Source of the DNA: a virus
Virus record (IMG/VR): IMGVR_UViG_3300021962_000077
Location: 9,585-73,584 of that record
DNA: 64,000 nucleotides
Reading direction: 5' to 3' (one strand)
Shown here: positions 1 to 64,000 of the stretch, piece by piece
Layout of the letters: each line of letters begins with the position of its first letter
How positions within the stretch are numbered: the first letter of the stretch is position 1
The notes under the pieces: generated by a model
Seen by the model: only the letters and a program-made list of their open reading frames with translations
What the model was told of the DNA's origin: nothing
The model's database searches: none
Position numbers and translations under genes: made by a program

Positions 1-240
1 CAGCATAGTACTAAAGAGCATAATGATCGATTAATGGAAGAATTGCAAGAATACAAAAAGCGCGATATGATCAATCTCTTACGCTGGTTAAAATACTTTG
101 TAGATACCCTGAGAGCTAAGAACATTATCTGGGGAGTAGGACGGGGTAGTAGCGTAGCCAGTTATGTTCTCTTTATTTTAGGTGTACATAAAATCGATAG
201 TATTAAGTATAATTTAGATTGGCGAGAATTTTTGAGATAA
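1..240 (+). CDS. DNA polymerase III alpha (DnaE)-like fragment, 5' partial
   Basis: GVGRGSSVASYVLFILGVHKIDSIKYNLDWREFLR resembles the DnaE GRGS...L.FERFL motif. The frame is open to the left edge and stops just after the motif. Confidence 0.75.
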   Translation, partial: QHSTKEHNDRLMEELQEYKKRDMINLLRWLKYFVDTLRAKNIIWGVGRGSSVASYVLFILGVHKIDSIKYNLDWREFLR

Positions 241-269
241 GTAATAATATAATCCCTAAGGAGAAAATT

Positions 270-518
270 ATGGCAATGAAAGAACAACAAAGATCAGTAT
301 ATAAAACCATGCAAGGTAAAGAAGTTGACATGCATAAATTGGCTATGCAGCACGAGATGACTGTGGCCGTGGGAAATGTTAGAGTCAACGCTCGTGGCGA
401 CGAACTAGGGCCCGGTGGTCAAATTATTCGTAAAAGAGAAGATGTTCTAGAGGAATATTATCAAGGACATCCGGATGCAGCTCCGGACGAAGTTGTAATT
501 AGAAAAAGACAAAAATAA
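270..518 (+). CDS. hypothetical phage protein
   Basis: ORF with AAGGAG SD before ATG 270. Confidence 0.6.
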   Translation: MAMKEQQRSVYKTMQGKEVDMHKLAMQHEMTVAVGNVRVNARGDELGPGGQIIRKREDVLEEYYQGHPDAAPDEVVIRKRQK

Positions 519-526
519 GGACAAAA

Positions 527-925
527 ATGAACGTTGTAAAAGGTAAAATTATTCCGCTCAATGATAGTGTTATTATCAGTGACATGCATTTTGATGAAAT
601 AAAAACTACTTCTGGAATTATTATCAGAAGTGACGACGGTAAAAGCGAAGGAATTAAACCTCGCTGGGGGAAAGTTTGGGCCATTGGTCCAAACCAAGTA
701 GATGTAAAAGTCGGAGAATGGATCCTAGTAGAACATGGACGATGGACTAGAGGGGTTACAGTTGAGGACGAAGAAGGAAATCAAACTGTCATTCGTCGAG
801 TAGATGTTAAAAACATTCTAGCAACCGCCGACGAACGTCCAAATGATATTCAGTTTGGATCTCATAGTAGTACAGAACAAGGTCAAGTATTTAGGCCGGA
901 AATGTTTGCGGGCGCACAGTTTTAA
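527..925 (+). CDS. groES: co-chaperonin GroES/Cpn10 family
   Basis: IIPLNDSVII, KTTSGIII mobile loop, GKVWAIGP, VKVGEWILV. Confidence 0.85.
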   Translation: MNVVKGKIIPLNDSVIISDMHFDEIKTTSGIIIRSDDGKSEGIKPRWGKVWAIGPNQVDVKVGEWILVEHGRWTRGVTVEDEEGNQTVIRRVDVKNILATADERPNDIQFGSHSSTEQGQVFRPEMFAGAQF

Positions 926-940
926 ATCAATTTGATTATC

Positions 941-968
941 AGGGCTCTTGACGAGCCCTATTTTTTTC
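941..968 (+). terminator. intrinsic terminator overlapping a sigma70-type promoter
   Basis: AGGGCTC-ttgac-GAGCCCT then a T-run; TTGACG(948)-17nt-TATACT(971). Confidence 0.7.
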
Positions 969-982
969 TGTATACTATGCAT

Positions 983-1231
983 ATGAAATGCAATACCTGT
1001 AATAAAGAATACACACCAGATTGTAACTACAATCAAGGACGCTGTCCGCATCATCCACCGTTAATAAGCATACAACCTAAAGACACCAGTCGGGGACATT
1101 TTTACGTTAGCCTTATCAAAAGCGGATTACGAATTGTAGCAGGCATTTTTCTAATTGATGGAAACTTGCTTGTTGCAGGATCATTGTTAATCCTAGCAGA
1201 AGGGTTGGGCATTATTGAGGAACTAGTTTGA
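983..1231 (+). CDS. small membrane protein with N-terminal CxxC
   Basis: CNTC...C...CPHH and a hydrophobic C-terminus; start could be 977 or 983. Confidence 0.5.
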   Translation: MKCNTCNKEYTPDCNYNQGRCPHHPPLISIQPKDTSRGHFYVSLIKSGLRIVAGIFLIDGNLLVAGSLLILAEGLGIIEELV

Positions 1232-1665
1232 AAATAGGTTTTACTTGTTCCACTTTCGACTTGTTTCACGCAGGTCATATCATAATGCTTAAAGAAGCAA
1301 AGAGCCAATGTGATTATTTAATTGTAGGATTGCAAACCGATCCCACCATAGATCGTCCAAAAGAAAAAAATAGACCTGTTCAAAGTATTTTTGAAAGATT
1401 TGTACAGCTACAGGCCTGTAAATATGTAGATGAAATTGTAGTATATGCCACAGAGAAAGACTTAATTGATATACTACTTTCTTATCCCATAAATGTTAGA
1501 ATTTTAGGTAATGAATACGAACACAAAACATTTACCGGTCGACAAGAGTGTATCGACAGAGGTATAAAATTTTATTATAATAAAAGAGAACATACTTTCT
1601 CAACAACAGAACTAAGGCAACGAGTTGTAGATGCAGAAGCTGAAAAGTTAATAAGGCCAATATGA
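1228..1665 (+). CDS. glycerol-3-phosphate cytidylyltransferase-like (TagD family)
   Basis: TFDLFHAGH (HxGH), LIVGLQTD, R...STTELR. Confidence 0.85.
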   Translation: MKIGFTCSTFDLFHAGHIIMLKEAKSQCDYLIVGLQTDPTIDRPKEKNRPVQSIFERFVQLQACKYVDEIVVYATEKDLIDILLSYPINVRILGNEYEHKTFTGRQECIDRGIKFYYNKREHTFSTTELRQRVVDAEAEKLIRPI

Positions 1666-2408
1666 CAGTATTGATAGAGAAAATTAGAAAAGGCCAGTTT
1701 TTAACTGTAGATACTTCTAGCATAAACAAAAATTTTGCAGTATCTGACACTGAAGAATTATTCAATCATAATTTAAAAATTATGCCGCAAGATTGGTTTT
1801 ACAGAACCAATCCAGTAAATTACACAGTGAATAGTCAAGGCTACAGAACTGAAGAATTTGAAAAAATTGATTGGGCACAGTCTGTGGTAATCTTTGGCTG
1901 TTCAACAGTTTTTGGTACAGGTGTCAGTGACGATCATACCATTGATTATTTTTTATCTAAAATATTAGGTATTCCGGTTATAAATCTTGGTGTGGCATCA
2001 ACATCAATTGCCTATTCATTACATAATTCTTTAATATTAAGTGAATATTATCCTACCCCAAAAGCAGTTGTAAATCTTTGGACAGAGTACAGTAGAACTG
2101 CATATTATTTAGATAATAGAGTAGATAATAAAGGTGTGTGGACCGAAGACCATTTTACACAAGAATGGCTACACTATGACAGTAACTCTGCCACTCACGC
2201 TATATTTGCTCAGATGACTAGTCATCTTCTTTGGAAAAACAAATCCGCCTACTATGAGGCTAGTTTTTTCCCTGGTACAGCAATACTATTTCATTGTGAT
2301 CATTTACCAGTATTTGATCAAGCAAGAGACTTAATACACTATGGAAGAAAGACCAATAAAATGATAGCCGAAAAAATAGCATATAATTTAAAAAAGGAGT
2401 TAAACTAA
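1662..2408 (+). CDS. SGNH/GDSL-like protein
   Basis: FGCSTVFG, INLGV, RDLIHYG (DxxH). Confidence 0.55.
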   Translation: MTVLIEKIRKGQFLTVDTSSINKNFAVSDTEELFNHNLKIMPQDWFYRTNPVNYTVNSQGYRTEEFEKIDWAQSVVIFGCSTVFGTGVSDDHTIDYFLSKILGIPVINLGVASTSIAYSLHNSLILSEYYPTPKAVVNLWTEYSRTAYYLDNRVDNKGVWTEDHFTQEWLHYDSNSATHAIFAQMTSHLLWKNKSAYYEASFFPGTAILFHCDHLPVFDQARDLIHYGRKTNKMIAEKIAYNLKKELN

Positions 2409-2681
2409 ATGACCGTAGAAAATGCAGCAATGTTCTTAGCCAACAGTATCTTAATCGGAGCAGGATTTTGTATTGTTTTTATTGTAACCATTGTAATCAA
2501 TAATCTGCTACACAAATATTGGAAGCCAGTGAGAATTTTTAGTAAGGATTCTTGGCATTTTAATCCTCCGCATCGTTTTGTTACTGAACAAGAACTTAAG
2601 GAAATGGGCAAGGAACTAGATCCAGAATGGGGGCAAATCCGTCCAGTTGATCCAGCAGAGAAAACAAACAATCAAAAATGA
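2409..2681 (+). CDS. small membrane protein
   Basis: N-terminal hydrophobic helix; abuts the previous gene. Confidence 0.5.
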   Translation: MTVENAAMFLANSILIGAGFCIVFIVTIVINNLLHKYWKPVRIFSKDSWHFNPPHRFVTEQELKEMGKELDPEWGQIRPVDPAEKTNNQK

Positions 2682-2761
2682 ATTATGATATACTAAAAAA
2701 ATATAGATTTCAGGACATAGTTGACTACTATAAAAATATTATTTTAAATAAAGGATTATAA

Positions 2762-3676
2762 ATGAAAACCTTATGGACTGAAAAGTATAGGCCTAAAACT
2801 ATTAACGGCTATGTTTTTAGAGACGATGCTCAAAAATCGCAAGTTAATCATTGGATTGAACAAAAGACTATCCCACATTTACTATTCAGCGGAAATGCAG
2901 GTATTGGTAAAACTACCCTAGCAAAGATCTTGCTCAACGAACTAAACATAAATGATCTTGACATTTTAGAAATTAACGCTAGTCGTACAAACTCAGTAGA
3001 AGATGTTAGAGATAAAATTGTAAACTTTGTCCAAATGATTCCATTTGGAGATTTTAAGGTAGTACTATTAGATGAAGCAGATTACTTGTCTCCCAACGCA
3101 CAAGCGGCTCTTCGCGGTGTTATGGAAGAATATCACACAACCGCACGATTTATTCTTACTTGCAATTATCCTAACAGAATCATTCCTGCTTTACATAGTC
3201 GATGCCAAGGATTTCACATTGAGCGTGTCGATATTACTGAGTTTACCGCTCGTGTTGCTACTATTCTTGTTGAAGAAAACATTGAGTTTGACCTCGATAC
3301 CCTAGACACATTTGTCAAGGCAACTTATCCAGACTTACGCAAGTGTATCAATACTGTACAAATGAATAGTATGAGTGGTACATTACATACTCCAGAAAAA
3401 GGAGATACTGGAGATGCAGACTATAAGATTGAAATGGTTGAACTGTTTAAGAAAGGTAAGATTTCAGAAGCACGTAAACTAGTATGTGCTCAGGCTAGAC
3501 CAGAAGAAATTGAAGATATCTATAGATGGCTCTATGATAATGTAGCTATTTTTGGAGAAGAGTCTAAACAAGAAGCTGCCATATTGTGGATTAAACAAGG
3601 CATGGTAGATCATACGCTAGTAATCGATCCAGAAATTAATCTAGCAGCAACATTAATTAGGCTAGCACATATTTAA
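2762..3676 (+). CDS. clamp loader subunit (RFC small / T4 gp44-like AAA+)
   Basis: WTEKYRP, Walker A GNAGIGKT, LLDEAD, SRC motif. Confidence 0.92.
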   Translation: MKTLWTEKYRPKTINGYVFRDDAQKSQVNHWIEQKTIPHLLFSGNAGIGKTTLAKILLNELNINDLDILEINASRTNSVEDVRDKIVNFVQMIPFGDFKVVLLDEADYLSPNAQAALRGVMEEYHTTARFILTCNYPNRIIPALHSRCQGFHIERVDITEFTARVATILVEENIEFDLDTLDTFVKATYPDLRKCINTVQMNSMSGTLHTPEKGDTGDADYKIEMVELFKKGKISEARKLVCAQARPEEIEDIYRWLYDNVAIFGEESKQEAAILWIKQGMVDHTLVIDPEINLAATLIRLAHI

Positions 3677-3688
3677 AGGATACAATAT

Positions 3689-3928
3689 ATGGGATTCCGT
3701 ACTCCGATAGACTATAACAGTGTACATCATCAAATTTATCTTACAGGTGTAGAAATAAACAGTCCGTACAATGATGGATTTACATCTTGGCACTTAAAAC
3801 AAGATCTTTATAAAATTAAATGGTTAGTCGATGAAATCATTAGAACTAGTCCTACATTTGCAGGTGAAGATGAATTTGTAAATGAAAATAGTAAAAAGAT
3901 CATGTGGAAAAGACTAAATGAAAAATAA
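3689..3928 (+). CDS. hypothetical protein
   Basis: ORF with SD, overlapping the next gene. Confidence 0.5.
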   Translation: MGFRTPIDYNSVHHQIYLTGVEINSPYNDGFTSWHLKQDLYKIKWLVDEIIRTSPTFAGEDEFVNENSKKIMWKRLNEK

Positions 3929-4445
3929 ATTAAAATTTGCTTACATGAAAACTGCAGAAACATTTGCAGCACTTAGTCATGCTCGCAGATTACATGTAGG
4001 CGCTATTATTGTTAAAGATGATAGAATTATCTCTATAGGTTACAACGGTATGCCTAGCGGATGGGATAACGATTGCGAGAACGTAGACTTTATGAGTAGA
4101 GATGCCGGACAATGGTTAAATCCAGAAGAGGTTTATCAACGGTGGCCTTTTCAAGAAGAAGATATTGATCCTGATTTAGGTCATGCTAGAAGATACAGAC
4201 TTGTTACAAAACCAGAGGTGTTACATGCTGAAACAAATGCGATTGCAAAACTTGCTAAATCTAACGAATCTGGTATGGGTGCTACTATGTTTGTTACCCA
4301 TGCTCCATGTTTGGACTGTGCCAAACTTATCTACCAAAGTGGTATTGGCAGTGTTTTATATAGGGACACTTATAGGGATACTAGTGGTATCACGTTTCTG
4401 GAACGATCGGGTGTAAAAGTTGAACAAGTAGAAAAGGGCTCCTGA
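3918..4445 (+). CDS. dCMP deaminase
   Basis: VGAIIV, GYNG, HAETNAI, APCLDC. Confidence 0.9.
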   Translation: MKNKLKFAYMKTAETFAALSHARRLHVGAIIVKDDRIISIGYNGMPSGWDNDCENVDFMSRDAGQWLNPEEVYQRWPFQEEDIDPDLGHARRYRLVTKPEVLHAETNAIAKLAKSNESGMGATMFVTHAPCLDCAKLIYQSGIGSVLYRDTYRDTSGITFLERSGVKVEQVEKGS

Positions 4446-4457
4446 GAGCCCTTTTCT
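4430..4457. terminator. bidirectional terminator between convergent genes
   Basis: GAAAAGGGCTC-ctga-GAGCCCTTTTC. Confidence 0.75.
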
Positions 4458-4469
4458 CATAACATTATT

Positions 4470-5183
4470 TTAATCTCCATAAACCGTTAACACCTCCTTT
4501 ACGGCATTATGGCGTTCAATGTCCTTATGATCAAACTGTACTATGTCTAAATAGGTCAGTGATTTATTTTCTATTAGGTCGCAGAAGTTGATTAAACCAT
4601 TATCGTTTAATCTGTCGGCTTGTGCTAGGTCTCCTGTAACTACCATCTTAGATCCCTCCCCTAATCTAGTCAGTAGCATTTTCATTTGATTGACTGTAGC
4701 ATTTTGCATTTCGTCTGCGACAATGTATGCGTTTTTAAATGTACGTCCACGCATATAGGCCAGCGGACTTATTTCTATTACTCCTTCCTCTAACATTTTT
4801 GCAATGTCTCTAGTTTGGTAATACTCACCTAGAACATCAAAAATAGGTCTTGTCCAAGGTGCCATTTTTTCATTTAGCGTTCCTGGTAAGAATCCTAGAT
4901 CTTCATCTACACTAACGGCGGGTCTGGTAACAATGATTTTGTCTACTTGCCCCTCTTGAAATAGTTTAATTCCAACTTGTACAGCCAGCATGGTTTTGCC
5001 CGTGCCTGCTGGCCCGATAGCAAATACTATGCTCTTCTGTTCGTCTTGGAGTTTTAGCAGATACTCTTGCTGGTTTCTATTTCGAGGTGTAAGTATCACC
5101 CTATGCTTCTTTTGAGGCATATAAGTGTTAAAATCAATCACGTTTACTTCACTTGTAAATCGTTTTTTCACTCTTTTTGTCAT
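4470..5183 (-). CDS. phoH: PhoH-family ATPase
   Basis: GPAGTGKT, TRPAV, LGFLPG, YMRGRT, DEMQN, LTRLG, TGDLAQ. Confidence 0.95.
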   Translation of the reverse strand: MTKRVKKRFTSEVNVIDFNTYMPQKKHRVILTPRNRNQQEYLLKLQDEQKSIVFAIGPAGTGKTMLAVQVGIKLFQEGQVDKIIVTRPAVSVDEDLGFLPGTLNEKMAPWTRPIFDVLGEYYQTRDIAKMLEEGVIEISPLAYMRGRTFKNAYIVADEMQNATVNQMKMLLTRLGEGSKMVVTGDLAQADRLNDNGLINFCDLIENKSLTYLDIVQFDHKDIERHNAVKEVLTVYGD

Positions 5184-5267
5184 TGTTAAATGTCTCCTAC
5201 ATTTGGGGAATGCAGGACGACTGTAGCGACCGCCCTGATTACTACAGTGGTCCTACAAATTTATTTA
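5184..5267 (-). promoter_or_regulatory. late-type promoter and structured 5' leader of phoH
   Basis: TAAATA followed by a long hairpin and an alternative SD-sequestering stem. Confidence 0.5.
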
Positions 5268-5343
5268 ACAAAACGGGCTAAAAGTAAACTGATAGCATAT
5301 AAAATTGATTGGGCTAAATACATGATGAAACTGCGAGATAGAA

Positions 5344-5919
5344 ATGCATGACATTTTAGACGTTATTAAAAACATACAAACCATTTACGAAAGCAATAGT
5401 ACCCTAGCTATTCTTAAAGATTTCGAACGTGTGCTCGACGAGAGCAACTTATACGTTTATGAAAACTGGTTAGACGGGGAAGTTGCTTACGGTCCTAAAG
5501 TTGATCGTCATTGGGTAACAGCCGGGTTTATGTGGCCTAGAGATAAAATGCCAGACCCTATGGCTGCTAAAAGACTTACTGAGTTAGGCTGCAAAGTCAA
5601 ATATCAAAAAACTCACCTTATCGAAGTTAGAAAAATTAAAAAGCCTAGCGACATTCGTCCAGGTACTAAAAAAGGGCATTTAGATCATAAGCCTATCTGG
5701 GTGGTAGAAATTACTATGCCAAAGAAATTAGCCTTTGATGTATATAAAGGTTATATGGATAAAATGCGCGAAGAAAAATATGGTAACAACCCTAAGGCTA
5801 AAGGTAGTGTTCCACAGGCTGATGTAAATGCTGCAATGCCTCCAAATCCTGCGATGCCTCCGGCAGGTGCAGTTCCACAAACACCGATGCCAGCAGCTGG
5901 TGCAGCACCTGCAGTATAA
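5344..5919 (+). CDS. hypothetical phage protein with Pro/Ala-rich tail
   Basis: 191 aa ORF downstream of TAAATA near 5315. Confidence 0.6.
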   Translation: MHDILDVIKNIQTIYESNSTLAILKDFERVLDESNLYVYENWLDGEVAYGPKVDRHWVTAGFMWPRDKMPDPMAAKRLTELGCKVKYQKTHLIEVRKIKKPSDIRPGTKKGHLDHKPIWVVEITMPKKLAFDVYKGYMDKMREEKYGNNPKAKGSVPQADVNAAMPPNPAMPPAGAVPQTPMPAAGAAPAV

Positions 5920-5928
5920 GGATCATAT

Positions 5929-6651
5929 ATGTCACTTAGAGCAAAAGATCTAATAGACCTAGTTAAACCGGTATTCGAAGTAGATTCGTATTCGTCAAAA
6001 ATGGGCAACGACAAAGATGTTGTTGTAATTAGTTTTACTGTAGATCAAAAAGAACCAGCAGATGACCTAGTAGCATTTTGTGAAATGGGTTATAGTTTTG
6101 TACTTGATGCAGATGTAACACCTGGTGAATTAGACGACGGTACTTATAGAGTATTTGTAGAAATACAAAGAAATAAACGTATCGGTGAACAGATTAATGA
6201 ATTATTAGATGGTGTTAAAAAATTAACAGGTCACGATGATCTACGTTTTCGGTACTATAAAAGTTTTAAAAGTTTACCAGCTGATCAAAATACTTTAGAA
6301 GAAACTGTGCCTAGTGATGCAAACTCCTACGAGATGTCTATACAAGAAAATTCAATGAATAACTTCACTAACTTTTTTGGTAGAAGTAATGTAGATACTA
6401 TTTCAGCATTGAATGAAAATTCTATCAAGTTCAAAAAAATCTATGCAGAGCCATTGACCATGCGTGTCATAGACTTTGGACCCCGTGCAGAAGTCTATTC
6501 TCGTATAGAAGGACCTATTGGTATTAGTAGTACAGATATAAGCGAGTGTTTATATCTAACAAAATATCTCGGTAATTATAATATAACAAAAATTGGCAAT
6601 GCATTTGTTTTTGAGAATCAAGGATATGCCGTTGCCTTAGAAAGGATATAA
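5929..6651 (+). CDS. hypothetical phage protein
   Basis: 240 aa ORF with AAGGA SD. Confidence 0.6.
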   Translation: MSLRAKDLIDLVKPVFEVDSYSSKMGNDKDVVVISFTVDQKEPADDLVAFCEMGYSFVLDADVTPGELDDGTYRVFVEIQRNKRIGEQINELLDGVKKLTGHDDLRFRYYKSFKSLPADQNTLEETVPSDANSYEMSIQENSMNNFTNFFGRSNVDTISALNENSIKFKKIYAEPLTMRVIDFGPRAEVYSRIEGPIGISSTDISECLYLTKYLGNYNITKIGNAFVFENQGYAVALERI

Positions 6652-6652
6652 T

Positions 6653-7282
6653 ATGTCAGGATTTACATTTGATTTTACAGAAGATAAACTTGCAGCAATT
6701 ATTGGTAAAAATCCATACTTAGAACATTGGTACGAGGCATTAGTACAAATTCTTCCAGACTATGATATTAATACCCCGGAAAGAGTCGCAGCTTTTGTTG
6801 CACAGTGTGCTCATGAAAGTGGCGGATTTAGAGCTATCAAAGAAAATCTTAACTATAAAGCAGAAACATTAAGAAAATTATTTTCTAAATATTTTCCAAC
6901 AGATGAACTAGCAAGGCAGTATGAAAAACAGCCTGAACGTATTGCTAACCGTATATATGGTGGGCGTATGGGCAATGGTCCAGAAGAAAGTGGAGATGGA
7001 TTCCGTTATTGTGGTAGGGGTCTAATTCAATTAACTGGTAAAGACAACTATAATCGCTATGCTGAAAGTCTACAGATTAGTGTAGAAGAAGCCAGTGAAC
7101 ATCTAACAACATTTGAAGGCTGTGTACAATCAGCTGCTTGGTTTTGGGAAGCTAACAATTTAAATGCTGAAGCAGATGCTGGCGATATTAAAAAGATGAC
7201 TAAAAAAATCAATGGCGGATACATTGGTTTAGAAGATCGTATCAAACACTACGATCACGCACTACACGTATTCGGAGCATAA
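6653..7282 (+). CDS. glycoside hydrolase family 19 endolysin
   Basis: AQCAHESGGF, ENLNY, YCGRGLIQLTG, SAAWFW, INGG. Confidence 0.9.
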   Translation: MSGFTFDFTEDKLAAIIGKNPYLEHWYEALVQILPDYDINTPERVAAFVAQCAHESGGFRAIKENLNYKAETLRKLFSKYFPTDELARQYEKQPERIANRIYGGRMGNGPEESGDGFRYCGRGLIQLTGKDNYNRYAESLQISVEEASEHLTTFEGCVQSAAWFWEANNLNAEADAGDIKKMTKKINGGYIGLEDRIKHYDHALHVFGA

Positions 7283-7283
7283 A

Positions 7284-7754
7284 GTGAGCACAATCGTTTG
7301 GATCCTAGGTTTTCTACCTGATACATTGTTTGTAATGATTGCTTACCTCTGTTGGGGTGCAGGACTTGCACTGTATGTGGCCAGTAAGTTAGTTAAATGG
7401 ATTCCAATGATGAGTACCTATAAACTTCCATCTGAAATTATAGGTGTTCTTGCACTTATGTTTGGCAGTTACTTATTTGGTAGTCACGCAACTAATCTTC
7501 TATGGGAAGAGCGTGTAAAAGAAATGGAAGCCAAAGTAGCTGCTGCTGAAGCGCAAAGTAAGGAAGTCAATACAAAAATTGTCACTAAAGTAATAACAAA
7601 AACACAAATTGTTAAAACTAGAGGTGAAGATATAGTAAAGTATGTTGATCGCGAAGTTATCAAATATGATGAAAAATTTGCCAAGGGCGGTCAATGCGAA
7701 ATACCTAAAGAATTTATTAAAGCACACAATGATGCTGCCGAGGCGCCAAAATGA
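7284..7754 (+). CDS. inner-membrane spanin (Rz-like)
   Basis: N-terminal TM segments, coiled coil, C-terminal C..P..F motif; lies next to the endolysin. Confidence 0.65.
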   Translation: MSTIVWILGFLPDTLFVMIAYLCWGAGLALYVASKLVKWIPMMSTYKLPSEIIGVLALMFGSYLFGSHATNLLWEERVKEMEAKVAAAEAQSKEVNTKIVTKVITKTQIVKTRGEDIVKYVDREVIKYDEKFAKGGQCEIPKEFIKAHNDAAEAPK

Positions 7755-8014
7755 AAATAGTTAGTATCTTATTGTTATCATTGTTAGTAGGTTGTTCAAC
7801 AACAGTACCAGTTACAGCTAAATTTCCTGAAGTTCCAGAAAGGTTATTAGAAAAATGCCCTCAATTAAAAAAATTAGAAGAAGAAGCAAAGTTAAGCGAC
7901 ATATCAAAAACAGTAACCGTTAACTATACAACATATTATGAATGTGCTGTTAAAAATGACGCATGGATAGAATGGTATCAAATACAAAAACAAATTTTTG
8001 AAAGTGTAAAATAA
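7751..8014 (+). CDS. outer-membrane spanin lipoprotein (Rz1-like)
   Basis: Lipobox LLVGC, Pro-rich N-terminus, further Cys residues. Confidence 0.7.
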   Translation: MKIVSILLLSLLVGCSTTVPVTAKFPEVPERLLEKCPQLKKLEEEAKLSDISKTVTVNYTTYYECAVKNDAWIEWYQIQKQIFESVK

Positions 8015-8024
8015 AGGAGTAGAT

Positions 8025-8522
8025 ATGCCTGATCAAGTGCAAGAACCAGAAAAGAAAAAAGACGAAGATTGGATGCAGAAGAAATGGCGTCCTGCTATGG
8101 GTTGGCTATACATGTTAGTATGCTTTTGTGACATGATTGTGTTTCCCGTCCTTTGGAGTATATTACAAGCCATACAAAAAGTACCTATTACACAATGGAA
8201 CCCATTGTCGTTACAAGGTGCAGGGTTATTCCATGTGGCCATGGGTGCTGTACTAGGTATTGCAGCATTTGGTCGTACACAAGAAAAAATTGCTGGTGCT
8301 GCTGCTAATCCATCGCCTACATCATTTACTCCACCACCAGCTGCGCCTGCTGCTAGCGGATTTGGTATGCCAACACAAACTTATAACCCGCCAGCGCAAA
8401 CATTTAGTCCACCTCCATCGCCCCCTAGTAGCTTCGGCGGTGGGTTTGGAAGTCCGGCACCAATATCAACTACTGCAAGCGGGAAGAAAATTATCCCAAC
8501 AGATCCAGATCCAGTTCTATAA
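8025..8522 (+). CDS. holin (GTA 3TM-holin-like)
   Basis: WRPAMGW...MGAVLGIAAFGRTQEK, TM segments, Pro-rich tail, lysis context. Confidence 0.7.
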   Translation: MPDQVQEPEKKKDEDWMQKKWRPAMGWLYMLVCFCDMIVFPVLWSILQAIQKVPITQWNPLSLQGAGLFHVAMGAVLGIAAFGRTQEKIAGAAANPSPTSFTPPPAAPAASGFGMPTQTYNPPAQTFSPPPSPPSSFGGGFGSPAPISTTASGKKIIPTDPDPVL

Positions 8523-8532
8523 AGGAAATATT

Positions 8533-8745
8533 ATGAAAAAATTATTAGCACTATTAGCACTAACACTAGCTTCAACTGCTTTTGCAGGTGGTGAAATTAA
8601 GGAAATTTGTAAAGATAAAGTTGACAAGGCCGGCAAACCAGTCTTAGACAAAAAGACCAAAAAGCCTGTTCAAGACTGTAAAAAAATCAAAGTTCATAAA
8701 AAGGTAGAAGGCGATAAGGTTCCAGAACCAGCCAAAAAGAAATAA
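8533..8745 (+). CDS. small secreted Lys-rich protein
   Basis: Signal peptide MKKLLALLALTLASTAFA, two Cys, AAGGA SD. The track's start at 8260 is too far upstream. Confidence 0.6.
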   Translation: MKKLLALLALTLASTAFAGGEIKEICKDKVDKAGKPVLDKKTKKPVQDCKKIKVHKKVEGDKVPEPAKKK

Positions 8746-8757
8746 TCTACCAAACTT

Positions 8758-8808
8758 TTGACAAAGCAAGGCCATGGCAGTATAATTACTGTTGTACCTT
8801 GCTTTTTT
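8758..8808 (+). promoter_or_regulatory. sigma70-type promoter embedded in a terminator-like inverted repeat
   Basis: TTGACA(8758)-17nt-TATAAT(8781); AAGCAAGG...CCTTGCTT followed by a T-run. Confidence 0.7.
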
Positions 8809-8824
8809 AATTGTGAGATAAAAT

Positions 8825-9658
8825 ATGGATTACTATGAAACACTAGGCGTAAGAAAAAACGCCACCCAAGAAGAAATTAAAAAGGCCTACAGAAGCCTAG
8901 CAAATAAACACCATCCTGATAAAGGGGGAGATCAAGCTAAATTTAAAGACATTAGTGTGGCCTATGATACACTCAGTGACCCGCAAAAACGTCAAGAATA
9001 TGATATGGGTGGAAGTCAAAACATTCATATCAATAGCGGCAATTTTCACGATGTATTTAATAATGCTTTTCAATTCCATTTTGGAGGAGGGCATCCATTT
9101 GGAGATATATTTGGACGTAGGCAGCATCGAAATCGAGACTTAAACATACAATGTCAAGTTACACTACTTGACTCGTTTTCTGGTAAACAGTTTGAAGCTA
9201 GTTACACATTACCTAGTGGAAAAAATCAAACAGTAGTAATTAATGTGCCGCCCGGAGTAGACAATGGAGGTACTATAAGATACCAAGGGCTAGGGGACGA
9301 TAGTATTCCTGGTATCCCTCGTGGAGATCTAAATGTCACTGTGATAATTATTCCAGATTCTAAATACGTGCGGCATAATGATGATCTGTATACTAATTTA
9401 GAAATAAATCCAATCGAAGCTATGATTGGCACTAGAAAGACTGTAAAAAATATAGACGGACAAGTGCTGAATATCGATGTACGTGCAGGAGTAAGTGATG
9501 GTACAGAATATGCAAGGGCAGGTATGGGATTTCCAAATATGCGAGGAGGAGCACGGGGAAGATTTGTTATAGTTGTAAAAATTAAAGCTCCGGCTGTGAC
9601 CAATCCAGACTTAATAAAAAAATTGCAAAAAATTAACGAAGAAATCAACGGCTCTTGA
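8825..9658 (+). CDS. dnaJ: DnaJ/CbpA-type co-chaperone
   Basis: J-domain DYYETLGV...HPDK, G/F region, DnaJ C-terminal domain, no zinc finger. Confidence 0.9.
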
Positions 9659-9682
9659 CATAAATCAAAAAGAGTGTATAAT
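9655..9682 (+). promoter_or_regulatory. sigma70-type promoter
   Basis: TTGACA-16nt-TATAAT upstream of clpA. Confidence 0.55.
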
Positions 9683-9705
9683 AACTGTAGTAAAAAGGAA
9701 TTCAA

Positions 9706-11967
9706 ATGGTAGAGCCTAGCAATGATTTACAAATGGTTTTTGAAAAAGCCATAAGTGTAGCCAAACAACTTCAGCATGAATATTTGACAATTGAACATTT
9801 GTTATTTGCCATGCTATGCGAAGAAAGTTTTAGTAATTGTATTTCAGGATACGGTGCAGACCCTGAGTACATAAAAAAGAATTTAGAACATTATTTGAAA
9901 AATAAATGTGATGAAATAGTAGGGGCTAGTACAGATGTTAAACCTCGAAAAACACAAACGGTAGAACGTGTATTAAATCGTGCATTTACACAAGTTTTAT
10001 TCAATGGTCGTCAAAAAATTGAACCCACAGATGTTTTTGTTGCTATGATGGCTGAAAAACGTAGTTGGAGTTACTACTACATTCAGCAAGCAGAAATAGA
10101 CAAAGATAAATTTGCCGAATATATCAACAGTGGAATAGAAAGTGACGAAGAAGAACAAGTGCCAGACAATCATGCAGATAAAGCATTAAAAGCATTTACC
10201 ACAAATCTAAACGATGCTGTTAAGAAAAATAAAGTAGATCCAGTAATTGGCAGAATTGAAGAACTGGAAAATATAAGCCTTGCATTGGGTAGACGCAGTA
10301 AGAATAATGTTATTCTTGTTGGAGATCCTGGTGTAGGTAAAACTGCCATTGCAGAAGGTCTAGCATTTAACATTGTTAAAGGTGCAGTTCCAGAATTTCT
10401 TAAAGACTATCAAGTGTTTAATTTAGACATTAGTGCTATGTTAGCAGGTAGCAAATATCGTGGAGATTTCGAAGAAAGATTTAAACTTGTACTAAAAGGC
10501 CTACAAAAGAAAGGTAAAACAGTACTGTTCATTGACGAAGCACACATGATTAGTGGTGCAGGTTCGGCTAGCAATAGTGCTAACGATCTTAGCAATATGA
10601 TGAAACCTGCTCTAAGTAAAGGTAATATCAAAGTAATTGCCAGCACTACTTGGGAAGAATATCGCAAACACTTCGAAAAGGATCGCGCATTGATGCGTCG
10701 ATTCCAACGTATTACTGTAGACGAGCCTACTACAGAAGTTACACTACAGATACTTAAAGGCATCAAAAAATATTATGAACAATTTCATAATACAAAAATT
10801 AAAGATGATGCTCTACAGGCTGCAATTAAACTTAGTGTAAGATATCAAACAGATAAAAAATTACCTGACAAAGCAATCGACTTAATCGACTTGGCTTGCA
10901 GCCGATTTAATCTTAAACTAGCAGATGAAAGAGTGGTAACTGAAAATGAAATTCAATTTGAAATAGCCAAACTTCTTCAAATGCCTGAAGAACAGATCAG
11001 AGAAGCAGAAGATGTAGGCTTAGTAAAATTAGAAGATCAATTATCAGGAGAAGTTTATGGACAAGGCAAAGCAATTACAGAAATTGTTGATAAGATTCTT
11101 GTTGCTAGGGCTGGACTTAAACCAGAAAACAAACCAGTTGGGAGTTTTGTATTCATGGGGCCAACCGGTTGCGGCAAAACAGAAACTGCTAAAGCTCTAA
11201 GTAAACACCTTGGTGTAAAACTTATTAGATTTGATATGAGTGAATATCAAGAAAAACACAGTATAAGTAAACTGATCGGTAGTCCTCCTGGGTATGTTGG
11301 CTTTGAAGAAAATGCCGGTCTGTTAATTACTCAGGTACAAGAGTCACCTAACTGTGTTTTATTATTCGATGAAATTGAAAAATCGCATCCTGATGTGAGT
11401 ACAGTATTATTACAAATGATGGATAACGGATTTGTTACAGGATCAAATGGGAAACGTGCTGATTGCAGAAATGTTATTTTAATTCTGACAACAAATCTTG
11501 GGGCTCAAGAAGCTGAAAAAAATACCATAGGTTTTGGTCGTCAAGAAAAAGATCATGATGATAAAGATCTTAAGAAATTCTTTACTCCAGAGTTCCGTAA
11601 TAGACTCGATGCGATTGTTACATTTAATAAACTAAACAAAGAGACTATGGTTAAAATTATTCATAAGTTTGTTGATGAATTAAAAGATCAAGTCAAAGAT
11701 AAAAGCATACGTGTTAAAATCGACTCTGCTGCTACAGAGTGGTTAATTGAAAAAGGGTTTGACGCTAAGATGGGTGCAAGACCGTTACAGCGTGTTATTG
11801 ATAAAGAAATTAAACGTCCTATGGCTAGGTTAATGCTATTTGGAGATTTAAAACAAGGCGGTAGTTTAAGTATTACTGTTAAAGATGATCAAATTTTCTT
11901 AGTAGCAAAACCAAAAGCAGTTCGGATACCATTATTAACTGTGGAAAAGACAAGTGATACGGTGTAA
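9706..11967 (+). CDS. clpA: ATP-dependent Clp protease ATP-binding subunit ClpA-like
   Basis: Clp N-domain, two AAA modules (GDPGVGKT, GPTGCGKT), IGF loop, GARPLQR. Confidence 0.92.
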   Translation: MVEPSNDLQMVFEKAISVAKQLQHEYLTIEHLLFAMLCEESFSNCISGYGADPEYIKKNLEHYLKNKCDEIVGASTDVKPRKTQTVERVLNRAFTQVLFNGRQKIEPTDVFVAMMAEKRSWSYYYIQQAEIDKDKFAEYINSGIESDEEEQVPDNHADKALKAFTTNLNDAVKKNKVDPVIGRIEELENISLALGRRSKNNVILVGDPGVGKTAIAEGLAFNIVKGAVPEFLKDYQVFNLDISAMLAGSKYRGDFEERFKLVLKGLQKKGKTVLFIDEAHMISGAGSASNSANDLSNMMKPALSKGNIKVIASTTWEEYRKHFEKDRALMRRFQRITVDEPTTEVTLQILKGIKKYYEQFHNTKIKDDALQAAIKLSVRYQTDKKLPDKAIDLIDLACSRFNLKLADERVVTENEIQFEIAKLLQMPEEQIREAEDVGLVKLEDQLSGEVYGQGKAITEIVDKILVARAGLKPENKPVGSFVFMGPTGCGKTETAKALSKHLGVKLIRFDMSEYQEKHSISKLIGSPPGYVGFEENAGLLITQVQESPNCVLLFDEIEKSHPDVSTVLLQMMDNGFVTGSNGKRADCRNVILILTTNLGAQEAEKNTIGFGRQEKDHDDKDLKKFFTPEFRNRLDAIVTFNKLNKETMVKIIHKFVDELKDQVKDKSIRVKIDSAATEWLIEKGFDAKMGARPLQRVIDKEIKRPMARLMLFGDLKQGGSLSITVKDDQIFLVAKPKAVRIPLLTVEKTSDTV

Positions 11968-12589
11968 AGAAACTAAAAAACTGTTCATGGACGAGTATGC
12001 TTACAAGGCAGTATTAGTTGTTCCAGGAGCACACTGGTTTAGATCAAATGATTTGGATGGTGTTAGTAAAAGAATACGTGCCCTAAAACGCGGTGGTAGT
12101 CCCTACAAGTCTGGTTTTATTACTATAAAAAATGAAGATGATCTACAGTATATAGAAAAACTTGTCAAAGTATTAAAGCAGATGACTGACTTTAATATTA
12201 GAGTTGAGATCCCGTTAGTCAGTGTCTATACTAATTTACCAACAGACATTGACAAATTATGTAGTTTAGATTCAGAACGAGTCAAATATATATCTAAACC
12301 TCCTAGCCAAGGACTAGATAAAAATATAGTTGTTATGAATCGTACAGGTTGGGATTTTAAAATAACACTAGGACCAACTAGCCAAAATTACAGTAATTTT
12401 GTCGAATGGGCAGAAAACGGGAAAGATCTTGTTAAATTAACAGGCAGCGCAAAGAGAGCTCTAATGCGTGACTCCCACTGGGGCGGCAGTCATTTTTATG
12501 CTAAAAACGACAAAGCAGTTACTATGACTCGTGTGTTTTTAGGCGATACAATCAGTAGAGTCGATCAAGTAGTTAATCTTAAAGATTAG
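11954..12589 (+). CDS. hypothetical protein
   Basis: 211 aa ORF overlapping the clpA stop. Confidence 0.55.
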   Translation: MIRCKETKKLFMDEYAYKAVLVVPGAHWFRSNDLDGVSKRIRALKRGGSPYKSGFITIKNEDDLQYIEKLVKVLKQMTDFNIRVEIPLVSVYTNLPTDIDKLCSLDSERVKYISKPPSQGLDKNIVVMNRTGWDFKITLGPTSQNYSNFVEWAENGKDLVKLTGSAKRALMRDSHWGGSHFYAKNDKAVTMTRVFLGDTISRVDQVVNLKD

Positions 12590-12645
12590 GAAATATCTGT
12601 ATACTGCGTTTACGATAAATACATTGTAAATGCAGGATATTTCTT
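12590..12645 (+). promoter_or_regulatory. late promoter inside an RBS-sequestering hairpin
   Basis: CTGCGTTTACGA-TAAATAca-TTGTAAATGCAG, with outer arms GAAATATC/GATATTTC. Confidence 0.6.
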
Positions 12646-12993
12646 ATGAAAATAATAGAGCTATTTGAGGACTTTCAACTACCTTCAGAAAAAAAGGACG
12701 ATAAACTACCCTTTGATCTTAAAGACGATTTAGAATTCTTCATGCGAAATGACGATGATTTTTATCGTCGTCACTACTATCCTCACATCATCAAATGTAA
12801 AAACTATATGGAATCAGGCAAAAACCTGGGTCCACGTGCATTTAAAAAACTTGTAAACCACGCTTACGAGTGCTATACTAAAAAATTCCCTGTTCGTCAA
12901 TTACCTGATTCATTAGAAGAAGACATAGTTAACAAGATATGTTCTAAATTGCATAATGAAGAAGTAAAATATATTAAAGAAAAAGTCTATTGA
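12646..12993 (+). CDS. hypothetical protein, putative head-internal
   Basis: Starts MKIIELFE. Confidence 0.55.
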   Translation: MKIIELFEDFQLPSEKKDDKLPFDLKDDLEFFMRNDDDFYRRHYYPHIIKCKNYMESGKNLGPRAFKKLVNHAYECYTKKFPVRQLPDSLEEDIVNKICSKLHNEEVKYIKEKVY

Positions 12994-12994
12994 T

Positions 12995-13726
12995 ATGAAA
13001 CTCAAAGAAGGCGGCAATGTAGTTCCAGGTGCTGTAGAACTTACACGCAAAAATTTTAATACAGCAGTACATAATCTAAAAAAAGTGTTGCCTGACGGTA
13101 TTAATGTATATCCTATTGGATCAGCTGGGCACAAAGAAGTTAGCAGTGACATTGATGCACTTATTGATGCCGGCGAACTTATGGCTGTTTTTCCCGCTAA
13201 AGAATTAAAATTAAGTCGTAAAGCATTAGAAGATTACTTTAAAGAACAAGGCCTGTTTGCTGCTAGAACAGGAGTAAGTATCCACGTTGGTATCCCTACT
13301 GGTGAAGGCGATAGCGTAGTACAAGTAGACTTAATGGCAGTAGAAAATGCTGCCCGCGTACAACCTTTACACACGCATGATTATACCGATCCAACTATGA
13401 AAGGTGGAACCTTACATGGTATGTGGGCAGATCTTGCCAACCTAAGTTCTTTACCCGATCATTCTAGTTTAATGATGAGTCCATATAAAGGTCTAGTAGA
13501 CAGAGAAACTAAAGAATTAATAACACACGACAAAGACGAGATAGCAAAAATTATTATCGGTCCTACTGCCAGTGCAAGCGACATGGGTAATCCTAAAAGA
13601 GTATTAGCCGCGCTACAACAATATCCAGACAAGTATAAAGCAATCAAAGACAAATACTTCCCACAAGAAAGTCTAGGCACAGCCAGTTGGTTTAGACAAA
13701 TGATTAATATTGCGAGCGTAAAATGA
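12995..13726 (+). CDS. Pol-beta-superfamily nucleotidyltransferase-like
   Basis: IGSAG...SSDIDALID...VQVDLM fits hGS-x-DxD plus a third Asp. Confidence 0.6.
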   Translation: MKLKEGGNVVPGAVELTRKNFNTAVHNLKKVLPDGINVYPIGSAGHKEVSSDIDALIDAGELMAVFPAKELKLSRKALEDYFKEQGLFAARTGVSIHVGIPTGEGDSVVQVDLMAVENAARVQPLHTHDYTDPTMKGGTLHGMWADLANLSSLPDHSSLMMSPYKGLVDRETKELITHDKDEIAKIIIGPTASASDMGNPKRVLAALQQYPDKYKAIKDKYFPQESLGTASWFRQMINIASVK

Positions 13727-14874
13727 GACTAAGACAACTGTTTGAAGCTGCGCCTCCGGCTGTTGGTCGTAAATATCAACATATTGAAGATCTTGTTTTC
13801 ACCAATGGTTCAAGTGGTGGCTTGCATGCCATTGAACGTATGCGTCATATGACAGAAGCAGGTGGCAACATTGAATTAAAATGGGATGGCAGTCCTGTTA
13901 TATATTGGGGCAGAGATGAAGCGGGTAGATTTAGTCTAATACCAAAAAATGCTTGGGAATATCTCAAAAGAGGTAAAACAGAAACTAATACTGGTGCCAA
14001 GACAGTAATGAATTCTGCAGAAGATGTTAGAAATTTTATCATGCAGACCGGCAAAGCAGAACCAGGTAGAGAAGCAGAAAGAAAACAGTACGCTAAACAA
14101 CTAGCTGATCTTTGGCATTTGTTTGAACAGGCTAGTCCTGAACGTGGATTTATTGAAGGCGGTCTATTATTCTTTCCTGGTGCGCCAGCTGTACTAAACA
14201 AACAAACACTAGAATGGGATTTCACTCCTAATATTACCAGTTTCCATATACCAAAAGATTCAGAACTAGGTAAACGTATTGGCAAAGCTAAAGTAATGAT
14301 TGCTGCCACTGGCTACTATGAATCACTGGGTAGTAGTGATGAATCACGTTATCCGAACGCAGAAGAATTATCTACACCCACAGTTATTGTGCAAGGTACT
14401 ACCTATGTAGAAGAAGCACCTAATATTCCGCAAGAAGGTCTTGACCGTATAGAAAATTTCATACAAACAAATGCTGCTGCCATTGACGGATTTATTGCAG
14501 GTCAGCCTGGTCTAAGTAAACCAGGTGATGTTCTTTATAAGTTTTACAATCAAAATTTACGAATAGCTGGTGTTAAGCAAAAGTTTATCGATTGGGCTAC
14601 TGCTAATTTGTCAGCAGGACAAGCACAAAAGGTAGTAAAAGATCCTAGACTAAATGTTGTATTAGATGCTGTGGAAATGTTAACTAACGAAAAGATGAAG
14701 ATTATTCAACAGTTAAGTCAAGGTACACATGGAAATATTAGACAGACTAAACCAGAAGGTTATGTGCAAGCGCATCCAGGAGCACGAGCATCTGGAGAAC
14801 CGTTTAAACATGATTTGCCTGGACAGTTTGTCAAGGCTATTGACCAAGCCAATTGGGCTCCAAGGAAAGACTAA
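13723..14874 (+). CDS. ligase-like covalent nucleotidyltransferase-fold protein (KxDG)
   Basis: HIEDL, ELKWDGSP (motif I-like), PEGYV (motif IV-like), FVK (motif V-like). Confidence 0.55.
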   Translation: MRLRQLFEAAPPAVGRKYQHIEDLVFTNGSSGGLHAIERMRHMTEAGGNIELKWDGSPVIYWGRDEAGRFSLIPKNAWEYLKRGKTETNTGAKTVMNSAEDVRNFIMQTGKAEPGREAERKQYAKQLADLWHLFEQASPERGFIEGGLLFFPGAPAVLNKQTLEWDFTPNITSFHIPKDSELGKRIGKAKVMIAATGYYESLGSSDESRYPNAEELSTPTVIVQGTTYVEEAPNIPQEGLDRIENFIQTNAAAIDGFIAGQPGLSKPGDVLYKFYNQNLRIAGVKQKFIDWATANLSAGQAQKVVKDPRLNVVLDAVEMLTNEKMKIIQQLSQGTHGNIRQTKPEGYVQAHPGARASGEPFKHDLPGQFVKAIDQANWAPRKD

Positions 14875-14875
14875 T

Positions 14876-15682
14876 ATGCGTCTAAGAGAATTATTACAAG
14901 AAGATATAGATAGAACAGGCGAAGGTAAAAGTGCAGTTGTAGGCTGGGGGCGTGGTATGGGGCATAAAGGCCATATGTTCTTGGCCAGTAGTGTTATTAC
15001 ACAAGCCAACGATACCGATAGTGATCCATATTTTGTTGTTAGTCGTACTGTTGGCAAAGATGATCCTATTACGCCAGAAGAAAAATTAGCAATTTATAAA
15101 AAAGTATTTCCTAAACACGGTCATATCTTTCAAACAGCTACAGAAGAAATGCCCGACCTTACACGAGTCTTAACTAGATTAAATCAGCATGGGTACACAG
15201 ATGTAACTGTGGTTGTAGGTGCAGATCAAGTTAACGCTCTAAGTTATGTAAAAAATTATAATGGTAAACCTAACAAAGCAGGAGATATTCCGTTTCATTT
15301 TAACACATTAAATGTTATCAGCAGACAAGAAACAAATGATCCAAGCCGCGAACAAGAAGGACCACGTGCTACACCTATGCGAGCTGCTTTAATGGATCCT
15401 ACAAAGTCAGAAGAAGAAAAATTTGCTGTATGGCGTGATGCTATGAGTCCAGAGCTTAGTGACGAAGAAGTTATGGATCTAATGCAGAAAGCACAACAAC
15501 GTATGGCTAGTTTTGAAAAACCTAAAGCGGCAAAGAAAAGTAAAGAAAAAGAAGTAGCAGAAGTTGCACCCAAAGGTTGGGAAGGTACTGTTAAAGCTAT
15601 GAAGAAACACGATGATATTGATAATCCATGGGCACTAGCACATTGGATGAAAAACAAAGGCTATAAAAGTCATAAGAAATGA
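14876..15682 (+). CDS. HxGH-class nucleotidyltransferase (cytidyltransferase-like)
   Basis: VVGWGRGMGHKGH, KDDPIT.EEK, VVVGADQ, RATPMRA; start reassigned to ATG 14876. Confidence 0.65.
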   Translation: MRLRELLQEDIDRTGEGKSAVVGWGRGMGHKGHMFLASSVITQANDTDSDPYFVVSRTVGKDDPITPEEKLAIYKKVFPKHGHIFQTATEEMPDLTRVLTRLNQHGYTDVTVVVGADQVNALSYVKNYNGKPNKAGDIPFHFNTLNVISRQETNDPSREQEGPRATPMRAALMDPTKSEEEKFAVWRDAMSPELSDEEVMDLMQKAQQRMASFEKPKAAKKSKEKEVAEVAPKGWEGTVKAMKKHDDIDNPWALAHWMKNKGYKSHKK

Positions 15683-15966
15683 AACAGTATAGAATTACAT
15701 CAGCCGATATTAATCAAAGTAGCCCAGACGATTGTTATCTTGCACCTGAAGATCCTATACATGAATTAAAAGCCATACAACATCTAGCTGGATTAGGCAG
15801 TGATGCTAGACTACATGAATTGCGTGTCAAACAAGGTAGTAATATATCTGTAACTGGTATGGAAAAAGCAGAGCTAATGCGTAAGCATAATATTAAACCC
15901 GGAACTGACGAATGGTTTAAACTTTGGTTTAGCAAGCCTTATCTTACAGGAGAAAAACCTGTATGA
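15679..15966 (+). CDS. hypothetical protein
   Basis: Start/stop overlaps on both sides; IKPGTDEWFKLWF. Confidence 0.55.
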   Translation: MKQYRITSADINQSSPDDCYLAPEDPIHELKAIQHLAGLGSDARLHELRVKQGSNISVTGMEKAELMRKHNIKPGTDEWFKLWFSKPYLTGEKPV

Positions 15967-17366
15967 AAATTTTAGATATTCTTGAAGACCAAACTGATCA
16001 GCCAGATCTGATACAGGCATTTAAAGATTTCCTGCCGTTGGCAATGAAAGAACTTGATCTTTCTCAACTACCACCTATTAAATTAGAACCAAAAATAGAA
16101 CAAAAAAATCAGCCCACCTTTGGACGGTTTCAAGAAAAGGCACAGGTGATTTATCTTGGTATAAAAAATAGGCATCCTATTGACATACTAAGAACTCTGG
16201 CACACGAGCTTGTACACTATAAACAACTATTAGACGGTAAACTTGGAAGTAAGCACAGTGGTGACACCGGAAGTCCAACTGAGAACGAAGCACATGTAAG
16301 AGCAGGAATTATAATGAGACATTTTGGCAAACAATTTCCTCATTATTTTGATGATCAAGCAGTAGAACTAGACGAAGATGCAAGTGATCGTGAAATACAT
16401 AACTATGAAAAACTAGACAAGATTCTAGTTTTATTATGTAAAATGGTCGTTAAAGGTCAAAAGAAAGACAAAGATTACTATGGTATGGTTGCAGCCTGTG
16501 TTTTAGATCCCGATAATCGCATGGTTGCTAAGGTAAACTATCCTAGAGAAGACGGACTACGTGTTCATGCAGAACGTGCTGCTATGGAAGCATATTATGA
16601 CAAATATGGAGAAATACCCGAAGGTAGTATTGTAGTGACCACACTAAGTCCTTGCAATGAGTTTAGTGACGAAACAGCAGACGGACGTGCGGGTAACAAC
16701 TGTGTAGATCTAATTAATAATAGTCCAATACGTAAAGTCTATTGTGGTTATATGGATCCTAGTCAAGGTGACGAATCACATGCGGAACGTGACTTTAATC
16801 TTATGGAAACTGAAAACGGTAGCATACGTGAACTATGCAAATCTTTTGCAGATACTTTTTTAGACGAAGATCAACATCCAAATGACATACCACGCGGTCC
16901 TGAATTTAAACCTACTATGCCAGCAGGTACTGTTAGAGTAGATGTAAGCGATGTATATGACTGGTATAAGTTAGGTAAAAATATCAGCAACTTAGGTAAT
17001 GCTAAAGCTAGTGATTTTGGTAAGGGACCTCCTAGTACTATTATGGCATTTGGCAGCGAGCCTGAAGAACACAAGTATATTAAGAATCTAAAGAAGTTAG
17101 GATTAGATACTACTGACATAGATCCCCTTGATCCTAAGCAACCTAAAAAAATGCCTCGTCAGAAGGTTGATCCTACTTACAACGTAGGAGAAAATTTTGC
17201 TGATGGTAAAAATCCTGGACGCAAAGGTCTAGCCAAACGCAGCGGTGTTAATACTAAAGCATCAGTAAGTACATTACGCAACGTGGCTAAACACAGCTCG
17301 GGTGAAAAGGCTCGTATGGCACATTGGCTAGCCAACATGAAGGCTGGTAAGGCTAAAAAGAAATGA
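15963..17366 (+). CDS. multidomain protein: HExxH metallopeptidase-like plus cytidine-deaminase-like
   Basis: TLAHELVH...ENEAH; HAERAAM...LSPC...C; basic C-terminal module. Confidence 0.6.
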   Translation: MKILDILEDQTDQPDLIQAFKDFLPLAMKELDLSQLPPIKLEPKIEQKNQPTFGRFQEKAQVIYLGIKNRHPIDILRTLAHELVHYKQLLDGKLGSKHSGDTGSPTENEAHVRAGIIMRHFGKQFPHYFDDQAVELDEDASDREIHNYEKLDKILVLLCKMVVKGQKKDKDYYGMVAACVLDPDNRMVAKVNYPREDGLRVHAERAAMEAYYDKYGEIPEGSIVVTTLSPCNEFSDETADGRAGNNCVDLINNSPIRKVYCGYMDPSQGDESHAERDFNLMETENGSIRELCKSFADTFLDEDQHPNDIPRGPEFKPTMPAGTVRVDVSDVYDWYKLGKNISNLGNAKASDFGKGPPSTIMAFGSEPEEHKYIKNLKKLGLDTTDIDPLDPKQPKKMPRQKVDPTYNVGENFADGKNPGRKGLAKRSGVNTKASVSTLRNVAKHSSGEKARMAHWLANMKAGKAKKK

Positions 17367-17962
17367 CTCTAGTTTATATACATGGTGCAAGTGCTACTAG
17401 CGAAAGTTTTAACTACATTCGCGAGCACATACCCGGAAAAAACATATCTGTTAACTATAACAGTGCCGATGGGTTTGAACATAACCTTAAAGATATGCAG
17501 ACTGCACTAACAGATATAGAAGATATTTTCTTTGTTGCACACAGCCTAGGGGGTATTTACGCATTGCACCTTGCAAATTATATGCCCAATCAAGTTATAG
17601 GTGCTGTAACTCTAAGCACGCCATATGGCGGTGCAGAACATGCAGACTATGCCAAATATTTTTTACCTTTTAGTAGATTACTACGTGATATAGGACCTAG
17701 TAGCTGGCCTATGCGACAAGCAAATAAAATAGAAATACACCATCCTTGGACCAATGTAGTTACTGTGAAAGGATCGGCCCCTTGGATTATAGGCGATAAT
17801 GATGGTGTTGTCACTGTTCGTAGCCAAAAAGAACACGAACACGATATGGAAATTATAGAAGTAAACATTAATCATTACGAAGTAGTGCTAAGTGAACAAG
17901 TTGTTGACATTATTAAAGAACGAATAAATATGCATACGAGTCAAAAATATGAAAATACTTGA
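17363..17962 (+). CDS. alpha/beta hydrolase
   Basis: YIHGA, AHSLGG nucleophile elbow, STPYGG, NDGVV, NHYEV. Confidence 0.85.
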   Translation: MTLVYIHGASATSESFNYIREHIPGKNISVNYNSADGFEHNLKDMQTALTDIEDIFFVAHSLGGIYALHLANYMPNQVIGAVTLSTPYGGAEHADYAKYFLPFSRLLRDIGPSSWPMRQANKIEIHHPWTNVVTVKGSAPWIIGDNDGVVTVRSQKEHEHDMEIIEVNINHYEVVLSEQVVDIIKERINMHTSQKYENT

Positions 17963-18326
17963 AATCATTACGGAAAGCGGTGGAATGAAACCTATACATC
18001 CGCAGCACAAAGCGGCTATTAAAAATGCCACTACTTTTCCATCGATGAATATGAATTCTGGAAGTCAATATTTAGGATATCGTATGGGCATTGCTCTAGC
18101 AGGTGCTCCTGAATATCCCACTAAACAAGAAGCAGATAACTGGATCGGAGGAGATCCTTTACTAGCGCCATATACTGAAGAAGAAAACGAAATGATAAAT
18201 GCCGCTGCCAAACAAGTAGGCGGAGGTAAAAGGCAAACATGGAGTAACAATCGCAGCTTAGAAACTGCGGATGTAAACAAAACAAGTCCTGTGGCTAAAC
18301 GCAAAAAGAACAAATACGGAGTTTAA
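17949..18326 (+). CDS. hypothetical protein, putative head-internal
   Basis: Starts MKILEIITE. Confidence 0.55.
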   Translation: MKILEIITESGGMKPIHPQHKAAIKNATTFPSMNMNSGSQYLGYRMGIALAGAPEYPTKQEADNWIGGDPLLAPYTEEENEMINAAAKQVGGGKRQTWSNNRSLETADVNKTSPVAKRKKNKYGV

Positions 18327-18327
18327 A

Positions 18328-18963
18328 ATGAAGATAACAGATTTATTAAATGAAGAACAGATTGCAGAAATTAGTCTAGGTGATTATCGTAAAAAAGCTA
18401 TGTTAAACAAAGCCATGGCTCAGACAGACAAATTTTTTGGCCGTGACGATCCTGAAAAAGTAGCTCATGCTGATAGAACTATTGCAAAGAGAGAAAAGGG
18501 TCTAGCCCGTGCAGATCATCGTGCAGAGAAAAAATTACAAGCAATGCCAAAACACGAACCAGCTCCTCGTGATCCTGCTGCTGATGCAGAACGATTGGCT
18601 AAAATGAAAGCACGTTTTAGACAGCTAGGCGGAACTAGTTATCAATATGCAGATAGGATGAGTGACGATGATCGTGAAGCACAAGATCTACATCAGGCTA
18701 TTCAACGTTTAGAAAGACACTTAGGAGAAACTGCTAGTGCCGGTGCTACTAGTGCTGCTAGTATTGGTACTGTAGATGCCCCACATATTAGCCCAGGTAA
18801 AGCACGTGGTAAAAAGAGCTATACCGGTAGCCCTAGTACAGGGTCCGGGACAAAAGCACCACCACAGCCTAAGATTATACAGCCTAAAACCAGTTCAGGT
18901 ACTGCTAAGAATGCATTAGATATGAAGGGCGCGAACTTATTCGGCGCACCTATTAAACGATAA
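18328..18963 (+). CDS. hypothetical protein, putative head-internal
   Basis: Starts MKITDLLNE; internal ETASAGATS module. Confidence 0.55.
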   Translation: MKITDLLNEEQIAEISLGDYRKKAMLNKAMAQTDKFFGRDDPEKVAHADRTIAKREKGLARADHRAEKKLQAMPKHEPAPRDPAADAERLAKMKARFRQLGGTSYQYADRMSDDDREAQDLHQAIQRLERHLGETASAGATSAASIGTVDAPHISPGKARGKKSYTGSPSTGSGTKAPPQPKIIQPKTSSGTAKNALDMKGANLFGAPIKR

Positions 18964-18986
18964 ATATACAATAACGGAGATTTACA

Positions 18987-20126
18987 ATGGATTTACAACC
19001 TCATCCAGACGACCACGAAGCTAAAATGGCTCGCGCTGACCTTTTTAAACTAGCACAGTATTCATTTAAACTGTTTAAGATGATTCACGAAGATATGGAA
19101 TTAGAAGGCTGGGTGCAGGCTAAGATTACCAAAGCTGCTGATTATATTGCTTCAGTATATCACTATATGGAATACGAAATGAAGTTTAGTGAGTATGGTG
19201 AAAGATTAGAACAATCTGACATGTATTCTTCTATGAGTGAAAGTCAGCAACGTGCTATTAAGCACATGTTAAGTGAAGCAAAAGAAACTATGAAAAAGTT
19301 AAATGCTGCACAGGCTAAAAAACTTAAGAAAAAAGGTAGTAAAGTTGAAGAAGCTTCTAAACCAGATTTCTTAGACATGGATAAAGATGGTGACAAGAAA
19401 GAGCCGATGAAGAAAGCTGTCAAAGACAAGAAGGTCAAAGAAGGTTTTCCAACTGTTGATGATGCTCGTAAGCGTCATGAACAAGAAAAAGGTACTGGTA
19501 AATTTGACAAGAAAGAAACTGAAAAAGGTACACAGTATACACGCAAATCTAGTACATTCACCGACGGCGGTGATGATAGTGATGTAAAAGCAGCTAAAAA
19601 GAAAGCCAAGAAAACCGACGAAGGCGTAATGGACACAGTTAAGAAAGTTGGCAAGAAAGTTGCCGGCGCTGTTAACAAAGCAGTTGGTCATGGCAGTGAT
19701 GAAGACATGATTAAAGATCTACAACGCAAGTCAGGTGCTCCCGTTACAGGCAAAAAACCTGCACCAGTCAAAGAAGCCAGCAAAAAGAAAGCTGACAAAG
19801 ACTATGACGGTGACGGCAAAGTTGAAAGCGGTAAAGACGAATACTTAGGTAGTCGTATTGCTGCTGCTAAGAAGGCCGGCAAAATGGAAGAAGCTGCTAA
19901 ATGTAATCACACACCAAAAGGTAAATCTTGCCCAGTACATGGACTAAAAGAATGCGGAATGACCTATGAAAGTTCCACTGGCGATTACTCAGCTAAGAAA
20001 GCGGCCGCAGGTAAAGACATCGGCAAGCCAGGCAAGAATTTTGCTAAGATTGAAAAGTCTGCAGGTGGTGGCGAAAAAGGCAAGCGTATTGCTGGTGCAG
20101 TTCTAGCTAAATTACGCAAAGGCTAA
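18987..20126 (+). CDS. Lys-rich low-complexity protein, putative prohead core/internal protein
   Basis: TAAATA at 18961; repeated V-x-E-A/G junctions; DMDKDGD and DYDGDG motifs. Confidence 0.55.
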   Translation: MDLQPHPDDHEAKMARADLFKLAQYSFKLFKMIHEDMELEGWVQAKITKAADYIASVYHYMEYEMKFSEYGERLEQSDMYSSMSESQQRAIKHMLSEAKETMKKLNAAQAKKLKKKGSKVEEASKPDFLDMDKDGDKKEPMKKAVKDKKVKEGFPTVDDARKRHEQEKGTGKFDKKETEKGTQYTRKSSTFTDGGDDSDVKAAKKKAKKTDEGVMDTVKKVGKKVAGAVNKAVGHGSDEDMIKDLQRKSGAPVTGKKPAPVKEASKKKADKDYDGDGKVESGKDEYLGSRIAAAKKAGKMEEAAKCNHTPKGKSCPVHGLKECGMTYESSTGDYSAKKAAAGKDIGKPGKNFAKIEKSAGGGEKGKRIAGAVLAKLRKG

Positions 20127-20132
20127 TTTGTA

Positions 20133-21248
20133 ATGGACATGAAGAAAATTCTACAGGCTATGGACGGTGCTTCTACAAAGCCTGTAGAAGGTGTCAATAG
20201 CATGGCTAAATTTCTTAGTGTTGTTAAAGAAGCAGAAGTAGCAGCACCGGTTTCAACACTACCTCCAGAACAATTAGAATATAATCGTCTAAGAGCACAA
20301 GTTGATACTTTAAATTTTATGCAAAGTGATAGAGCTAACAGCAATACTTTTGTAGATCAAGATCCTCAACTAGTAGTTAAACAAAATGCCATGCGAACAA
20401 AATTAGCTCAGATGGCTGCTGCATTAAAGGCCAAAGGTATAGATGCTGCCGCTGAATACGATGCTCCAGAGCCAGGTGATCAACCTGCACAACCAGTTGA
20501 CCTAGCACAAAAATATAATAGTAAAAAACCGCCTGTGCCGACTCAAGAAAATAAAACTGGCAAAATTAAACAATATTTTGAAGCTGTTCAAACAGAAGCT
20601 CAACAAGCATTTGATCAACGTCGAGCAAAGTTCAAAGAACAAGCTCGACGAATAGCACAGCGTATGCGTGAAGATGCCAAAGTTAGTGCTATAGATCCTG
20701 CTAAGAAAACTATTACCTATACTGATCCACAAACAGGAATTTCTACCACTGTTCCGCAGGCCATGGCCAAACCAGGAGAAGGCGGACAGGTAATGATTGA
20801 TAAGAATCAAGTTGATCAAGCGGTAGGTCAAAGCCAGCCGCCAGCAATCAAAGTTGGTGATACAATTAAAATGTTAGATACTGAGTCTAGCAGTGCAAGT
20901 GTACGTATGCACAGAGCATTGCAACGCGAAAAAGAAAAGCGTGAGTTTAGTCAACGCTATGCTGAGAAACATTTCCCCATAGGTAAGAAACCTGAGCCAA
21001 TTAAAGAACCAAAGAAAGACCAAGATGTAATTGAATACGGTGATACTGCCAAAGGTCAAAAGATGTTGACTAAGGTGCAGAAACGTGCCGTAGATAGAGT
21101 AGTATCTAAAAAAGCAGAAACAGATCCTAAGTATGCTAAGAAGAACGCAGATACTGCTGACCGTGCTTGGGAAAGAATGACAGACAAGGATGTAGCGGAA
21201 GGCAACGAAGATCCTTCTTGGATAAACAATCTAAGGCTTAGAAAATAA
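20133..21248 (+). CDS. hypothetical protein, putative head-internal
   Basis: 371 aa charged, modular ORF. Confidence 0.55.
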   Translation: MDMKKILQAMDGASTKPVEGVNSMAKFLSVVKEAEVAAPVSTLPPEQLEYNRLRAQVDTLNFMQSDRANSNTFVDQDPQLVVKQNAMRTKLAQMAAALKAKGIDAAAEYDAPEPGDQPAQPVDLAQKYNSKKPPVPTQENKTGKIKQYFEAVQTEAQQAFDQRRAKFKEQARRIAQRMREDAKVSAIDPAKKTITYTDPQTGISTTVPQAMAKPGEGGQVMIDKNQVDQAVGQSQPPAIKVGDTIKMLDTESSSASVRMHRALQREKEKREFSQRYAEKHFPIGKKPEPIKEPKKDQDVIEYGDTAKGQKMLTKVQKRAVDRVVSKKAETDPKYAKKNADTADRAWERMTDKDVAEGNEDPSWINNLRLRK

Positions 21249-21685
21249 TGGATGAGCAACTAATTAAAGCAATGAAGATGGCACATGCAAATACATTTGC
21301 ATTCTATCTTAAAACACATGGATTTCACTGGAATGTTGAAGGTGAAAATTTTCCTCAGTATCATACGTTCTTCGAAATGATATACAGCGAAGTATACGGA
21401 TCTGTAGATAAATTTGCAGAAGAAATTCGTGCTTTAGGTTCATATGCTCCTGCAGGGTTAGGACGACTAATGGAATTAGCCGGTATTGAAGATCAACGTG
21501 AAGTAGTCGATGCTAGAATGATGTTAGAAATACTGTATCAAGATAATCAAACAGTTTTAGAAAGTGTTGGACAAGCCTACGAACTAGCAGAAAATGCTGG
21601 AGCACATGGTCTAAGTAATTTCTTAGCCGAGCGTCAAGATGCACATAAAAAACATGCTTGGATGATTAGAGCAACATTAAAGTAA
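21248..21685 (+). CDS. dps: Dps/ferritin-like DNA-protecting protein
   Basis: KTHGFHWNVEG.NF..YH..FE, DKFAEEIRALG, HKKHAWMI. Confidence 0.9.
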   Translation: MDEQLIKAMKMAHANTFAFYLKTHGFHWNVEGENFPQYHTFFEMIYSEVYGSVDKFAEEIRALGSYAPAGLGRLMELAGIEDQREVVDARMMLEILYQDNQTVLESVGQAYELAENAGAHGLSNFLAERQDAHKKHAWMIRATLK

Positions 21686-21687
21686 AG

Positions 21688-21778
21688 GACACACTACCTT
21701 AGGACCTTATGGTTATTAAGTGTGGGGCGGCTGCTGCCCGTAGAAAGTGATTCGCTACATGGACTACTGAGTGAGCAA
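21688..21778 (+). ncRNA. candidate structured RNA (unassigned)
   Basis: GC-rich intergenic island with stems CACACT/AGTGTG, GGGCGG/CTGCCC and GTAG/CTAC. Confidence 0.35.
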
Positions 21779-21797
21779 GAATTTTAAGGATTATTAA

Positions 21798-22448
21798 ATG
21801 TCTTCAATTTATAAAGATTTAGTCGAAAGTTTTGGATACACTCCAATTATGGAAGCTGTGTCATTAGACTCTATCATGGCAGCAGTTGGGCAAGAAAAAG
21901 ACGAACAAAAACGTGCGGCCGCACTAAATGATATTGCATGGAGAGAAAATCTTCCTGGACTATATGATCCTATTAGTGGTTATTTTGTTCGTAAACAAAG
22001 TATGCCTGCGGGACGCGGTGTTCAACGATACAACATTGGTGCTACTGCTAGCCGTGGGGACGACGAGGTATTGAGTAGTAAAGGATTAATTCCAGACAAT
22101 GCTAAAACTACTAGTCCGCTTGGTAAGTTAGCAAATAAGATAACTGGTAAAGATAGCGATGCATACGATCGAGATATTAGAGCTCGTAGTGCTGCTGCTC
22201 AAAATCCGCCAGCAGGACAGGCTGCACAGCCTTCATCCGCCTCTGATCAAGCCACTGCTAGTCAAACGCAGACTAGCAATTACACAGGTACTGACCAAAG
22301 AACACCTAATGCAAGAGATGCTAACACTGCTCCGCCTAAACAAGATGATTCTAAACCAACTGCTCGAGTTACAATTCCAGGACAAGGCGGTGATATAGAA
22401 GTTAAACGTAAAAGATATGCAGAATTACTTGCTAAAGCTAAAGGATAA
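21798..22448 (+). CDS. hypothetical protein
   Basis: 216 aa ORF with AAGGA SD. Confidence 0.55.
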   Translation: MSSIYKDLVESFGYTPIMEAVSLDSIMAAVGQEKDEQKRAAALNDIAWRENLPGLYDPISGYFVRKQSMPAGRGVQRYNIGATASRGDDEVLSSKGLIPDNAKTTSPLGKLANKITGKDSDAYDRDIRARSAAAQNPPAGQAAQPSSASDQATASQTQTSNYTGTDQRTPNARDANTAPPKQDDSKPTARVTIPGQGGDIEVKRKRYAELLAKAKG

Positions 22449-22451
22449 AAA

Positions 22452-23225
22452 ATGAACTTTTATAAAGACCCGCTAATAGAAAAATTAAGAATAATCGAAT
22501 CTCAAATCATTGGTGAAGGTTTATCTGACGACGAATTTGTAGAGTTACAAAGGCTAAGAGCCGAACTTGGTGATGACCCAGCTTCTGCTAAACTACACTC
22601 AGAAGTAGATGCAGTAGTTAAAGCAAGAGCTGCCGACTTTGAAAAGTCTGCTGATACACCAGCTGATACACCAGCTGATACACCTGCTGATACACCAGCT
22701 GATAAACCAACTGTTGAATGGCCGAAAACTAGAGACGAAATTATTGCATTCCAACGAGCAAATAACTTACAAGCTGACGGGTTGATTGGTCAAAAGACTA
22801 TGGCTGCACTAATAGCTGCCGGAGCAACTCCACCGCCAGGATTTAAACCAGTCAGTAATAAAGTTAAGCCTACTGGAAAACCTCCGGGGCAAGCTGGGCA
22901 ACCAACACCTACTACACAGGCTGGAATACCTCCAGAATTATCAAGGGCTATACCTAGTCCAAAAGAAGGTGATCAGTACTGGGTTAACGGTACAAGATAT
23001 GAGTTTAGAAGCAACTATGATGGTCGACAGTTTGGAAAACCTCAATGGACTGTTGAGCATAAACCTGGTGATTTTGCATTTAAGGCAGATACAGAATGGG
23101 CTGCAAAAAATAAATTCACAGGTACCCCGGCTCAAGCAAATGCCCAGTTTATGCAGAAAACTTACCCGAAACCACAAGCAGAATCTACTGAAATAGATAG
23201 ATTAAAAGAACTACTTAAATTTTAA
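22452..23225 (+). CDS. peptidoglycan-binding-domain protein
   Basis: IIAFQRANNLQADGLIGQKTMAAL matches the PG_binding_1 pattern. Confidence 0.7.
   Translation: MNFYKDPLIEKLRIIESQIIGEGLSDDEFVELQRLRAELGDDPASAKLHSEVDAVVKARAADFEKSADTPADTPADTPADTPADKPTVEWPKTRDEIIAFQRANNLQADGLIGQKTMAALIAAGATPPPGFKPVSNKVKPTGKPPGQAGQPTPTTQAGIPPELSRAIPSPKEGDQYWVNGTRYEFRSNYDGRQFGKPQWTVEHKPGDFAFKADTEWAAKNKFTGTPAQANAQFMQKTYPKPQAESTEIDRLKELLKF
22650..22709 (+). repeat. 12-bp tandem repeat, 5 copies, encoding ADTP
   Basis: GCTGATACACCA units, last one GCTGATAAACCA. Confidence 0.85.
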
Positions 23226-23230
23226 TCAAA

Positions 23231-23260
23231 TAAAAAGCACCCCTGGGGTGCTTTTTTATT
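23231..23260. terminator. bidirectional terminator
   Basis: AAAAAGCACCC-ctg-GGGTGCTTTTT between convergent genes. Confidence 0.8.
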
Positions 23261-23576
23261 AGTGCCAATTACCTTGAAAGCAATGACGCATCTCATGTCC
23301 TAAGGTATGCATATTTGGACGCTTGCTAGTAATGATTGTACAACTATTGCCTTCCCAAAAAGAGCAGGCTTTAATAGCAAAACCAAAACCACCGTTGTTG
23401 CGCTTGCGGCTTTCTGCATCACATACTTGTTGAACATTGTCAACTGGCATCCATTTGATATTCATCGGAGTCTTTTGAACGTCACCTGCTGGAAATGATG
23501 CCGTAGGATCATCCCAATCTGCCGATGCTGAGCCCAATTGAGCAATCAAAAAAAGTGTAAGAACAGTTTTTTTCAT
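23259..23576 (-). CDS. small secreted protein with HExxH
   Basis: Signal peptide, 4 Cys, TLGHEMRHCF. Confidence 0.6.
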   Translation of the reverse strand: MKKTVLTLFLIAQLGSASADWDDPTASFPAGDVQKTPMNIKWMPVDNVQQVCDAESRKRNNGGFGFAIKACSFWEGNSCTIITSKRPNMHTLGHEMRHCFQGNWH

Positions 23577-23604
23577 GTCTACCTCTGTGTGTTAATATGC
23601 TATA

Positions 23605-23633
23605 ATTATAGCCTCAAAAGTATAGATTGTCAA
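23605..23633 (-). promoter_or_regulatory. sigma70-type promoter
   Basis: Minus-strand TTGACA-17nt-TATAAT. Confidence 0.7.
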
Positions 23634-23671
23634 TTATTTTGGTTAACCAAAAATTAATACTTAAATATACT

Positions 23672-24163
23672 ATGATCAAAACTTTAGACACAATCGATTC
23701 AAATTTTCTATACGAAGAATATGCCAAAATAGAACATCATATTGATTGGTTTATAACGGGACAACAAGGACGCCAAACGTGTATACAGACTAGACCAGAT
23801 CAACCCTTGGGGTTAGATGGGTGTGGTAGCGTAGATCCAAGTGTAGGTATAACATCCTATAACTGTGTTAACAGTTTGGTACAAGGTACTATTTGGCAAG
23901 AACTGATCGAAAAGTATCAAATGTTTAGAACAAGATTTTTATGGATAAATGAAAAATCCTGTTATTCAATACACAAAGATTCTAGTCCAAGAATACATAT
24001 ACCAATTTTTACAAATCCGCAGGCATTATTTTATTTTAGTAAATCAGGATTTCAATATTTGGCTCCAGATAAAATATACTGGGTAGACACTAGAAGTATG
24101 CATAGTTTTGTAAACTTTTCTGATCAAAAAAGACTGCATCTAGTTGGCTGTGTTGAAGGTTGA
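23672..24163 (+). CDS. 2OG-Fe(II) oxygenase (Asp/Asn beta-hydroxylase-like)
   Basis: HKD...RIHIPI...HSFVN...RLHLV. Confidence 0.7.
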   Translation: MIKTLDTIDSNFLYEEYAKIEHHIDWFITGQQGRQTCIQTRPDQPLGLDGCGSVDPSVGITSYNCVNSLVQGTIWQELIEKYQMFRTRFLWINEKSCYSIHKDSSPRIHIPIFTNPQALFYFSKSGFQYLAPDKIYWVDTRSMHSFVNFSDQKRLHLVGCVEG

Positions 24164-24187
24164 CAAATAAAACAAATATAGTATAAT
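24160..24187 (+). promoter_or_regulatory. sigma70-type promoter
   Basis: TTGACA-16nt-TATAAT. Confidence 0.55.
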
Positions 24188-24210
24188 AGGCAAATTAACG
24201 AGGAGATGTT

Positions 24211-24474
24211 ATGTCATCAAGAATGTATGGCCCTGAAGAAAAGGCTAAATTAGAAAGATTAATTACCGAAGGTAGTACAGTACTACGTGAAATTGAAGAT
24301 TTAAAAGAAGGCTTAAAAGAAACCGTTAAGGCAGTAGCAGAAGAACTTGATATCAAACCCAGTATCATCAATAAAGCAATTACCATTGCACATAAAGATA
24401 ATTGGAAAGATCACGAAGACGAATGGAACGAGATTGAAATGATCTTGGGCGTAACTAAACGTCTACCAGAATAA
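24211..24474 (+). CDS. dsDNA-binding protein (T4 DsbA/GapR-like)
   Basis: Small helical protein, EIEDLKEGLKETVKAVAEELDIKP, near the polymerase. Confidence 0.6.
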   Translation: MSSRMYGPEEKAKLERLITEGSTVLREIEDLKEGLKETVKAVAEELDIKPSIINKAITIAHKDNWKDHEDEWNEIEMILGVTKRLPE

Positions 24475-25070
24475 TGTCTAGGCTAGTTGCATTCGGATGT
24501 TCTTATACCCAAGGGTCTTCCTTGGATGACAATTATCAATTTCCCCCTTATCCTGCAGTACCTAGTATTTTTGCGTGGCCTCAAGTTTTAGCAAATTTAT
24601 TAGGTTTAGAATGTAAAAACTATGCAGTAGGTGGAAGTGGTAATTTAGAAATTTTATGGGAACTTCTAAAAAAGAATGTATCGTCAAATGATATAGTTCT
24701 TTTAGGATGGAGCCATTTCAATAGAGAAATCATTTTTGATAAACAACAAGAATTTTCAAGAATGTTAGATAATGAAGAAACATTCAAGCGTTGGTTGTTG
24801 GCGCACCCCGAATCCGATATTAACATAAGAAATTGGTTATATATTCATCACGCCAACAAATATTTAAAAAGCAAAAAAATAACAGCTTATAATGTTTTTT
24901 GTGCATTTGATATCGATCCTAGTACTAAACCAAGTTGGATTGAAATAGATAATATGTTACCTTGTAATTTCCAGCCGTTAGATCGTGGGCATGACGGTTT
25001 ACACCCGGGTATAAAAAGTCACGAAGATCTAGCAAATAACATATATAAATACATAACAAACGTAGGGTAA
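24474..25070 (+). CDS. SGNH/GDSL-like protein
   Basis: FGCSYTQG, N.AVGGSGN, DGLHPG. Confidence 0.6.
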   Translation: MSRLVAFGCSYTQGSSLDDNYQFPPYPAVPSIFAWPQVLANLLGLECKNYAVGGSGNLEILWELLKKNVSSNDIVLLGWSHFNREIIFDKQQEFSRMLDNEETFKRWLLAHPESDINIRNWLYIHHANKYLKSKKITAYNVFCAFDIDPSTKPSWIEIDNMLPCNFQPLDRGHDGLHPGIKSHEDLANNIYKYITNVG

Positions 25071-25128
25071 GCAGGGCCATAAACCGCACAATAGGTATTT
25101 GTGAGCCAAAAATCACATAAGGAAAAAT
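25071..25128 (+). promoter_or_regulatory. tandem hairpins upstream of the DNA polymerase RBS (candidate translational operator)
   Basis: Two stems with loops GCCATAAA and GCCAAAAA directly before TAAGGA. Confidence 0.45.
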
Positions 25129-27801
25129 ATGAGCTATGTAGACGCATGGTTCGATCGCGAGAACGACATTATCAAGATTGTCGAGCGTTCGAACCAAGGT
25201 AAAAGAGAATTTAGAGACATACCTGTTAGGTATACATTTTACTACGAAGATGCACGTGGTAAATTTCAATCAATTTATGGCACGCCGTTATCAAGAGTTG
25301 TTTGCCGTAATTCAAAAGATTTCCGTAAAGAAATGGCCATACACTCTAACAAAAAGATGTATGAAGCAGACATTAATCCAATCTTTGTTTGTCTAAGTGA
25401 AAATTATTTAAATCAAGACGCACCAAAACTAAACACTGCCTTCTTTGACATTGAGGTAGACTTTGATCCAGAACGTGGGTATGCTAGCCCAGACGATGCA
25501 TTCATGCCAATTACTGCTATCGCAGTTTATCTGCAATGGTTAGAAACAATGGTCTGCCTAGCTATTCCGCCTAAGGGAATGAGTATTGACACCGCCAAAG
25601 AACTAGTAAAAGATTTTCCTAACACACATATTTTTGACAACGAAGCAGATTTGTTAGACACATTTTTGAAATTAATCGAAGATGCAGATGTTATCAGTGG
25701 TTGGAACTCAGAGGGTTTTGATATTCCCTATACTACCAATCGCATTACCAAAGTACTCAGCAAAGACGATACACGCAGGATGTGCTTGTTTGGACAGTAT
25801 CCTCGCAAGCGTGAATATGAAAAATATGGAAAACAGGCCATAACATATGATATGATTGGTCGTGTACACTTAGACTATCTTGAATTATATCGTAAGTACA
25901 CATATGAAGAACGTCACAGCTACAGACTAGATGCCATTGCCGAATATGAATTAGGTGAACGTAAAACACAATACGAAGGCACACTTGATCAACTATACAA
26001 CAATGACTTTAAAAAGTTTGTTGAATATAACAGACAAGACTGTGCGCTTCTTGATCGATTAGATAAGAAACTAAAGTTCTTAGATCTTGCCAATAAACTG
26101 GCACATGAAAACACTGTACTACTACAAACAACAATGGGTGCTGTGGCTGTGACAGAACAGGCCATTATTAATGAAGCACATCGCAGAGGATTTCAAGTTC
26201 CCAATCGTACTAAAATGGACGATCGTGAGAGCAACGAAGGTGCCGCGGGTGCCTATGTTGCTTACCCTAAAGAAGGCCTACAAGATTGGATTGGATCACT
26301 GGACATTAACAGTCTATATCCCAGTGCTATTCGTGCGCTTAACATGGGTCCAGAGACTATTGTGGGGCAGTTACGTTCTACATACACAGATGAGTACATA
26401 ACAGAACAAACTACTCTTAAAAAGAAAACGTTTGCTGCCGCGTGGGAAGGATTGTTTGGATCGCTAGAATATGAAGCTGTTATGCGGCAAGATCGCGGAG
26501 TCGATGTTACTATCGACTGGGAATCCGGAGAAAGCGATACACTTAGTGCCGCAGAAATATACAAATTAATTTATGATAGTAATCAACCTTGGATGTTAAG
26601 TGCCAATGGAACTATTTTTACATGGGAAAGAGAAGGAATCATTCCCGGATTATTAAAACGATGGTATGCTGAACGTAAAGAGATGCAGGCCAAATTAAAG
26701 GAGAGCAAAGATGCAGGCAATGATATTGAAGAAGAGTATTGGGATAAGCGACAATTGGTTAAGAAAATTAACCTCAATTCGCTTTACGGTGCGATCCTTA
26801 ACCCTGGCTGTCGCTTTTTCGATAAGCGTATTGGGCAATCTACCACTCTTACTGGGCGACAGATTGCCAAGCACATGGCTGGAAAAGTCAATGAGATCAT
26901 CACTGGAGAGTTTAATCATGTCGGCAAGGCAATCATATACGGTGACACAGATTCTTGTTATTTCTCAGCATATAAAACCTTAAAGAAAGACATAGATAGT
27001 GGACAAATACCTTGGACTAAAGAAACTGTCGTACAACTTTATGACCAGATTGGAGAAGAAGTAAACACAACGTTCCCACAGATGATGCTAGACTCTTTTC
27101 ATTGTCCAAAGAGTCGTGGTGAAGTTATCAAAGCAGGACGAGAAATCGTTGCATCAAAAGGATTGTTTATTACTAAGAAACGTTATGCCGTACTCTATTA
27201 TGACAAAGAAGGCAAACGAGCAGATGTTGACGGTAAACCTGGTAAAATCAAAGCCATGGGCTTAGATCTAAAACGCAGTGATACTCCAGAATTTATTCAA
27301 GACTTTCTAAGTGATGTATTAGAAAAAGTACTAACAGGTGCAACTGAAGAAGAAGTTTTAAATCAGATTACAGAATTCCGCACTCTATTTAAGGCTAGAC
27401 CTGGCTGGGAGAAAGGATCTCCTAAACGTGCTAATAATATTACTGAGTATCAGGCTAAAGAAGTCAAACAGGGCAAGGCCAATATGCCGGGTCACGTAAG
27501 AGCCAGTATAAATTGGAACACGCTTAAACGCATGATGGGAGACAAATATTCGATGAGTATTACAGATGGTGCTAAAGTAATCGTGTGTAAAATTAGAGAT
27601 AATCCTATGGGGTTTACTAGTGTGGCATATCCAGTAGATGAACTACGGTTACCGCAATGGTTTAAGGATCTGCCATTTAACGATGCTGAAATGGAAACTA
27701 CTATCATTGATAACAAATTAGATAATTTGATTGGCGTACTAGGTTGGGATATTAGATCAACTGAAGAAAAAAATACGTTTAATAGTTTATTCGAGTTTTA
27801 A
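25129..27801 (+). CDS. family B DNA polymerase (T4 gp43-like)
   Basis: ExoI FFDIEV, ExoII GWNSEGFDIPY, DINSLYPS, KINLNSLYG, YGDTDS, KKRY. Confidence 0.96.
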   Translation: MSYVDAWFDRENDIIKIVERSNQGKREFRDIPVRYTFYYEDARGKFQSIYGTPLSRVVCRNSKDFRKEMAIHSNKKMYEADINPIFVCLSENYLNQDAPKLNTAFFDIEVDFDPERGYASPDDAFMPITAIAVYLQWLETMVCLAIPPKGMSIDTAKELVKDFPNTHIFDNEADLLDTFLKLIEDADVISGWNSEGFDIPYTTNRITKVLSKDDTRRMCLFGQYPRKREYEKYGKQAITYDMIGRVHLDYLELYRKYTYEERHSYRLDAIAEYELGERKTQYEGTLDQLYNNDFKKFVEYNRQDCALLDRLDKKLKFLDLANKLAHENTVLLQTTMGAVAVTEQAIINEAHRRGFQVPNRTKMDDRESNEGAAGAYVAYPKEGLQDWIGSLDINSLYPSAIRALNMGPETIVGQLRSTYTDEYITEQTTLKKKTFAAAWEGLFGSLEYEAVMRQDRGVDVTIDWESGESDTLSAAEIYKLIYDSNQPWMLSANGTIFTWEREGIIPGLLKRWYAERKEMQAKLKESKDAGNDIEEEYWDKRQLVKKINLNSLYGAILNPGCRFFDKRIGQSTTLTGRQIAKHMAGKVNEIITGEFNHVGKAIIYGDTDSCYFSAYKTLKKDIDSGQIPWTKETVVQLYDQIGEEVNTTFPQMMLDSFHCPKSRGEVIKAGREIVASKGLFITKKRYAVLYYDKEGKRADVDGKPGKIKAMGLDLKRSDTPEFIQDFLSDVLEKVLTGATEEEVLNQITEFRTLFKARPGWEKGSPKRANNITEYQAKEVKQGKANMPGHVRASINWNTLKRMMGDKYSMSITDGAKVIVCKIRDNPMGFTSVAYPVDELRLPQWFKDLPFNDAEMETTIIDNKLDNLIGVLGWDIRSTEEKNTFNSLFEF

Positions 27802-27802
27802 T

Positions 27803-28585
27803 ATGAAAATTATAGTTGCTGGTTACGGATACGTGGGCAAAGCAGTACAGGCTGCTTTTGGCTACAAACATGAAGTGGTAATAGTTGACCCTGCTCTTAC
27901 AGATGAAGATATTAGGAATCACTTTGATGCGGATTGTATTATTATTTGTGTTAGTACTCCACCTACCGACTCTGGGACTTGCAATGGTGCAAATGTACTA
28001 GATGTAATCGATCAAACTCCGATTGATATACCAATAATGATTAAAAGTACCGTAAGTCCAGATATAGTTGATCTATTAGAAGAAAAATATTCTAAACATA
28101 GCATTGTAATAAGTCCAGAATTATTAAGAGCTAGATCTAGCGCAGAAGATTTTATTAATCAAAAGTATGTTATTATAGGCGGAGAAGATCCCGAGTGTTT
28201 TTGGCAAGAACTTTTTACAGATACTTTACCAAGTTGTAAGTTAGCATTAAAATGCTCTATGAAAGAAGCATCAATAGTCAAATATGCTTCAAATAGTTTT
28301 CTTGCATTAAAAACGTCATACTTCAATCAATTATACGATGTATGTCAATCTACTAATACTGACTTTGACATTGTTAGACACATTATGTCACAGGATCTAC
28401 GTATTGGATCGGATCATACTATGGTTCCAGGTCCAGACGGAGAAAGAGGATGGGGCGGTCATTGTTTCCCCAAAGATACACTTGCCTACACACTATGGGC
28501 AAGATCAATAGATGCTAGACAAAGTGTTCTAGAATCAGCCATATCATATAATAATATGGTAAGAAAAAACATTGACAAAAAGTAA
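27803..28585 (+). CDS. UDP-glucose/GDP-mannose 6-dehydrogenase family (short form)
   Basis: GYGYVG, CVSTP, IKSTV, PELLR, KYASNSFLA, GWGGHCFPKD. Confidence 0.85.
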   Translation: MKIIVAGYGYVGKAVQAAFGYKHEVVIVDPALTDEDIRNHFDADCIIICVSTPPTDSGTCNGANVLDVIDQTPIDIPIMIKSTVSPDIVDLLEEKYSKHSIVISPELLRARSSAEDFINQKYVIIGGEDPECFWQELFTDTLPSCKLALKCSMKEASIVKYASNSFLALKTSYFNQLYDVCQSTNTDFDIVRHIMSQDLRIGSDHTMVPGPDGERGWGGHCFPKDTLAYTLWARSIDARQSVLESAISYNNMVRKNIDKK

Positions 28586-28600
28586 TTTTCTAAATATAAT
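28572..28600 (+). promoter_or_regulatory. sigma70-type promoter with overlapping TAAATA
   Basis: TTGACA-17nt-TATAAT. Confidence 0.65.
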
Positions 28601-28617
28601 ATTACGAGGAGACATTT

Positions 28618-29346
28618 ATGAAAGATATTTTACAAGATATTGTAGCACATACATACCAATTAGGTATTATTTCGCTGGTAAAGATTACAGGCAACAACGG
28701 AGAAACTCTAGTTGAATCAATGGCTGAAGATCGTTCAGTTATTATTTCTGCAAAAACTGTAGAGCCTGTTACAGAATTTGACGGCATTTTTGGTATGCCA
28801 AACTTAGATAAACTTAAATTTTTACTTAACTGTGAAGAATATAAAGAGGATGCTAAGATAACTGTTGTTGAAGCAACAAGAAATAACGAAGTAGTACCAA
28901 CAGGTTTACATTTTGTAAATCAAACACAGGATTTTCAAAACGACTATCGTTTTATGAATACTGAAATTATTAATGAAAAACTTAAATCAGTTAAGTTTAA
29001 AGGTACTACTTGGGAAATTGATTTTGAACCAAGTATTACTAGTATTACAAGATTAAAATATCAATCACAAGCTCACAGTGATGAACCAAACTTTCAAGTT
29101 AAAACTGAAAATAATAATCTTATCTTTAGTTTTGGAGATGCAGGATCACACGCAGGTAGTTTTGTGTTTCAACCAAATGTTAGCAAATTAAAACACACAT
29201 GGTCTTGGCCAGTTAGCCAGGTTACGAGTATACTTGCATTAAGTGGTAATAAGACTATGAAGATTAGCGATGCAGGTGCTATGATGATCACCGTAGATAG
29301 TGGTATGGCAACATATGACTATATTTTACCAGCAATGAGCAAATAA
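28618..29346 (+). CDS. putative DNA sliding clamp (gp45/PCNA-like)
   Basis: 242 aa beta-rich protein with a two-domain pattern, ending YDYILPA, near the polymerase; clamp loader also present. Confidence 0.55.
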   Translation: MKDILQDIVAHTYQLGIISLVKITGNNGETLVESMAEDRSVIISAKTVEPVTEFDGIFGMPNLDKLKFLLNCEEYKEDAKITVVEATRNNEVVPTGLHFVNQTQDFQNDYRFMNTEIINEKLKSVKFKGTTWEIDFEPSITSITRLKYQSQAHSDEPNFQVKTENNNLIFSFGDAGSHAGSFVFQPNVSKLKHTWSWPVSQVTSILALSGNKTMKISDAGAMMITVDSGMATYDYILPAMSK

Positions 29347-29348
29347 TT

Positions 29349-29570
29349 ATGGAAACTAAACGCAGAACCGTTGTTAGAATGATAACTTATCGCTTGACCG
29401 CATGGTTATTTACAATCTTTTGGACTTACTTGTTTACAGGTAACTTAGGTAACTCAGCAGGATTTGCCACAGCCTTGCACATTCTTCTCAGTATAGATTA
29501 CTACATACACGAAAGAATATGGCTTAGAATTAAATGGGGTAGAATAGATGGGGACATCAATGCCGAGTAG
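29349..29570 (+). CDS. DUF2061-like small membrane protein
   Basis: METKRRTVVRMITYR...YYIHERIW.RIKWG. Confidence 0.7.
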   Translation: METKRRTVVRMITYRLTAWLFTIFWTYLFTGNLGNSAGFATALHILLSIDYYIHERIWLRIKWGRIDGDINAE

Positions 29571-30048
29571 AGAAAAAGACCAAGCAGACTTTGACTTGGA
29601 AACATTTGTAGATTTGTTTGACACAGCTATTTCGTCAGATAATCCTGCTGTACAACGAGCATTGAAAAACTTGTTGATGATTGCGGCTATTGTTAATGCA
29701 GAAGATCCCCAAGCAGGTATGCGTCAAGGGCCGTTAAAAAGAGTGTTGGAGGATCAACGAAATATTATTCGTAGATTAGAAAATATAGAAAACAACGGTG
29801 GCAACTTACATAGACAATATGGTCCTATTCCTAGTACACCAAATATGCCTACACCTTGGGTTGTGCCAACACCAGTTCAAAGTCCTAATACTGGAACACC
29901 AAATTTTCCTCCAGGTACAATTTGGACTACAACTAATACATCTACCAGTTACGCTGCCAAAGACAGCGGAGCAGTGGCTGCACAGGGTCATGTATCGACA
30001 GTATCACTTGACGGATTATTTGAAAAACTAGAAGCAAAGTCTCTATGA
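29560..30048 (+). CDS. hypothetical protein
   Basis: Pro/Thr-rich C-terminal half; overlaps the next start. Confidence 0.5.
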   Translation: MPSREKDQADFDLETFVDLFDTAISSDNPAVQRALKNLLMIAAIVNAEDPQAGMRQGPLKRVLEDQRNIIRRLENIENNGGNLHRQYGPIPSTPNMPTPWVVPTPVQSPNTGTPNFPPGTIWTTTNTSTSYAAKDSGAVAAQGHVSTVSLDGLFEKLEAKSL

Positions 30049-31727
30049 ATCGAAATTTAACAGCAACACAAAATGACTATGCATATTTCTTGCCAGCAAC
30101 GTCAGGATTTTATAGCACATTCATAGGTAAACAACGCTATGGAAACTATGTAGATCCTGCACGGTTACCTGCTAGTTTTACTAATGGTGTTGAAGGATTG
30201 AATTATCTTAATCCGGACAAAGGCATGTTCTATTATCATCACTGCCTTTATTCGGCAGGACACGCTAATTTAGATTTGTCTAAACCAGACGAAACTGAAG
30301 ACATGTTCCGTAATAGAGATCGTTCGACTAGTTGGGTGTTAGGCGATTCAGGTGGATTCCAGATTGGTAAGGGTGTATGGGCCGGTGAGTGGCGTGATCC
30401 AAACGGTCCCGAAGTTGCTGCTAAATGGAAAGAAGTTAATGCCAAGGGTATCGAACTTGTCCCACAATTAGATGCCAGCGGCAATCCTAAGCTAGATAAA
30501 AATGGCAATCCAAAGATGACCAAGATTGATCATCCTAAACTTTATCAAGCACAATTAGATGCCGCACAAAAGAAACGTGAACAAGTATTAACTTGGATGG
30601 ACGCACTTATGGACTATGGAATGGTACTGGATATTCCAGCATGGGTGGCTCGTAGTCCTGCAGGTATGGCTGCTACAGGTATCGAGTCATACGATCAAGC
30701 CGTTGATGCTACCAAATACAATAACGAATACTTTATTAAACATCGTACTGGTGCATGTAAATTTCTAAACGTTCTTCAAGGCGAGACTCACAGTCAAGCA
30801 GAAGATTGGTATCAAAAAATGAAAGACTTTTGCGATCCAAAAGTATATGAAGACAAAGCATTTAATGGTTGGGCCATGGGTGGCCAAAACATGTGTGATA
30901 TTCACTTGGTCTTAAAAAGACTAGTGGCATTAAGATTTGATGGACTACTTGAAAAAGGCAAACAAGATTGGATGCATTTTTTAGGTACATCAAAATTAGA
31001 GTGGGCAGTCCTGCTCACAGACATCCAACGTGCTGTAAGGAAATATCATAATGAAAACTTTACCATATCTTTTGACTGCGCCTCACCGTTTCTGGCAACA
31101 GCAAACGGACAAATCTACATCCAAACAGAAACAGAAGACCGCACTAAATGGGTCTATAGGATGCAGGGTGGCGCAGACAACAAAAAATACGCCTCTGACA
31201 CACGTCTCTTCAAAGATGCTGTAGTACAAGATGGTATATTTGAAGGATTTGAATCTAGTCCAGTTATGGATCAAGTCCAAATGAAAGACATCTGCATTTA
31301 CGGACCAGGCGATGTAAACAAGAATGGCAAAGAAGGTAAAACAAGTTGGGATTCATTTAGTTATGCTATTATGATGGGCCATAATGTATGGATGCATTTA
31401 AATGCGGTTCAAGAAGCCAATCGACAATATGATTTGGGCAAATTACCTTCAATGTTGGTTGACGAACAATTTGATAGAGTGTATTATAAGGACATAGTAG
31501 AAGCTATTTTTGCAACAGATGACAGAGCTACCGCAGAAGCAATTATTGAACACTACAGTAGATATTGGGATACTATAATTGGTACTAGAGGTAATACTGG
31601 TAAAAGAATTGTGAATGCACATACCAAAGCTGATGAACTAGGTATACCGGCTGTAGATTTCAGTGATCTTAAAATAGTTAAGAAACAAGAACCTGTAACA
31701 ACAACATTTGAAGATTTGTTTGAATGA
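30045..31727 (+). CDS. guanine transglycosylase (TGT/DpdA-like)
   Basis: GDSGGFQ, MVLDIP, LNVLQG, GWAMGG, MHFLG, SFDCASP and a C-terminal HN; que genes nearby. Confidence 0.8.
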   Translation: MNRNLTATQNDYAYFLPATSGFYSTFIGKQRYGNYVDPARLPASFTNGVEGLNYLNPDKGMFYYHHCLYSAGHANLDLSKPDETEDMFRNRDRSTSWVLGDSGGFQIGKGVWAGEWRDPNGPEVAAKWKEVNAKGIELVPQLDASGNPKLDKNGNPKMTKIDHPKLYQAQLDAAQKKREQVLTWMDALMDYGMVLDIPAWVARSPAGMAATGIESYDQAVDATKYNNEYFIKHRTGACKFLNVLQGETHSQAEDWYQKMKDFCDPKVYEDKAFNGWAMGGQNMCDIHLVLKRLVALRFDGLLEKGKQDWMHFLGTSKLEWAVLLTDIQRAVRKYHNENFTISFDCASPFLATANGQIYIQTETEDRTKWVYRMQGGADNKKYASDTRLFKDAVVQDGIFEGFESSPVMDQVQMKDICIYGPGDVNKNGKEGKTSWDSFSYAIMMGHNVWMHLNAVQEANRQYDLGKLPSMLVDEQFDRVYYKDIVEAIFATDDRATAEAIIEHYSRYWDTIIGTRGNTGKRIVNAHTKADELGIPAVDFSDLKIVKKQEPVTTTFEDLFE

Positions 31728-31984
31728 CACTACCAGACGAAAGATATCGAGCAGTTGTACAAACAAGGAGATTCCTGCTTGACCTCTGCAATCCACAGCA
31801 TACTCCGCGTATTCCTAAACTTATAAGAGATACTGCTCGCTCTATGTTACGTCATTATCCAAGCGAGTACGAAATGTTAATTGCCTGCGATGAAGCTCCT
31901 GATTTGTTCCAAGAACGTATGGAAGATGTAACTAGATTTTTTTCAAAATATCAACAAGGTAAAAAGGATAAAAATGAAACGTAA
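31724..31984 (+). CDS. hypothetical protein
   Basis: MTLPDERYRAV...LRHYP; coupled overlaps. Confidence 0.55.
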   Translation: MTLPDERYRAVVQTRRFLLDLCNPQHTPRIPKLIRDTARSMLRHYPSEYEMLIACDEAPDLFQERMEDVTRFFSKYQQGKKDKNET

Positions 31985-32498
31985 CTATACTAACGGCACA
32001 TTAGAAGGTGTAGAATTCTTTATTGGCACAGAAGTTGAGCACACACCTGCATTTGGTATGCCTACGCTATTTGTAACAGGATTACAATCAATAAATGCAA
32101 TTGAAGGTGTTCTAGCCAATAACAACGTTAAACACATATTCTTTGGTGCTAATCATAGTTTCAATCCTGTGTATAATGACTACGCAGGTTGGAAACAATG
32201 GGATGACATGATTACTCATTTCTTAGACAAAGATTATCTTTGCTCACTAGATATACCGTTGAGTGCAGTAGAAGAATTTCACGACGGCGGACTTTGTGAA
32301 TATTTGAATTTTATTCCGCAGATAAGAGTGCCAATACCTTATATAAAATTATGGAATTATAATACAATGCTTAAGATTGATGACAAAGATTTTAAGGCAA
32401 CTAATCCTGGTGTGTGGTCCCACAGTCTACACTCACTAATGTCCCGAAGAACTTTTACAGACTGGTCACAATATAAAAATGATGAAGTGATAAAATGA
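31974..32498 (+). CDS. hypothetical protein in deazaguanine cluster
   Basis: GTEVEHTP, HIFFGANHSF, KIDDKDF.ATNPGVW; coupled to the QueD-like gene. Confidence 0.6.
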   Translation: MKRNYTNGTLEGVEFFIGTEVEHTPAFGMPTLFVTGLQSINAIEGVLANNNVKHIFFGANHSFNPVYNDYAGWKQWDDMITHFLDKDYLCSLDIPLSAVEEFHDGGLCEYLNFIPQIRVPIPYIKLWNYNTMLKIDDKDFKATNPGVWSHSLHSLMSRRTFTDWSQYKNDEVIK

Positions 32499-32893
32499 AT
32501 CAAACAACAATGAGACAAGACTGGCGTCCAAACAAAATGATTTGGGTTACCTTTCGTAAAGAAGGTATTCATAAGTATCCAGCCGCACTTACTGAACCAA
32601 CACTAGCAACAGGAGATGAATATGATGTATCGTTTTTGGGTCATCCTCATCGTCATATATTCCATTTTCGTGTCTGGATTTCAGTTACCCACAACGATCG
32701 TGACATCGAATTTATTCAATTTAAACGCTGGTTGGAAAAACTATACTCAGATGGTACAGTACAACTAGACTATAAGAGTTGCGAAATGATGAGTGATGAA
32801 CTTCATTCTATCATTTCCAATAAGTATCCAGGTCGTGAGATCTGGATCGAAGTCTCCGAAGACGGAGAAAATGGTTCATTTATCAAATACTAA
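32495..32893 (+). CDS. queD: QueD/PTPS-like T-fold enzyme
   Basis: GIHKYP, HPHRHIFHF, DRDIEFIQFK, SCEM, VSEDGENG. Confidence 0.7.
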   Translation: MNQTTMRQDWRPNKMIWVTFRKEGIHKYPAALTEPTLATGDEYDVSFLGHPHRHIFHFRVWISVTHNDRDIEFIQFKRWLEKLYSDGTVQLDYKSCEMMSDELHSIISNKYPGREIWIEVSEDGENGSFIKY

Positions 32894-32911
32894 AAACAAG
32901 GAAAAAGTAAA

Positions 32912-33145
32912 ATGATTAAAAGTTACAAAGGTTATGCCTATTTTGACAACCATCCTGAGATTGTAAAAATCTTTGAGGACTTAGAGGCATTTCATGATTT
33001 TTGTCGCTTTGAATTAATGCCTTTCAATGAGGCAGATCTCTATAACAATCGTAGCTATGTATGGCGAGCGTTTAGTGATCGAAACGGCAGACGTTACCCT
33101 GCTAAGAAACGTCAATTTGAAAAGAAACCATATAGAGCATACTGA
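32912..33145 (+). CDS. hypothetical protein
   Basis: ORF with SD. Confidence 0.5.
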   Translation: MIKSYKGYAYFDNHPEIVKIFEDLEAFHDFCRFELMPFNEADLYNNRSYVWRAFSDRNGRRYPAKKRQFEKKPYRAY

Positions 33146-34242
33146 TGGCAAAGATTTGGCTTATTGATTTAGAAGCCGTTGAAACAAGGTACACTGGTCA
33201 ATGGAAGACCCATGTACCTAATCTCTTACGCAAGGAAGGACATGATGTTCAAGTTATTTCTGGTCCGGTGGATATCCCTAGTGCTACTACTCCCGGTGCT
33301 TTTCTTAATTTCGGCGGGACTAATATATACAAAGCTAGCCAAGTTGAGCAAATCGGTAGGTTATTTTGTAGCGGATCCGTTACCGCTGGCGACCATTTTA
33401 TTTTTACTGATGCTTGGCATCCAGGCATTATAAATCTAAAATATATGAGTGAACTACTGAATATCCCAGTAGTTACACACGGTCTTTGGCATGCTGGTTC
33501 ATACGATCCTCAAGACTTTCTTGGGCGCTTAGTCGGTAAAAAGGCTTGGGTACGTCACGCTGAAAAAAGTTTTTATCACGCATTTGATCATAACTATTTT
33601 GCCACAGAGTTTCACGTACACTTGTTTATGAAACAGTTACTCAACGATGGCTACACTAGTGAAAATCCTTGGTGGCACGAGGATTGGTATGAACGCTATG
33701 ACAGCGGTAAAATTGTTAAGACTGGTTGGCCTATGGAATATATGCAGGATACTCTTGCACCTTATAAAGGTCTGAAGAAACGAGATATGATTTTGTTTCC
33801 GCACCGTATTGCACCAGAGAAGCAAGTTGAAATTTTTAGAGACTTAGCTATCCACTTACCGCAATACGAGTTTGTTGTTTGCCAAGATCGACAACTTACT
33901 AAGCATGAGTATCACACACTGCTAGGCGAAGCAAAGATGGTGTTTAGCGCCAATCTACAAGAAACACTGGGTATCAGTTGGTACGAAGGTGCTTTAGTAG
34001 ATACTATACCATTAGTTCCAGATAGACTTAGCTATAGTGAAATGGCATTTGATACATTTAAATATCCTAGCCAATGGACTGAAGACTTTGATGCATATAC
34101 TGTTTATCGTCCAAATTTGTGTCGTTTAATTATAGAACACATGGCTAACTATAACACTAGAATTTCGTCAATTCGTAAACAAGCAGATGCATTAACAGAA
34201 CAATTCTTTTCAGCAACTAGGTTATTAGAAAGACTAAAATGA
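33145..34242 (+). CDS. GT-B glycosyltransferase
   Basis: FPHRIAPEKQ, ETLGISWYEG (E-x7-E), PDRLSY.E. Confidence 0.75.
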   Translation: MAKIWLIDLEAVETRYTGQWKTHVPNLLRKEGHDVQVISGPVDIPSATTPGAFLNFGGTNIYKASQVEQIGRLFCSGSVTAGDHFIFTDAWHPGIINLKYMSELLNIPVVTHGLWHAGSYDPQDFLGRLVGKKAWVRHAEKSFYHAFDHNYFATEFHVHLFMKQLLNDGYTSENPWWHEDWYERYDSGKIVKTGWPMEYMQDTLAPYKGLKKRDMILFPHRIAPEKQVEIFRDLAIHLPQYEFVVCQDRQLTKHEYHTLLGEAKMVFSANLQETLGISWYEGALVDTIPLVPDRLSYSEMAFDTFKYPSQWTEDFDAYTVYRPNLCRLIIEHMANYNTRISSIRKQADALTEQFFSATRLLERLK

Positions 34243-34700
34243 TACTGAAACTGTTAGAACGTTTAGGTCGTAAACGTATTATCATGGACCGTATTGACAA
34301 CGAGCCATATCTAGAAAGATACTATATCTTTCTAAAAGATCGTACATGGTTTCCATTTAATATCTTTATTCATAAATTTCTAAAATCAGATCCAGACGAT
34401 GTACACGATCATCCTTGGCCTTATGCTACACTAATCTTAAAAGGTGGCTATTGGGAGTGGATTCCGCAGTTTGATAGCAAAGGTAATAAGTTTAGTGAAA
34501 TTGCCAAATGGCGCGGTCCTGGACATTTCCGTATGTGCAGTGCTACCAGTTATCATAGAATCGAATTAGATCCTAATATAACTGCATGGACCTTGTTTAT
34601 GCCTGGTCCACAACAGCGAGAATGGGGATTTCTCGTTAAAAATAAATGGATTCAAAATGACGACTACCTACAAGATCGCAGACAACACAACAAGCAATAG
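34239..34700 (+). CDS. cupin-fold protein
   Basis: YLERYY, VHDHPW, GGYWE, YHRIEL, WTLF. Confidence 0.6.
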   Translation: MILKLLERLGRKRIIMDRIDNEPYLERYYIFLKDRTWFPFNIFIHKFLKSDPDDVHDHPWPYATLILKGGYWEWIPQFDSKGNKFSEIAKWRGPGHFRMCSATSYHRIELDPNITAWTLFMPGPQQREWGFLVKNKWIQNDDYLQDRRQHNKQ

Positions 34701-35043
34701 TATCACATGGTCCGATGGGTCTATGTCAACCCTACCATATCTTACAGGTTCATCATCCGGAACATATTCGATTACATCAAATGGTAGTAATTATGCATTT
34801 ACTAGTCCTATGGCAGTTGTCAAACAAGAACCTAATAGTTTAACAGTACAAGGTAAAATTATTCATAATGGACTAGATTTAGAAGAACGGTTATCTACAA
34901 TCGAAAAAGTCTTGCAAATACCAGAACGTGATGTTAAACTAGAGGCTAAGCATCCAAAGCTAAAAGAATTATATGATGCATATATTCATGCTTTGGGAAA
35001 ATATAGAACATTTGAAGCAATTAAAGGCGACGATAATGACTGA
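34657..35043 (+). CDS. hypothetical protein
   Basis: Ser/Thr-rich N-terminus, coiled C-terminus. Confidence 0.5.
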   Translation: MTTTYKIADNTTSNSITWSDGSMSTLPYLTGSSSGTYSITSNGSNYAFTSPMAVVKQEPNSLTVQGKIIHNGLDLEERLSTIEKVLQIPERDVKLEAKHPKLKELYDAYIHALGKYRTFEAIKGDDND

Positions 35044-35290
35044 AGAAAAGAAAATGCAAATTACATTTGCACCCGGAGCATTTGATTCTTTTGAAGGTAC
35101 ACAGGAAGAATTAGACGAACTTGTAAAAGAAATACAAACTATGTTCTCCGAACTTACACCTGAAGAATTAAAAAATCGTAGTCAGCCTGTAGACATCACT
35201 GATTTGATTGATGACGAAACTTTAACTGATGAACAGTTTGAGCAAATTTTAGAAAATCTCGTTGGTGAGCAAAATAAAAAATTGCAATAA
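35036..35290 (+). CDS. acidic hypothetical protein
   Basis: FAPGAFDSFEGTQEELDEL. Confidence 0.5.
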   Translation: MTEEKKMQITFAPGAFDSFEGTQEELDELVKEIQTMFSELTPEELKNRSQPVDITDLIDDETLTDEQFEQILENLVGEQNKKLQ

Positions 35291-35299
35291 GGAAATAAT

Positions 35300-35512
35300 A
35301 TGAAAGAATTTATAGTAAAAGAAAATGATGCTTTTAGACTTCGCGTAAAAAGTCATAAATGTATTAACCCATCAGATCTTAATAGCTTAGAATTTATTCA
35401 AGAAATTAAAAACAATAAAGGTGACATAGATGAAACATCAACATACAATTTTTTCCTCACTGACGAAGAAATTAAAAAACTTGCTGTCGGGCTCACAACT
35501 ATCTCAGAATAA
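35300..35512 (+). CDS. hypothetical protein
   Basis: ORF with AAGGA SD. Confidence 0.5.
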   Translation: MKEFIVKENDAFRLRVKSHKCINPSDLNSLEFIQEIKNNKGDIDETSTYNFFLTDEEIKKLAVGLTTISE

Positions 35513-36068
35513 AATTTCTGATGATGAATATGTCAGTCTAGTTAAAAAAATCTGTAAGCAGATTGAAAAAAGTAACTGGCGGCCTAGTTGTGTCGTAGGC
35601 ATCACTAGGGGAGGTCTATTGCCTGCTGTAATGATCAGTCATTACTTTAACGTTAAGATGTATTCTTTAGATATAAGTTTACGTGACGGTGGAGAATGCA
35701 CTAGCAATTTATGGCTAGCTGAAGAAGCATTTGGTTACACTCCTAAAGAAGAACTAGACGAACAATTATATTTAGAAGTTAGTGGTATTCCAGCTTCTTC
35801 AGCAAGAGCACAAAAAGACATATTAATTGTAGACGATATTAATGATACAGGTGCTACACTAAATTGGCTTATGGACGATTGGCGTAGTGGATGTTTGTCC
35901 TATGACCCTAAATGGAATAACATTTGGAATCATAATGTTAAATTTGCAGTAGTAGTTAATAACATTTCAAATAACTGCAATGTCAAAATGGATTTCGTTG
36001 GAAAAGAAATTGACAAGTCTAAAGATGACTCTTGGATTATTTTTCCTTACGAGGAATGGTGGAAATGA
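35430..36068 (+). CDS. type I phosphoribosyltransferase (purine PRT-like)
   Basis: VVGITRGGLLPA, PRPP loop ILIVDDINDTGAT, WIIFPYE; start uncertain. Confidence 0.85.
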   Translation: MKHQHTIFSSLTKKLKNLLSGSQLSQNKISDDEYVSLVKKICKQIEKSNWRPSCVVGITRGGLLPAVMISHYFNVKMYSLDISLRDGGECTSNLWLAEEAFGYTPKEELDEQLYLEVSGIPASSARAQKDILIVDDINDTGATLNWLMDDWRSGCLSYDPKWNNIWNHNVKFAVVVNNISNNCNVKMDFVGKEIDKSKDDSWIIFPYEEWWK

Positions 36069-36244
36069 TTAAAAAAATCATCAACGTGCTACATTTTATA
36101 CTAATACCTGTCATTGCAATATGGGCATTTAACACTCTTTGGCCAAGTGCAAGTATTCCTCTATCTATTGAAACTTGGATTGCAGGTGCAGTATTATTTA
36201 ATAGGCATGCAATAGAACGTCTCATTAAATTTAAAAATGACTGA
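36065..36244 (+). CDS. small membrane protein
   Basis: Hydrophobic, IWAFNTLWP. Confidence 0.45.
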   Translation: MIKKIINVLHFILIPVIAIWAFNTLWPSASIPLSIETWIAGAVLFNRHAIERLIKFKND

Positions 36245-36605
36245 TTTAGAAAAAGCACTTAGTCAAGGTAGAGCTCCCTGGAAATCTATTGAATATAGAA
36301 CTAAAGATTACTGGGTCTTTTCAGATGCGTATCCTGTAACTCAAGGGCATTTATTATTTGTTCCAACATATGAAAACTTTGACAACGTCATTGAATGTTG
36401 TAAAGCCGCTTACAAATTCGGATATCTAGGGGTAGAATCTGAGAAATGGGATGGCTTTAATGTTGGACAAAATTGCGGAGAGGCTGCTGGACAAACAGTA
36501 GAATATCCGCATGTTCATATGATACCTAGACGCAAAGGTGATATGGAAGATCCTCGCGGCGGGGTAAGACACGTAATACCAGAAAAAGGAAATTATAAAA
36601 AATGA
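36237..36605 (+). CDS. HIT-family nucleotide hydrolase
   Basis: DAYPVTQGHLLFVP, AAGQTV, HVHMIPR. Confidence 0.9.
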   Translation: MTDLEKALSQGRAPWKSIEYRTKDYWVFSDAYPVTQGHLLFVPTYENFDNVIECCKAAYKFGYLGVESEKWDGFNVGQNCGEAAGQTVEYPHVHMIPRRKGDMEDPRGGVRHVIPEKGNYKK

Positions 36606-36859
36606 GCGGAAAAGGTTCTAGTCCCAGACCGTTTAGCGTTGATCAAAAAACATTTGCTAACAACTGGAATACTATTTTTAAAAAGGAAAAACCCATGTCA
36701 GAAACAGAAAAAAAAGGTACTTGCGGATGCGGTCGTAGCCCTACTGGTAACTGCATCGGATGGCATGCTCTATCTGAAGATGTATATCTTCATCAAAAAA
36801 TGCTTTGGAACGAAGAACAGTTTCGAAAAGATGAAGAACAAAATTCACAAAAAAGTTGA
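36602..36859 (+). CDS. CDGSH-like iron-sulfur protein
   Basis: CGCGRSPTGNCIGWH resembles CxCxxSxxxPxCDGSH. Confidence 0.55.
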   Translation: MSGKGSSPRPFSVDQKTFANNWNTIFKKEKPMSETEKKGTCGCGRSPTGNCIGWHALSEDVYLHQKMLWNEEQFRKDEEQNSQKS

Positions 36860-37091
36860 TCCTCGAACAACTGCTGCCAAGGAAGGCTACATCCATACAG
36901 TAAGGCTTCCTTGGCACAGCCATCATGCTATGAATGATTGGAACGAGACATGTGCATCTATAATTGAAATATTTGGATTACCTGGGGATAGATTCTTAAC
37001 CCATGCAACTACAGATCATATGGATTTTATGTTTAAATCCCCTAAAGATTTAAACTTGTGTAAAATTTTAATTAGCGAAAAAATATCGTAA
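36831..37091 (+). CDS. hypothetical protein
   Basis: WNETCA..IE.FGLPGDRF; start reassigned. Confidence 0.5.
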   Translation: MKNKIHKKVDPRTTAAKEGYIHTVRLPWHSHHAMNDWNETCASIIEIFGLPGDRFLTHATTDHMDFMFKSPKDLNLCKILISEKIS

Positions 37092-37094
37092 AGG

Positions 37095-37123
37095 TTGACA
37101 CAACCTAAATAATCATGTACACT
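37095..37123 (+). promoter_or_regulatory. sigma70-type promoter with embedded TAAATA
   Basis: TTGACA-17nt-TACACT upstream of folE. Confidence 0.55.
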
Positions 37124-37166
37124 AGTACAACATAATGACATCCACGTCATAAACTCGGAGAATAAT

Positions 37167-37952
37167 ATGGTATATAACAAAGTATATGAAAGCAATGATC
37201 CAGAAGGATCAGAATCTTCAAGGCCTGTTTCAATAGATAATATAGATGAAGCAGAATATGAAGTTGGTTATTTAGGAGATGCTATTCGTGCCAAGATGCG
37301 GCGTGATGGTAAAAGATTCTGGGCTGGTGACAATATCAGCAACTACCTACATCCTACAGATAAAGAACATCTAATTAATGAAGCCACAGAAGCATTTGAA
37401 TTAGTACTAGACCGTTTATTAATTGATCGTGAAAACGATCCTAATAGTAAAGGCACAGCACGTAGACTGGCTAAAATGTATTTTGAAGAAATAATGGCAG
37501 GTAGATATGAACCAGCACCAGATTGTACAGCGTTTCCTAATGATAGCGCGGATCGTTATGAGGGTATGCTTGTGGTTCGCAGTGAGCTTCGTAGTATGTG
37601 CAGTCATCACCATCAGCCTGTTAACGGTGTGGCTTATATTGGAATCATCGCCGCAGAAAAACTCATTGGATTGTCCAAGTACACACGTATTGCCCAATGG
37701 TGTGCTCGTAGAGGAACCCTACAGGAAGAACTGTGTATTGACATAGCCAACGCAATCGAACAGGCCACAGGCAGTAATGATGTCGGTGTTTATATACAGG
37801 CTCAACATGGTTGTTGTGAAAACAGAGGAATTATGGCACACTCAAGTTTAACGCAGACTACAGTGTTGCGAGGGCTTTTCAAATCTGATACAAGCGTTAA
37901 AAAAGAGTTTATGGACAATATTAAACTTCAACAAGATTTTGCACCGCGATGA
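37167..37952 (+). CDS. folE: GTP cyclohydrolase I
   Basis: TARRLAKMY, SMCSHH, IGLSKYTR, LQEE, HGCCENRG. Confidence 0.93.
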   Translation: MVYNKVYESNDPEGSESSRPVSIDNIDEAEYEVGYLGDAIRAKMRRDGKRFWAGDNISNYLHPTDKEHLINEATEAFELVLDRLLIDRENDPNSKGTARRLAKMYFEEIMAGRYEPAPDCTAFPNDSADRYEGMLVVRSELRSMCSHHHQPVNGVAYIGIIAAEKLIGLSKYTRIAQWCARRGTLQEELCIDIANAIEQATGSNDVGVYIQAQHGCCENRGIMAHSSLTQTTVLRGLFKSDTSVKKEFMDNIKLQQDFAPR

Positions 37953-38062
37953 TCATCACAAACTGCACAGGCGAGATTCGATTGCCTTGGGAACCAGGGC
38001 TGTTAGAATGGTTGCAGGAACACTATCCTGCCAGCCAATATAGAGTGGTAGAATTAACTTAA
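37949..38062 (+). CDS. small hypothetical protein (37 aa, below ORF-track cutoff)
   Basis: ATGA overlap with the folE stop; MIITNCTGEIRLPWEPGLLEWLQEHYPASQYRVVELT fills the gap. Confidence 0.45.
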   Translation: MIITNCTGEIRLPWEPGLLEWLQEHYPASQYRVVELT

Positions 38063-38073
38063 AGGAAAACAAA

Positions 38074-38265
38074 ATGAGTAAATTGAGCAAATTGAATAAA
38101 GTAAACGAAAGTATCACACTGCACCGTTATGACAACGGCTTTATGGTAGAAGTGGGTGGACGTGATGATGAAAACGATTGGAAAACTGCCAAGGTTCTTT
38201 GCAACACAGAAGAAGAAATGATCGCTGTGGTCAAAGAGTGGATCACTATGGAAATTGATACTTAA
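38074..38265 (+). CDS. hypothetical protein
   Basis: ORF with AAGGA SD. Confidence 0.55.
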   Translation: MSKLSKLNKVNESITLHRYDNGFMVEVGGRDDENDWKTAKVLCNTEEEMIAVVKEWITMEIDT

Positions 38266-38275
38266 GGGGAAATTT

Positions 38276-38971
38276 ATGTTTGGATCTAACTATACAGAGT
38301 ATAATGTTTTAAACTATAGATCGGCTAGTGAGATTAATCAAGCTATGGGTAGAGTCTATGGCTATATGGGGCTAGCTACACTTGTCAGTATGTTGGTCAG
38401 TTTATTTGTAGGTACAACACCTGAATTAGTAAACTTTTTCTTCACTGGCATTATGCATTGGATTGTAATTTTTGCACCGTTAGTTGCTGTAATTGGACTA
38501 ACTATTGCATTGAATGCCAATCCGTCAAAAGAAATTGCACTTGCCATGCTTGTAGGTTTTTCAGCTATAATGGGGTTGAGCTTTGCTGTAATCTTTGCTG
38601 TATACACAATGGCTAGTATTTTTAGTGCATTTATGGGAGCAGCAGTGTTGTTCGGTACTATGAGTTTTTATGGTTACTTTACCAAAAAAGATCTAGATAG
38701 CCTAGGAAAATTTATGTTTGTTGGACTTATTGCTATTGTTATTGCCAGCCTTATCAATATTTTTGTTGGTAGTACTGTAATGCAAATGGTTATAAGTGCT
38801 TTGGCAATTATTATTTTTATGGGACTGACTGCTTATGACACTCAAAAGATTCGAGAAATTGTTAGCGCAGAAACTACACCAGCTGTAGAAATAAGTGGTG
38901 CATTAACACTGTACTTGGATTTTATTAATATATTCCTAAGTTTGCTACAGCTATTCGGTGATAGAAAATGA
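38276..38971 (+). CDS. Bax inhibitor-1/YccA family membrane protein
   Basis: About 7 TM segments, TAYDTQKI, ALTLYLDFINIFLSLL. Confidence 0.9.
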   Translation: MFGSNYTEYNVLNYRSASEINQAMGRVYGYMGLATLVSMLVSLFVGTTPELVNFFFTGIMHWIVIFAPLVAVIGLTIALNANPSKEIALAMLVGFSAIMGLSFAVIFAVYTMASIFSAFMGAAVLFGTMSFYGYFTKKDLDSLGKFMFVGLIAIVIASLINIFVGSTVMQMVISALAIIIFMGLTAYDTQKIREIVSAETTPAVEISGALTLYLDFINIFLSLLQLFGDRK

Positions 38972-39186
38972 ATTCAGCAGAACAGGCAAGTAATCTAATT
39001 TTTAGAGCAAAACATCTTGTTGAGTTTATAGTAGAAACAGAAGTGCCAGAAAATTTTAGATTTAATGGCACTATTCCGTTTGACATTACTATAAAAGATA
39101 ATATAATTACTGCAAAGGTTTATGCTATAGATTTCGATGAGGCTGTACATAGGCTAAATGAATATTTAGAAAGTTGCAATGACTAG
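38968..39186 (+). CDS. hypothetical protein
   Basis: Coupled overlap with the upstream gene. Confidence 0.5.
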   Translation: MNSAEQASNLIFRAKHLVEFIVETEVPENFRFNGTIPFDITIKDNIITAKVYAIDFDEAVHRLNEYLESCND

Positions 39187-39203
39187 TTGTCAGAAAGATT
39201 AAA

Positions 39204-40064
39204 ATGAGTAAAATAAAAATAGCCGAATTATTCTATAGTATACAAGGAGAAGGACGTTACATGGGTGTACCGTCCGTATTCTTACGCACCTTTGGTTGTA
39301 ACTTTAAATGTGCAGGGTTTGGTATGCCGGCAGGACAACTAAGCACTGAAGTTGAAGATATTGCCTACACTCATGAAAATATAGAATCGTTTCAACGTTA
39401 CGAAGAGCTACCTTTGGTTAGTACAGGCTGCGATAGTTATGCATCGTGGGATCCAAGATTCAAAGATCTGAGTCCTATGCTAGAAAGCAATGCTATTGTT
39501 AATCGTATTATGGAAATACTTCCACATCGTCGTTGGGAAGACGAACATCTTGTTATTACTGGCGGTGAGCCATTGCTGGGGTGGCAACGTGCTTATCCAG
39601 ATCTATTAGATCATCCTAGTATGCACAGACTCAAAGAGATCACATTTGAAACCAATGGCACTCAAAAACTCACACCTGAGTTTAAAGAATATTTGTTAGG
39701 ATGGGATCGACAGGATCATCAGCAGAGAGAAATCACTTTCAGTGTAAGTGCCAAACTTCCTTGCAGTGGAGAAAAGTGGGAAGAAGCTATTCTACCAGAA
39801 GTTGTATGTGAATACGAAGAAGTAGGCACAGCGTATCTAAAATTTGTTATTGCTACAGAAGAAGATAGAGACTATGCATTGAAAGCGGCTGGCGAATATC
39901 GTGCGGCTGGTTTTAAAGGACACGTTTATCTCATGCCAGTGGGTGGTGTAGAAAGTGTTTACACGTTGAATAATCGTCGTGTTGCAGAACTGGCAATGAA
40001 ACATGGTCTACGCTACAGCGACAGACTACAAGTACCATTGTTTAAAAATGAATGGGGAACCTAA
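39204..40064 (+). CDS. queE: 7-carboxy-7-deazaguanine synthase (radical SAM)
   Basis: ELFYSIQGEG, FLRTFGCNFKC...GCDS, ITGGEPLL, FETNGT, YLMP, RLQ. Confidence 0.88.
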   Translation: MSKIKIAELFYSIQGEGRYMGVPSVFLRTFGCNFKCAGFGMPAGQLSTEVEDIAYTHENIESFQRYEELPLVSTGCDSYASWDPRFKDLSPMLESNAIVNRIMEILPHRRWEDEHLVITGGEPLLGWQRAYPDLLDHPSMHRLKEITFETNGTQKLTPEFKEYLLGWDRQDHQQREITFSVSAKLPCSGEKWEEAILPEVVCEYEEVGTAYLKFVIATEEDRDYALKAAGEYRAAGFKGHVYLMPVGGVESVYTLNNRRVAELAMKHGLRYSDRLQVPLFKNEWGT

Positions 40065-40537
40065 TGATAAAACAATTTTTCAAAAAAATCACAGGTATAG
40101 AGGCAATTGAAAATGCTAAATTGGCAGCTCGTGCAGAAGCAGAAGCCGCTGTAAAAATTGCAGAAGACGCTGCCAACGCTGCCAAAGATGCATTAGATGC
40201 AGTTGAACGGGCAAATAAAGAAGCCGAGATAGCTAAGATGACTCCAAAAGAACGTGCTACTGCTAGAGGAGAACCTTGGGTAGACGTGTTAGAAACTCAC
40301 GTTAACAAAGATAATATTCGAAATGGCTTTTTTGAACTTGACTGGAACGATCTATTTGTGCTACAATTGAAACAAGCTGGATATGGTTTTGATGGTGATC
40401 CAGACGAAGAAATCGTAGATCGTTGGTTTAGAGATTTAGCCAGGAACATGTTAGGTGAAGAAGGCTTGGATCAAAGTCGAGGATCTGGATTTATTAATGT
40501 AAGCAAACTAGCGGACGGTAAAGCCGAAGTAAAATGA
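40064..40537 (+). CDS. hypothetical phage protein
   Basis: Ala-rich coil, then GEPWV...GFFELDWN...VDRWF. Confidence 0.6.
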   Translation: MIKQFFKKITGIEAIENAKLAARAEAEAAVKIAEDAANAAKDALDAVERANKEAEIAKMTPKERATARGEPWVDVLETHVNKDNIRNGFFELDWNDLFVLQLKQAGYGFDGDPDEEIVDRWFRDLARNMLGEEGLDQSRGSGFINVSKLADGKAEVK

Positions 40538-41553
40538 GTTATATTCTAGTTGATACTGCTAACACGTTTTTTCGTGCAAGGCATGTAGTAAGAGGTGATG
40601 CTAATATTAAACTTGGCATGGCCATGCATATTACATTTAACAGTATCAAAAAAGCATGGCAAGATTTTGGAGGGAAACATGTCGTATTCTGTCTCGAAGG
40701 TCGATCATGGCGTAAAGATTTTTATGCTCCTTACAAACGCAATCGACAAGAAACCCGCGATGCAATGTCAGCAAAGGAACAAGAAGAAGATAAATTGTTC
40801 TGGGAAACTTTTGATGCATTCAAAACATTCATTAGTGATAAGACTAATTGTACAGTTTTACAACATCCAAGATTAGAAGCCGATGATTTAATTGCAGGTT
40901 TTATACAAGCTCATCCAAATGATAATCATGTAATCATTAGCACAGACACAGATTTTCATCAATTAATTGCACCCAATGTCAAACAGTATAACGGTGTAGC
41001 AGATACACTGACTACACACGAAGGTATCTTTGATAAAAAAGGTAAATCAGTTCTTGATAAGAAAACTAAAGAGCCAATGCCGGCACCAAATCCAAAGTGG
41101 ATTTTATTTGAAAAATGTATGAGAGGTGATACCAGTGACAATGTTTTCTCTGCTTATCCTGGCGTTCGTACTAAGGGTAGTAAGAACAAAGTCGGACTGA
41201 CAGAAGCGTTTGAAGACCGTGACAAAAAAGGCTTCAATTGGAATAATCTCATGCTTCAGCGTTGGGTTGATCATAACGGAATCGAACATCGTGTATTAGA
41301 TGATTATCAGCGTAATGTTACCCTTGTTGATCTAACTGCACAGCCTACAGAAATTAAACAGATCATTCGTGACACTATTGACCAAGGCGCAAGACCAAAA
41401 GATATTAGTCAGGTAGGAATTAGACTTTTAAAATTCTGTAATTTATATGACTTACAGAAAATCTCTGATAATATACAAAGTTATGCAGAACCATTTCAAG
41501 CCAAGTATCCTGAATCAGCAGTTACTTGGCGCAAACTAGTTGAGGAAGTTTAA
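40534..41553 (+). CDS. 5'-3' exonuclease / RNase H (T4 rnh-like, FEN fold)
   Basis: ILVD, WRKDFY..YK.NR, EADD, ISTDTDF.QL, GDTSDN. Confidence 0.88.
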   Translation: MSYILVDTANTFFRARHVVRGDANIKLGMAMHITFNSIKKAWQDFGGKHVVFCLEGRSWRKDFYAPYKRNRQETRDAMSAKEQEEDKLFWETFDAFKTFISDKTNCTVLQHPRLEADDLIAGFIQAHPNDNHVIISTDTDFHQLIAPNVKQYNGVADTLTTHEGIFDKKGKSVLDKKTKEPMPAPNPKWILFEKCMRGDTSDNVFSAYPGVRTKGSKNKVGLTEAFEDRDKKGFNWNNLMLQRWVDHNGIEHRVLDDYQRNVTLVDLTAQPTEIKQIIRDTIDQGARPKDISQVGIRLLKFCNLYDLQKISDNIQSYAEPFQAKYPESAVTWRKLVEEV

Positions 41554-42027
41554 ATGACAGAATTATATGCTAAGCCGATAGTCGATGGTAAATTTTGGAT
41601 CGTTGAAATGAACGGAGAAAAAATTGCCACTTTACACAAAAAAGAAAACAACAAGTTTATGTTGAGTAATAAAGATGGCGAAATTTACTTCAGTAAAAAA
41701 GAAGAATTGACTAAACAATTTGGCAAAAATTTCTTTTTACCTAAGATCAAAACAAAAATTACTTCAGTCGAAATAAATGAATGTCACGGATTTCCTACTA
41801 GTTGTACACCTTACAATAGTATGTTTGATGTAAGACAGAAATTACCATTATTCACAAAAAGTTCTGCAAGTAAAAGTTTATATTGTGCAGGGTACTATAT
41901 AATTAAATTCGACAAAGGATGGGTAAAGAGTTTTTGTCCTAAACTTATCACCATTGAAAGATACCCTTTTAAAGGTCCATTTACTAGTGAATTAGAAATG
42001 AAACAGGTATTATCAAATGTCAAATGA
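41554..42027 (+). CDS. hypothetical phage protein
   Basis: 157 aa; PLFTKS..SKS.YCAGYY. Confidence 0.6.
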   Translation: MTELYAKPIVDGKFWIVEMNGEKIATLHKKENNKFMLSNKDGEIYFSKKEELTKQFGKNFFLPKIKTKITSVEINECHGFPTSCTPYNSMFDVRQKLPLFTKSSASKSLYCAGYYIIKFDKGWVKSFCPKLITIERYPFKGPFTSELEMKQVLSNVK

Positions 42028-42265
42028 TCCTATTAACACCATTGCCATACAACAGTTTATACAACAAGTTAAAATTGCAGATGCTAGTCAACAAAAAGAA
42101 ATAAGACTAGATATGAAACAGGCAAAAAATATCAGCTTTGCACTAACAGAAGTTCTAGCAAAATTAACACAAGATTATGAAGTAATGCTTCAAGAATTGT
42201 TAAAAGCCGGTGGTAACGACACTATAACAGTTGCCATGGACGGTGGTGGATTTGGCACGAAATAA
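42017..42265 (+). CDS. hypothetical protein
   Basis: Ends MDGGGF. Confidence 0.55.
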   Translation: MSNDPINTIAIQQFIQQVKIADASQQKEIRLDMKQAKNISFALTEVLAKLTQDYEVMLQELLKAGGNDTITVAMDGGGFGTK

Positions 42266-42268
42266 GGA

Positions 42269-42302
42269 TAAATATATGCGTAGTTATCAAGGACGCATAT
42301 AT
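42269..42302 (+). promoter_or_regulatory. late promoter plus RBS-sequestering hairpin
   Basis: TAAATA overlaps ATATATGCGT...ACGCATATAT, which brackets AAGG and reaches the ATG. Confidence 0.55.
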
Positions 42303-42585
42303 GTCAAGGCCCAAGCCAAACGTATTATTAGAGCATATTAATAAGAAAACTTATAAGAGCGAGCAGATCTTAGAAGCAGATGCTATTTGGGCGGTGTTTT
42401 ATAAAGGCGAGCCATTTAATTTGAAAAGTTCTAACAGTTTAACCAGTTATCCTGGACCTAAATATAAAAAAGTAAGTTTTTCAAATCCTGGTCATGCACA
42501 TAATCTTGCTAAGAAATTGAACTTGACATTTGGCTGTCAAGACTTTCAAGTTGTAAAATTAACACAGGGCGAAATTATAAAATGA
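42301..42585 (+). CDS. hypothetical phage protein
   Basis: MSRPKP...YKKVSFSNPGHA.NLA.KLN. Confidence 0.6.
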   Translation: MSRPKPNVLLEHINKKTYKSEQILEADAIWAVFYKGEPFNLKSSNSLTSYPGPKYKKVSFSNPGHAHNLAKKLNLTFGCQDFQVVKLTQGEIIK

Positions 42586-42971
42586 TAAGCAAAGAAACAT
42601 ATACTACTATGTTTCTAAAAGAATGGGGCAAAAGTGCAGATGCTGCCAATCTAAAGCTGTATACTAGAACGTGGTGGCAAAACAACAGATCAAAAGATTC
42701 GGGCGGTTTACGTCTTACTGATCAAGGTTATGAATTTTTGGTTGGAGAACTAAATTTAAAAGAATATGAAATTCCTTTTACCGAACCAATCGAACTTAGC
42801 CCGCAAACAATAATCTTTTTGGACAGATACATCGACTGTCCATACTATCTTACCAATAAAAGTATCACAGTATTCTCTGAACGTAAAAGTTTTGAACTTT
42901 TTATGTTTTCGGACGACATACGAAAACTTGGCATCATCAAAGCCATCAATAATTTAAAAACGCAAGAATAA
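42582..42971 (+). CDS. hypothetical protein
   Basis: GGLRLTDQG...LDRYIDCPYY. Confidence 0.55.
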   Translation: MISKETYTTMFLKEWGKSADAANLKLYTRTWWQNNRSKDSGGLRLTDQGYEFLVGELNLKEYEIPFTEPIELSPQTIIFLDRYIDCPYYLTNKSITVFSERKSFELFMFSDDIRKLGIIKAINNLKTQE

Positions 42972-42991
42972 AATTTTTGGCTAACAAGCTG

Positions 42992-43020
42992 TTGACAGAA
43001 TAGAATTATTGTCATATAAT
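42992..43020 (+). promoter_or_regulatory. sigma70-type promoter with internal inverted repeat
   Basis: TTGACA-17nt-TATAAT; TGACA...TGTCA. Confidence 0.7.
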
Positions 43021-43063
43021 ACTAGGACAGTGATAGCAATTTTTTTAACAAGATAGGAATTTT

Positions 43064-44161
43064 ATGAGCGAAATCATTTCTCGTACAGTTGGCCCAAAAG
43101 GTGCTATGAAAGGTCTACGCAAGGCTTTTAAAAATAAACGTCCGTTGTTTCTTTGGGGACCTCCGGGCATTGGCAAATCAGATATTATCAAACAACTAGG
43201 TGCCGAGTTAGATGCTCATGTCATCGACGTTCGTTTGAGCTTGTGGGAACCTACTGATATTAAAGGTATTCCATACTTTGACTCAAACACTAGCAAAATG
43301 GTTTGGGCTCCTCCTAGCGAATTGCCAGATGATGCAATGGCAAAAGAGCATAATCAAATTATCCTATTCTTGGATGAAATGAACTCTGCGGCACCTAGTG
43401 TGCAAGCGGCAGCTTATCAACTTATTCTAAATCGTCGTGTTGGTACTTATAAGTTGCCAGATAACGTTGTAATGGTGGCAGCTGGTAACCGTGAAACTGA
43501 CAAGGGCGTAACTTATCGCATGCCTGCTCCGTTGGCCAACCGGTTTGTTCACTTGGAGATGCAAGTAGATTTTGATGACTGGGCACAATGGGCCACTGAC
43601 AATCGTATTCATAAGGATGTAGTCGGCTATTTAACTTTCTCTAAAAAGGACTTGTACGACTTTGATCCAAAATCTGGTTCACGTGCATTTGCTACACCTC
43701 GTAGTTGGAGCTTTGTTAGCGAATTGTTAATGGATGATGATACCGAAGAAGATACACTGTCAGATTTGATTAGTGGTTCCGTTGGTGAAGGCTTGGGCAT
43801 TAAGTTTATGGCACACCGCAAAGTATCAAGCAAGATGCCTAATCCTACAGATATTTTGCAGGGTAAAGTTAAAGAGATTAAGACCAAAGAAATCTCTGCT
43901 CAATACAGTTTGGTTACTAGTTTGTGTTATGAACTGAAAGATGCCGCTGACAAAAAAGCCAAAGACTGGAACAAACAGGTCAATCACTTTTTTGAATTTA
44001 TGATGAATAACTTTGAAACTGAGTTGGTTGTTATGGGCACTAAATTGAGTCTAAGCCAATACAAGTTGCCATTGGATCCAGATGAGATCGAGTGTTTTGA
44101 TGAGTTCCATGGTAAGTTTGGCAAGTACATTGCACAGGCTACAGAAAAACACGAACGTTAA
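43064..44161 (+). CDS. MoxR-like AAA+ ATPase
   Basis: GPPGIGKS, LFLDEMN, AAGN, LANRF, TPRSW. Confidence 0.85.
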   Translation: MSEIISRTVGPKGAMKGLRKAFKNKRPLFLWGPPGIGKSDIIKQLGAELDAHVIDVRLSLWEPTDIKGIPYFDSNTSKMVWAPPSELPDDAMAKEHNQIILFLDEMNSAAPSVQAAAYQLILNRRVGTYKLPDNVVMVAAGNRETDKGVTYRMPAPLANRFVHLEMQVDFDDWAQWATDNRIHKDVVGYLTFSKKDLYDFDPKSGSRAFATPRSWSFVSELLMDDDTEEDTLSDLISGSVGEGLGIKFMAHRKVSSKMPNPTDILQGKVKEIKTKEISAQYSLVTSLCYELKDAADKKAKDWNKQVNHFFEFMMNNFETELVVMGTKLSLSQYKLPLDPDEIECFDEFHGKFGKYIAQATEKHER

Positions 44162-44178
44162 TCTAAAAATTATATCAT

Positions 44179-44207
44179 TTGACACCTCCTTCGGGAGGTG
44201 TTATAAT
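44179..44207 (+). promoter_or_regulatory. sigma70-type promoter whose spacer is a UUCG hairpin
   Basis: TTGACA-CCTCCTTCGGGAGGTGT-TATAAT. Confidence 0.75.
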
Positions 44208-44236
44208 ATATACATACAGTAAACGAAGGAACTAAA

Positions 44237-45433
44237 ATGTCACACATTGATCCAGTAATTGACAAAATTATTGTAGCTCGCGTTGGCTTGCTACTACGTC
44301 ATCCGTTTTTTGGCAATATGGCTACTCGTCTTAAAATTATGGACGGTAGCGATTGGTGCCCTACAGCGGCTACTGACGGACGTCATCTATACTACAATCG
44401 AAAATTTTTTGAAAAACTAAGCACTAAAGAAGTCGAGTTTGTAGTAGCACACGAAATTCTACACAATGTATTTGATCATATGTCTCGTAGCGAAGGCAGA
44501 AATAAAGCAATTTGGAATGCCGCAGTTGACTATACTGTTAATGGTCAATTAGTTCGTGATCGAATTGGAACAAGTCCCAAAGACATTAAAATTTTCCATG
44601 ATCCAAAACATTATGGTAAACCTGCAGAACAAATTTATGATGAAATCTTTGAAGAAGAAGATGAAAAAAGTTTAGCTGCCTTAGGTCAATTACTTGACGA
44701 GCATATCGATTGGTCCGACGGTGACGATAACGGCAACGGCAACGGAAAACCACAATATTCTAAAGAAGAACTTAAACAAATCAGAGACGAAATTCGTGAG
44801 GCTACTATACAAGCAGCCAATGCGGCAGGTGCAGGTAACGTTCCTGCTAATATCCAACGAATGATCAAAGAACTAACTGAGCCAAAGATGAATTGGCGCG
44901 AAATATTGCGTCAACAAATTCAAAGTACTATTAAGAACGACTACACATTTATTCGTCCTAATCGCAAGGGCTGGCATATGAGTGCTATTCTTCCAGGTAC
45001 TAACTACGACGAAACGATTGATATCTGTATCGGTATTGATATGAGTGGTAGTATCTCAGATAAGCAAGCCAAAGATTTTATTGCAGAAATAAAAGGTATT
45101 ATGGATCAGTACCAAGACTATAAGATTAAATTATGGTGTTTTGATACTCGAGTGTATAACGAAGCAGATTTTGATGGCACTGGTAGTAACGATATCATGG
45201 AATATGAAGTTATCGGCGGTGGCGGAACTGAATTTGATGCTAACTGGGAATATATGAAAGAGCACGATATTCAACCTAAAAAGTTTATCATGTTTACAGA
45301 CGGTTATCCTTGGGGTAGTTGGGGCGATGAAAATTACTGTGATACAGTATTCATTATTCATGGCAACGATAAAATTGTTCCGCCTTGGGGGACTTACGCA
45401 TATTATGAACAGAACGGTACCATTAGAAGTTGA
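44237..45433 (+). CDS. DUF2201-type metallopeptidase plus VWA protein
   Basis: TAATDG, AHEILH, WNAAVD; MIDAS DMSGS, GGGGT.F, FTDGY. Confidence 0.85.
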   Translation: MSHIDPVIDKIIVARVGLLLRHPFFGNMATRLKIMDGSDWCPTAATDGRHLYYNRKFFEKLSTKEVEFVVAHEILHNVFDHMSRSEGRNKAIWNAAVDYTVNGQLVRDRIGTSPKDIKIFHDPKHYGKPAEQIYDEIFEEEDEKSLAALGQLLDEHIDWSDGDDNGNGNGKPQYSKEELKQIRDEIREATIQAANAAGAGNVPANIQRMIKELTEPKMNWREILRQQIQSTIKNDYTFIRPNRKGWHMSAILPGTNYDETIDICIGIDMSGSISDKQAKDFIAEIKGIMDQYQDYKIKLWCFDTRVYNEADFDGTGSNDIMEYEVIGGGGTEFDANWEYMKEHDIQPKKFIMFTDGYPWGSWGDENYCDTVFIIHGNDKIVPPWGTYAYYEQNGTIRS

Positions 45434-45959
45434 TTCTTTCAGTGCCGGACAAGTTGAAAGTAAAATTTGGGCGGCACAAGAATTAGAACGTGTTGTAGCT
45501 CATACTCATATTCTTAGAATTAGCATTCTAGGTGGATGGTATGGGTTGCTACATTTTATTTTAAAATCAAGAGGGCGACAAATGATTGAATGGTGTCGCA
45601 GTTACGATATTAACCCCTCTGTATGTTCAGTGGCTAATGTTATTAATAACACATGGGAAATGAAGGAATGGTCGTTTAAAAGCCTTCCTATGGATGCTAA
45701 TCTTGTAGACTTTTCTGATGGCACTAATACTGTCATTAATACATCTACAGAACATTTTTCCAGTAACCAGTGGTATGAAAATATCCCCGAAGGATTCTTG
45801 TGTTTATTTCAAGGTAACGATTTAGATATAGAAGACCATGTACAACGCCCTCAAGATCTTGCACATTTTAAATCTATGTTTCCTCTAAAAACAATGTTGT
45901 TTGAAGGTGAACTTAAATTTCCTGAATATACTAGATATATGATAATTGGACACAAATAA
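45405..45959 (+). CDS. SAM-dependent methyltransferase-like protein
   Basis: GQVESKIW, ILGGWYG, SYDI, VINTSTEH, RYMIIG. Confidence 0.55.
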   Translation: MNRTVPLEVDSFSAGQVESKIWAAQELERVVAHTHILRISILGGWYGLLHFILKSRGRQMIEWCRSYDINPSVCSVANVINNTWEMKEWSFKSLPMDANLVDFSDGTNTVINTSTEHFSSNQWYENIPEGFLCLFQGNDLDIEDHVQRPQDLAHFKSMFPLKTMLFEGELKFPEYTRYMIIGHK

Positions 45960-46240
45960 TGGCTATTAAAAACGGTAAGCCTAATCCATTAAATTACTTT
46001 GACCTACGCAAGGTAGATTTTCCTGCGTTTCATTTTTACTATACTAGTCTTCCAAAATATACCCCTAATTTTATAAAACAATTAGATAACTGGATTTTTA
46101 ATAGTTTGAACAGTCGATACTACATAGGACAGGCGTTAGAACTAGACGCAAATAATAATCTTGTTTACGTTACTAGGATCGGATTTGAAGCTGAAAAAGA
46201 ACTAAGTTTCTTCAGAATTGCCTGTCCACATTTATCTTAA
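45959..46240 (+). CDS. hypothetical protein
   Basis: NPLN...IGFE..KELSFF. Confidence 0.55.
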   Translation: MAIKNGKPNPLNYFDLRKVDFPAFHFYYTSLPKYTPNFIKQLDNWIFNSLNSRYYIGQALELDANNNLVYVTRIGFEAEKELSFFRIACPHLS

Positions 46241-46279
46241 TGATAATTATATACGTATTTTATTTCTAAAGGAGAAGTC

Positions 46280-46528
46280 ATGACAGAAGAAGTACAGAAC
46301 CAACCAGCAGCAGCAGAAACCGCTCAACCTGCTCAACAAAAAGGCGCTGATTTAAATATCAATGATCTAAACGCATTAAAACAAATTATTGATGTTGCAA
46401 GTTCAAGAGGTGCCTTTAAACCAGGTACTGAAATGGTTGCAGTAGGTCAAGTTTATGAAAAACTAGCTTCGTTTTTAGAAGCAGTTGCTAAACAAGCCGA
46501 AGCATCAAAAGAAAAAACTGGAGCATAA
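46280..46528 (+). CDS. hypothetical phage protein
   Basis: LNINDL...IIDVASSRGAFK; AAGGAG SD. Confidence 0.6.
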   Translation: MTEEVQNQPAAAETAQPAQQKGADLNINDLNALKQIIDVASSRGAFKPGTEMVAVGQVYEKLASFLEAVAKQAEASKEKTGA

Positions 46529-46529
46529 T

Positions 46530-47156
46530 ATGGAATTAAAACATGTAGGTAGAGTTGTTGGTACTGGACGTAAATGTCTAGTAGCCTATAGAACATTGCC
46601 CGGAGATTCTAGTAATTGCTTAATTGTCCCGACAGAAGGCCTAACTGATGCACAACACGATGCAATTATTAACTTAGTAAACAGCACGGCAGGACAAGAT
46701 GCAAATGAATTTGCGGAAGTAATGGCAAGAACTAATTTTCCCGACGGAAGTATCATGTTGGCTAACCTACATGTTAATGGAAAATTAATTAAAGTATCCA
46801 CTAGTCAAATTGAAATGACTCCTAATACTCAGATGAAAATTTTGTTATCTGAGTTAAACCAGATTATTGCCGAACAACGAGGTCTAACTGTCGATCAATT
46901 AGCTATTCAAACTAAGGATACTAAAGGATCAGAAGTTAAAGAAATAGCATCTGCTAAGGACATAAGTCCAAAACAAGGCGAAGATGTTACTAAAACTGTT
47001 GAAGAAAGACAAGCAGAAGTTTTAGCAGATAGCTCTATGACTCCGGAACAGAAAGCTTCTAAACTACGCAGTGAAGCAGATCGTTTATACAAGCAGGCCG
47101 CTATTTTAAGAAAAGAAGCCGAAGAACTAAGTCCAATAAAGAAAAAAGAAAAGTGA
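46530..47156 (+). CDS. hypothetical phage protein
   Basis: Starts MELKHVGR after GGAG. Confidence 0.6.
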   Translation: MELKHVGRVVGTGRKCLVAYRTLPGDSSNCLIVPTEGLTDAQHDAIINLVNSTAGQDANEFAEVMARTNFPDGSIMLANLHVNGKLIKVSTSQIEMTPNTQMKILLSELNQIIAEQRGLTVDQLAIQTKDTKGSEVKEIASAKDISPKQGEDVTKTVEERQAEVLADSSMTPEQKASKLRSEADRLYKQAAILRKEAEELSPIKKKEK

Positions 47157-47473
47157 CATTAAAAGGAAGAAATTTTCCTAAAGATGTCATCGCACACTGG
47201 CCTGAGGTATTCGGGGAGATAAATCTCAACGTAGTACCGCTAAAATATTTACATACTATCAGTGTGACATTTAAAGATGGCAAAGTTTGGGAAATTGATG
47301 TAACGAAAAACGGTAAGAATAATAACTGGGATTCTTTTGAAAAGGAGATCCAAGAAATATTTGTCACCTATGAGGAAAATATCGATAACATTGACTTTCA
47401 GATAAACACTGAAAAAGTCAAAAGCGATATAATAAAAACCACTGCAAAATTTTTAAAGAAAAAGAAATTATAA
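47153..47473 (+). CDS. hypothetical protein
   Basis: GTGA overlap with the upstream gene. Confidence 0.55.
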   Translation: MTLKGRNFPKDVIAHWPEVFGEINLNVVPLKYLHTISVTFKDGKVWEIDVTKNGKNNNWDSFEKEIQEIFVTYEENIDNIDFQINTEKVKSDIIKTTAKFLKKKKL

Positions 47474-48160
47474 ATGAAAGTCAGATTACTGTCATATAGT
47501 CAACCAACAGAAGAATTTTTTGATCAGGGAATTTCTGATGCTCAAGAGTTAATTGCTTATTGTGCTAGAGTATCTAATCCAAGTAATCAACTTAATACTG
47601 ATACTAGTGAAAAACTAATTAGATATCTAATCAAACATCAGCACTGGAGTCCTTTAGAAATGGTTAGTGCTTGTATTGAGATTACTACAACAAGAGATAT
47701 TGCAAGGCAAATTTTAAGGCACAGAAGTTTTAGTTTCCAAGAATTTAGCCAACGTTATGCAGATCCTACTAAAGATCTTAATTTTGTCCTTAGAGAAGCA
47801 AGATTACAAGATCCAAAAAATAGACAGAACAGCATCGATGTTGTACAAGACACTCCAGAATCACGTATTCTAGCCACAGAGTGGGAACGTGCTCAACAAC
47901 GAGTGTTATATGCAGTTAAAGAAGCATACCAGTGGGCCATTGATCATGGTATTGCTAAAGAACAGGCTCGTGCTGTACTACCCGAAGGTATGATGGAAAG
48001 CCGGTTATATATGAACGGCACACTGCGTAGTTGGATACATTTTATAGAACTACGCAGTGCTAACGGCACACAAAAAGAACATCAAGAAGTTGCCAAGGCC
48101 TGTGCCTCGGTTATTGCGACTGTATTTCCGCTTGCTTCAGACTTAATAAGTACTGATTAA
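47474..48160 (+). CDS. thyX: flavin-dependent thymidylate synthase
   Basis: HWSPLE, RQILRHRSFSFQEFSQRY, AKEQARAVLP, LR...TQKEH. Confidence 0.95.
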   Translation: MKVRLLSYSQPTEEFFDQGISDAQELIAYCARVSNPSNQLNTDTSEKLIRYLIKHQHWSPLEMVSACIEITTTRDIARQILRHRSFSFQEFSQRYADPTKDLNFVLREARLQDPKNRQNSIDVVQDTPESRILATEWERAQQRVLYAVKEAYQWAIDHGIAKEQARAVLPEGMMESRLYMNGTLRSWIHFIELRSANGTQKEHQEVAKACASVIATVFPLASDLISTD

Positions 48161-49196
48161 ATCTACCTTCTAACCAAGCCCAGTCATTAATCTTACGAAG
48201 TCCTTCTGGATTTTGTTTATTATCTAATCCAAATCTTCTTCCGGCAATCGCACCTGCTACAATATATTGTCCGTAGGTTGTTTTCTTACCTCTAGTACAC
48301 CATGCAGCAAGACGCTTATCTGTTTCTAACTGAACTTGTCGATCAATTACTGCACTTGCTAGTTTAGCACATTCTCTAAATGCAGCTCTCCAGCTAGCGA
48401 AAGGACTAGTGTCAAAAGTATTATAATTACTTATTTGCTCCATAATCTTAATATTTGCGCCGATACTAGTAGTTACGTCTACACTGTCTCTGCTAGCTTG
48501 AAGTATTAAGTGTCTAGGAATAAGTTTTACTCCGCCATTACCATAGATTAAGTCATTAACTCTGTTTTTACTTTGCCAAATATGGACTACGTCAAAGTCC
48601 CAGCTTGGCACTTCATAATCGAAATTAAAATCTTCAGCTATCTCTGCATCTGCATCAACTACCCAGAAAAAATCTGTAGAGCTAGAAACGGCTGCACAAA
48701 AATGAGCATTAAAAATACCTTTAATATTTTTTATATGTTTTGCATGTGGATATTTTGTTAACAGATGTTGAAAATTTATATCTGCATTTTTTTCTTTATA
48801 TGACAAAAAGAATACATCATATAACTTATTATAAAATACACCAAAGTCAATAAACTTTACATTATTAAAAAAGTTTTTTTCAAACTCATCATCTGTAAAC
48901 TTATAGTCTTTAGGAATTAAAAATAAATTTGAATACTTTAATAGCTGGTGATGTACATATGACTCGTCCCATTTAGGAATTGTAAAATGCTGCATATCTT
49001 TAGACATGCCTATGTCAGCAGGAATAAGCCAAAACATTTTTGTATTAATTTGAGCTTGAAGTCTTTTAGCGTATATAACGTAATTAAATTCTTTATCAAC
49101 TTGAATAGTTTTAGACTTTGGATATTTTGCCTTTAACCAATTAAGTTTATACTCGGGGAAATCTTTCTGATGATAAAACACAATATCGTAAAACAT
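48111..49196 (-). CDS. GT-A-like glycosyltransferase
   Basis: FWVVDADA (DxD), YGNGGVKL, WRAAFRE; paralog of the next gene. Confidence 0.55.
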   Translation of the reverse strand: MFYDIVFYHQKDFPEYKLNWLKAKYPKSKTIQVDKEFNYVIYAKRLQAQINTKMFWLIPADIGMSKDMQHFTIPKWDESYVHHQLLKYSNLFLIPKDYKFTDDEFEKNFFNNVKFIDFGVFYNKLYDVFFLSYKEKNADINFQHLLTKYPHAKHIKNIKGIFNAHFCAAVSSSTDFFWVVDADAEIAEDFNFDYEVPSWDFDVVHIWQSKNRVNDLIYGNGGVKLIPRHLILQASRDSVDVTTSIGANIKIMEQISNYNTFDTSPFASWRAAFRECAKLASAVIDRQVQLETDKRLAAWCTRGKKTTYGQYIVAGAIAGRRFGLDNKQNPEGLRKINDWAWLEGRFNQYLLSLKQAEIQSQ

Positions 49197-50116
49197 TATT
49201 CTTTGTCCAATACTTTAAAATCTAATCTTGTATAATCAACATGCACCATTTTAAAAAACTTACTGGCATTTGCATCAAGTATACTAATAGGTAAATCTAG
49301 TCGTGATTTCAATTCGACTCCTAGACGTTCTGCTTCTTGTAAAGCTTCATCGTCTGTTTTAGCAGATAATGAATTCCAAATTGTATCTAGGTGATCGAAA
49401 TCTCTTACGTTTACATAATCCCATGATTTATCAAAGTTTGTCATGTAACAACCTTGCCTTGATCCAAGTATTGCCCATACTCCATTTGGTACATCCATGC
49501 CAACATTCATCCATGTTACAAGTCTATGCAAATTTTTCCAATGGATTTGATTAATAAATGTGCCAGGGTCTACTGTTACACCCCTATCTAAACTCATCTT
49601 AACGCCTTCACGGAATCCTGCACGCCATGCTTGGTATGGACTAGCATTGTTATGCACATTGCTATAACAAGCATTCATTTGAATATATTCAGCATCCCAA
49701 CAAAAATCAACTTGGGCATTAGGATCGTCAGCAGGTGCGTTTTCATGCGTTTTCATGTTTAACACGTATTCCTTTGGCCACAACTTCAGTCCACCGTTTC
49801 CGTACATAAGACCATTTATAGCGTTATATCCTGCCCAAGAAATTACACATTTTGTCAAATCTTTATTTGTATCAAAGTCAACTTCTTGATTAAAAAATTC
49901 TTCACGAACAATATTATCACCGTCAACTGTAATAAATCTATCTGTTTCGCTTAATTTAGCACAGGCTTTATGGGCAGCATCGCTACCTTTAACTCCATGT
50001 ACACGTTTAGCCCAAGGTGCTTTATTGCATAAGTCTGCATAATTTTTTTCAGCATTAGGTTCGTCGTAACTAAGATATATAATATCAAAATCTATTATTT
50101 TAAACTTTTGGCTCAT
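49196..50116 (-). CDS. GT-A-like glycosyltransferase
   Basis: LSYDEPNA, AHKAC, ITVDGDN, YGNGGLKLW, WRAGFRE. Confidence 0.55.
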   Translation of the reverse strand: MSQKFKIIDFDIIYLSYDEPNAEKNYADLCNKAPWAKRVHGVKGSDAAHKACAKLSETDRFITVDGDNIVREEFFNQEVDFDTNKDLTKCVISWAGYNAINGLMYGNGGLKLWPKEYVLNMKTHENAPADDPNAQVDFCWDAEYIQMNACYSNVHNNASPYQAWRAGFREGVKMSLDRGVTVDPGTFINQIHWKNLHRLVTWMNVGMDVPNGVWAILGSRQGCYMTNFDKSWDYVNVRDFDHLDTIWNSLSAKTDDEALQEAERLGVELKSRLDLPISILDANASKFFKMVHVDYTRLDFKVLDKE

Positions 50117-50747
50117 ATTTTTCCTTTAATGCATATGAATCAAAAAATTTGATAGTAAACAATCTTATTTTAGAAGTAATTGATTCTACTATCATTTCGT
50201 GCGGAACAGTAACTGATCCTTTGGCAATTAATTCATTTAAATCAACATTAAATACTCTGTATAAAATATTTTTGTTTTCTTGAGATGTAACATAAACTTG
50301 TTTCATATAGTTGGCAACAGCATTATGTAATCGTTGTTTTTCTTCCTCATCTAATACTATTACCCAATTTTTATTTTCAATGTCGTTTAAGATAGTAATA
50401 GTAGCTGGATTATCCGTTTGGGGTATTAAAATTAATGTTGACGACTTAGAATTTAAAGTAACAATTTTAGGAACAATATCAAATTTGTTATTTACATCAG
50501 TAACTACTTTAAATTGTGCAGTACTTTCCCCGCTAGGGATTAAACTGCTGAGATCCTCACTATTAATTTCAAAGCAAGGTACTTCTATATTAGAATTCTG
50601 TCGATCAGTAATAGATAAAATATCACCTGTTACTTTATCAAAGTACACATATCTTGTATTACTAAATTTTAAAGATGCTTCAATTTCAGCAAGTTCTTCA
50701 GGAGTTAGATCAAACTCAACTTCTAAATCTTCATATTCTTCATTCAT
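50100..50747 (-). CDS. hypothetical protein
   Basis: Acidic 215 aa ORF within the operon. Confidence 0.5.
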   Translation of the reverse strand: MNEEYEDLEVEFDLTPEELAEIEASLKFSNTRYVYFDKVTGDILSITDRQNSNIEVPCFEINSEDLSSLIPSGESTAQFKVVTDVNNKFDIVPKIVTLNSKSSTLILIPQTDNPATITILNDIENKNWVIVLDEEEKQRLHNAVANYMKQVYVTSQENKNILYRVFNVDLNELIAKGSVTVPHEMIVESITSKIRLFTIKFFDSYALKEKYEPKV

Positions 50748-51576
50748 TGATCTTCTCCAAGTATGTAACTATATCATCTGTTAAGAATTCATTTTCTATA
50801 TAATGAAAAATACCTGTTTGTCTGTATTGGTTAACGTAAAATTCAAATTCGTCATTAAAATAATAGTCACATGCATTAACCCAACTATCATGTACCGTAG
50901 GCCATCCTTGAATGTTAGGTCTCATATGAGCAAATGATACATTTAATCTTGGTTGCACTACTGCATCATCCATTCCAGTAATTTTTAAAGCTATAGCGGC
51001 ACTAACGTCCATACTTAACCATCTTTGTTTAGCCTTAGGAGTTAATTTGCTATACGTTGTTTGCCAATTATTAACAATAAATTCAAGTGTTTTATAAAAA
51101 GCAAAAGCTTCTGGTGTCTTTTTAAAATAATGAAAACCAAAATAAACATTTGGAAGATCGTTATAAACAAACACCTGTCTATTTAATTCATTGGAAACAA
51201 TATTTCCTCTATAATCTTTTACAGACGATGCAAAAAATATTTCGTGATTTGATAATAATTCCCATTTAGATACTAGATCATCTAAGACAATCATATCTGT
51301 ATCTAATACGATAGTCTCATCATACGGTGAAGCATGGATGAATTTCCATCTATTTTCAACTTTCCATGCAGATTCTTCTGCATGGTCCTTCCAAGGAATT
51401 GGAATAACTTGATCAAACACTGCTAGATATTGTTCTGGTACTTGATCATTAGTGATAATACTAATAGCAGAATATGTTGACTGTGTTTTTTTAATTGATA
51501 ATGCAAGTGCATAGGCTTGTCTTACATAATCTATGCCTTCGCTGTTTTGTGCTAAAACTAAAAAACCTTTACTCAT
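50740..51576 (-). CDS. GT-A glycosyltransferase (GT8-like)
   Basis: AYALALSIK, SPYDETIVLDTD, FHY. Confidence 0.65.
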   Translation of the reverse strand: MSKGFLVLAQNSEGIDYVRQAYALALSIKKTQSTYSAISIITNDQVPEQYLAVFDQVIPIPWKDHAEESAWKVENRWKFIHASPYDETIVLDTDMIVLDDLVSKWELLSNHEIFFASSVKDYRGNIVSNELNRQVFVYNDLPNVYFGFHYFKKTPEAFAFYKTLEFIVNNWQTTYSKLTPKAKQRWLSMDVSAAIALKITGMDDAVVQPRLNVSFAHMRPNIQGWPTVHDSWVNACDYYFNDEFEFYVNQYRQTGIFHYIENEFLTDDIVTYLEKINE

Positions 51577-52408
51577 TTATACATCTCGCTAAACTATACT
51601 TGTTCATAACATGAATATCTAAATTATCAGTTTTTATTAGAGTATATTCTCCAATATAATTTTGTTTTTCAACTAGCATAGTCATTGACGTATCTGTTGA
51701 TGACACTAGTACATCCCTATCACGTGTATAGTACAATTTTCCAGGTAATGAACTTATTAAACTAGCACCGGTGCTACCATTTAACATATGAATAGCTATG
51801 CTAAAAGCATAATCATTTCTAAAACTACTTGGTCCAATTGCATAAAGTAGCCTATAGTAGGCCCAATTATATCTAATGTGTTGTACAATTTTAAAAAAAG
51901 ATTTAGCTAAAGATGTTTTTTTAAAATAAAAAACTGTTGCCCAATAAAAAGGTATTGTGTATTGATTAAAATATTCAAAACTACTTGTATCGCGCCACTG
52001 TGCTAGATCGTAACCTGTTTTATATATAGCAAGATCACTTTCTAAATCCCAAACTTGATTTAAATTATCAGAATTTAAAATATAATCTACATCCATTATT
52101 ATTGTTTCGTCATATGGGCTTATGTCATATGCATCTGCTCTAGTGAAATTTTTCCATGGCAGAACTTTATTAGTAATAGATCCATCATAAAATTGTTTTT
52201 TTTGAACATATGATGAATTAATATCTATAATATGTTCAAATACATTAATTTTTTCTGGGTACGTTCTCTCAATGTAATCCCTATTGTCTGTAGCAAGTGT
52301 AACAGAAACATTTAAAAATTTTTTGATTCGATCTGCGGCAAAAATAGCCATCTGAACATAGTCAATATCAGGGTTATTTTGAGCAAATAAAAGAACACCC
52401 TTGCTCAT
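51569..52408 (-). CDS. GT-A glycosyltransferase (GT8-like)
   Basis: SPYDETIIMDVD, WATVFYF, RNDYAFSIA, HVMNK. Confidence 0.65.
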   Translation of the reverse strand: MSKGVLLFAQNNPDIDYVQMAIFAADRIKKFLNVSVTLATDNRDYIERTYPEKINVFEHIIDINSSYVQKKQFYDGSITNKVLPWKNFTRADAYDISPYDETIIMDVDYILNSDNLNQVWDLESDLAIYKTGYDLAQWRDTSSFEYFNQYTIPFYWATVFYFKKTSLAKSFFKIVQHIRYNWAYYRLLYAIGPSSFRNDYAFSIAIHMLNGSTGASLISSLPGKLYYTRDRDVLVSSTDTSMTMLVEKQNYIGEYTLIKTDNLDIHVMNKYSLARCINE

Positions 52409-52752
52409 ACTGAAATTAAATCCTGAATTCTACGTTTAGATTTGATTTCGGAGTACTTAGAAAAGTATTCATTACTGGCTTTAAAATATTGAGATGATAT
52501 TTCTTCATGAAAAGTTTTTATATTTTCAATATTAACTGGTATTTGATTAATGTCTATTAGTATACAGTTCAAACTTCCTGCATCAATAATCGATTTTACA
52601 AATGAAATTAGTTCTAGTGTGATATGAAAACTAGAACCATTTACATAATAAATTAAATTTTGTTGAAATTCTTCAAACGCTGCATTACGTTGATTTGTCA
52701 GAGTAGCCATATAATTGGCTGTTTGAAATGCTTTTTCTAATTGCTCGTCCAT
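52405..52752 (-). CDS. hypothetical protein
   Basis: First gene after the hairpin/late-promoter element. Confidence 0.55.
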   Translation of the reverse strand: MDEQLEKAFQTANYMATLTNQRNAAFEEFQQNLIYYVNGSSFHITLELISFVKSIIDAGSLNCILIDINQIPVNIENIKTFHEEISSQYFKASNEYFSKYSEIKSKRRIQDLISV

Positions 52753-52755
52753 GAG

Positions 52756-52793
52756 ATCTCCCGCTGTATAGTGTAATTATCTCAGCGGGAGAT
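52756..52793 (-). promoter_or_regulatory. 11-bp inverted repeat around a late-promoter-like loop, covering the RBS
   Basis: ATCTCCCGCTG-agaTAATTAcactata-CAGCGGGAGAT-ctcATG. Confidence 0.6.
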
Positions 52794-52812
52794 GATAGAT
52801 AACTAATTCTGG

Positions 52813-53769
52813 TTACAGAGTTGTTTGGTTAGCAATCGTTGGAGTGATTGCAAATGCACCTTGAATTGGAGTAACTGTAAAGGTACTTGTAATTGTACCG
52901 CTTAGAACTTCGTCAATCGCTGGGCCAATACCAGTTTGAGTGCCTAAGTCTCCGTCAGTTAATGTTGCTGTAAGTTCAATTACATACGGACTTGTAGTAA
53001 CATATCTCGCCTGAACAGTAAATGTGTTAAGAGCATAAGGAGCACTTTGAGTACTAGTATAAATTGTTTGATTAACACCCGACAGTGTAATGCTACTAGT
53101 AGTACCGCTTGCTCCGCTGCGTGTAACAGTAAATGCTCCAAATGTAGAACTACTTTGATTAACAGCAAATGTTAAGGTACCCATACCAGATAATGTATTA
53201 ACCCATGCTGTGTATTTGTTGTTTACAACACCACTGGCCAAACTAGCTGTGTAATTAATTTTTCCGCCTGCATTGAAGAAATATCTAGCTTGCACAGTGT
53301 CTGTTAGTGTAACTCTAGCCACATGTGTGATAGATGGAGCTGTTAAAGTTGTACCCCATGCAGTAGATCTGGTAGATGTTACTGCAGAACTGCCTAGTTG
53401 TGAACCGGCTGCTAGGAACCTGTCAGTTACAACTGCACTAGCAACACCTTGATACTGTGTTACGATAGCATTAGAAATAACTGTACCGCTAGCAATCGTA
53501 ACCAAGTTAGCCCATGCAGGACCTTGTCCTGTACCAGTGCCTACTGATCCGATCTGTTTTGTTCGTGCTTTTGCTAAATCAGTTCTTAAATTAATCCAGC
53601 TTGAAGCACGAATAATGCTACCAGCTGTTACGGCCGAGCTGGCCAATGATTGGCCGTAGCCATATCTCGAGTCTGCTAAATCAGTTGCTGGATTAGTACC
53701 ACCTGTACCAAGAACTGCTGCTGCTTTTTTTTGAATAGCGTTAAATGTCGCTGCTGAAATTGTTGCCAT
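52813..53769 (-). CDS. virion structural protein (Ser/Thr/Ala/Gly-rich)
   Basis: GYGQ, W..LRTDL, ARYFFNAGG; follows the fibre genes. Confidence 0.65.
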   Translation of the reverse strand: MATISAATFNAIQKKAAAVLGTGGTNPATDLADSRYGYGQSLASSAVTAGSIIRASSWINLRTDLAKARTKQIGSVGTGTGQGPAWANLVTIASGTVISNAIVTQYQGVASAVVTDRFLAAGSQLGSSAVTSTRSTAWGTTLTAPSITHVARVTLTDTVQARYFFNAGGKINYTASLASGVVNNKYTAWVNTLSGMGTLTFAVNQSSSTFGAFTVTRSGASGTTSSITLSGVNQTIYTSTQSAPYALNTFTVQARYVTTSPYVIELTATLTDGDLGTQTGIGPAIDEVLSGTITSTFTVTPIQGAFAITPTIANQTTL

Positions 53770-53781
53770 TTCTTTAATTCC

Positions 53782-55311
53782 TTATATAATAATTGCTTCT
53801 ACAAGCTTCACACCAGCATCATTACTTGATTCAAGTGCTATTGCAAACGTGTCTGGAAAACTACTTGCTCTTACAGGAGTGCCTACTAATAATAAACGGG
53901 CAGCACCTGCGCATCCATTACTAGAAGCAACTAGTCTATCACCTTTTTGTACTGGTCCAAGAACTTTTATTGGTACTCGACCCTTAAGAGCGACCGGTGT
54001 GCCACCAGCTAGACCTTGATTCATCAAGTAAGCGGGCGCTGCACTCACAGCTCCAAATGCTCTTGATCCAGGTTGGCATGCAGTTACTTCTTGTTCTCCA
54101 CCTACCATTAGTACAGTACCTACTTCGTATTCTGCATCGGCAAGGTATTTCTCTGCCAAGTCAGCTTCATCTGCAAATATTGCATTACCTCTGAAGGTAA
54201 CAGCATAGATATCTCCTGCGCTGTCACGTGCCGCTACAGTATTAACAGTATTAGCAGTGTCGGCTAATAGATAAGATCCACCATCGACTTGCAATCTATC
54301 AGATTGAGTGGCTGTTCCATAGAAATTATCTGCCCAAACTTCGGTAAATCCTAGCGATGAATTACCTATTTTGCTGACTGCATCAGTGACCGGTAATAGA
54401 TCTCTACCCGATAACTTAATATTATTAGTCATAATACCAGCCAATTTAGTTCTAAATTGAATAGTATCCCCTACAATGTTTTGTACAATAGGCAGATTTG
54501 AATTTTCAATTTTTACTTCAAGTTGAGGAGTTGTTCCTACTTGAAATCCTGGATCTGCAAAATTTACTACACCTTCAAAAGTTGTTGCTTCGTCATTTCT
54601 AACAAATTTGTCTGCGCCAACAAAGATACCACTTACATTAAAACCATCTGCAGAAGTTGCTGTACCATGAAACCTATGAACAGTTTCAGTGGCGCCACTT
54701 TGTGCGGATCCTGTGTTTATAAGTGTTACTCCTTTATATATAGTATCAAATGTATTATTGTAAGCATCTTGTTCAGCTGCTCCTAATGTAAATTCATCAT
54801 CACTAGATATAACAAAAATAACTGTACCAGAAGCCACTGCCTCAACAACAGTGTGTTCTGCTGCTGCATCATCTACAACAGTTCTAGTACGCATTTCAGT
54901 AATAGCAGCACCTGCAGCACCCTGCGGTCCAACTAGAGTAAATGTATTATCACCATTACTAGCATATAATTGCTGTGTACTAGAATTCCAATAAAAATCT
55001 CCAATTCCAAGGCCTGAAGGTTCTGATGTTGCTACTGTTGACCCGTTGACAGTTCTAAAAGTAGAGCCATCATAAAATCTTAATTTTCCTGGGGAAACTG
55101 AGCTATCGTACCAAATTTGTCCTGTAATTTTTTTACTTGGAGGACTACTATCAGCAAAATTTTCCAACAATCTGATAAAATTTTCGTTCTGAATTTCGCC
55201 GTAGCCAGCGTAATTTTTTCCAACTAGCTTTAGACTAGATGTTTGATCTATTGTGCCATCTGCTACTGTTGCAAGCAAATCACCGTTTGTTTTATTAATG
55301 CTGTAAGGCAT
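53782..55311 (-). CDS. tail fibre-like protein with C-terminal intramolecular chaperone-like domain
   Basis: Shared N-domain; ADLAEKY...GRVP.KV.G.V.KGD.LV. Confidence 0.7.
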   Translation of the reverse strand: MPYSINKTNGDLLATVADGTIDQTSSLKLVGKNYAGYGEIQNENFIRLLENFADSSPPSKKITGQIWYDSSVSPGKLRFYDGSTFRTVNGSTVATSEPSGLGIGDFYWNSSTQQLYASNGDNTFTLVGPQGAAGAAITEMRTRTVVDDAAAEHTVVEAVASGTVIFVISSDDEFTLGAAEQDAYNNTFDTIYKGVTLINTGSAQSGATETVHRFHGTATSADGFNVSGIFVGADKFVRNDEATTFEGVVNFADPGFQVGTTPQLEVKIENSNLPIVQNIVGDTIQFRTKLAGIMTNNIKLSGRDLLPVTDAVSKIGNSSLGFTEVWADNFYGTATQSDRLQVDGGSYLLADTANTVNTVAARDSAGDIYAVTFRGNAIFADEADLAEKYLADAEYEVGTVLMVGGEQEVTACQPGSRAFGAVSAAPAYLMNQGLAGGTPVALKGRVPIKVLGPVQKGDRLVASSNGCAGAARLLLVGTPVRASSFPDTFAIALESSNDAGVKLVEAIII

Positions 55312-55335
55312 TGATTAACCCCTTTGTATTATTTA

Positions 55336-57450
55336 TTAAAATCCGTAAGTTATATTGTAACTTGTGTCCCAATACCAATTATTGGGAGAGCCTGAAACTA
55401 AAACATATACTCGTAAATACCTGGCTACCTGCGGTGTTACGGTAATTCCATCAAAATTCATAGTAGTTTTAGTACAGTGAACATAAATTTTTGTACCTAA
55501 AGCATGATCGTCTACAGGAAAAGTATCAGTTAATAGTGTTATAACATCCCCGTCGTCGAGATCACCCCCTAATGCATTAGTAAGTTCTAAGCTGAATTGT
55601 AGCGGCAATCCGGCAGTATAATTCTGCATTGTTTGATTATTAACTGCATTATTAGCTTTTCCAACATCAACTAATTGTGGGGGAGAACTAGAATCATAAG
55701 CTGTCGTTGCAACATTAGATATTTGACAATTGCCTACACTAACTACGCCTGTATCTGATATGATTATATTATCGTTAACATATATATTGTCAACTCTTAG
55801 ATTTACTAACGTGCCAACCGATGTTAAACTACTATTTACAACTCCAGTTCCTAAACGATCAGCTGATAAAACCGAAGCTCCTTCGATTCTATATTCTAAG
55901 TTTAACAAACCACTAATTGGTTTTAAATCTACATAATAATTACTAGTCCAAGATACTGTATCTTCAACAAAATACCAAGTAGCTAAATTATTAGTTGGGC
56001 CTCTGTCAATTTCAATACCTGCTGATCCTGCATCAATGCCAGGTGTAGCTTGTCCGTCGTTAAGTGTGATAGTATTATCTTTGATCGTAGTATTAGTTGT
56101 CGTGATACTTGTTGTTGTACCTAAAACTGTTAGATTTCCTTCAACTGTGGCTGCGCCTCTAACTCTAATATCAGATCTAAATAATCCCCTACCATTAAGA
56201 TCGAGTTCTACTAAAGGATTCTCAACTAATATTCCAATTCTAGGTAAAACAGATTTTCTTACTTCCCCGTCCCATTGAGTGTTATACAAAGGATCCGAAG
56301 GGTCAACATAAGTATTGAGTCCGGAAAGAGTACTTGTTACTGATACTGTAGAGGTAGTTATAGCTGTGATTGTTGCTGTTTCTAATAACTGTCTAGAAGA
56401 TACTGAACCTGGTATTCCGTAGTAGTAAATATCTATCTCATCTCCAACTTGGTATGGTTCAACTATTTCTTCAACTGCTCCATCGACTAAATTTCCGTAG
56501 GTTAGCACCAAAGTTGTTCCATCACCTACAGCTGAAGCTACACCGGCGATTCTAACTCCAGGGTTGTAAATTTTTAAACCTTTATATCCTTCTGTGGTAT
56601 CAGATTCAAAAGTTATACTTTGATTCTGCCCAACACCCCTAATTTTAAATTCGTTTGGTTCTGATGATATTTCGGTATTTTCACTACTACCTAATATTAA
56701 AGGATTGTCACCTTGTATAGTAAGGGTAGCTTGATAACCAGCATCGTATGAAATTACCGAGCTTCCTGAAGTTTTAACAAAGTCGTCGGGAATATAAATG
56801 TTGTTTTCGTTGTCAATTAATTGTGTTGCACTTGTAACCGGAACATCAAAAGATAATCCGCTTGCATTTCCTAAATTAAACCCTTTAACTATGTCGCCTG
56901 TGAAGCCGCTTATAGCCGGAGATGGGGTGAATGCATCTTTACTAAAAATACCAATTAGTGAATCAGCAATATATAGTAAACCAATAGTGTGTTCTTTTTC
57001 TGCTGTATCATATACAGAAACTATTTGAATACCAGATATACCTTGGTCGGCAGTGTAAGCAGGACCTGCTAGCACATAAGTTGTATTGTCTACATAAAAT
57101 TTTAACTGTTGGTTAACAGTGTCTATCCATATGTCTCCTGCAATAGCATTTGATGGTGCGCTTGAAGATAAAATTGTACCACCTGTAACTTTAAATCCGT
57201 TACCGGTATAAACTTTTAATCTATTATCACCAGTGTCATACCATAGTTGTCCTACTAGAGCATTAGGAGGAGAAGAACTGTTAGCAAAATTTTCTAATAG
57301 ATGGACGAAGTTTTCGTTAAATGCTTCTCCATAGTTGACTGCATTTTTGCCGATTAAAGTTAAATCAGTAGCTGTTGTGTCAACTGTTCCATCTGGAATA
57401 TTATCAGTTAAAATAGATCCGTCTGTTTTGTTTATTGTATAGCTGCTCAT
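55336..57450 (-). CDS. tail/baseplate fibre protein
   Basis: Shared N-domain ENF..LLENFA, GQLWYD, VEGNLTVLGTTT. Confidence 0.65.
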   Translation of the reverse strand: MSSYTINKTDGSILTDNIPDGTVDTTATDLTLIGKNAVNYGEAFNENFVHLLENFANSSSPPNALVGQLWYDTGDNRLKVYTGNGFKVTGGTILSSSAPSNAIAGDIWIDTVNQQLKFYVDNTTYVLAGPAYTADQGISGIQIVSVYDTAEKEHTIGLLYIADSLIGIFSKDAFTPSPAISGFTGDIVKGFNLGNASGLSFDVPVTSATQLIDNENNIYIPDDFVKTSGSSVISYDAGYQATLTIQGDNPLILGSSENTEISSEPNEFKIRGVGQNQSITFESDTTEGYKGLKIYNPGVRIAGVASAVGDGTTLVLTYGNLVDGAVEEIVEPYQVGDEIDIYYYGIPGSVSSRQLLETATITAITTSTVSVTSTLSGLNTYVDPSDPLYNTQWDGEVRKSVLPRIGILVENPLVELDLNGRGLFRSDIRVRGAATVEGNLTVLGTTTSITTTNTTIKDNTITLNDGQATPGIDAGSAGIEIDRGPTNNLATWYFVEDTVSWTSNYYVDLKPISGLLNLEYRIEGASVLSADRLGTGVVNSSLTSVGTLVNLRVDNIYVNDNIIISDTGVVSVGNCQISNVATTAYDSSSPPQLVDVGKANNAVNNQTMQNYTAGLPLQFSLELTNALGGDLDDGDVITLLTDTFPVDDHALGTKIYVHCTKTTMNFDGITVTPQVARYLRVYVLVSGSPNNWYWDTSYNITYGF

Positions 57451-59618
57451 GATGTAACACCAGTATAAATGATATAATTAATTGTTAAAAACGGATTCAT
57501 TACATTTAGTGCTGTTCCTAAACTTCCTGAAACAACTTCTACTCCGCCGCTGTTTCTCAACAATTTTGCCCCGTCTACAGCCCCGCCTAGTCCATCTGTA
57601 AGAACAGCTTCTGGGTCTGTCAACCCGAGCCCGCCAATAGCTCCATACTGTCCACCGGTTGTTCCGTTTAATGTATGTTTGTGTTCAGGGAGATTATTTA
57701 CTGTTAAAGTTTTTGTAGCAGAACCAGAACCAGAACCTAAAGAGCTACCAGCAGTTTCGGTTACTCTACCTGCTGTTCCTCCGCCTGCATTTACCAATAT
57801 CGGTACTGGACTGTCAACGGAATCTTGTGTAGTAATATCTGGTAACGTAGTGTTATCCATATTATCTTTACCAAGGGGAAATCTACCCCTTAAATCTGGT
57901 AATTTAAACGTTCCGGCACCTACTAAATTGCCAGCACCTTTGTAAAGATCACCGATTTTAGAATATAATAAACTATATGTAGCTTTTGATATTTCGCTAC
58001 CGTCACAAAGAAGATACCCACTCGGTGCTGTTGCGCCTGCATAAGGCATAATTGCACCAACTGGCACTAGTGCAACACCGTCAAGAAATTTTTCTTTTGT
58101 TGTTTTCTTTAGACCTACAGTATTCGGACGATAAATTAGTAATTCGTCTGTGGCTAAAACTTTGGTGCTGAATGTAACAGGATCTTCTAATACTGCCTTA
58201 TTAGTGATAAGATTAGAACTTAGTGTGGTTGTGAAAGTCGATACACCTCCGACTGTTTGCCCATTAAAACTAAACCCGTCGGAAGATACATCGCCTTCCA
58301 TGTTAAACGTAGTTGAACTAACTAGTTTGTTTGCTGATCCAGCGATTGTACTACCTGCTAGTGTGCCTGAAAATGTTCCGTTAAAGTTTCCATAAAAATA
58401 ATTTGCATAGGCATTTCTAAACGGAATAGCTTCTGTACCAATATCATATTTTCCAGCTGCTTCTGAACTACCTGGCATTAGGGCAGCGCCGACAATAGGT
58501 GTTCCTTGCCCGTCAATTCTATCAACATACAATACACCATTAACTCGTACATTTTCACCAACTCTTAAAGATTTAGTAATTACTGCTCCGCCGAGTGTAT
58601 TGATACTTCCAGATGTTAAGGTTGTAGCATCTTGTGTACCAGTTATCAATAATCTACTGTCTGACCTAATGTTTCCAGCAACGTCTAATGCTTGTTGCGG
58701 ATCAGTTTTATTAATTCCAACGCACTCAGAACTGTCTACTCTAAAAACAGTGCGTTCACCGTCATTATTTGTAATTTTAAAATCAATACTCGAACCTGAT
58801 GTTTTATTCCATAAAACAGCCTTGCCTTCGTCAACTCTTAATACAAAAGATAAATCGTTACCTATTTGTACTCCATCATTAGTTCTAACGCTAAATCTAA
58901 CTGCACTAGGTGTTTCTTTATCACTGCGTAAAAAATTACTAGCATCAACTGCAACATTACTAACAACTAGAGCATTTGCTTTTTGTGCTGTGCCCCAATA
59001 CTTTATAGGAGCAGACGAATTAATAGCATCAGTTGATGATAAATTAATTCCTTTATTAATTTCTTTAAAACCAGCAATGGTTGTTTTAGGTGTAAATGTT
59101 GTCTTACTTACAATAGCAGTTCTTGTTCCGCCAACCCAAAATGTAATAACACTATTGGCGCTGTCCGATGTATCGGTTATTGTTTCAATTTCAGGTCCCG
59201 TTTTAGCACCTGCACTAAATGCCGGTCCTACTAAAATCCAAGTTGATCCATTATAAAGTTTAATCTGTTGATTAGCGGTGTCCGACCATAAATCGCCATT
59301 GTTAGGATTTGTAGGTGCGCTTGAAGACTTTTTAATTCCGCCGGTAGCCGACCATGTAGAACCGTCCCATACCTTTAACTGATATTCTCCGGCACTGTTA
59401 TCATACCAAAGTTGTCCTTGTACCGGATTTGATGGAGCAGTATTGTTGGCAAAATTTTCCATCAAATGTAGGAAATTTTCAGCTATGTATGACCCATATC
59501 CTGGAAAATTTTTGCCTACAAATGTAACTGCTGTTTCTTGATTTAGTGTTTGATCTTCAACTGTAATTGTCTGTTTTGCAGGGTTGTTAGTTTCAGTAAA
59601 TTTAACTTGATAACTCAT
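57447..59618 (-). CDS. tail fibre protein with tail-collar domain
   Basis: PVGAIMPYAG..APSGYLLCDG, FKLPDLRGRFPLG, P.LTINYII. Confidence 0.8.
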   Translation of the reverse strand: MSYQVKFTETNNPAKQTITVEDQTLNQETAVTFVGKNFPGYGSYIAENFLHLMENFANNTAPSNPVQGQLWYDNSAGEYQLKVWDGSTWSATGGIKKSSSAPTNPNNGDLWSDTANQQIKLYNGSTWILVGPAFSAGAKTGPEIETITDTSDSANSVITFWVGGTRTAIVSKTTFTPKTTIAGFKEINKGINLSSTDAINSSAPIKYWGTAQKANALVVSNVAVDASNFLRSDKETPSAVRFSVRTNDGVQIGNDLSFVLRVDEGKAVLWNKTSGSSIDFKITNNDGERTVFRVDSSECVGINKTDPQQALDVAGNIRSDSRLLITGTQDATTLTSGSINTLGGAVITKSLRVGENVRVNGVLYVDRIDGQGTPIVGAALMPGSSEAAGKYDIGTEAIPFRNAYANYFYGNFNGTFSGTLAGSTIAGSANKLVSSTTFNMEGDVSSDGFSFNGQTVGGVSTFTTTLSSNLITNKAVLEDPVTFSTKVLATDELLIYRPNTVGLKKTTKEKFLDGVALVPVGAIMPYAGATAPSGYLLCDGSEISKATYSLLYSKIGDLYKGAGNLVGAGTFKLPDLRGRFPLGKDNMDNTTLPDITTQDSVDSPVPILVNAGGGTAGRVTETAGSSLGSGSGSATKTLTVNNLPEHKHTLNGTTGGQYGAIGGLGLTDPEAVLTDGLGGAVDGAKLLRNSGGVEVVSGSLGTALNVMNPFLTINYIIYTGVTS

Positions 59619-59619
59619 A

Positions 59620-60228
59620 TTATACTCCTGCTAGACCAGTTAAAGTCTGTATACGTACAGTATAATCTATTTGTATTAGTCTGTTTAAACTTTTTTGTAC
59701 AGGATGGAATATTACGTGAGTCAGCAATAAACTTTGACCTGTAGAGCTATATGATCTTAATCCTAGCTCATCGAATACGTAACTGGATCCATTATCTGTA
59801 GTATTATCAAATGCTTGTTGATCACTAGGTTCGCCATAATCTAAAAGACAAGTTACAAAAATATCTGTATAATTTGTACCAGTAACGTGTCTAGATTCGA
59901 CAAAATTTCTAGTTGGGTCTATATTAGTACTAGACCTATCGTCAACTACTTTATAATAGGTTCTGTTATATAAGCTAGAGTTAGTGCCAGTAGTATTTGT
60001 ACTCAGATATGTAATAATACCTGTAGGATCTACCGCAGTTCCCCCGTTACCAAAATCCATTTGATATATAAATCCTTGCCCAGAATTAGCTAAACTTTCT
60101 GCTAGAGCAACACTCATATTTTCGTAATGTATAGCATTACGCTTGTTGACAAAAACTTCATCAGTAGAAGGATCCCATATTTTAATATGACCTTCTAAAT
60201 GAACTCCGGAAAAATCCTTTTTTTGCAT
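59620..60228 (-). CDS. putative baseplate/tail protein
   Basis: FDELGL...LTHVIFHPVQKS; structural operon context. Confidence 0.55.
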   Translation of the reverse strand: MQKKDFSGVHLEGHIKIWDPSTDEVFVNKRNAIHYENMSVALAESLANSGQGFIYQMDFGNGGTAVDPTGIITYLSTNTTGTNSSLYNRTYYKVVDDRSSTNIDPTRNFVESRHVTGTNYTDIFVTCLLDYGEPSDQQAFDNTTDNGSSYVFDELGLRSYSSTGQSLLLTHVIFHPVQKSLNRLIQIDYTVRIQTLTGLAGV

Positions 60229-60274
60229 TTTAAAACTCTCTTAATGTTATATTTATCTATCCAGTTATCTGGTA

Positions 60275-63200
60275 TTATTTGTCTCGTATGAACTTAGCAA
60301 TAGGGTTATTAGAATGAGCTAAACTAGCACCTAAATCTGCCCAGAATGTGCCTGTGCGTTTAACTAAAGTAATCTTAGTTCCTTCTGTTAGCCTGTTTGT
60401 TAAACGAACTGCACTATTTTCGCCGTCTACACTAAATTCAGCCTCAAACCGCACATCTCCTTCAGGACTTTCATAATGATTTCTCACATTATGTACTTGA
60501 TAAGGAATTTTGCTTAGCCTAATATGACCTGTAAAATAATCCCAATAATCAATATCATCTATAAAAGAAGTGCTGCTAACGTGTGCTGTATTACATTTGT
60601 AAGTATAGCTACCTACAACTACAATATCTCCAACATTATAACTTAATTTGGTTATCCATTCGCCTTCTATATCATATCCGCCAACAAACATTTCTATATC
60701 GTTTGCTTGGCCGTAGGTGCTAGGAACACTTTGATATGTGATTAAATTTACAGTTCCAGTGCCAATCGTGCCTTTCATCCATTGAGCAACACCGTCGCCG
60801 CGGCCGATATCTGTGGCTGTAAATACTGTTCCGACGGTTGGCTGTCCTGTGATTGTAGTAGTTGCAACTGTTTGATTAAAATTAACAGTATATGTTCCTT
60901 CACCACCAGTACCGGATACAAAATCTACAATATATGTCCCTTGAACAATTCCTTCTCCTGTAATATAAGTACCAACTGATAATTCACCACTAGTAACAGT
61001 ATCAACTGTAAGAGTAAGGTTAGCTATTGATCCTTCTACTACTGCTGTGCTGGCTGCGCCAACATCTACCCAATTTGTAAGACCAATTGTTAAAATTTTA
61101 TATTGATTTCCTGCCACAAAATTGCCTGCAGGAATATCACTCATAGTGGCTTTAAATTTAACACCTACTTCATTTAACGAAGCACCTATTATTCTAAAAT
61201 CACTTGTTCCTAATTTTGTAATGACATAGTAATTGCCTACTTCAACTTCTTGTGCAGTTTTAGTAACCAATGTGGTTTTTCTATACCAAGAATTATTCAA
61301 TCCTACTGTTGTAGTATCTAATGTTGGAGTAACTCTAAAAGAGTAAACTAGATCTGATCCTGTGTTTGTCCACTTAGTAGAATCAAATGATGCTTCACTA
61401 GTATGAACCGTAGAACATACATACCTGTATCCATTGTAACTAACAACATCATCTACTTGATAATTTAAATTAGACTTCCATGTTGCTAGAGCAGTGTACT
61501 GTTCAGTATAAGTTATATCCTTGTATGGAATAGTTTCAGTTTTGCCAATATCTTGGACTAGTGTTCCGGCTAGATACACTTCTCTAACTCCTGTACCTAA
61601 TGTTCCTCTTCTAAGTTGACTTAGAGTATTTCCTTCTCGCTTATAGTATTCAATACGTTCGCCAAAAATTTCAATTATACCCGGCAATCTCTTTGAAGGG
61701 TTCGGATTTGATAGTACTGATCCTCTATCCACTGTTATAGTCATATCATTCCAATGAAGATCAGCTGCTAGTGTAGTTTGTTTAGACTCTAACAGTCTCT
61801 TATAATGGACACGATTTAACATATCTTTGAACTGCATGAAAGCAAAACTATCAATAACAATATTATTACTAAAGGTCATTATAGCAAATTTATCGTCAGT
61901 TATAGGATCTTCATTTAGATAAACAGACGTTAAATCTAAATTTAATTTATAATCAATATTAGGACGTAGCAATTTACCGTTTTTAACTAACCATACATAA
62001 CTACTGTCAATTACTGGACGGGGTAATTTAATATTATTCCCGTATATACTTAGATAATCAAAAATTTCTAAATCTTCAGGTTGAAATGTTACATTGGAAC
62101 TTACTGTTCTAGATGTTTGTTTTATATCTAAAATTTCATGTTTATAGAAACTGACAACGCTAATAGTTTGTCCAGCATCAGGCACAGTATCAAAAAGAAT
62201 AAGATTACCATCACAGGTGTAACTATTTTCATAAACTACACTAATAGTCAACTGTTTACCAATATTAGCAGAACGAACAGACTTTTTAAGAGTAACTGAA
62301 ACACCTGCTAAAGAAACAGAATATTCAGTTAATTTATCTAGTTCGACCCCATCAATGTAAGCAGTTACTCTAGTAACTGTAACACTAAATGGTTGTACTT
62401 TAGATTTTGGAATTTTGTAAGTTACTTTTGTATCAATGGTAAAATATTCATTGATAGGCGGTAGGTATACAGTTCCTGTATCAGATATAACTAGCATATT
62501 AGAAGCTAACGGAGAAGATGTTCCAACCCTGTTGACTAATTGATATGACTGGACAATACCGTCTGTTTCAAACGTTTCATTTTGCATTACGCTGTATGAT
62601 TGTTCGCTGCTTGATGTAATAACATAATTTAAAACAGATCCGGCAGTTAGATTTAATCCAAATCTAATACCTACTACATTAGCAGATTCATAACTGCTAT
62701 TAGTTTTAAATAACACATAATCTAACACTTGTCCATCTACATAAACTAATGATGTAAGAGTGTTTGACCACGGTGCTTTTGTTATAAATTCACTCGTTGA
62801 GCCGTCTGCTACAAAGGAATCAATATCTAATAAGTTAGATCCGTTAAAACCTGCACTAATGATGCTTATCGTTTCTCCGCCAATCATACCAATTGCATCA
62901 GCATCTAAAACCACTGTCTTGTTAGGATAGTCTACTGTATAATCTACGTTAGATACCAGCACTCTATCAGGAGTAGATAGTTTTACAATTACAGCATCTG
63001 GACTGTTTGGTGTTTGCCCAATATTGTATACTGTTCTAATTCCATCATACACATAATTTTTAACTAGCATTTTAGCAGAACCATCAGTTGGTCTAGTATA
63101 AACTTTAACTGCAAGGGCATCTGTTACTTGTCCTGGTACAAACTCTTCTGGTCCTTCGCTATTTGTTTGAGATATAAGATCATCACCGTCGACAATTATA

Positions 63201-64000
63201 TCATCTGCTCTGATACCAGTAGCAGTGCTATAGGCTAAATCGCCGCCTACTAGCTCAGTATCAAAATCATTTTCTTGAGGTCGAATAGATCCATCACTGT
63301 ATATTTTTCTAAAAATAAAGTTATCTCCAGAATGTACAGTTAGAGTATTTGGTATACCAATAGACTTAGTTTCTCCGTCGCCGATAAATGTCTGCATTAC
63401 AACATCTGGTTTAGTAAAAATAACTTGACCTACATAAAACGGATCATCTATTCTTACATAGCGTGTATTGTTCACTGCTCTATAATAAACATTAATTTGT
63501 TCATCTTGTTCAGGAGTGTACGGAAGTTCTACCGGATAAGTTTTATTTTTTACTGTCATAGAACCTGTATCATCTGTCACAGTTACAAGAGATCCTGCTA
63601 TTTCATTGCTGACAGTTATTGAAGAAACTGCTGTCACTATACCGTTTGCAAGAAACTCTGTTTCAGATGAAAGTCCTGGACTTGTGTAAGTAAACTCATC
63701 ACTGTCAATTACTGTTATAATTGCATTGTTTTCAGTGTACTCATTATGTCCTACTCCTGGATTAATATTAACTTTTGTCCCTGTGACAAGAGTATGAGGT
63801 GTTTTAGTTTTAACTGTTACTGTTGGAACTGATGCTGACACAAATCCCGACGGTTCAATTATTGTATCCCCTATGCCAAAAATACCAGGATCTTCAGGAT
63901 AAGCTAGACAAATAGTTGATAAAGTTCTAACAGTTCCTACATATTCTCCGTTGTAGTTTTCATTTCCGTTGCCGCTGACTAAAAATTTATATCCTTGAGC
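60275..64000 (-). CDS. very large virion/baseplate protein, 5' partial
   Basis: Frame open to the right edge; repeated GDG/DY beta modules, PEEFVPG, RRGTLGT, short W...Y..GD.V.Y modules. Confidence 0.7.

Follow-up and report, generated by a model that had tools for sequence, protein, structure and literature searches.

Three translationally coupled genes of an uncultured giant T4-type phage, at 12995-15682 of the 64,000-nucleotide stretch of DNA that we analysed (the window), encode a nucleotidyltransferase with the predicted fold of a minimal family X DNA polymerase (g1), a DUF6267 protein that is a candidate ligase-like enzyme (g2) and a HIGH-type nucleotidyltransferase (g3). Because these three enzyme types are fused into one protein in other phages, the trio probably mends broken nucleic acid, and we tentatively read it as a late-made, probably head-delivered fill-and-seal repair kit for DNA or RNA. 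At a gap or recessed end g1, as a minimal Pol X-type polymerase, would extend the 3'-OH by the missing nucleotide or nucleotides; g2 would then seal the nick through a Lys53-NMP intermediate, ligase-style; and g3 would be an accessory HIGH-type adenylyltransferase-like enzyme that most likely supplies an adenylate cofactor by synthesis or regeneration (NAD-type chemistry). The hydrophobic-x-Glu ends of leaders and linkers would be T4-type capsid-targeting and gp21-protease sites, and the mature enzymes would be packed into the head and reach the cell together with the DNA. As the substrate we incline to DNA of the phage itself, damaged or nicked, over RNA. An earlier sequence-only reading had proposed RNA end repair, signal-nucleotide synthesis or protein NMPylation among its options; end repair is the best supported, with DNA as possible a substrate as RNA, and support for the other two was not found.

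The window comes from a 73.6-kb fragment with a CheckV completeness of 21%, and its relevant features are as follows.

12615..12621, + strand: late-promoter-like motif ATAAATA (putative role), 31 nt upstream of the g0 start
12646..12993, + strand: g0, 115 aa, family-less protein with leader MKIIELFED; opens the coupled block
12995..13726, + strand: g1, 243 aa, minimal Pol X-like nucleotidyltransferase (palm, thumb and small helical tail)
13723..14874, + strand: g2, 383 aa, DUF6267, candidate ligase-like covalent nucleotidyltransferase; leader MRLRQLFE, then AAPPAVGRKYQH
14876..15682, + strand: g3, 268 aa, HxGH nucleotidyltransferase domain (~aa 1-215) and basic C-terminal tail; leader MRLRELLQE
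17949..18326, + strand: 125-aa leader-bearing protein; C-terminal fusion partner of g3 in some relatives

The genes follow one another closely: a single base separates the g0 stop TGA from the g1 ATG, g1 and g2 overlap at ATGA, the g2 stop TAA is followed by a single t and then the g3 ATG, and g3 overlaps the next gene, again at ATGA. We moved the g3 start from the mechanical ORF start at 14729 to 14876 (MRLRELLQ) because homologues begin at the ATG there. The protein g0, found upstream of g1 and g2 in many related loci, had no match in Pfam, PHROG or NCBIfam and matched only unnamed viral clusters in the Atlas. The three open reading frames and the motifs first noticed in them (GS, DxD and D in g1; KWDG, EGYV and K in g2; GHKGH in g3) are all present, the genes are coupled, and the motifs are beyond chance because their residues are conserved columns of each family.

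Linkage of the three genes in relatives, which had been named beforehand as a test of the sequence-only reading, proved strong, with synteny and fusions of every pair. Across 80 related IMG/VR loci, g1 and g2 lie in one ORF in 22 and are separate neighbours in 39 (tblastn), a PolX-type ORF is present in 71 (HMM) and g3 comes after g2 in 77. Among 150 g1-family representatives we counted 18 PolX-Lig, 4 Lig-PolX and 2 PolX-Lig-HIGH fusions, and a Pfam scan of 67 of the longer representatives found PolX together with CTP_transf_like in three and with RNA_ligase (PF09414, 6.3e-5) in one. Of 80 cyanophage-type loci, 72 have the DUF6267 and HIGH-type genes side by side and the remaining 8 are truncated; in S-PM2 the two are fused. 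Around the pair in cyanophages lie genes for replication and recombination (DNA polymerase, UvsX, primase, MazG). In most of the 80 related loci the block is accompanied by a syntenic ClpA/B-like gene, and loci that lack it usually begin too near g1 for that region to be visible.

The g1 family (n = 48) has the hG[GS] loop, DxD and, on the palm sheet, the third acidic residue of its superfamily: G42, D52, D54, Q110 and D112 are invariant and S43 is kept in 90% or more of members, with G42-S43 encoded at 13118-13123, D52-I-D54 at 13148-13156 and D112 at 13328-13330. In the AF2 model (mean pLDDT 93.8) g1 has a minimal family X polymerase fold, palm plus thumb. Every one of the best 50 Foldseek matches (E 7.5e-6 to 3.6e-5) is a Pol lambda, mu, TdT or beta, and the first eight VIA matches all belong to family X (Z 9.4-10.1; alignments of 157-176 residues over model residues 2-210), among them the Pol beta palm-thumb 3lqc (Z 10.1, 167 aa) and African swine fever virus (ASFV) Pol X 5hr9 (Z 9.8, rmsd 3.2, 157/176 aa). 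Nucleotidyltransferases outside family X align in most VIA comparisons over ~83-104 residues, the palm only. The Pol-beta label originally given to g1 thus holds at superfamily level and narrows to a Pol X-like enzyme with a thumb, with no evident likeness to cGAS, CCA-adding enzymes or AMPylases. By sequence, the window protein matches no Pfam family and reaches the cut-offs of neither PF14792 (palm) nor PF14791 (thumb), each of which touches only 3 of the 48 relatives (E 0.009-0.016). At 243 aa g1 is without 8-kDa lyase or fingers domains, and its alignments start at the palm of Pol beta, lambda and TdT.

The closest parallel for the first two genes is the minimal viral base-excision repair pair of ASFV Pol X (174 aa) and ASFV DNA ligase, both of which that virus packages. 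The g1 model superposes over the whole chain of ASFV Pol X (-1..174), both proteins consist of palm and thumb and lack the 8-kDa and fingers domains, and g1 is likewise coupled to a ligase-type enzyme. The differences are a sequence identity of 17%, an extra C-terminal helical part in g1 (~residues 200-243), a DUF6267 partner without an OB domain where ASFV has a classical DNA ligase, a linked HIGH-type enzyme and a bacterial host.

PF19782 (DUF6267) is the only Pfam family on g2 (58.4 bits against a cut-off of 27, E 1e-15), without PF01068, PF09414 or PF09511, and it matches 54 of the 55 members of an alignment that joins two distant phage groups and the fusion proteins. Throughout this family KxDG (motif I), EG and a late lysine are kept in ligase order, and E22, D23, K53, D55, G56, G63, E345, G346 and K371 are invariant; K53-W-D-G is encoded at 13879-13890, E345-G-Y-V at 14755-14766 and K371 at 14833-14835. 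We take E345-G346 to be motif IV and K371 motif V of covalent nucleotidyltransferases, and in our reading the region with the nearly invariant G146 and L149 may be motif III. The chain ends 12 residues past K371, without an OB domain, and a helical region of ~95 residues (238-332) lies between the central sheet and motifs IV-V. In the AF2 model (pLDDT 91.3) the first 21 VIA matches are all RNA or DNA ligases, weakly so (Z 4.6-6.4, rmsd 4.5-6.8), the best being NgrRnl 5cot (Z 6.4), REL1 (Z 6.2), Trl1 (Z 5.8) and T4 Rnl2 (Z 5.4), all below the Z of ~8 that the tool rates as safe; the ASFV ligase is also among the weak matches. Of the earlier claim that g2 is ligase-like, the motifs stand, with a moderate fold match below the safe Z. 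Foldseek against the PDB gave no match at E <= 0.001 (best, the Trl1 ligase domain, 9.3e-3), a PDB profile search gave none at E <= 10, and hhalign against T4 Rnl2 and Rnl1 returned probabilities of 0.35% and 1.4%. DUF6267 ranks among the most frequent unassigned proteins in T4-type phages of sea and fresh water, with matches in 468 phage records, and we found no paper on it in the literature.

These features of g2 bear on whether the same enzymes could be an RNA (tRNA) repair set directed against host ribonuclease defences, in which g1 restores 3'-end nucleotides and g2 religates; we consider this rather unlikely, yet the strongest competitor. Two features of g2 count for RNA and against our leaning to DNA: it has no OB domain, and the folds closest to it are those of RNA ligases. 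The nick-sealing and repair enzymes Naegleria NgrRnl/Rnl5, trypanosome REL1, T4 Rnl2, T4 Rnl1 and the fungal Trl1 ligase domain are the best neighbours of the model (Z 5.2-6.4, 173-191 residues) and share KxDG, EG and late Lys in matching order, and in T4 Rnl1 the sole local hhalign match to g2 spans EGYV..FK; g2 differs from them in having no significant sequence-profile similarity to them, in its helical insert and in Z values under the safe range. RNA-ligase families also touch the relatives, PF09414 in the one g1-family fusion noted above and in 1 of 55 members of the g2 alignment (6.3e-5), and PF09511 in 2 of 55 (best E 0.0093). The complete relative, of 399,796 bp, already encodes a canonical PF01068 DNA ligase, and g2 is therefore dispensable for replication there. 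Set against this, RNA and DNA ligases are effectively tied as fold matches of g2 because the Z gap is <1.5. By fold, g1 is closest to DNA polymerases, whose thumb binds template; a set made late and loaded into heads would suit RNA repair worse than one made early; and the ORFs scanned in 11954-18963 showed no kinase, phosphatase or 2H end-healing gene.

A precedent for such an RNA set is RlaP (PF10127) of RNA-repair operons in bacteria and jumbo phages, a Pol-beta-superfamily nucleotidyltransferase genetically tied to ligases and, in the accessible text of two papers, predicted to restore lost nucleotides ahead of sealing (PMC7824862, PMC12776372); the former text places it beside RNA ligases in jumbo phages, and the latter has it adding 1-2 NMP to RNA 3'-OH ends. 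We rejected g1 as RlaP: PF10127 matches 0 of 48 family members at E <= 1, and hhalign of T4 NrdC.11 against the g1 alignment gave a probability of 0.06% (E 0.76). The window enzyme differs further in its Pol X thumb, in a DUF6267 partner rather than Rnl1, Rnl2 or RtcB, and in single-polypeptide fusions and head-type leaders, which the same portions of those papers do not describe for RlaP (PMC7824862, PMC12776372).

Part of the case for a late-made, head-delivered kit lies in the boundaries between the domains. A hydrophobic-x-Glu precedes all three domains, in leaders and fusion linkers alike: Glu stands before GGN in 71 of 71 PolX domains and, counting those in fusion linkers, before A..GRKYQH in 80 of 80 Lig domains. 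Of the head-targeting leader first proposed for each gene, those of g2 (MRLRQLFE/AAPP) and g3 (MRLRELLQE/D) bear scrutiny at roughly 8-9 residues, and that of g1 does so in part, with only the five residues MKLKE/GGN in the window and MLLRELF..LxE/GGN in relatives. Leaderless g1 relatives begin MGGN, exactly at the predicted cut. In T4, an N-terminal capsid-targeting sequence brings cargo (IPI-IPIII, Alt) into the head, where gp21 trims it; the targeting sequence and cleavage after Glu are set out in the available portions of PMC3012670 and PMC5694885. The likeness lies in a leader of ~10 residues ending in hydrophobic-x-Glu and then Ala (MKTYQEFIAE/A in T4, where IPII and IPIII both begin MKTYQEFIAEA; MKIRELIIE/AAA in relatives; MRLRQLFE/AA in the window) and in a gp21-type protease encoded by the complete relative (PF03420, 3.5e-26); no protease of that family was found in four fragmentary relatives. 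The putative cargo here differs in being nucleic-acid enzymes, sometimes multi-domain polyproteins. As to timing, ATAAATA occurs seven times in the window, counting both strands; six copies lie 25-33 nt upstream of a gene start, and two of these six precede tail-fibre-like genes at 60228 and 55311; the T4 late promoter TATAAATA is depleted (1 observed against 9.6 expected).

A virion report bears on a g3 homologue. Protein gp154 of S-CREM2 matches the g3 family (hhalign 7.5e-41) and begins MKNFSSFLTEA; in the accessible part of that study three of its peptides were detected by MS of CsCl-purified virions, and the authors call the enzyme an NMNAT homologue and caution that carry-over into the virion preparation is possible (PMC10665884). 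Its gene is not adjacent to a DUF6267 gene in S-CREM2, and DUF6267 is absent from the accessible text passages of the virion table (PMC10665884). Taken with the Glu sites in leaders and linkers, the late-promoter-like motif and the relative's gp21-type protease, this report makes injection of the trio plausible.

The enzymes could instead stay unpackaged and act late in the cytoplasm, for example by filling gaps and sealing nicks in concatemeric DNA ahead of packaging, with the N-termini serving translation coupling, assembly or turnover by the adjoining Clp-like ATPase. This is unlikely, though it draws on several of the same observations: the late-promoter-like motif upstream of the block, the cyanophage pair amid replication and recombination genes, cyanophage DUF6267 proteins that have no leader, no DUF6267 in the accessible passages of the S-CREM2 table, and the synteny of the ClpA/B-like gene. 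Cyanomyoviruses are, moreover, reported in the accessible text of PMC2984593 to be without a gp30 ligase homologue, and a cytoplasmic sealing job would therefore be vacant in them. What cytoplasmic action leaves unexplained is the hydrophobic-x-Glu at every domain boundary, linkers included, and the leaderless homologues that start exactly at the predicted cut; the virion detection of a g3 homologue with a T4-like leader also speaks against it.

The third protein, g3, is a HIGH-type nucleotidyltransferase, as first read from its H30-K-G-H33 motif (14963-14974), and that assignment holds in outline. It matches phrog_3041 'cytidyltransferase' at 1.9e-23 and a cyanophage 'cytidyltransferase' at 8e-13; G25, R26, G32, H33, S56, G115, A165 and R169 are invariant in 31 family sequences, and cyanophage members carry P-T/H-x-G-H. 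HIGH-signature nucleotidylyltransferases have a second motif of ISxTxxR type, and on the C-terminal side of g3 the invariant A165 and R169 fall within RATPMR in the window and MSASKLR in cyanophages. PF01467 matches 12 of the 31 family members (best 2.2e-9), and 27 of 30 Atlas matches lie in PF01467 clusters (score 0.95). The window protein itself has no Pfam or NCBIfam match above cut-off, and no NadD/NadR/NadM-type NCBIfam model is listed for it. Three cyanophage relatives lean weakly towards NMN/NaMN adenylyltransferases (NCBIfam TIGR00482 3.1e-5, TIGR01526 0.0017), at 18-24 bits against a cut-off of 112 and 15-18 against 341, which makes g3, by sequence, NMNAT-leaning and below every curated cut-off. 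It resembles those enzymes in keeping (H/T)xGH, a GxD strand and the S/A-x-x-x-R column, and in relatives that match PF01467 and, weakly, NadD/NadR models; it differs in being genetically tied to a ligase-like enzyme, and we know of no description of such a tie for an NMNAT. Against the repair-kit reading we count the want of an evident part for g3 in any repair scheme, the moderate fold match of g2 and its missing profile link to known ligases, the five-residue g1 leader, the leaderless cyanophage DUF6267 proteins, the canonical DNA ligase of the complete relative, the position of the S-CREM2 gene and the carry-over warning, and the depleted T4 late promoter.

To our knowledge, HIGH-type nucleotidyltransferases always join an NMP to a phosphate, and on that basis g3 could either adenylylate a broken strand directly at its 5'-phosphate (giving AppDNA or AppRNA) or charge g2. 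With distinctly low probability, then, g2 and g3 would be a split two-enzyme ligation pathway without known precedent that forms, with g1, a self-contained, capsid-preloaded strand-mending machine and the 'missing' ligase of T4-like cyanophages; if so, sun-damaged or nuclease-nicked phage genomes would be repaired before any phage gene is expressed.

That the trio acts on small nucleotides or proteins, making a signal nucleotide or an NAD-type cofactor against NAD-depleting defences, or NMPylating proteins, is the least probable account: the NMNAT lean of the cyanophage relatives, the label given by the S-CREM2 authors and the CD-NTases and MenT toxin among the palm-only matches of g1 (Z 6-7.4) point that way, whereas the g3 relatives score only 14-24 bits against cut-offs of 112-341, g1 aligns to CD-NTases over ~91-104 residues of palm (one longer VIA match of 164 residues has an rmsd of 7.0) as against 157-176 for Pol X, and the ORFs scanned showed no partner of Nampt or Nudix type. 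We also know of no place in cofactor or signal synthesis for a ligase-type Lys enzyme fused to a polymerase-type nucleotidyltransferase.

On the preferred reading, a late-made and probably head-delivered repair kit, the fusion of a Pol X-type polymerase to DUF6267 would be the smallest phage polymerase-ligase repair unit known. If DUF6267 is a ligase, it would also answer the open question of cyanomyoviruses described, in the accessible text, without a gp30 ligase homologue (PMC2984593). Carriage in the capsid, if true, would add a ready-made repair kit to the inhibitors and the ADP-ribosyltransferase that the T4 'internal protein' idea covers, and would bear on the survival of phage particles against sunlight and host nucleases.

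In four relatives (P0399, P0407, P0417 and P0448) the g3 domain runs on into sequence alignable with the ORF at 17949..18326; the junction there reads ..L-R-E/G.., and the free 125-aa protein has ..IITE/SGG.

The three nucleotidyl-transfer genes claimed by the sequence-only reading, here g1, g2 and g3, lie on the plus strand exactly where that reading had placed them, behind a gene, g0, that opens the coupled block:

12646-12993, plus strand: g0, a 115-residue protein
12995-13726, plus strand: g1, Pol X-like nucleotidyltransferase, ORF of 243 residues
13723-14874, plus strand: g2, DUF6267 ligase-like protein, ORF of 383 residues
14876 (ATG, MRLRELLQ), plus strand: g3, HIGH-type (HxGH) nucleotidyltransferase, 268 residues when started like its homologues (mechanical ORF start: 14729)

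Coupling is tight: a single base separates the g0 stop from the g1 ATG, g1 and g2 have an ATGA in common, g2 and g3 meet at TAA-t-ATG, and g3 overlaps the next gene in an ATGA. All the motifs originally named are present, and they are not chance strings because each coincides with invariant columns of its own family alignment. An Atlas search with g0 matched only unnamed viral clusters.

No Pfam, PHROG or NCBIfam model matched g1, and tblastn against 50,697 phage records gave zero matches at E <= 0.01; cultured and deposited phages thus lack a relative of it at this sensitivity. An exhaustive HMMER search yielded a family of 165 representative clusters, in which G42, D52, D54, Q110 and D112 are invariant across a 48-sequence alignment. 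The best 50 Foldseek rows for the AlphaFold model (mean pLDDT 93.8) against the PDB are all family X (Pol lambda, Pol mu, TdT and Pol beta; E 7.5e-6 to 3.6e-5), and eight family X enzymes top the all-against-all structural aligner with Z 9.4-10.1. The alignment covers 167 residues with the palm-thumb fragment of Pol beta and 157 residues of the 176-residue chain with whole ASFV Pol X (Z 9.8, rmsd 3.2); most rows for terminal uridylyltransferases, CD-NTases and others cover just ~83-104 palm residues. At the sequence level, the Pfam Pol beta thumb and palm models are weakly touched by three g1 relatives each, and the g1 profile finds PDB sequences weakly and in the GS..DxD region only (Tailor TUTase 0.01, Pol lambda 0.25-1). 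On its predicted structure, g1 is a two-domain member of the Pol X branch, of the size of ASFV Pol X, with an extra helical tail. RlaP (PF10127) was ruled out, as none of 48 members matches it and hhalign against T4 NrdC.11 gives a probability of 0.06%; the 269-residue product of the gene that precedes DUF6267 in cyanophage DSL-LC02 is not g1-like either.

g2 falls in Pfam DUF6267 with 58.4 bits against a cut-off of 27. Its alignment of 55 sequences, drawn from the giant-phage group, T4-like cyanophage-type contigs (~21-24% identical) and multi-domain representatives, keeps E22, D23, K53, D55, G56, G63, E345, G346 and K371 invariant. KxDG comes early and EG, then Lys, late, the same succession as motifs I, IV and V of ligases. 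Foldseek with the g2 model (pLDDT 91.3) returned nothing from the PDB at E <= 0.001, and its best rows, all above that value, are the Trl1 ligase domain, T4 Rnl1, an archaeal RNA ligase, REL1 and DNA ligases. With a wide structural aligner, rows 1-21 are 21 ligases at Z values below the tool's safe level, led by Naegleria NgrRnl (6.4), REL1 (6.2), Trl1 (5.8) and T4 Rnl2 (5.4), with Chlorella virus and other DNA ligases at 5.0 and below. A helical region (238-332) stands ahead of motifs IV-V, and an OB domain is absent from the model. The g2 profile had zero matches at E <= 10 among all PDB sequences, and hhalign of T4 Rnl2 and Rnl1 against the g2 alignment gave no significant match; the sole local match, with T4 Rnl1, is EGYV..FK. 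The predicted-fold evidence is consistent and of moderate strength, and we consider it probable that g2 belongs to the ligase-type superfamily. Predicting g2 and residues 1-215 of g3 as a complex gave a score of 0.00 in both runs, without controls, which is uninformative either way.

The third protein, g3, matches PHROG 'cytidyltransferase' families (1.9e-23) and, in 138 phage records, the 'cytidyltransferase' of T4-like cyanophages that has been annotated since S-PM2. Conservation is limited to the first ~215 residues, where the family keeps G25, R26, G32, H33, G115, A165 and R169, and the tail is variable; the HIGH motif reads HKGH in the window and PT/HxGH in cyanophages. PF01467 is reached by 12 of 31 family members (best 2.2e-9), and 27 of 30 Atlas matches of the window g3 lie in PF01467 clusters. 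Cyanophage members lean weakly, far under cut-off, to NadD/NadR-type NMN adenylyltransferase models. Against the PDB, the g3 profile gave chance-level rows only and a single cyanophage g3 none of use. A second HIGH-type nucleotidyltransferase at 1228-1665, unrelated to g3, resembles RfaE domain II and glycerol-3-phosphate cytidylyltransferase (TIGR02199 4.9e-23, below cut-off).

We surveyed linkage in 80 related IMG/VR loci. By tblastn, g1 and g2 are separate neighbours accompanied by g3 in 39 loci and form a single ORF accompanied by g3 in 22, a g1 match being missing in the other 19; among 14 of these 19 that were inspected, a divergent g1 of 287-297 residues lies directly upstream in seven (L048, L065, L068, L072, L073, L074 and L075) and is absent in seven (L008, L009, L016, L017, L031, L036 and L061). 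Searching with an HMM of the g1 alignment, we detected a PolX-type ORF whose N-terminus is visible in 71 of the 80. g3 follows g2 in 77; two of the three misses stop 1-2 bases past g2, and L016 has sufficient space after g2, yet no g3 match. Such collinearity inside one phage group is little proof alone; fusions and a distant group weigh more. In 80 cyanophage-type loci, a HIGH gene lies within 700 nt after DUF6267 in 72, and the other eight end within 600 nt. The S-PM2 RefSeq record carries the arrangement in pieces:

2526-4305 of locus L172 (S-PM2, NC_006820): split DUF6267 region p141/p142, where p141 is the N-terminal DUF6267 piece and p142 the C-terminal piece fused to a HIGH domain

The BFVD model of a 591-residue S-PM2 'cytidyltransferase-like' protein covers both pieces and matches the g2 model (E 1.6e-15); the break in the older record may have arisen as an artefact of sequencing or annotation.

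Domain fusions are the strongest evidence for one common task. With PolX, Lig and HIGH denoting g1-, g2- and g3-type domains, 150 g1-family representatives include 18 PolX-Lig, four Lig-PolX and two PolX-Lig-HIGH proteins (P0261, P0322). Of the longer representatives, 67 were scanned against Pfam: 23 carry DUF6267, three CTP_transf_like and one RNA_ligase PF09414 (6.3e-5); unrelated partners were GNAT (two), sigma-70 region 4, RuvA_C and DUF6630 (one each). All three domain pairs are thus fused somewhere, g1-g2 in both orders, and we therefore read the three domains as acting on one task. PolX fusions to GNAT acetyltransferase, sigma-70 region 4, RuvA_C and an intein splicing domain (the last below cut-off) occur in P0242, P0253, P0270, P0307 and P0389.

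We also examined the leaders, short N-termini ending in hydrophobic-x-Glu that we read as a T4-type capsid-targeting sequence with a gp21 cut site. The pattern M-K/R-I/L-x-E/D/Q-L/I-L/F-..-E occurs in 5 of the 132 window ATG-ORFs of at least 60 residues, all between 12646 and 18963, and g3 is a sixth, masked by the upstream ATG. Such confinement may mark a cluster of genes for cargo inside the head; beyond g3, the stretch includes:

15963-17366: leader-bearing protein of 467 residues; a zincin-like HELVH motif lies around residue 80, and residues 161-262 match a cytidine/dCMP deaminase domain (PF00383 1.3e-8)
17363-17962: alpha/beta hydrolase, leaderless, inside the block
17949-18326, plus strand: leader-bearing 125-residue protein, fused C-terminal to a g3 homologue in P0399, P0407, P0417 and P0448

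The C-terminus of the 467-residue protein (..AHWLANMKAGKAKKK) is similar to that of g3 (..AHWMKNKGYKSHKK).

The gp21 cleavage consensus is L/I-x-E. Across relatives, Glu directly precedes the Lig-domain start (A..GRKYQH) in 80 of 80 cases, with a hydrophobic residue three positions before the domain start in the strings inspected; the rule is common to free proteins (MKIRELIIE/AAA, the slash marking the predicted cut) and fusion linkers (..VNE/AAA, ..LQE/AAP, ..FFE/AAA). PolX domains have Glu ahead of GGN in 71 of 71, relatives of g1 without a leader start MGGN or MSGN, and the window g1 leader is just MKLKE. Where the 17949-18326 product is fused to g3, the junction is ..LRE/G as against ..IITE/SGG in the free protein, L-x-E replacing the leader. 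T4 IPII and IPIII begin similarly (MKTYQEFIAE/A), as do cyanophage g3 homologues (MKSFLRFLSEA) and S-CREM2 gp154 (MKNFSSFLTEA). T4 internal proteins are described as loaded into the head via the capsid-targeting sequence, with gp21 cutting propeptides C-terminal to Glu (PMC3012670, PMC5694885). In the relative whose contig is complete (G001), a gp21-family protease (3.5e-26) is encoded next to a scaffold-like protein and a capsid protein of gp23 type. In its locus (L166; 234-2523), MLDVLKGLFE opens the scaffold-like protein, and ..ALLE/G, ..TLE/N and ..YLAE/T occur near the N-terminus of the capsid protein; these may be protease sites of the same kind.

Cytidylyltransferase gp154 of S-CREM2, a g3-family member by hhalign (7.5e-41) with no adjoining DUF6267 gene, is among 52 proteins detected by MS in CsCl-purified virions (3 peptides, 11.2% coverage); its authors state that such enzymes are often found in cyanophage virion proteomes and warn of possible carry-over, and DUF6267 is not named in the passages of the virion table examined (PMC10665884).

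Copies of the classic T4 late promoter TATAAATA are scarcer in the window than expected (1 found, 9.6 expected), and we took the shorter ATAAATA instead. It occurs seven times (raw count), six of them 25-33 nt ahead of gene starts:

12615, plus strand: ahead of g0 (12646)
17924, plus strand: ahead of the gene at 17949
18960, plus strand: ahead of the gene at 18987
42268, plus strand: ahead of the gene at 42301
60256, minus strand: ahead of the gene at 60228, matching an unnamed PHROG family only, inside a tail-fibre-like block
55336, minus strand: ahead of the gene at 55311, with tail-fibre-type matches

By position, ATAAATA is a candidate late-type promoter of this phage group.

The repeated fusion of a thumb-bearing polymerase-type nucleotidyltransferase to a ligase-type enzyme suggests that strand breaks are repaired in two steps, in which the g1-type polymerase would fill in and the g2-type enzyme would seal. 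Known analogues work on either nucleic acid: ASFV Pol X with its own ligase on DNA, and RlaP with RNA ligases on RNA, as described in PMC7824862 and PMC12776372. As the substrate, we tentatively place DNA slightly ahead. DNA is favoured by the similarity of g1 to Pol X, by DUF6267 being near-universal in cyanomyoviruses without a gp30 homologue, and by putative late timing and probable head loading, because a template must be intact before gene readout. RNA repair by the same enzymes, which we hold to be rather unlikely, draws on the RNA ligases that are the nearest predicted folds of g2 and its modelled lack of an OB domain, on the single PF09414 fusion and on the canonical DNA ligase of the complete relative. 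In either scheme of repair, the part played by g3 is the least secure: on the ordinary reading it would supply an NAD-type cofactor, and on a bold one it would directly adenylylate 5'-phosphate ends.

Each fold by itself is already known, and the notion of a nucleotidyltransferase acting alongside a ligase has been published. We found no paper on DUF6267, hence none calling it ligase-type, and none on a minimal Pol X-like phage polymerase fused to it; nor did we find the three-way tie with a HIGH-type nucleotidyltransferase behind T4-type leaders described. No paper came up on cyanophage cytidyltransferase, and among those listed on polymerase X with jumbo phage and RNA ligase none describes the trio.

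The window makes up 64 kb of a 73.6-kb IMG/VR virus fragment of 21% CheckV completeness; since a related contig rated complete measures 399,796 bp, the phage group is giant and T4-related. Metagenomes are rich in its relatives. The setting in the window includes:

8825-9658: DnaJ-like protein, just upstream of the ClpA/B-like gene and the g0-g3 block
9706-11967: ClpA/B-like ATPase, 753 residues (phrog_4871 'ATP-dependent protease', 3.8e-248)
25129-27801: T4-type DNA polymerase gene
~53.8-63.8 kb, minus strand: tail-fibre-like genes

Clamp-loader models match the window's replication-gene ATPases weakly. That chaperone and unfoldase genes adjoin the leader-tagged block may be no coincidence. 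The Clp-like gene is syntenic with the g0-g3 block across most related loci, and a few genes downstream of the block lies a 145-residue Dps/ferritin-like 'DNA binding protein' (21248-21685; phrog_3636, 4.2e-32).
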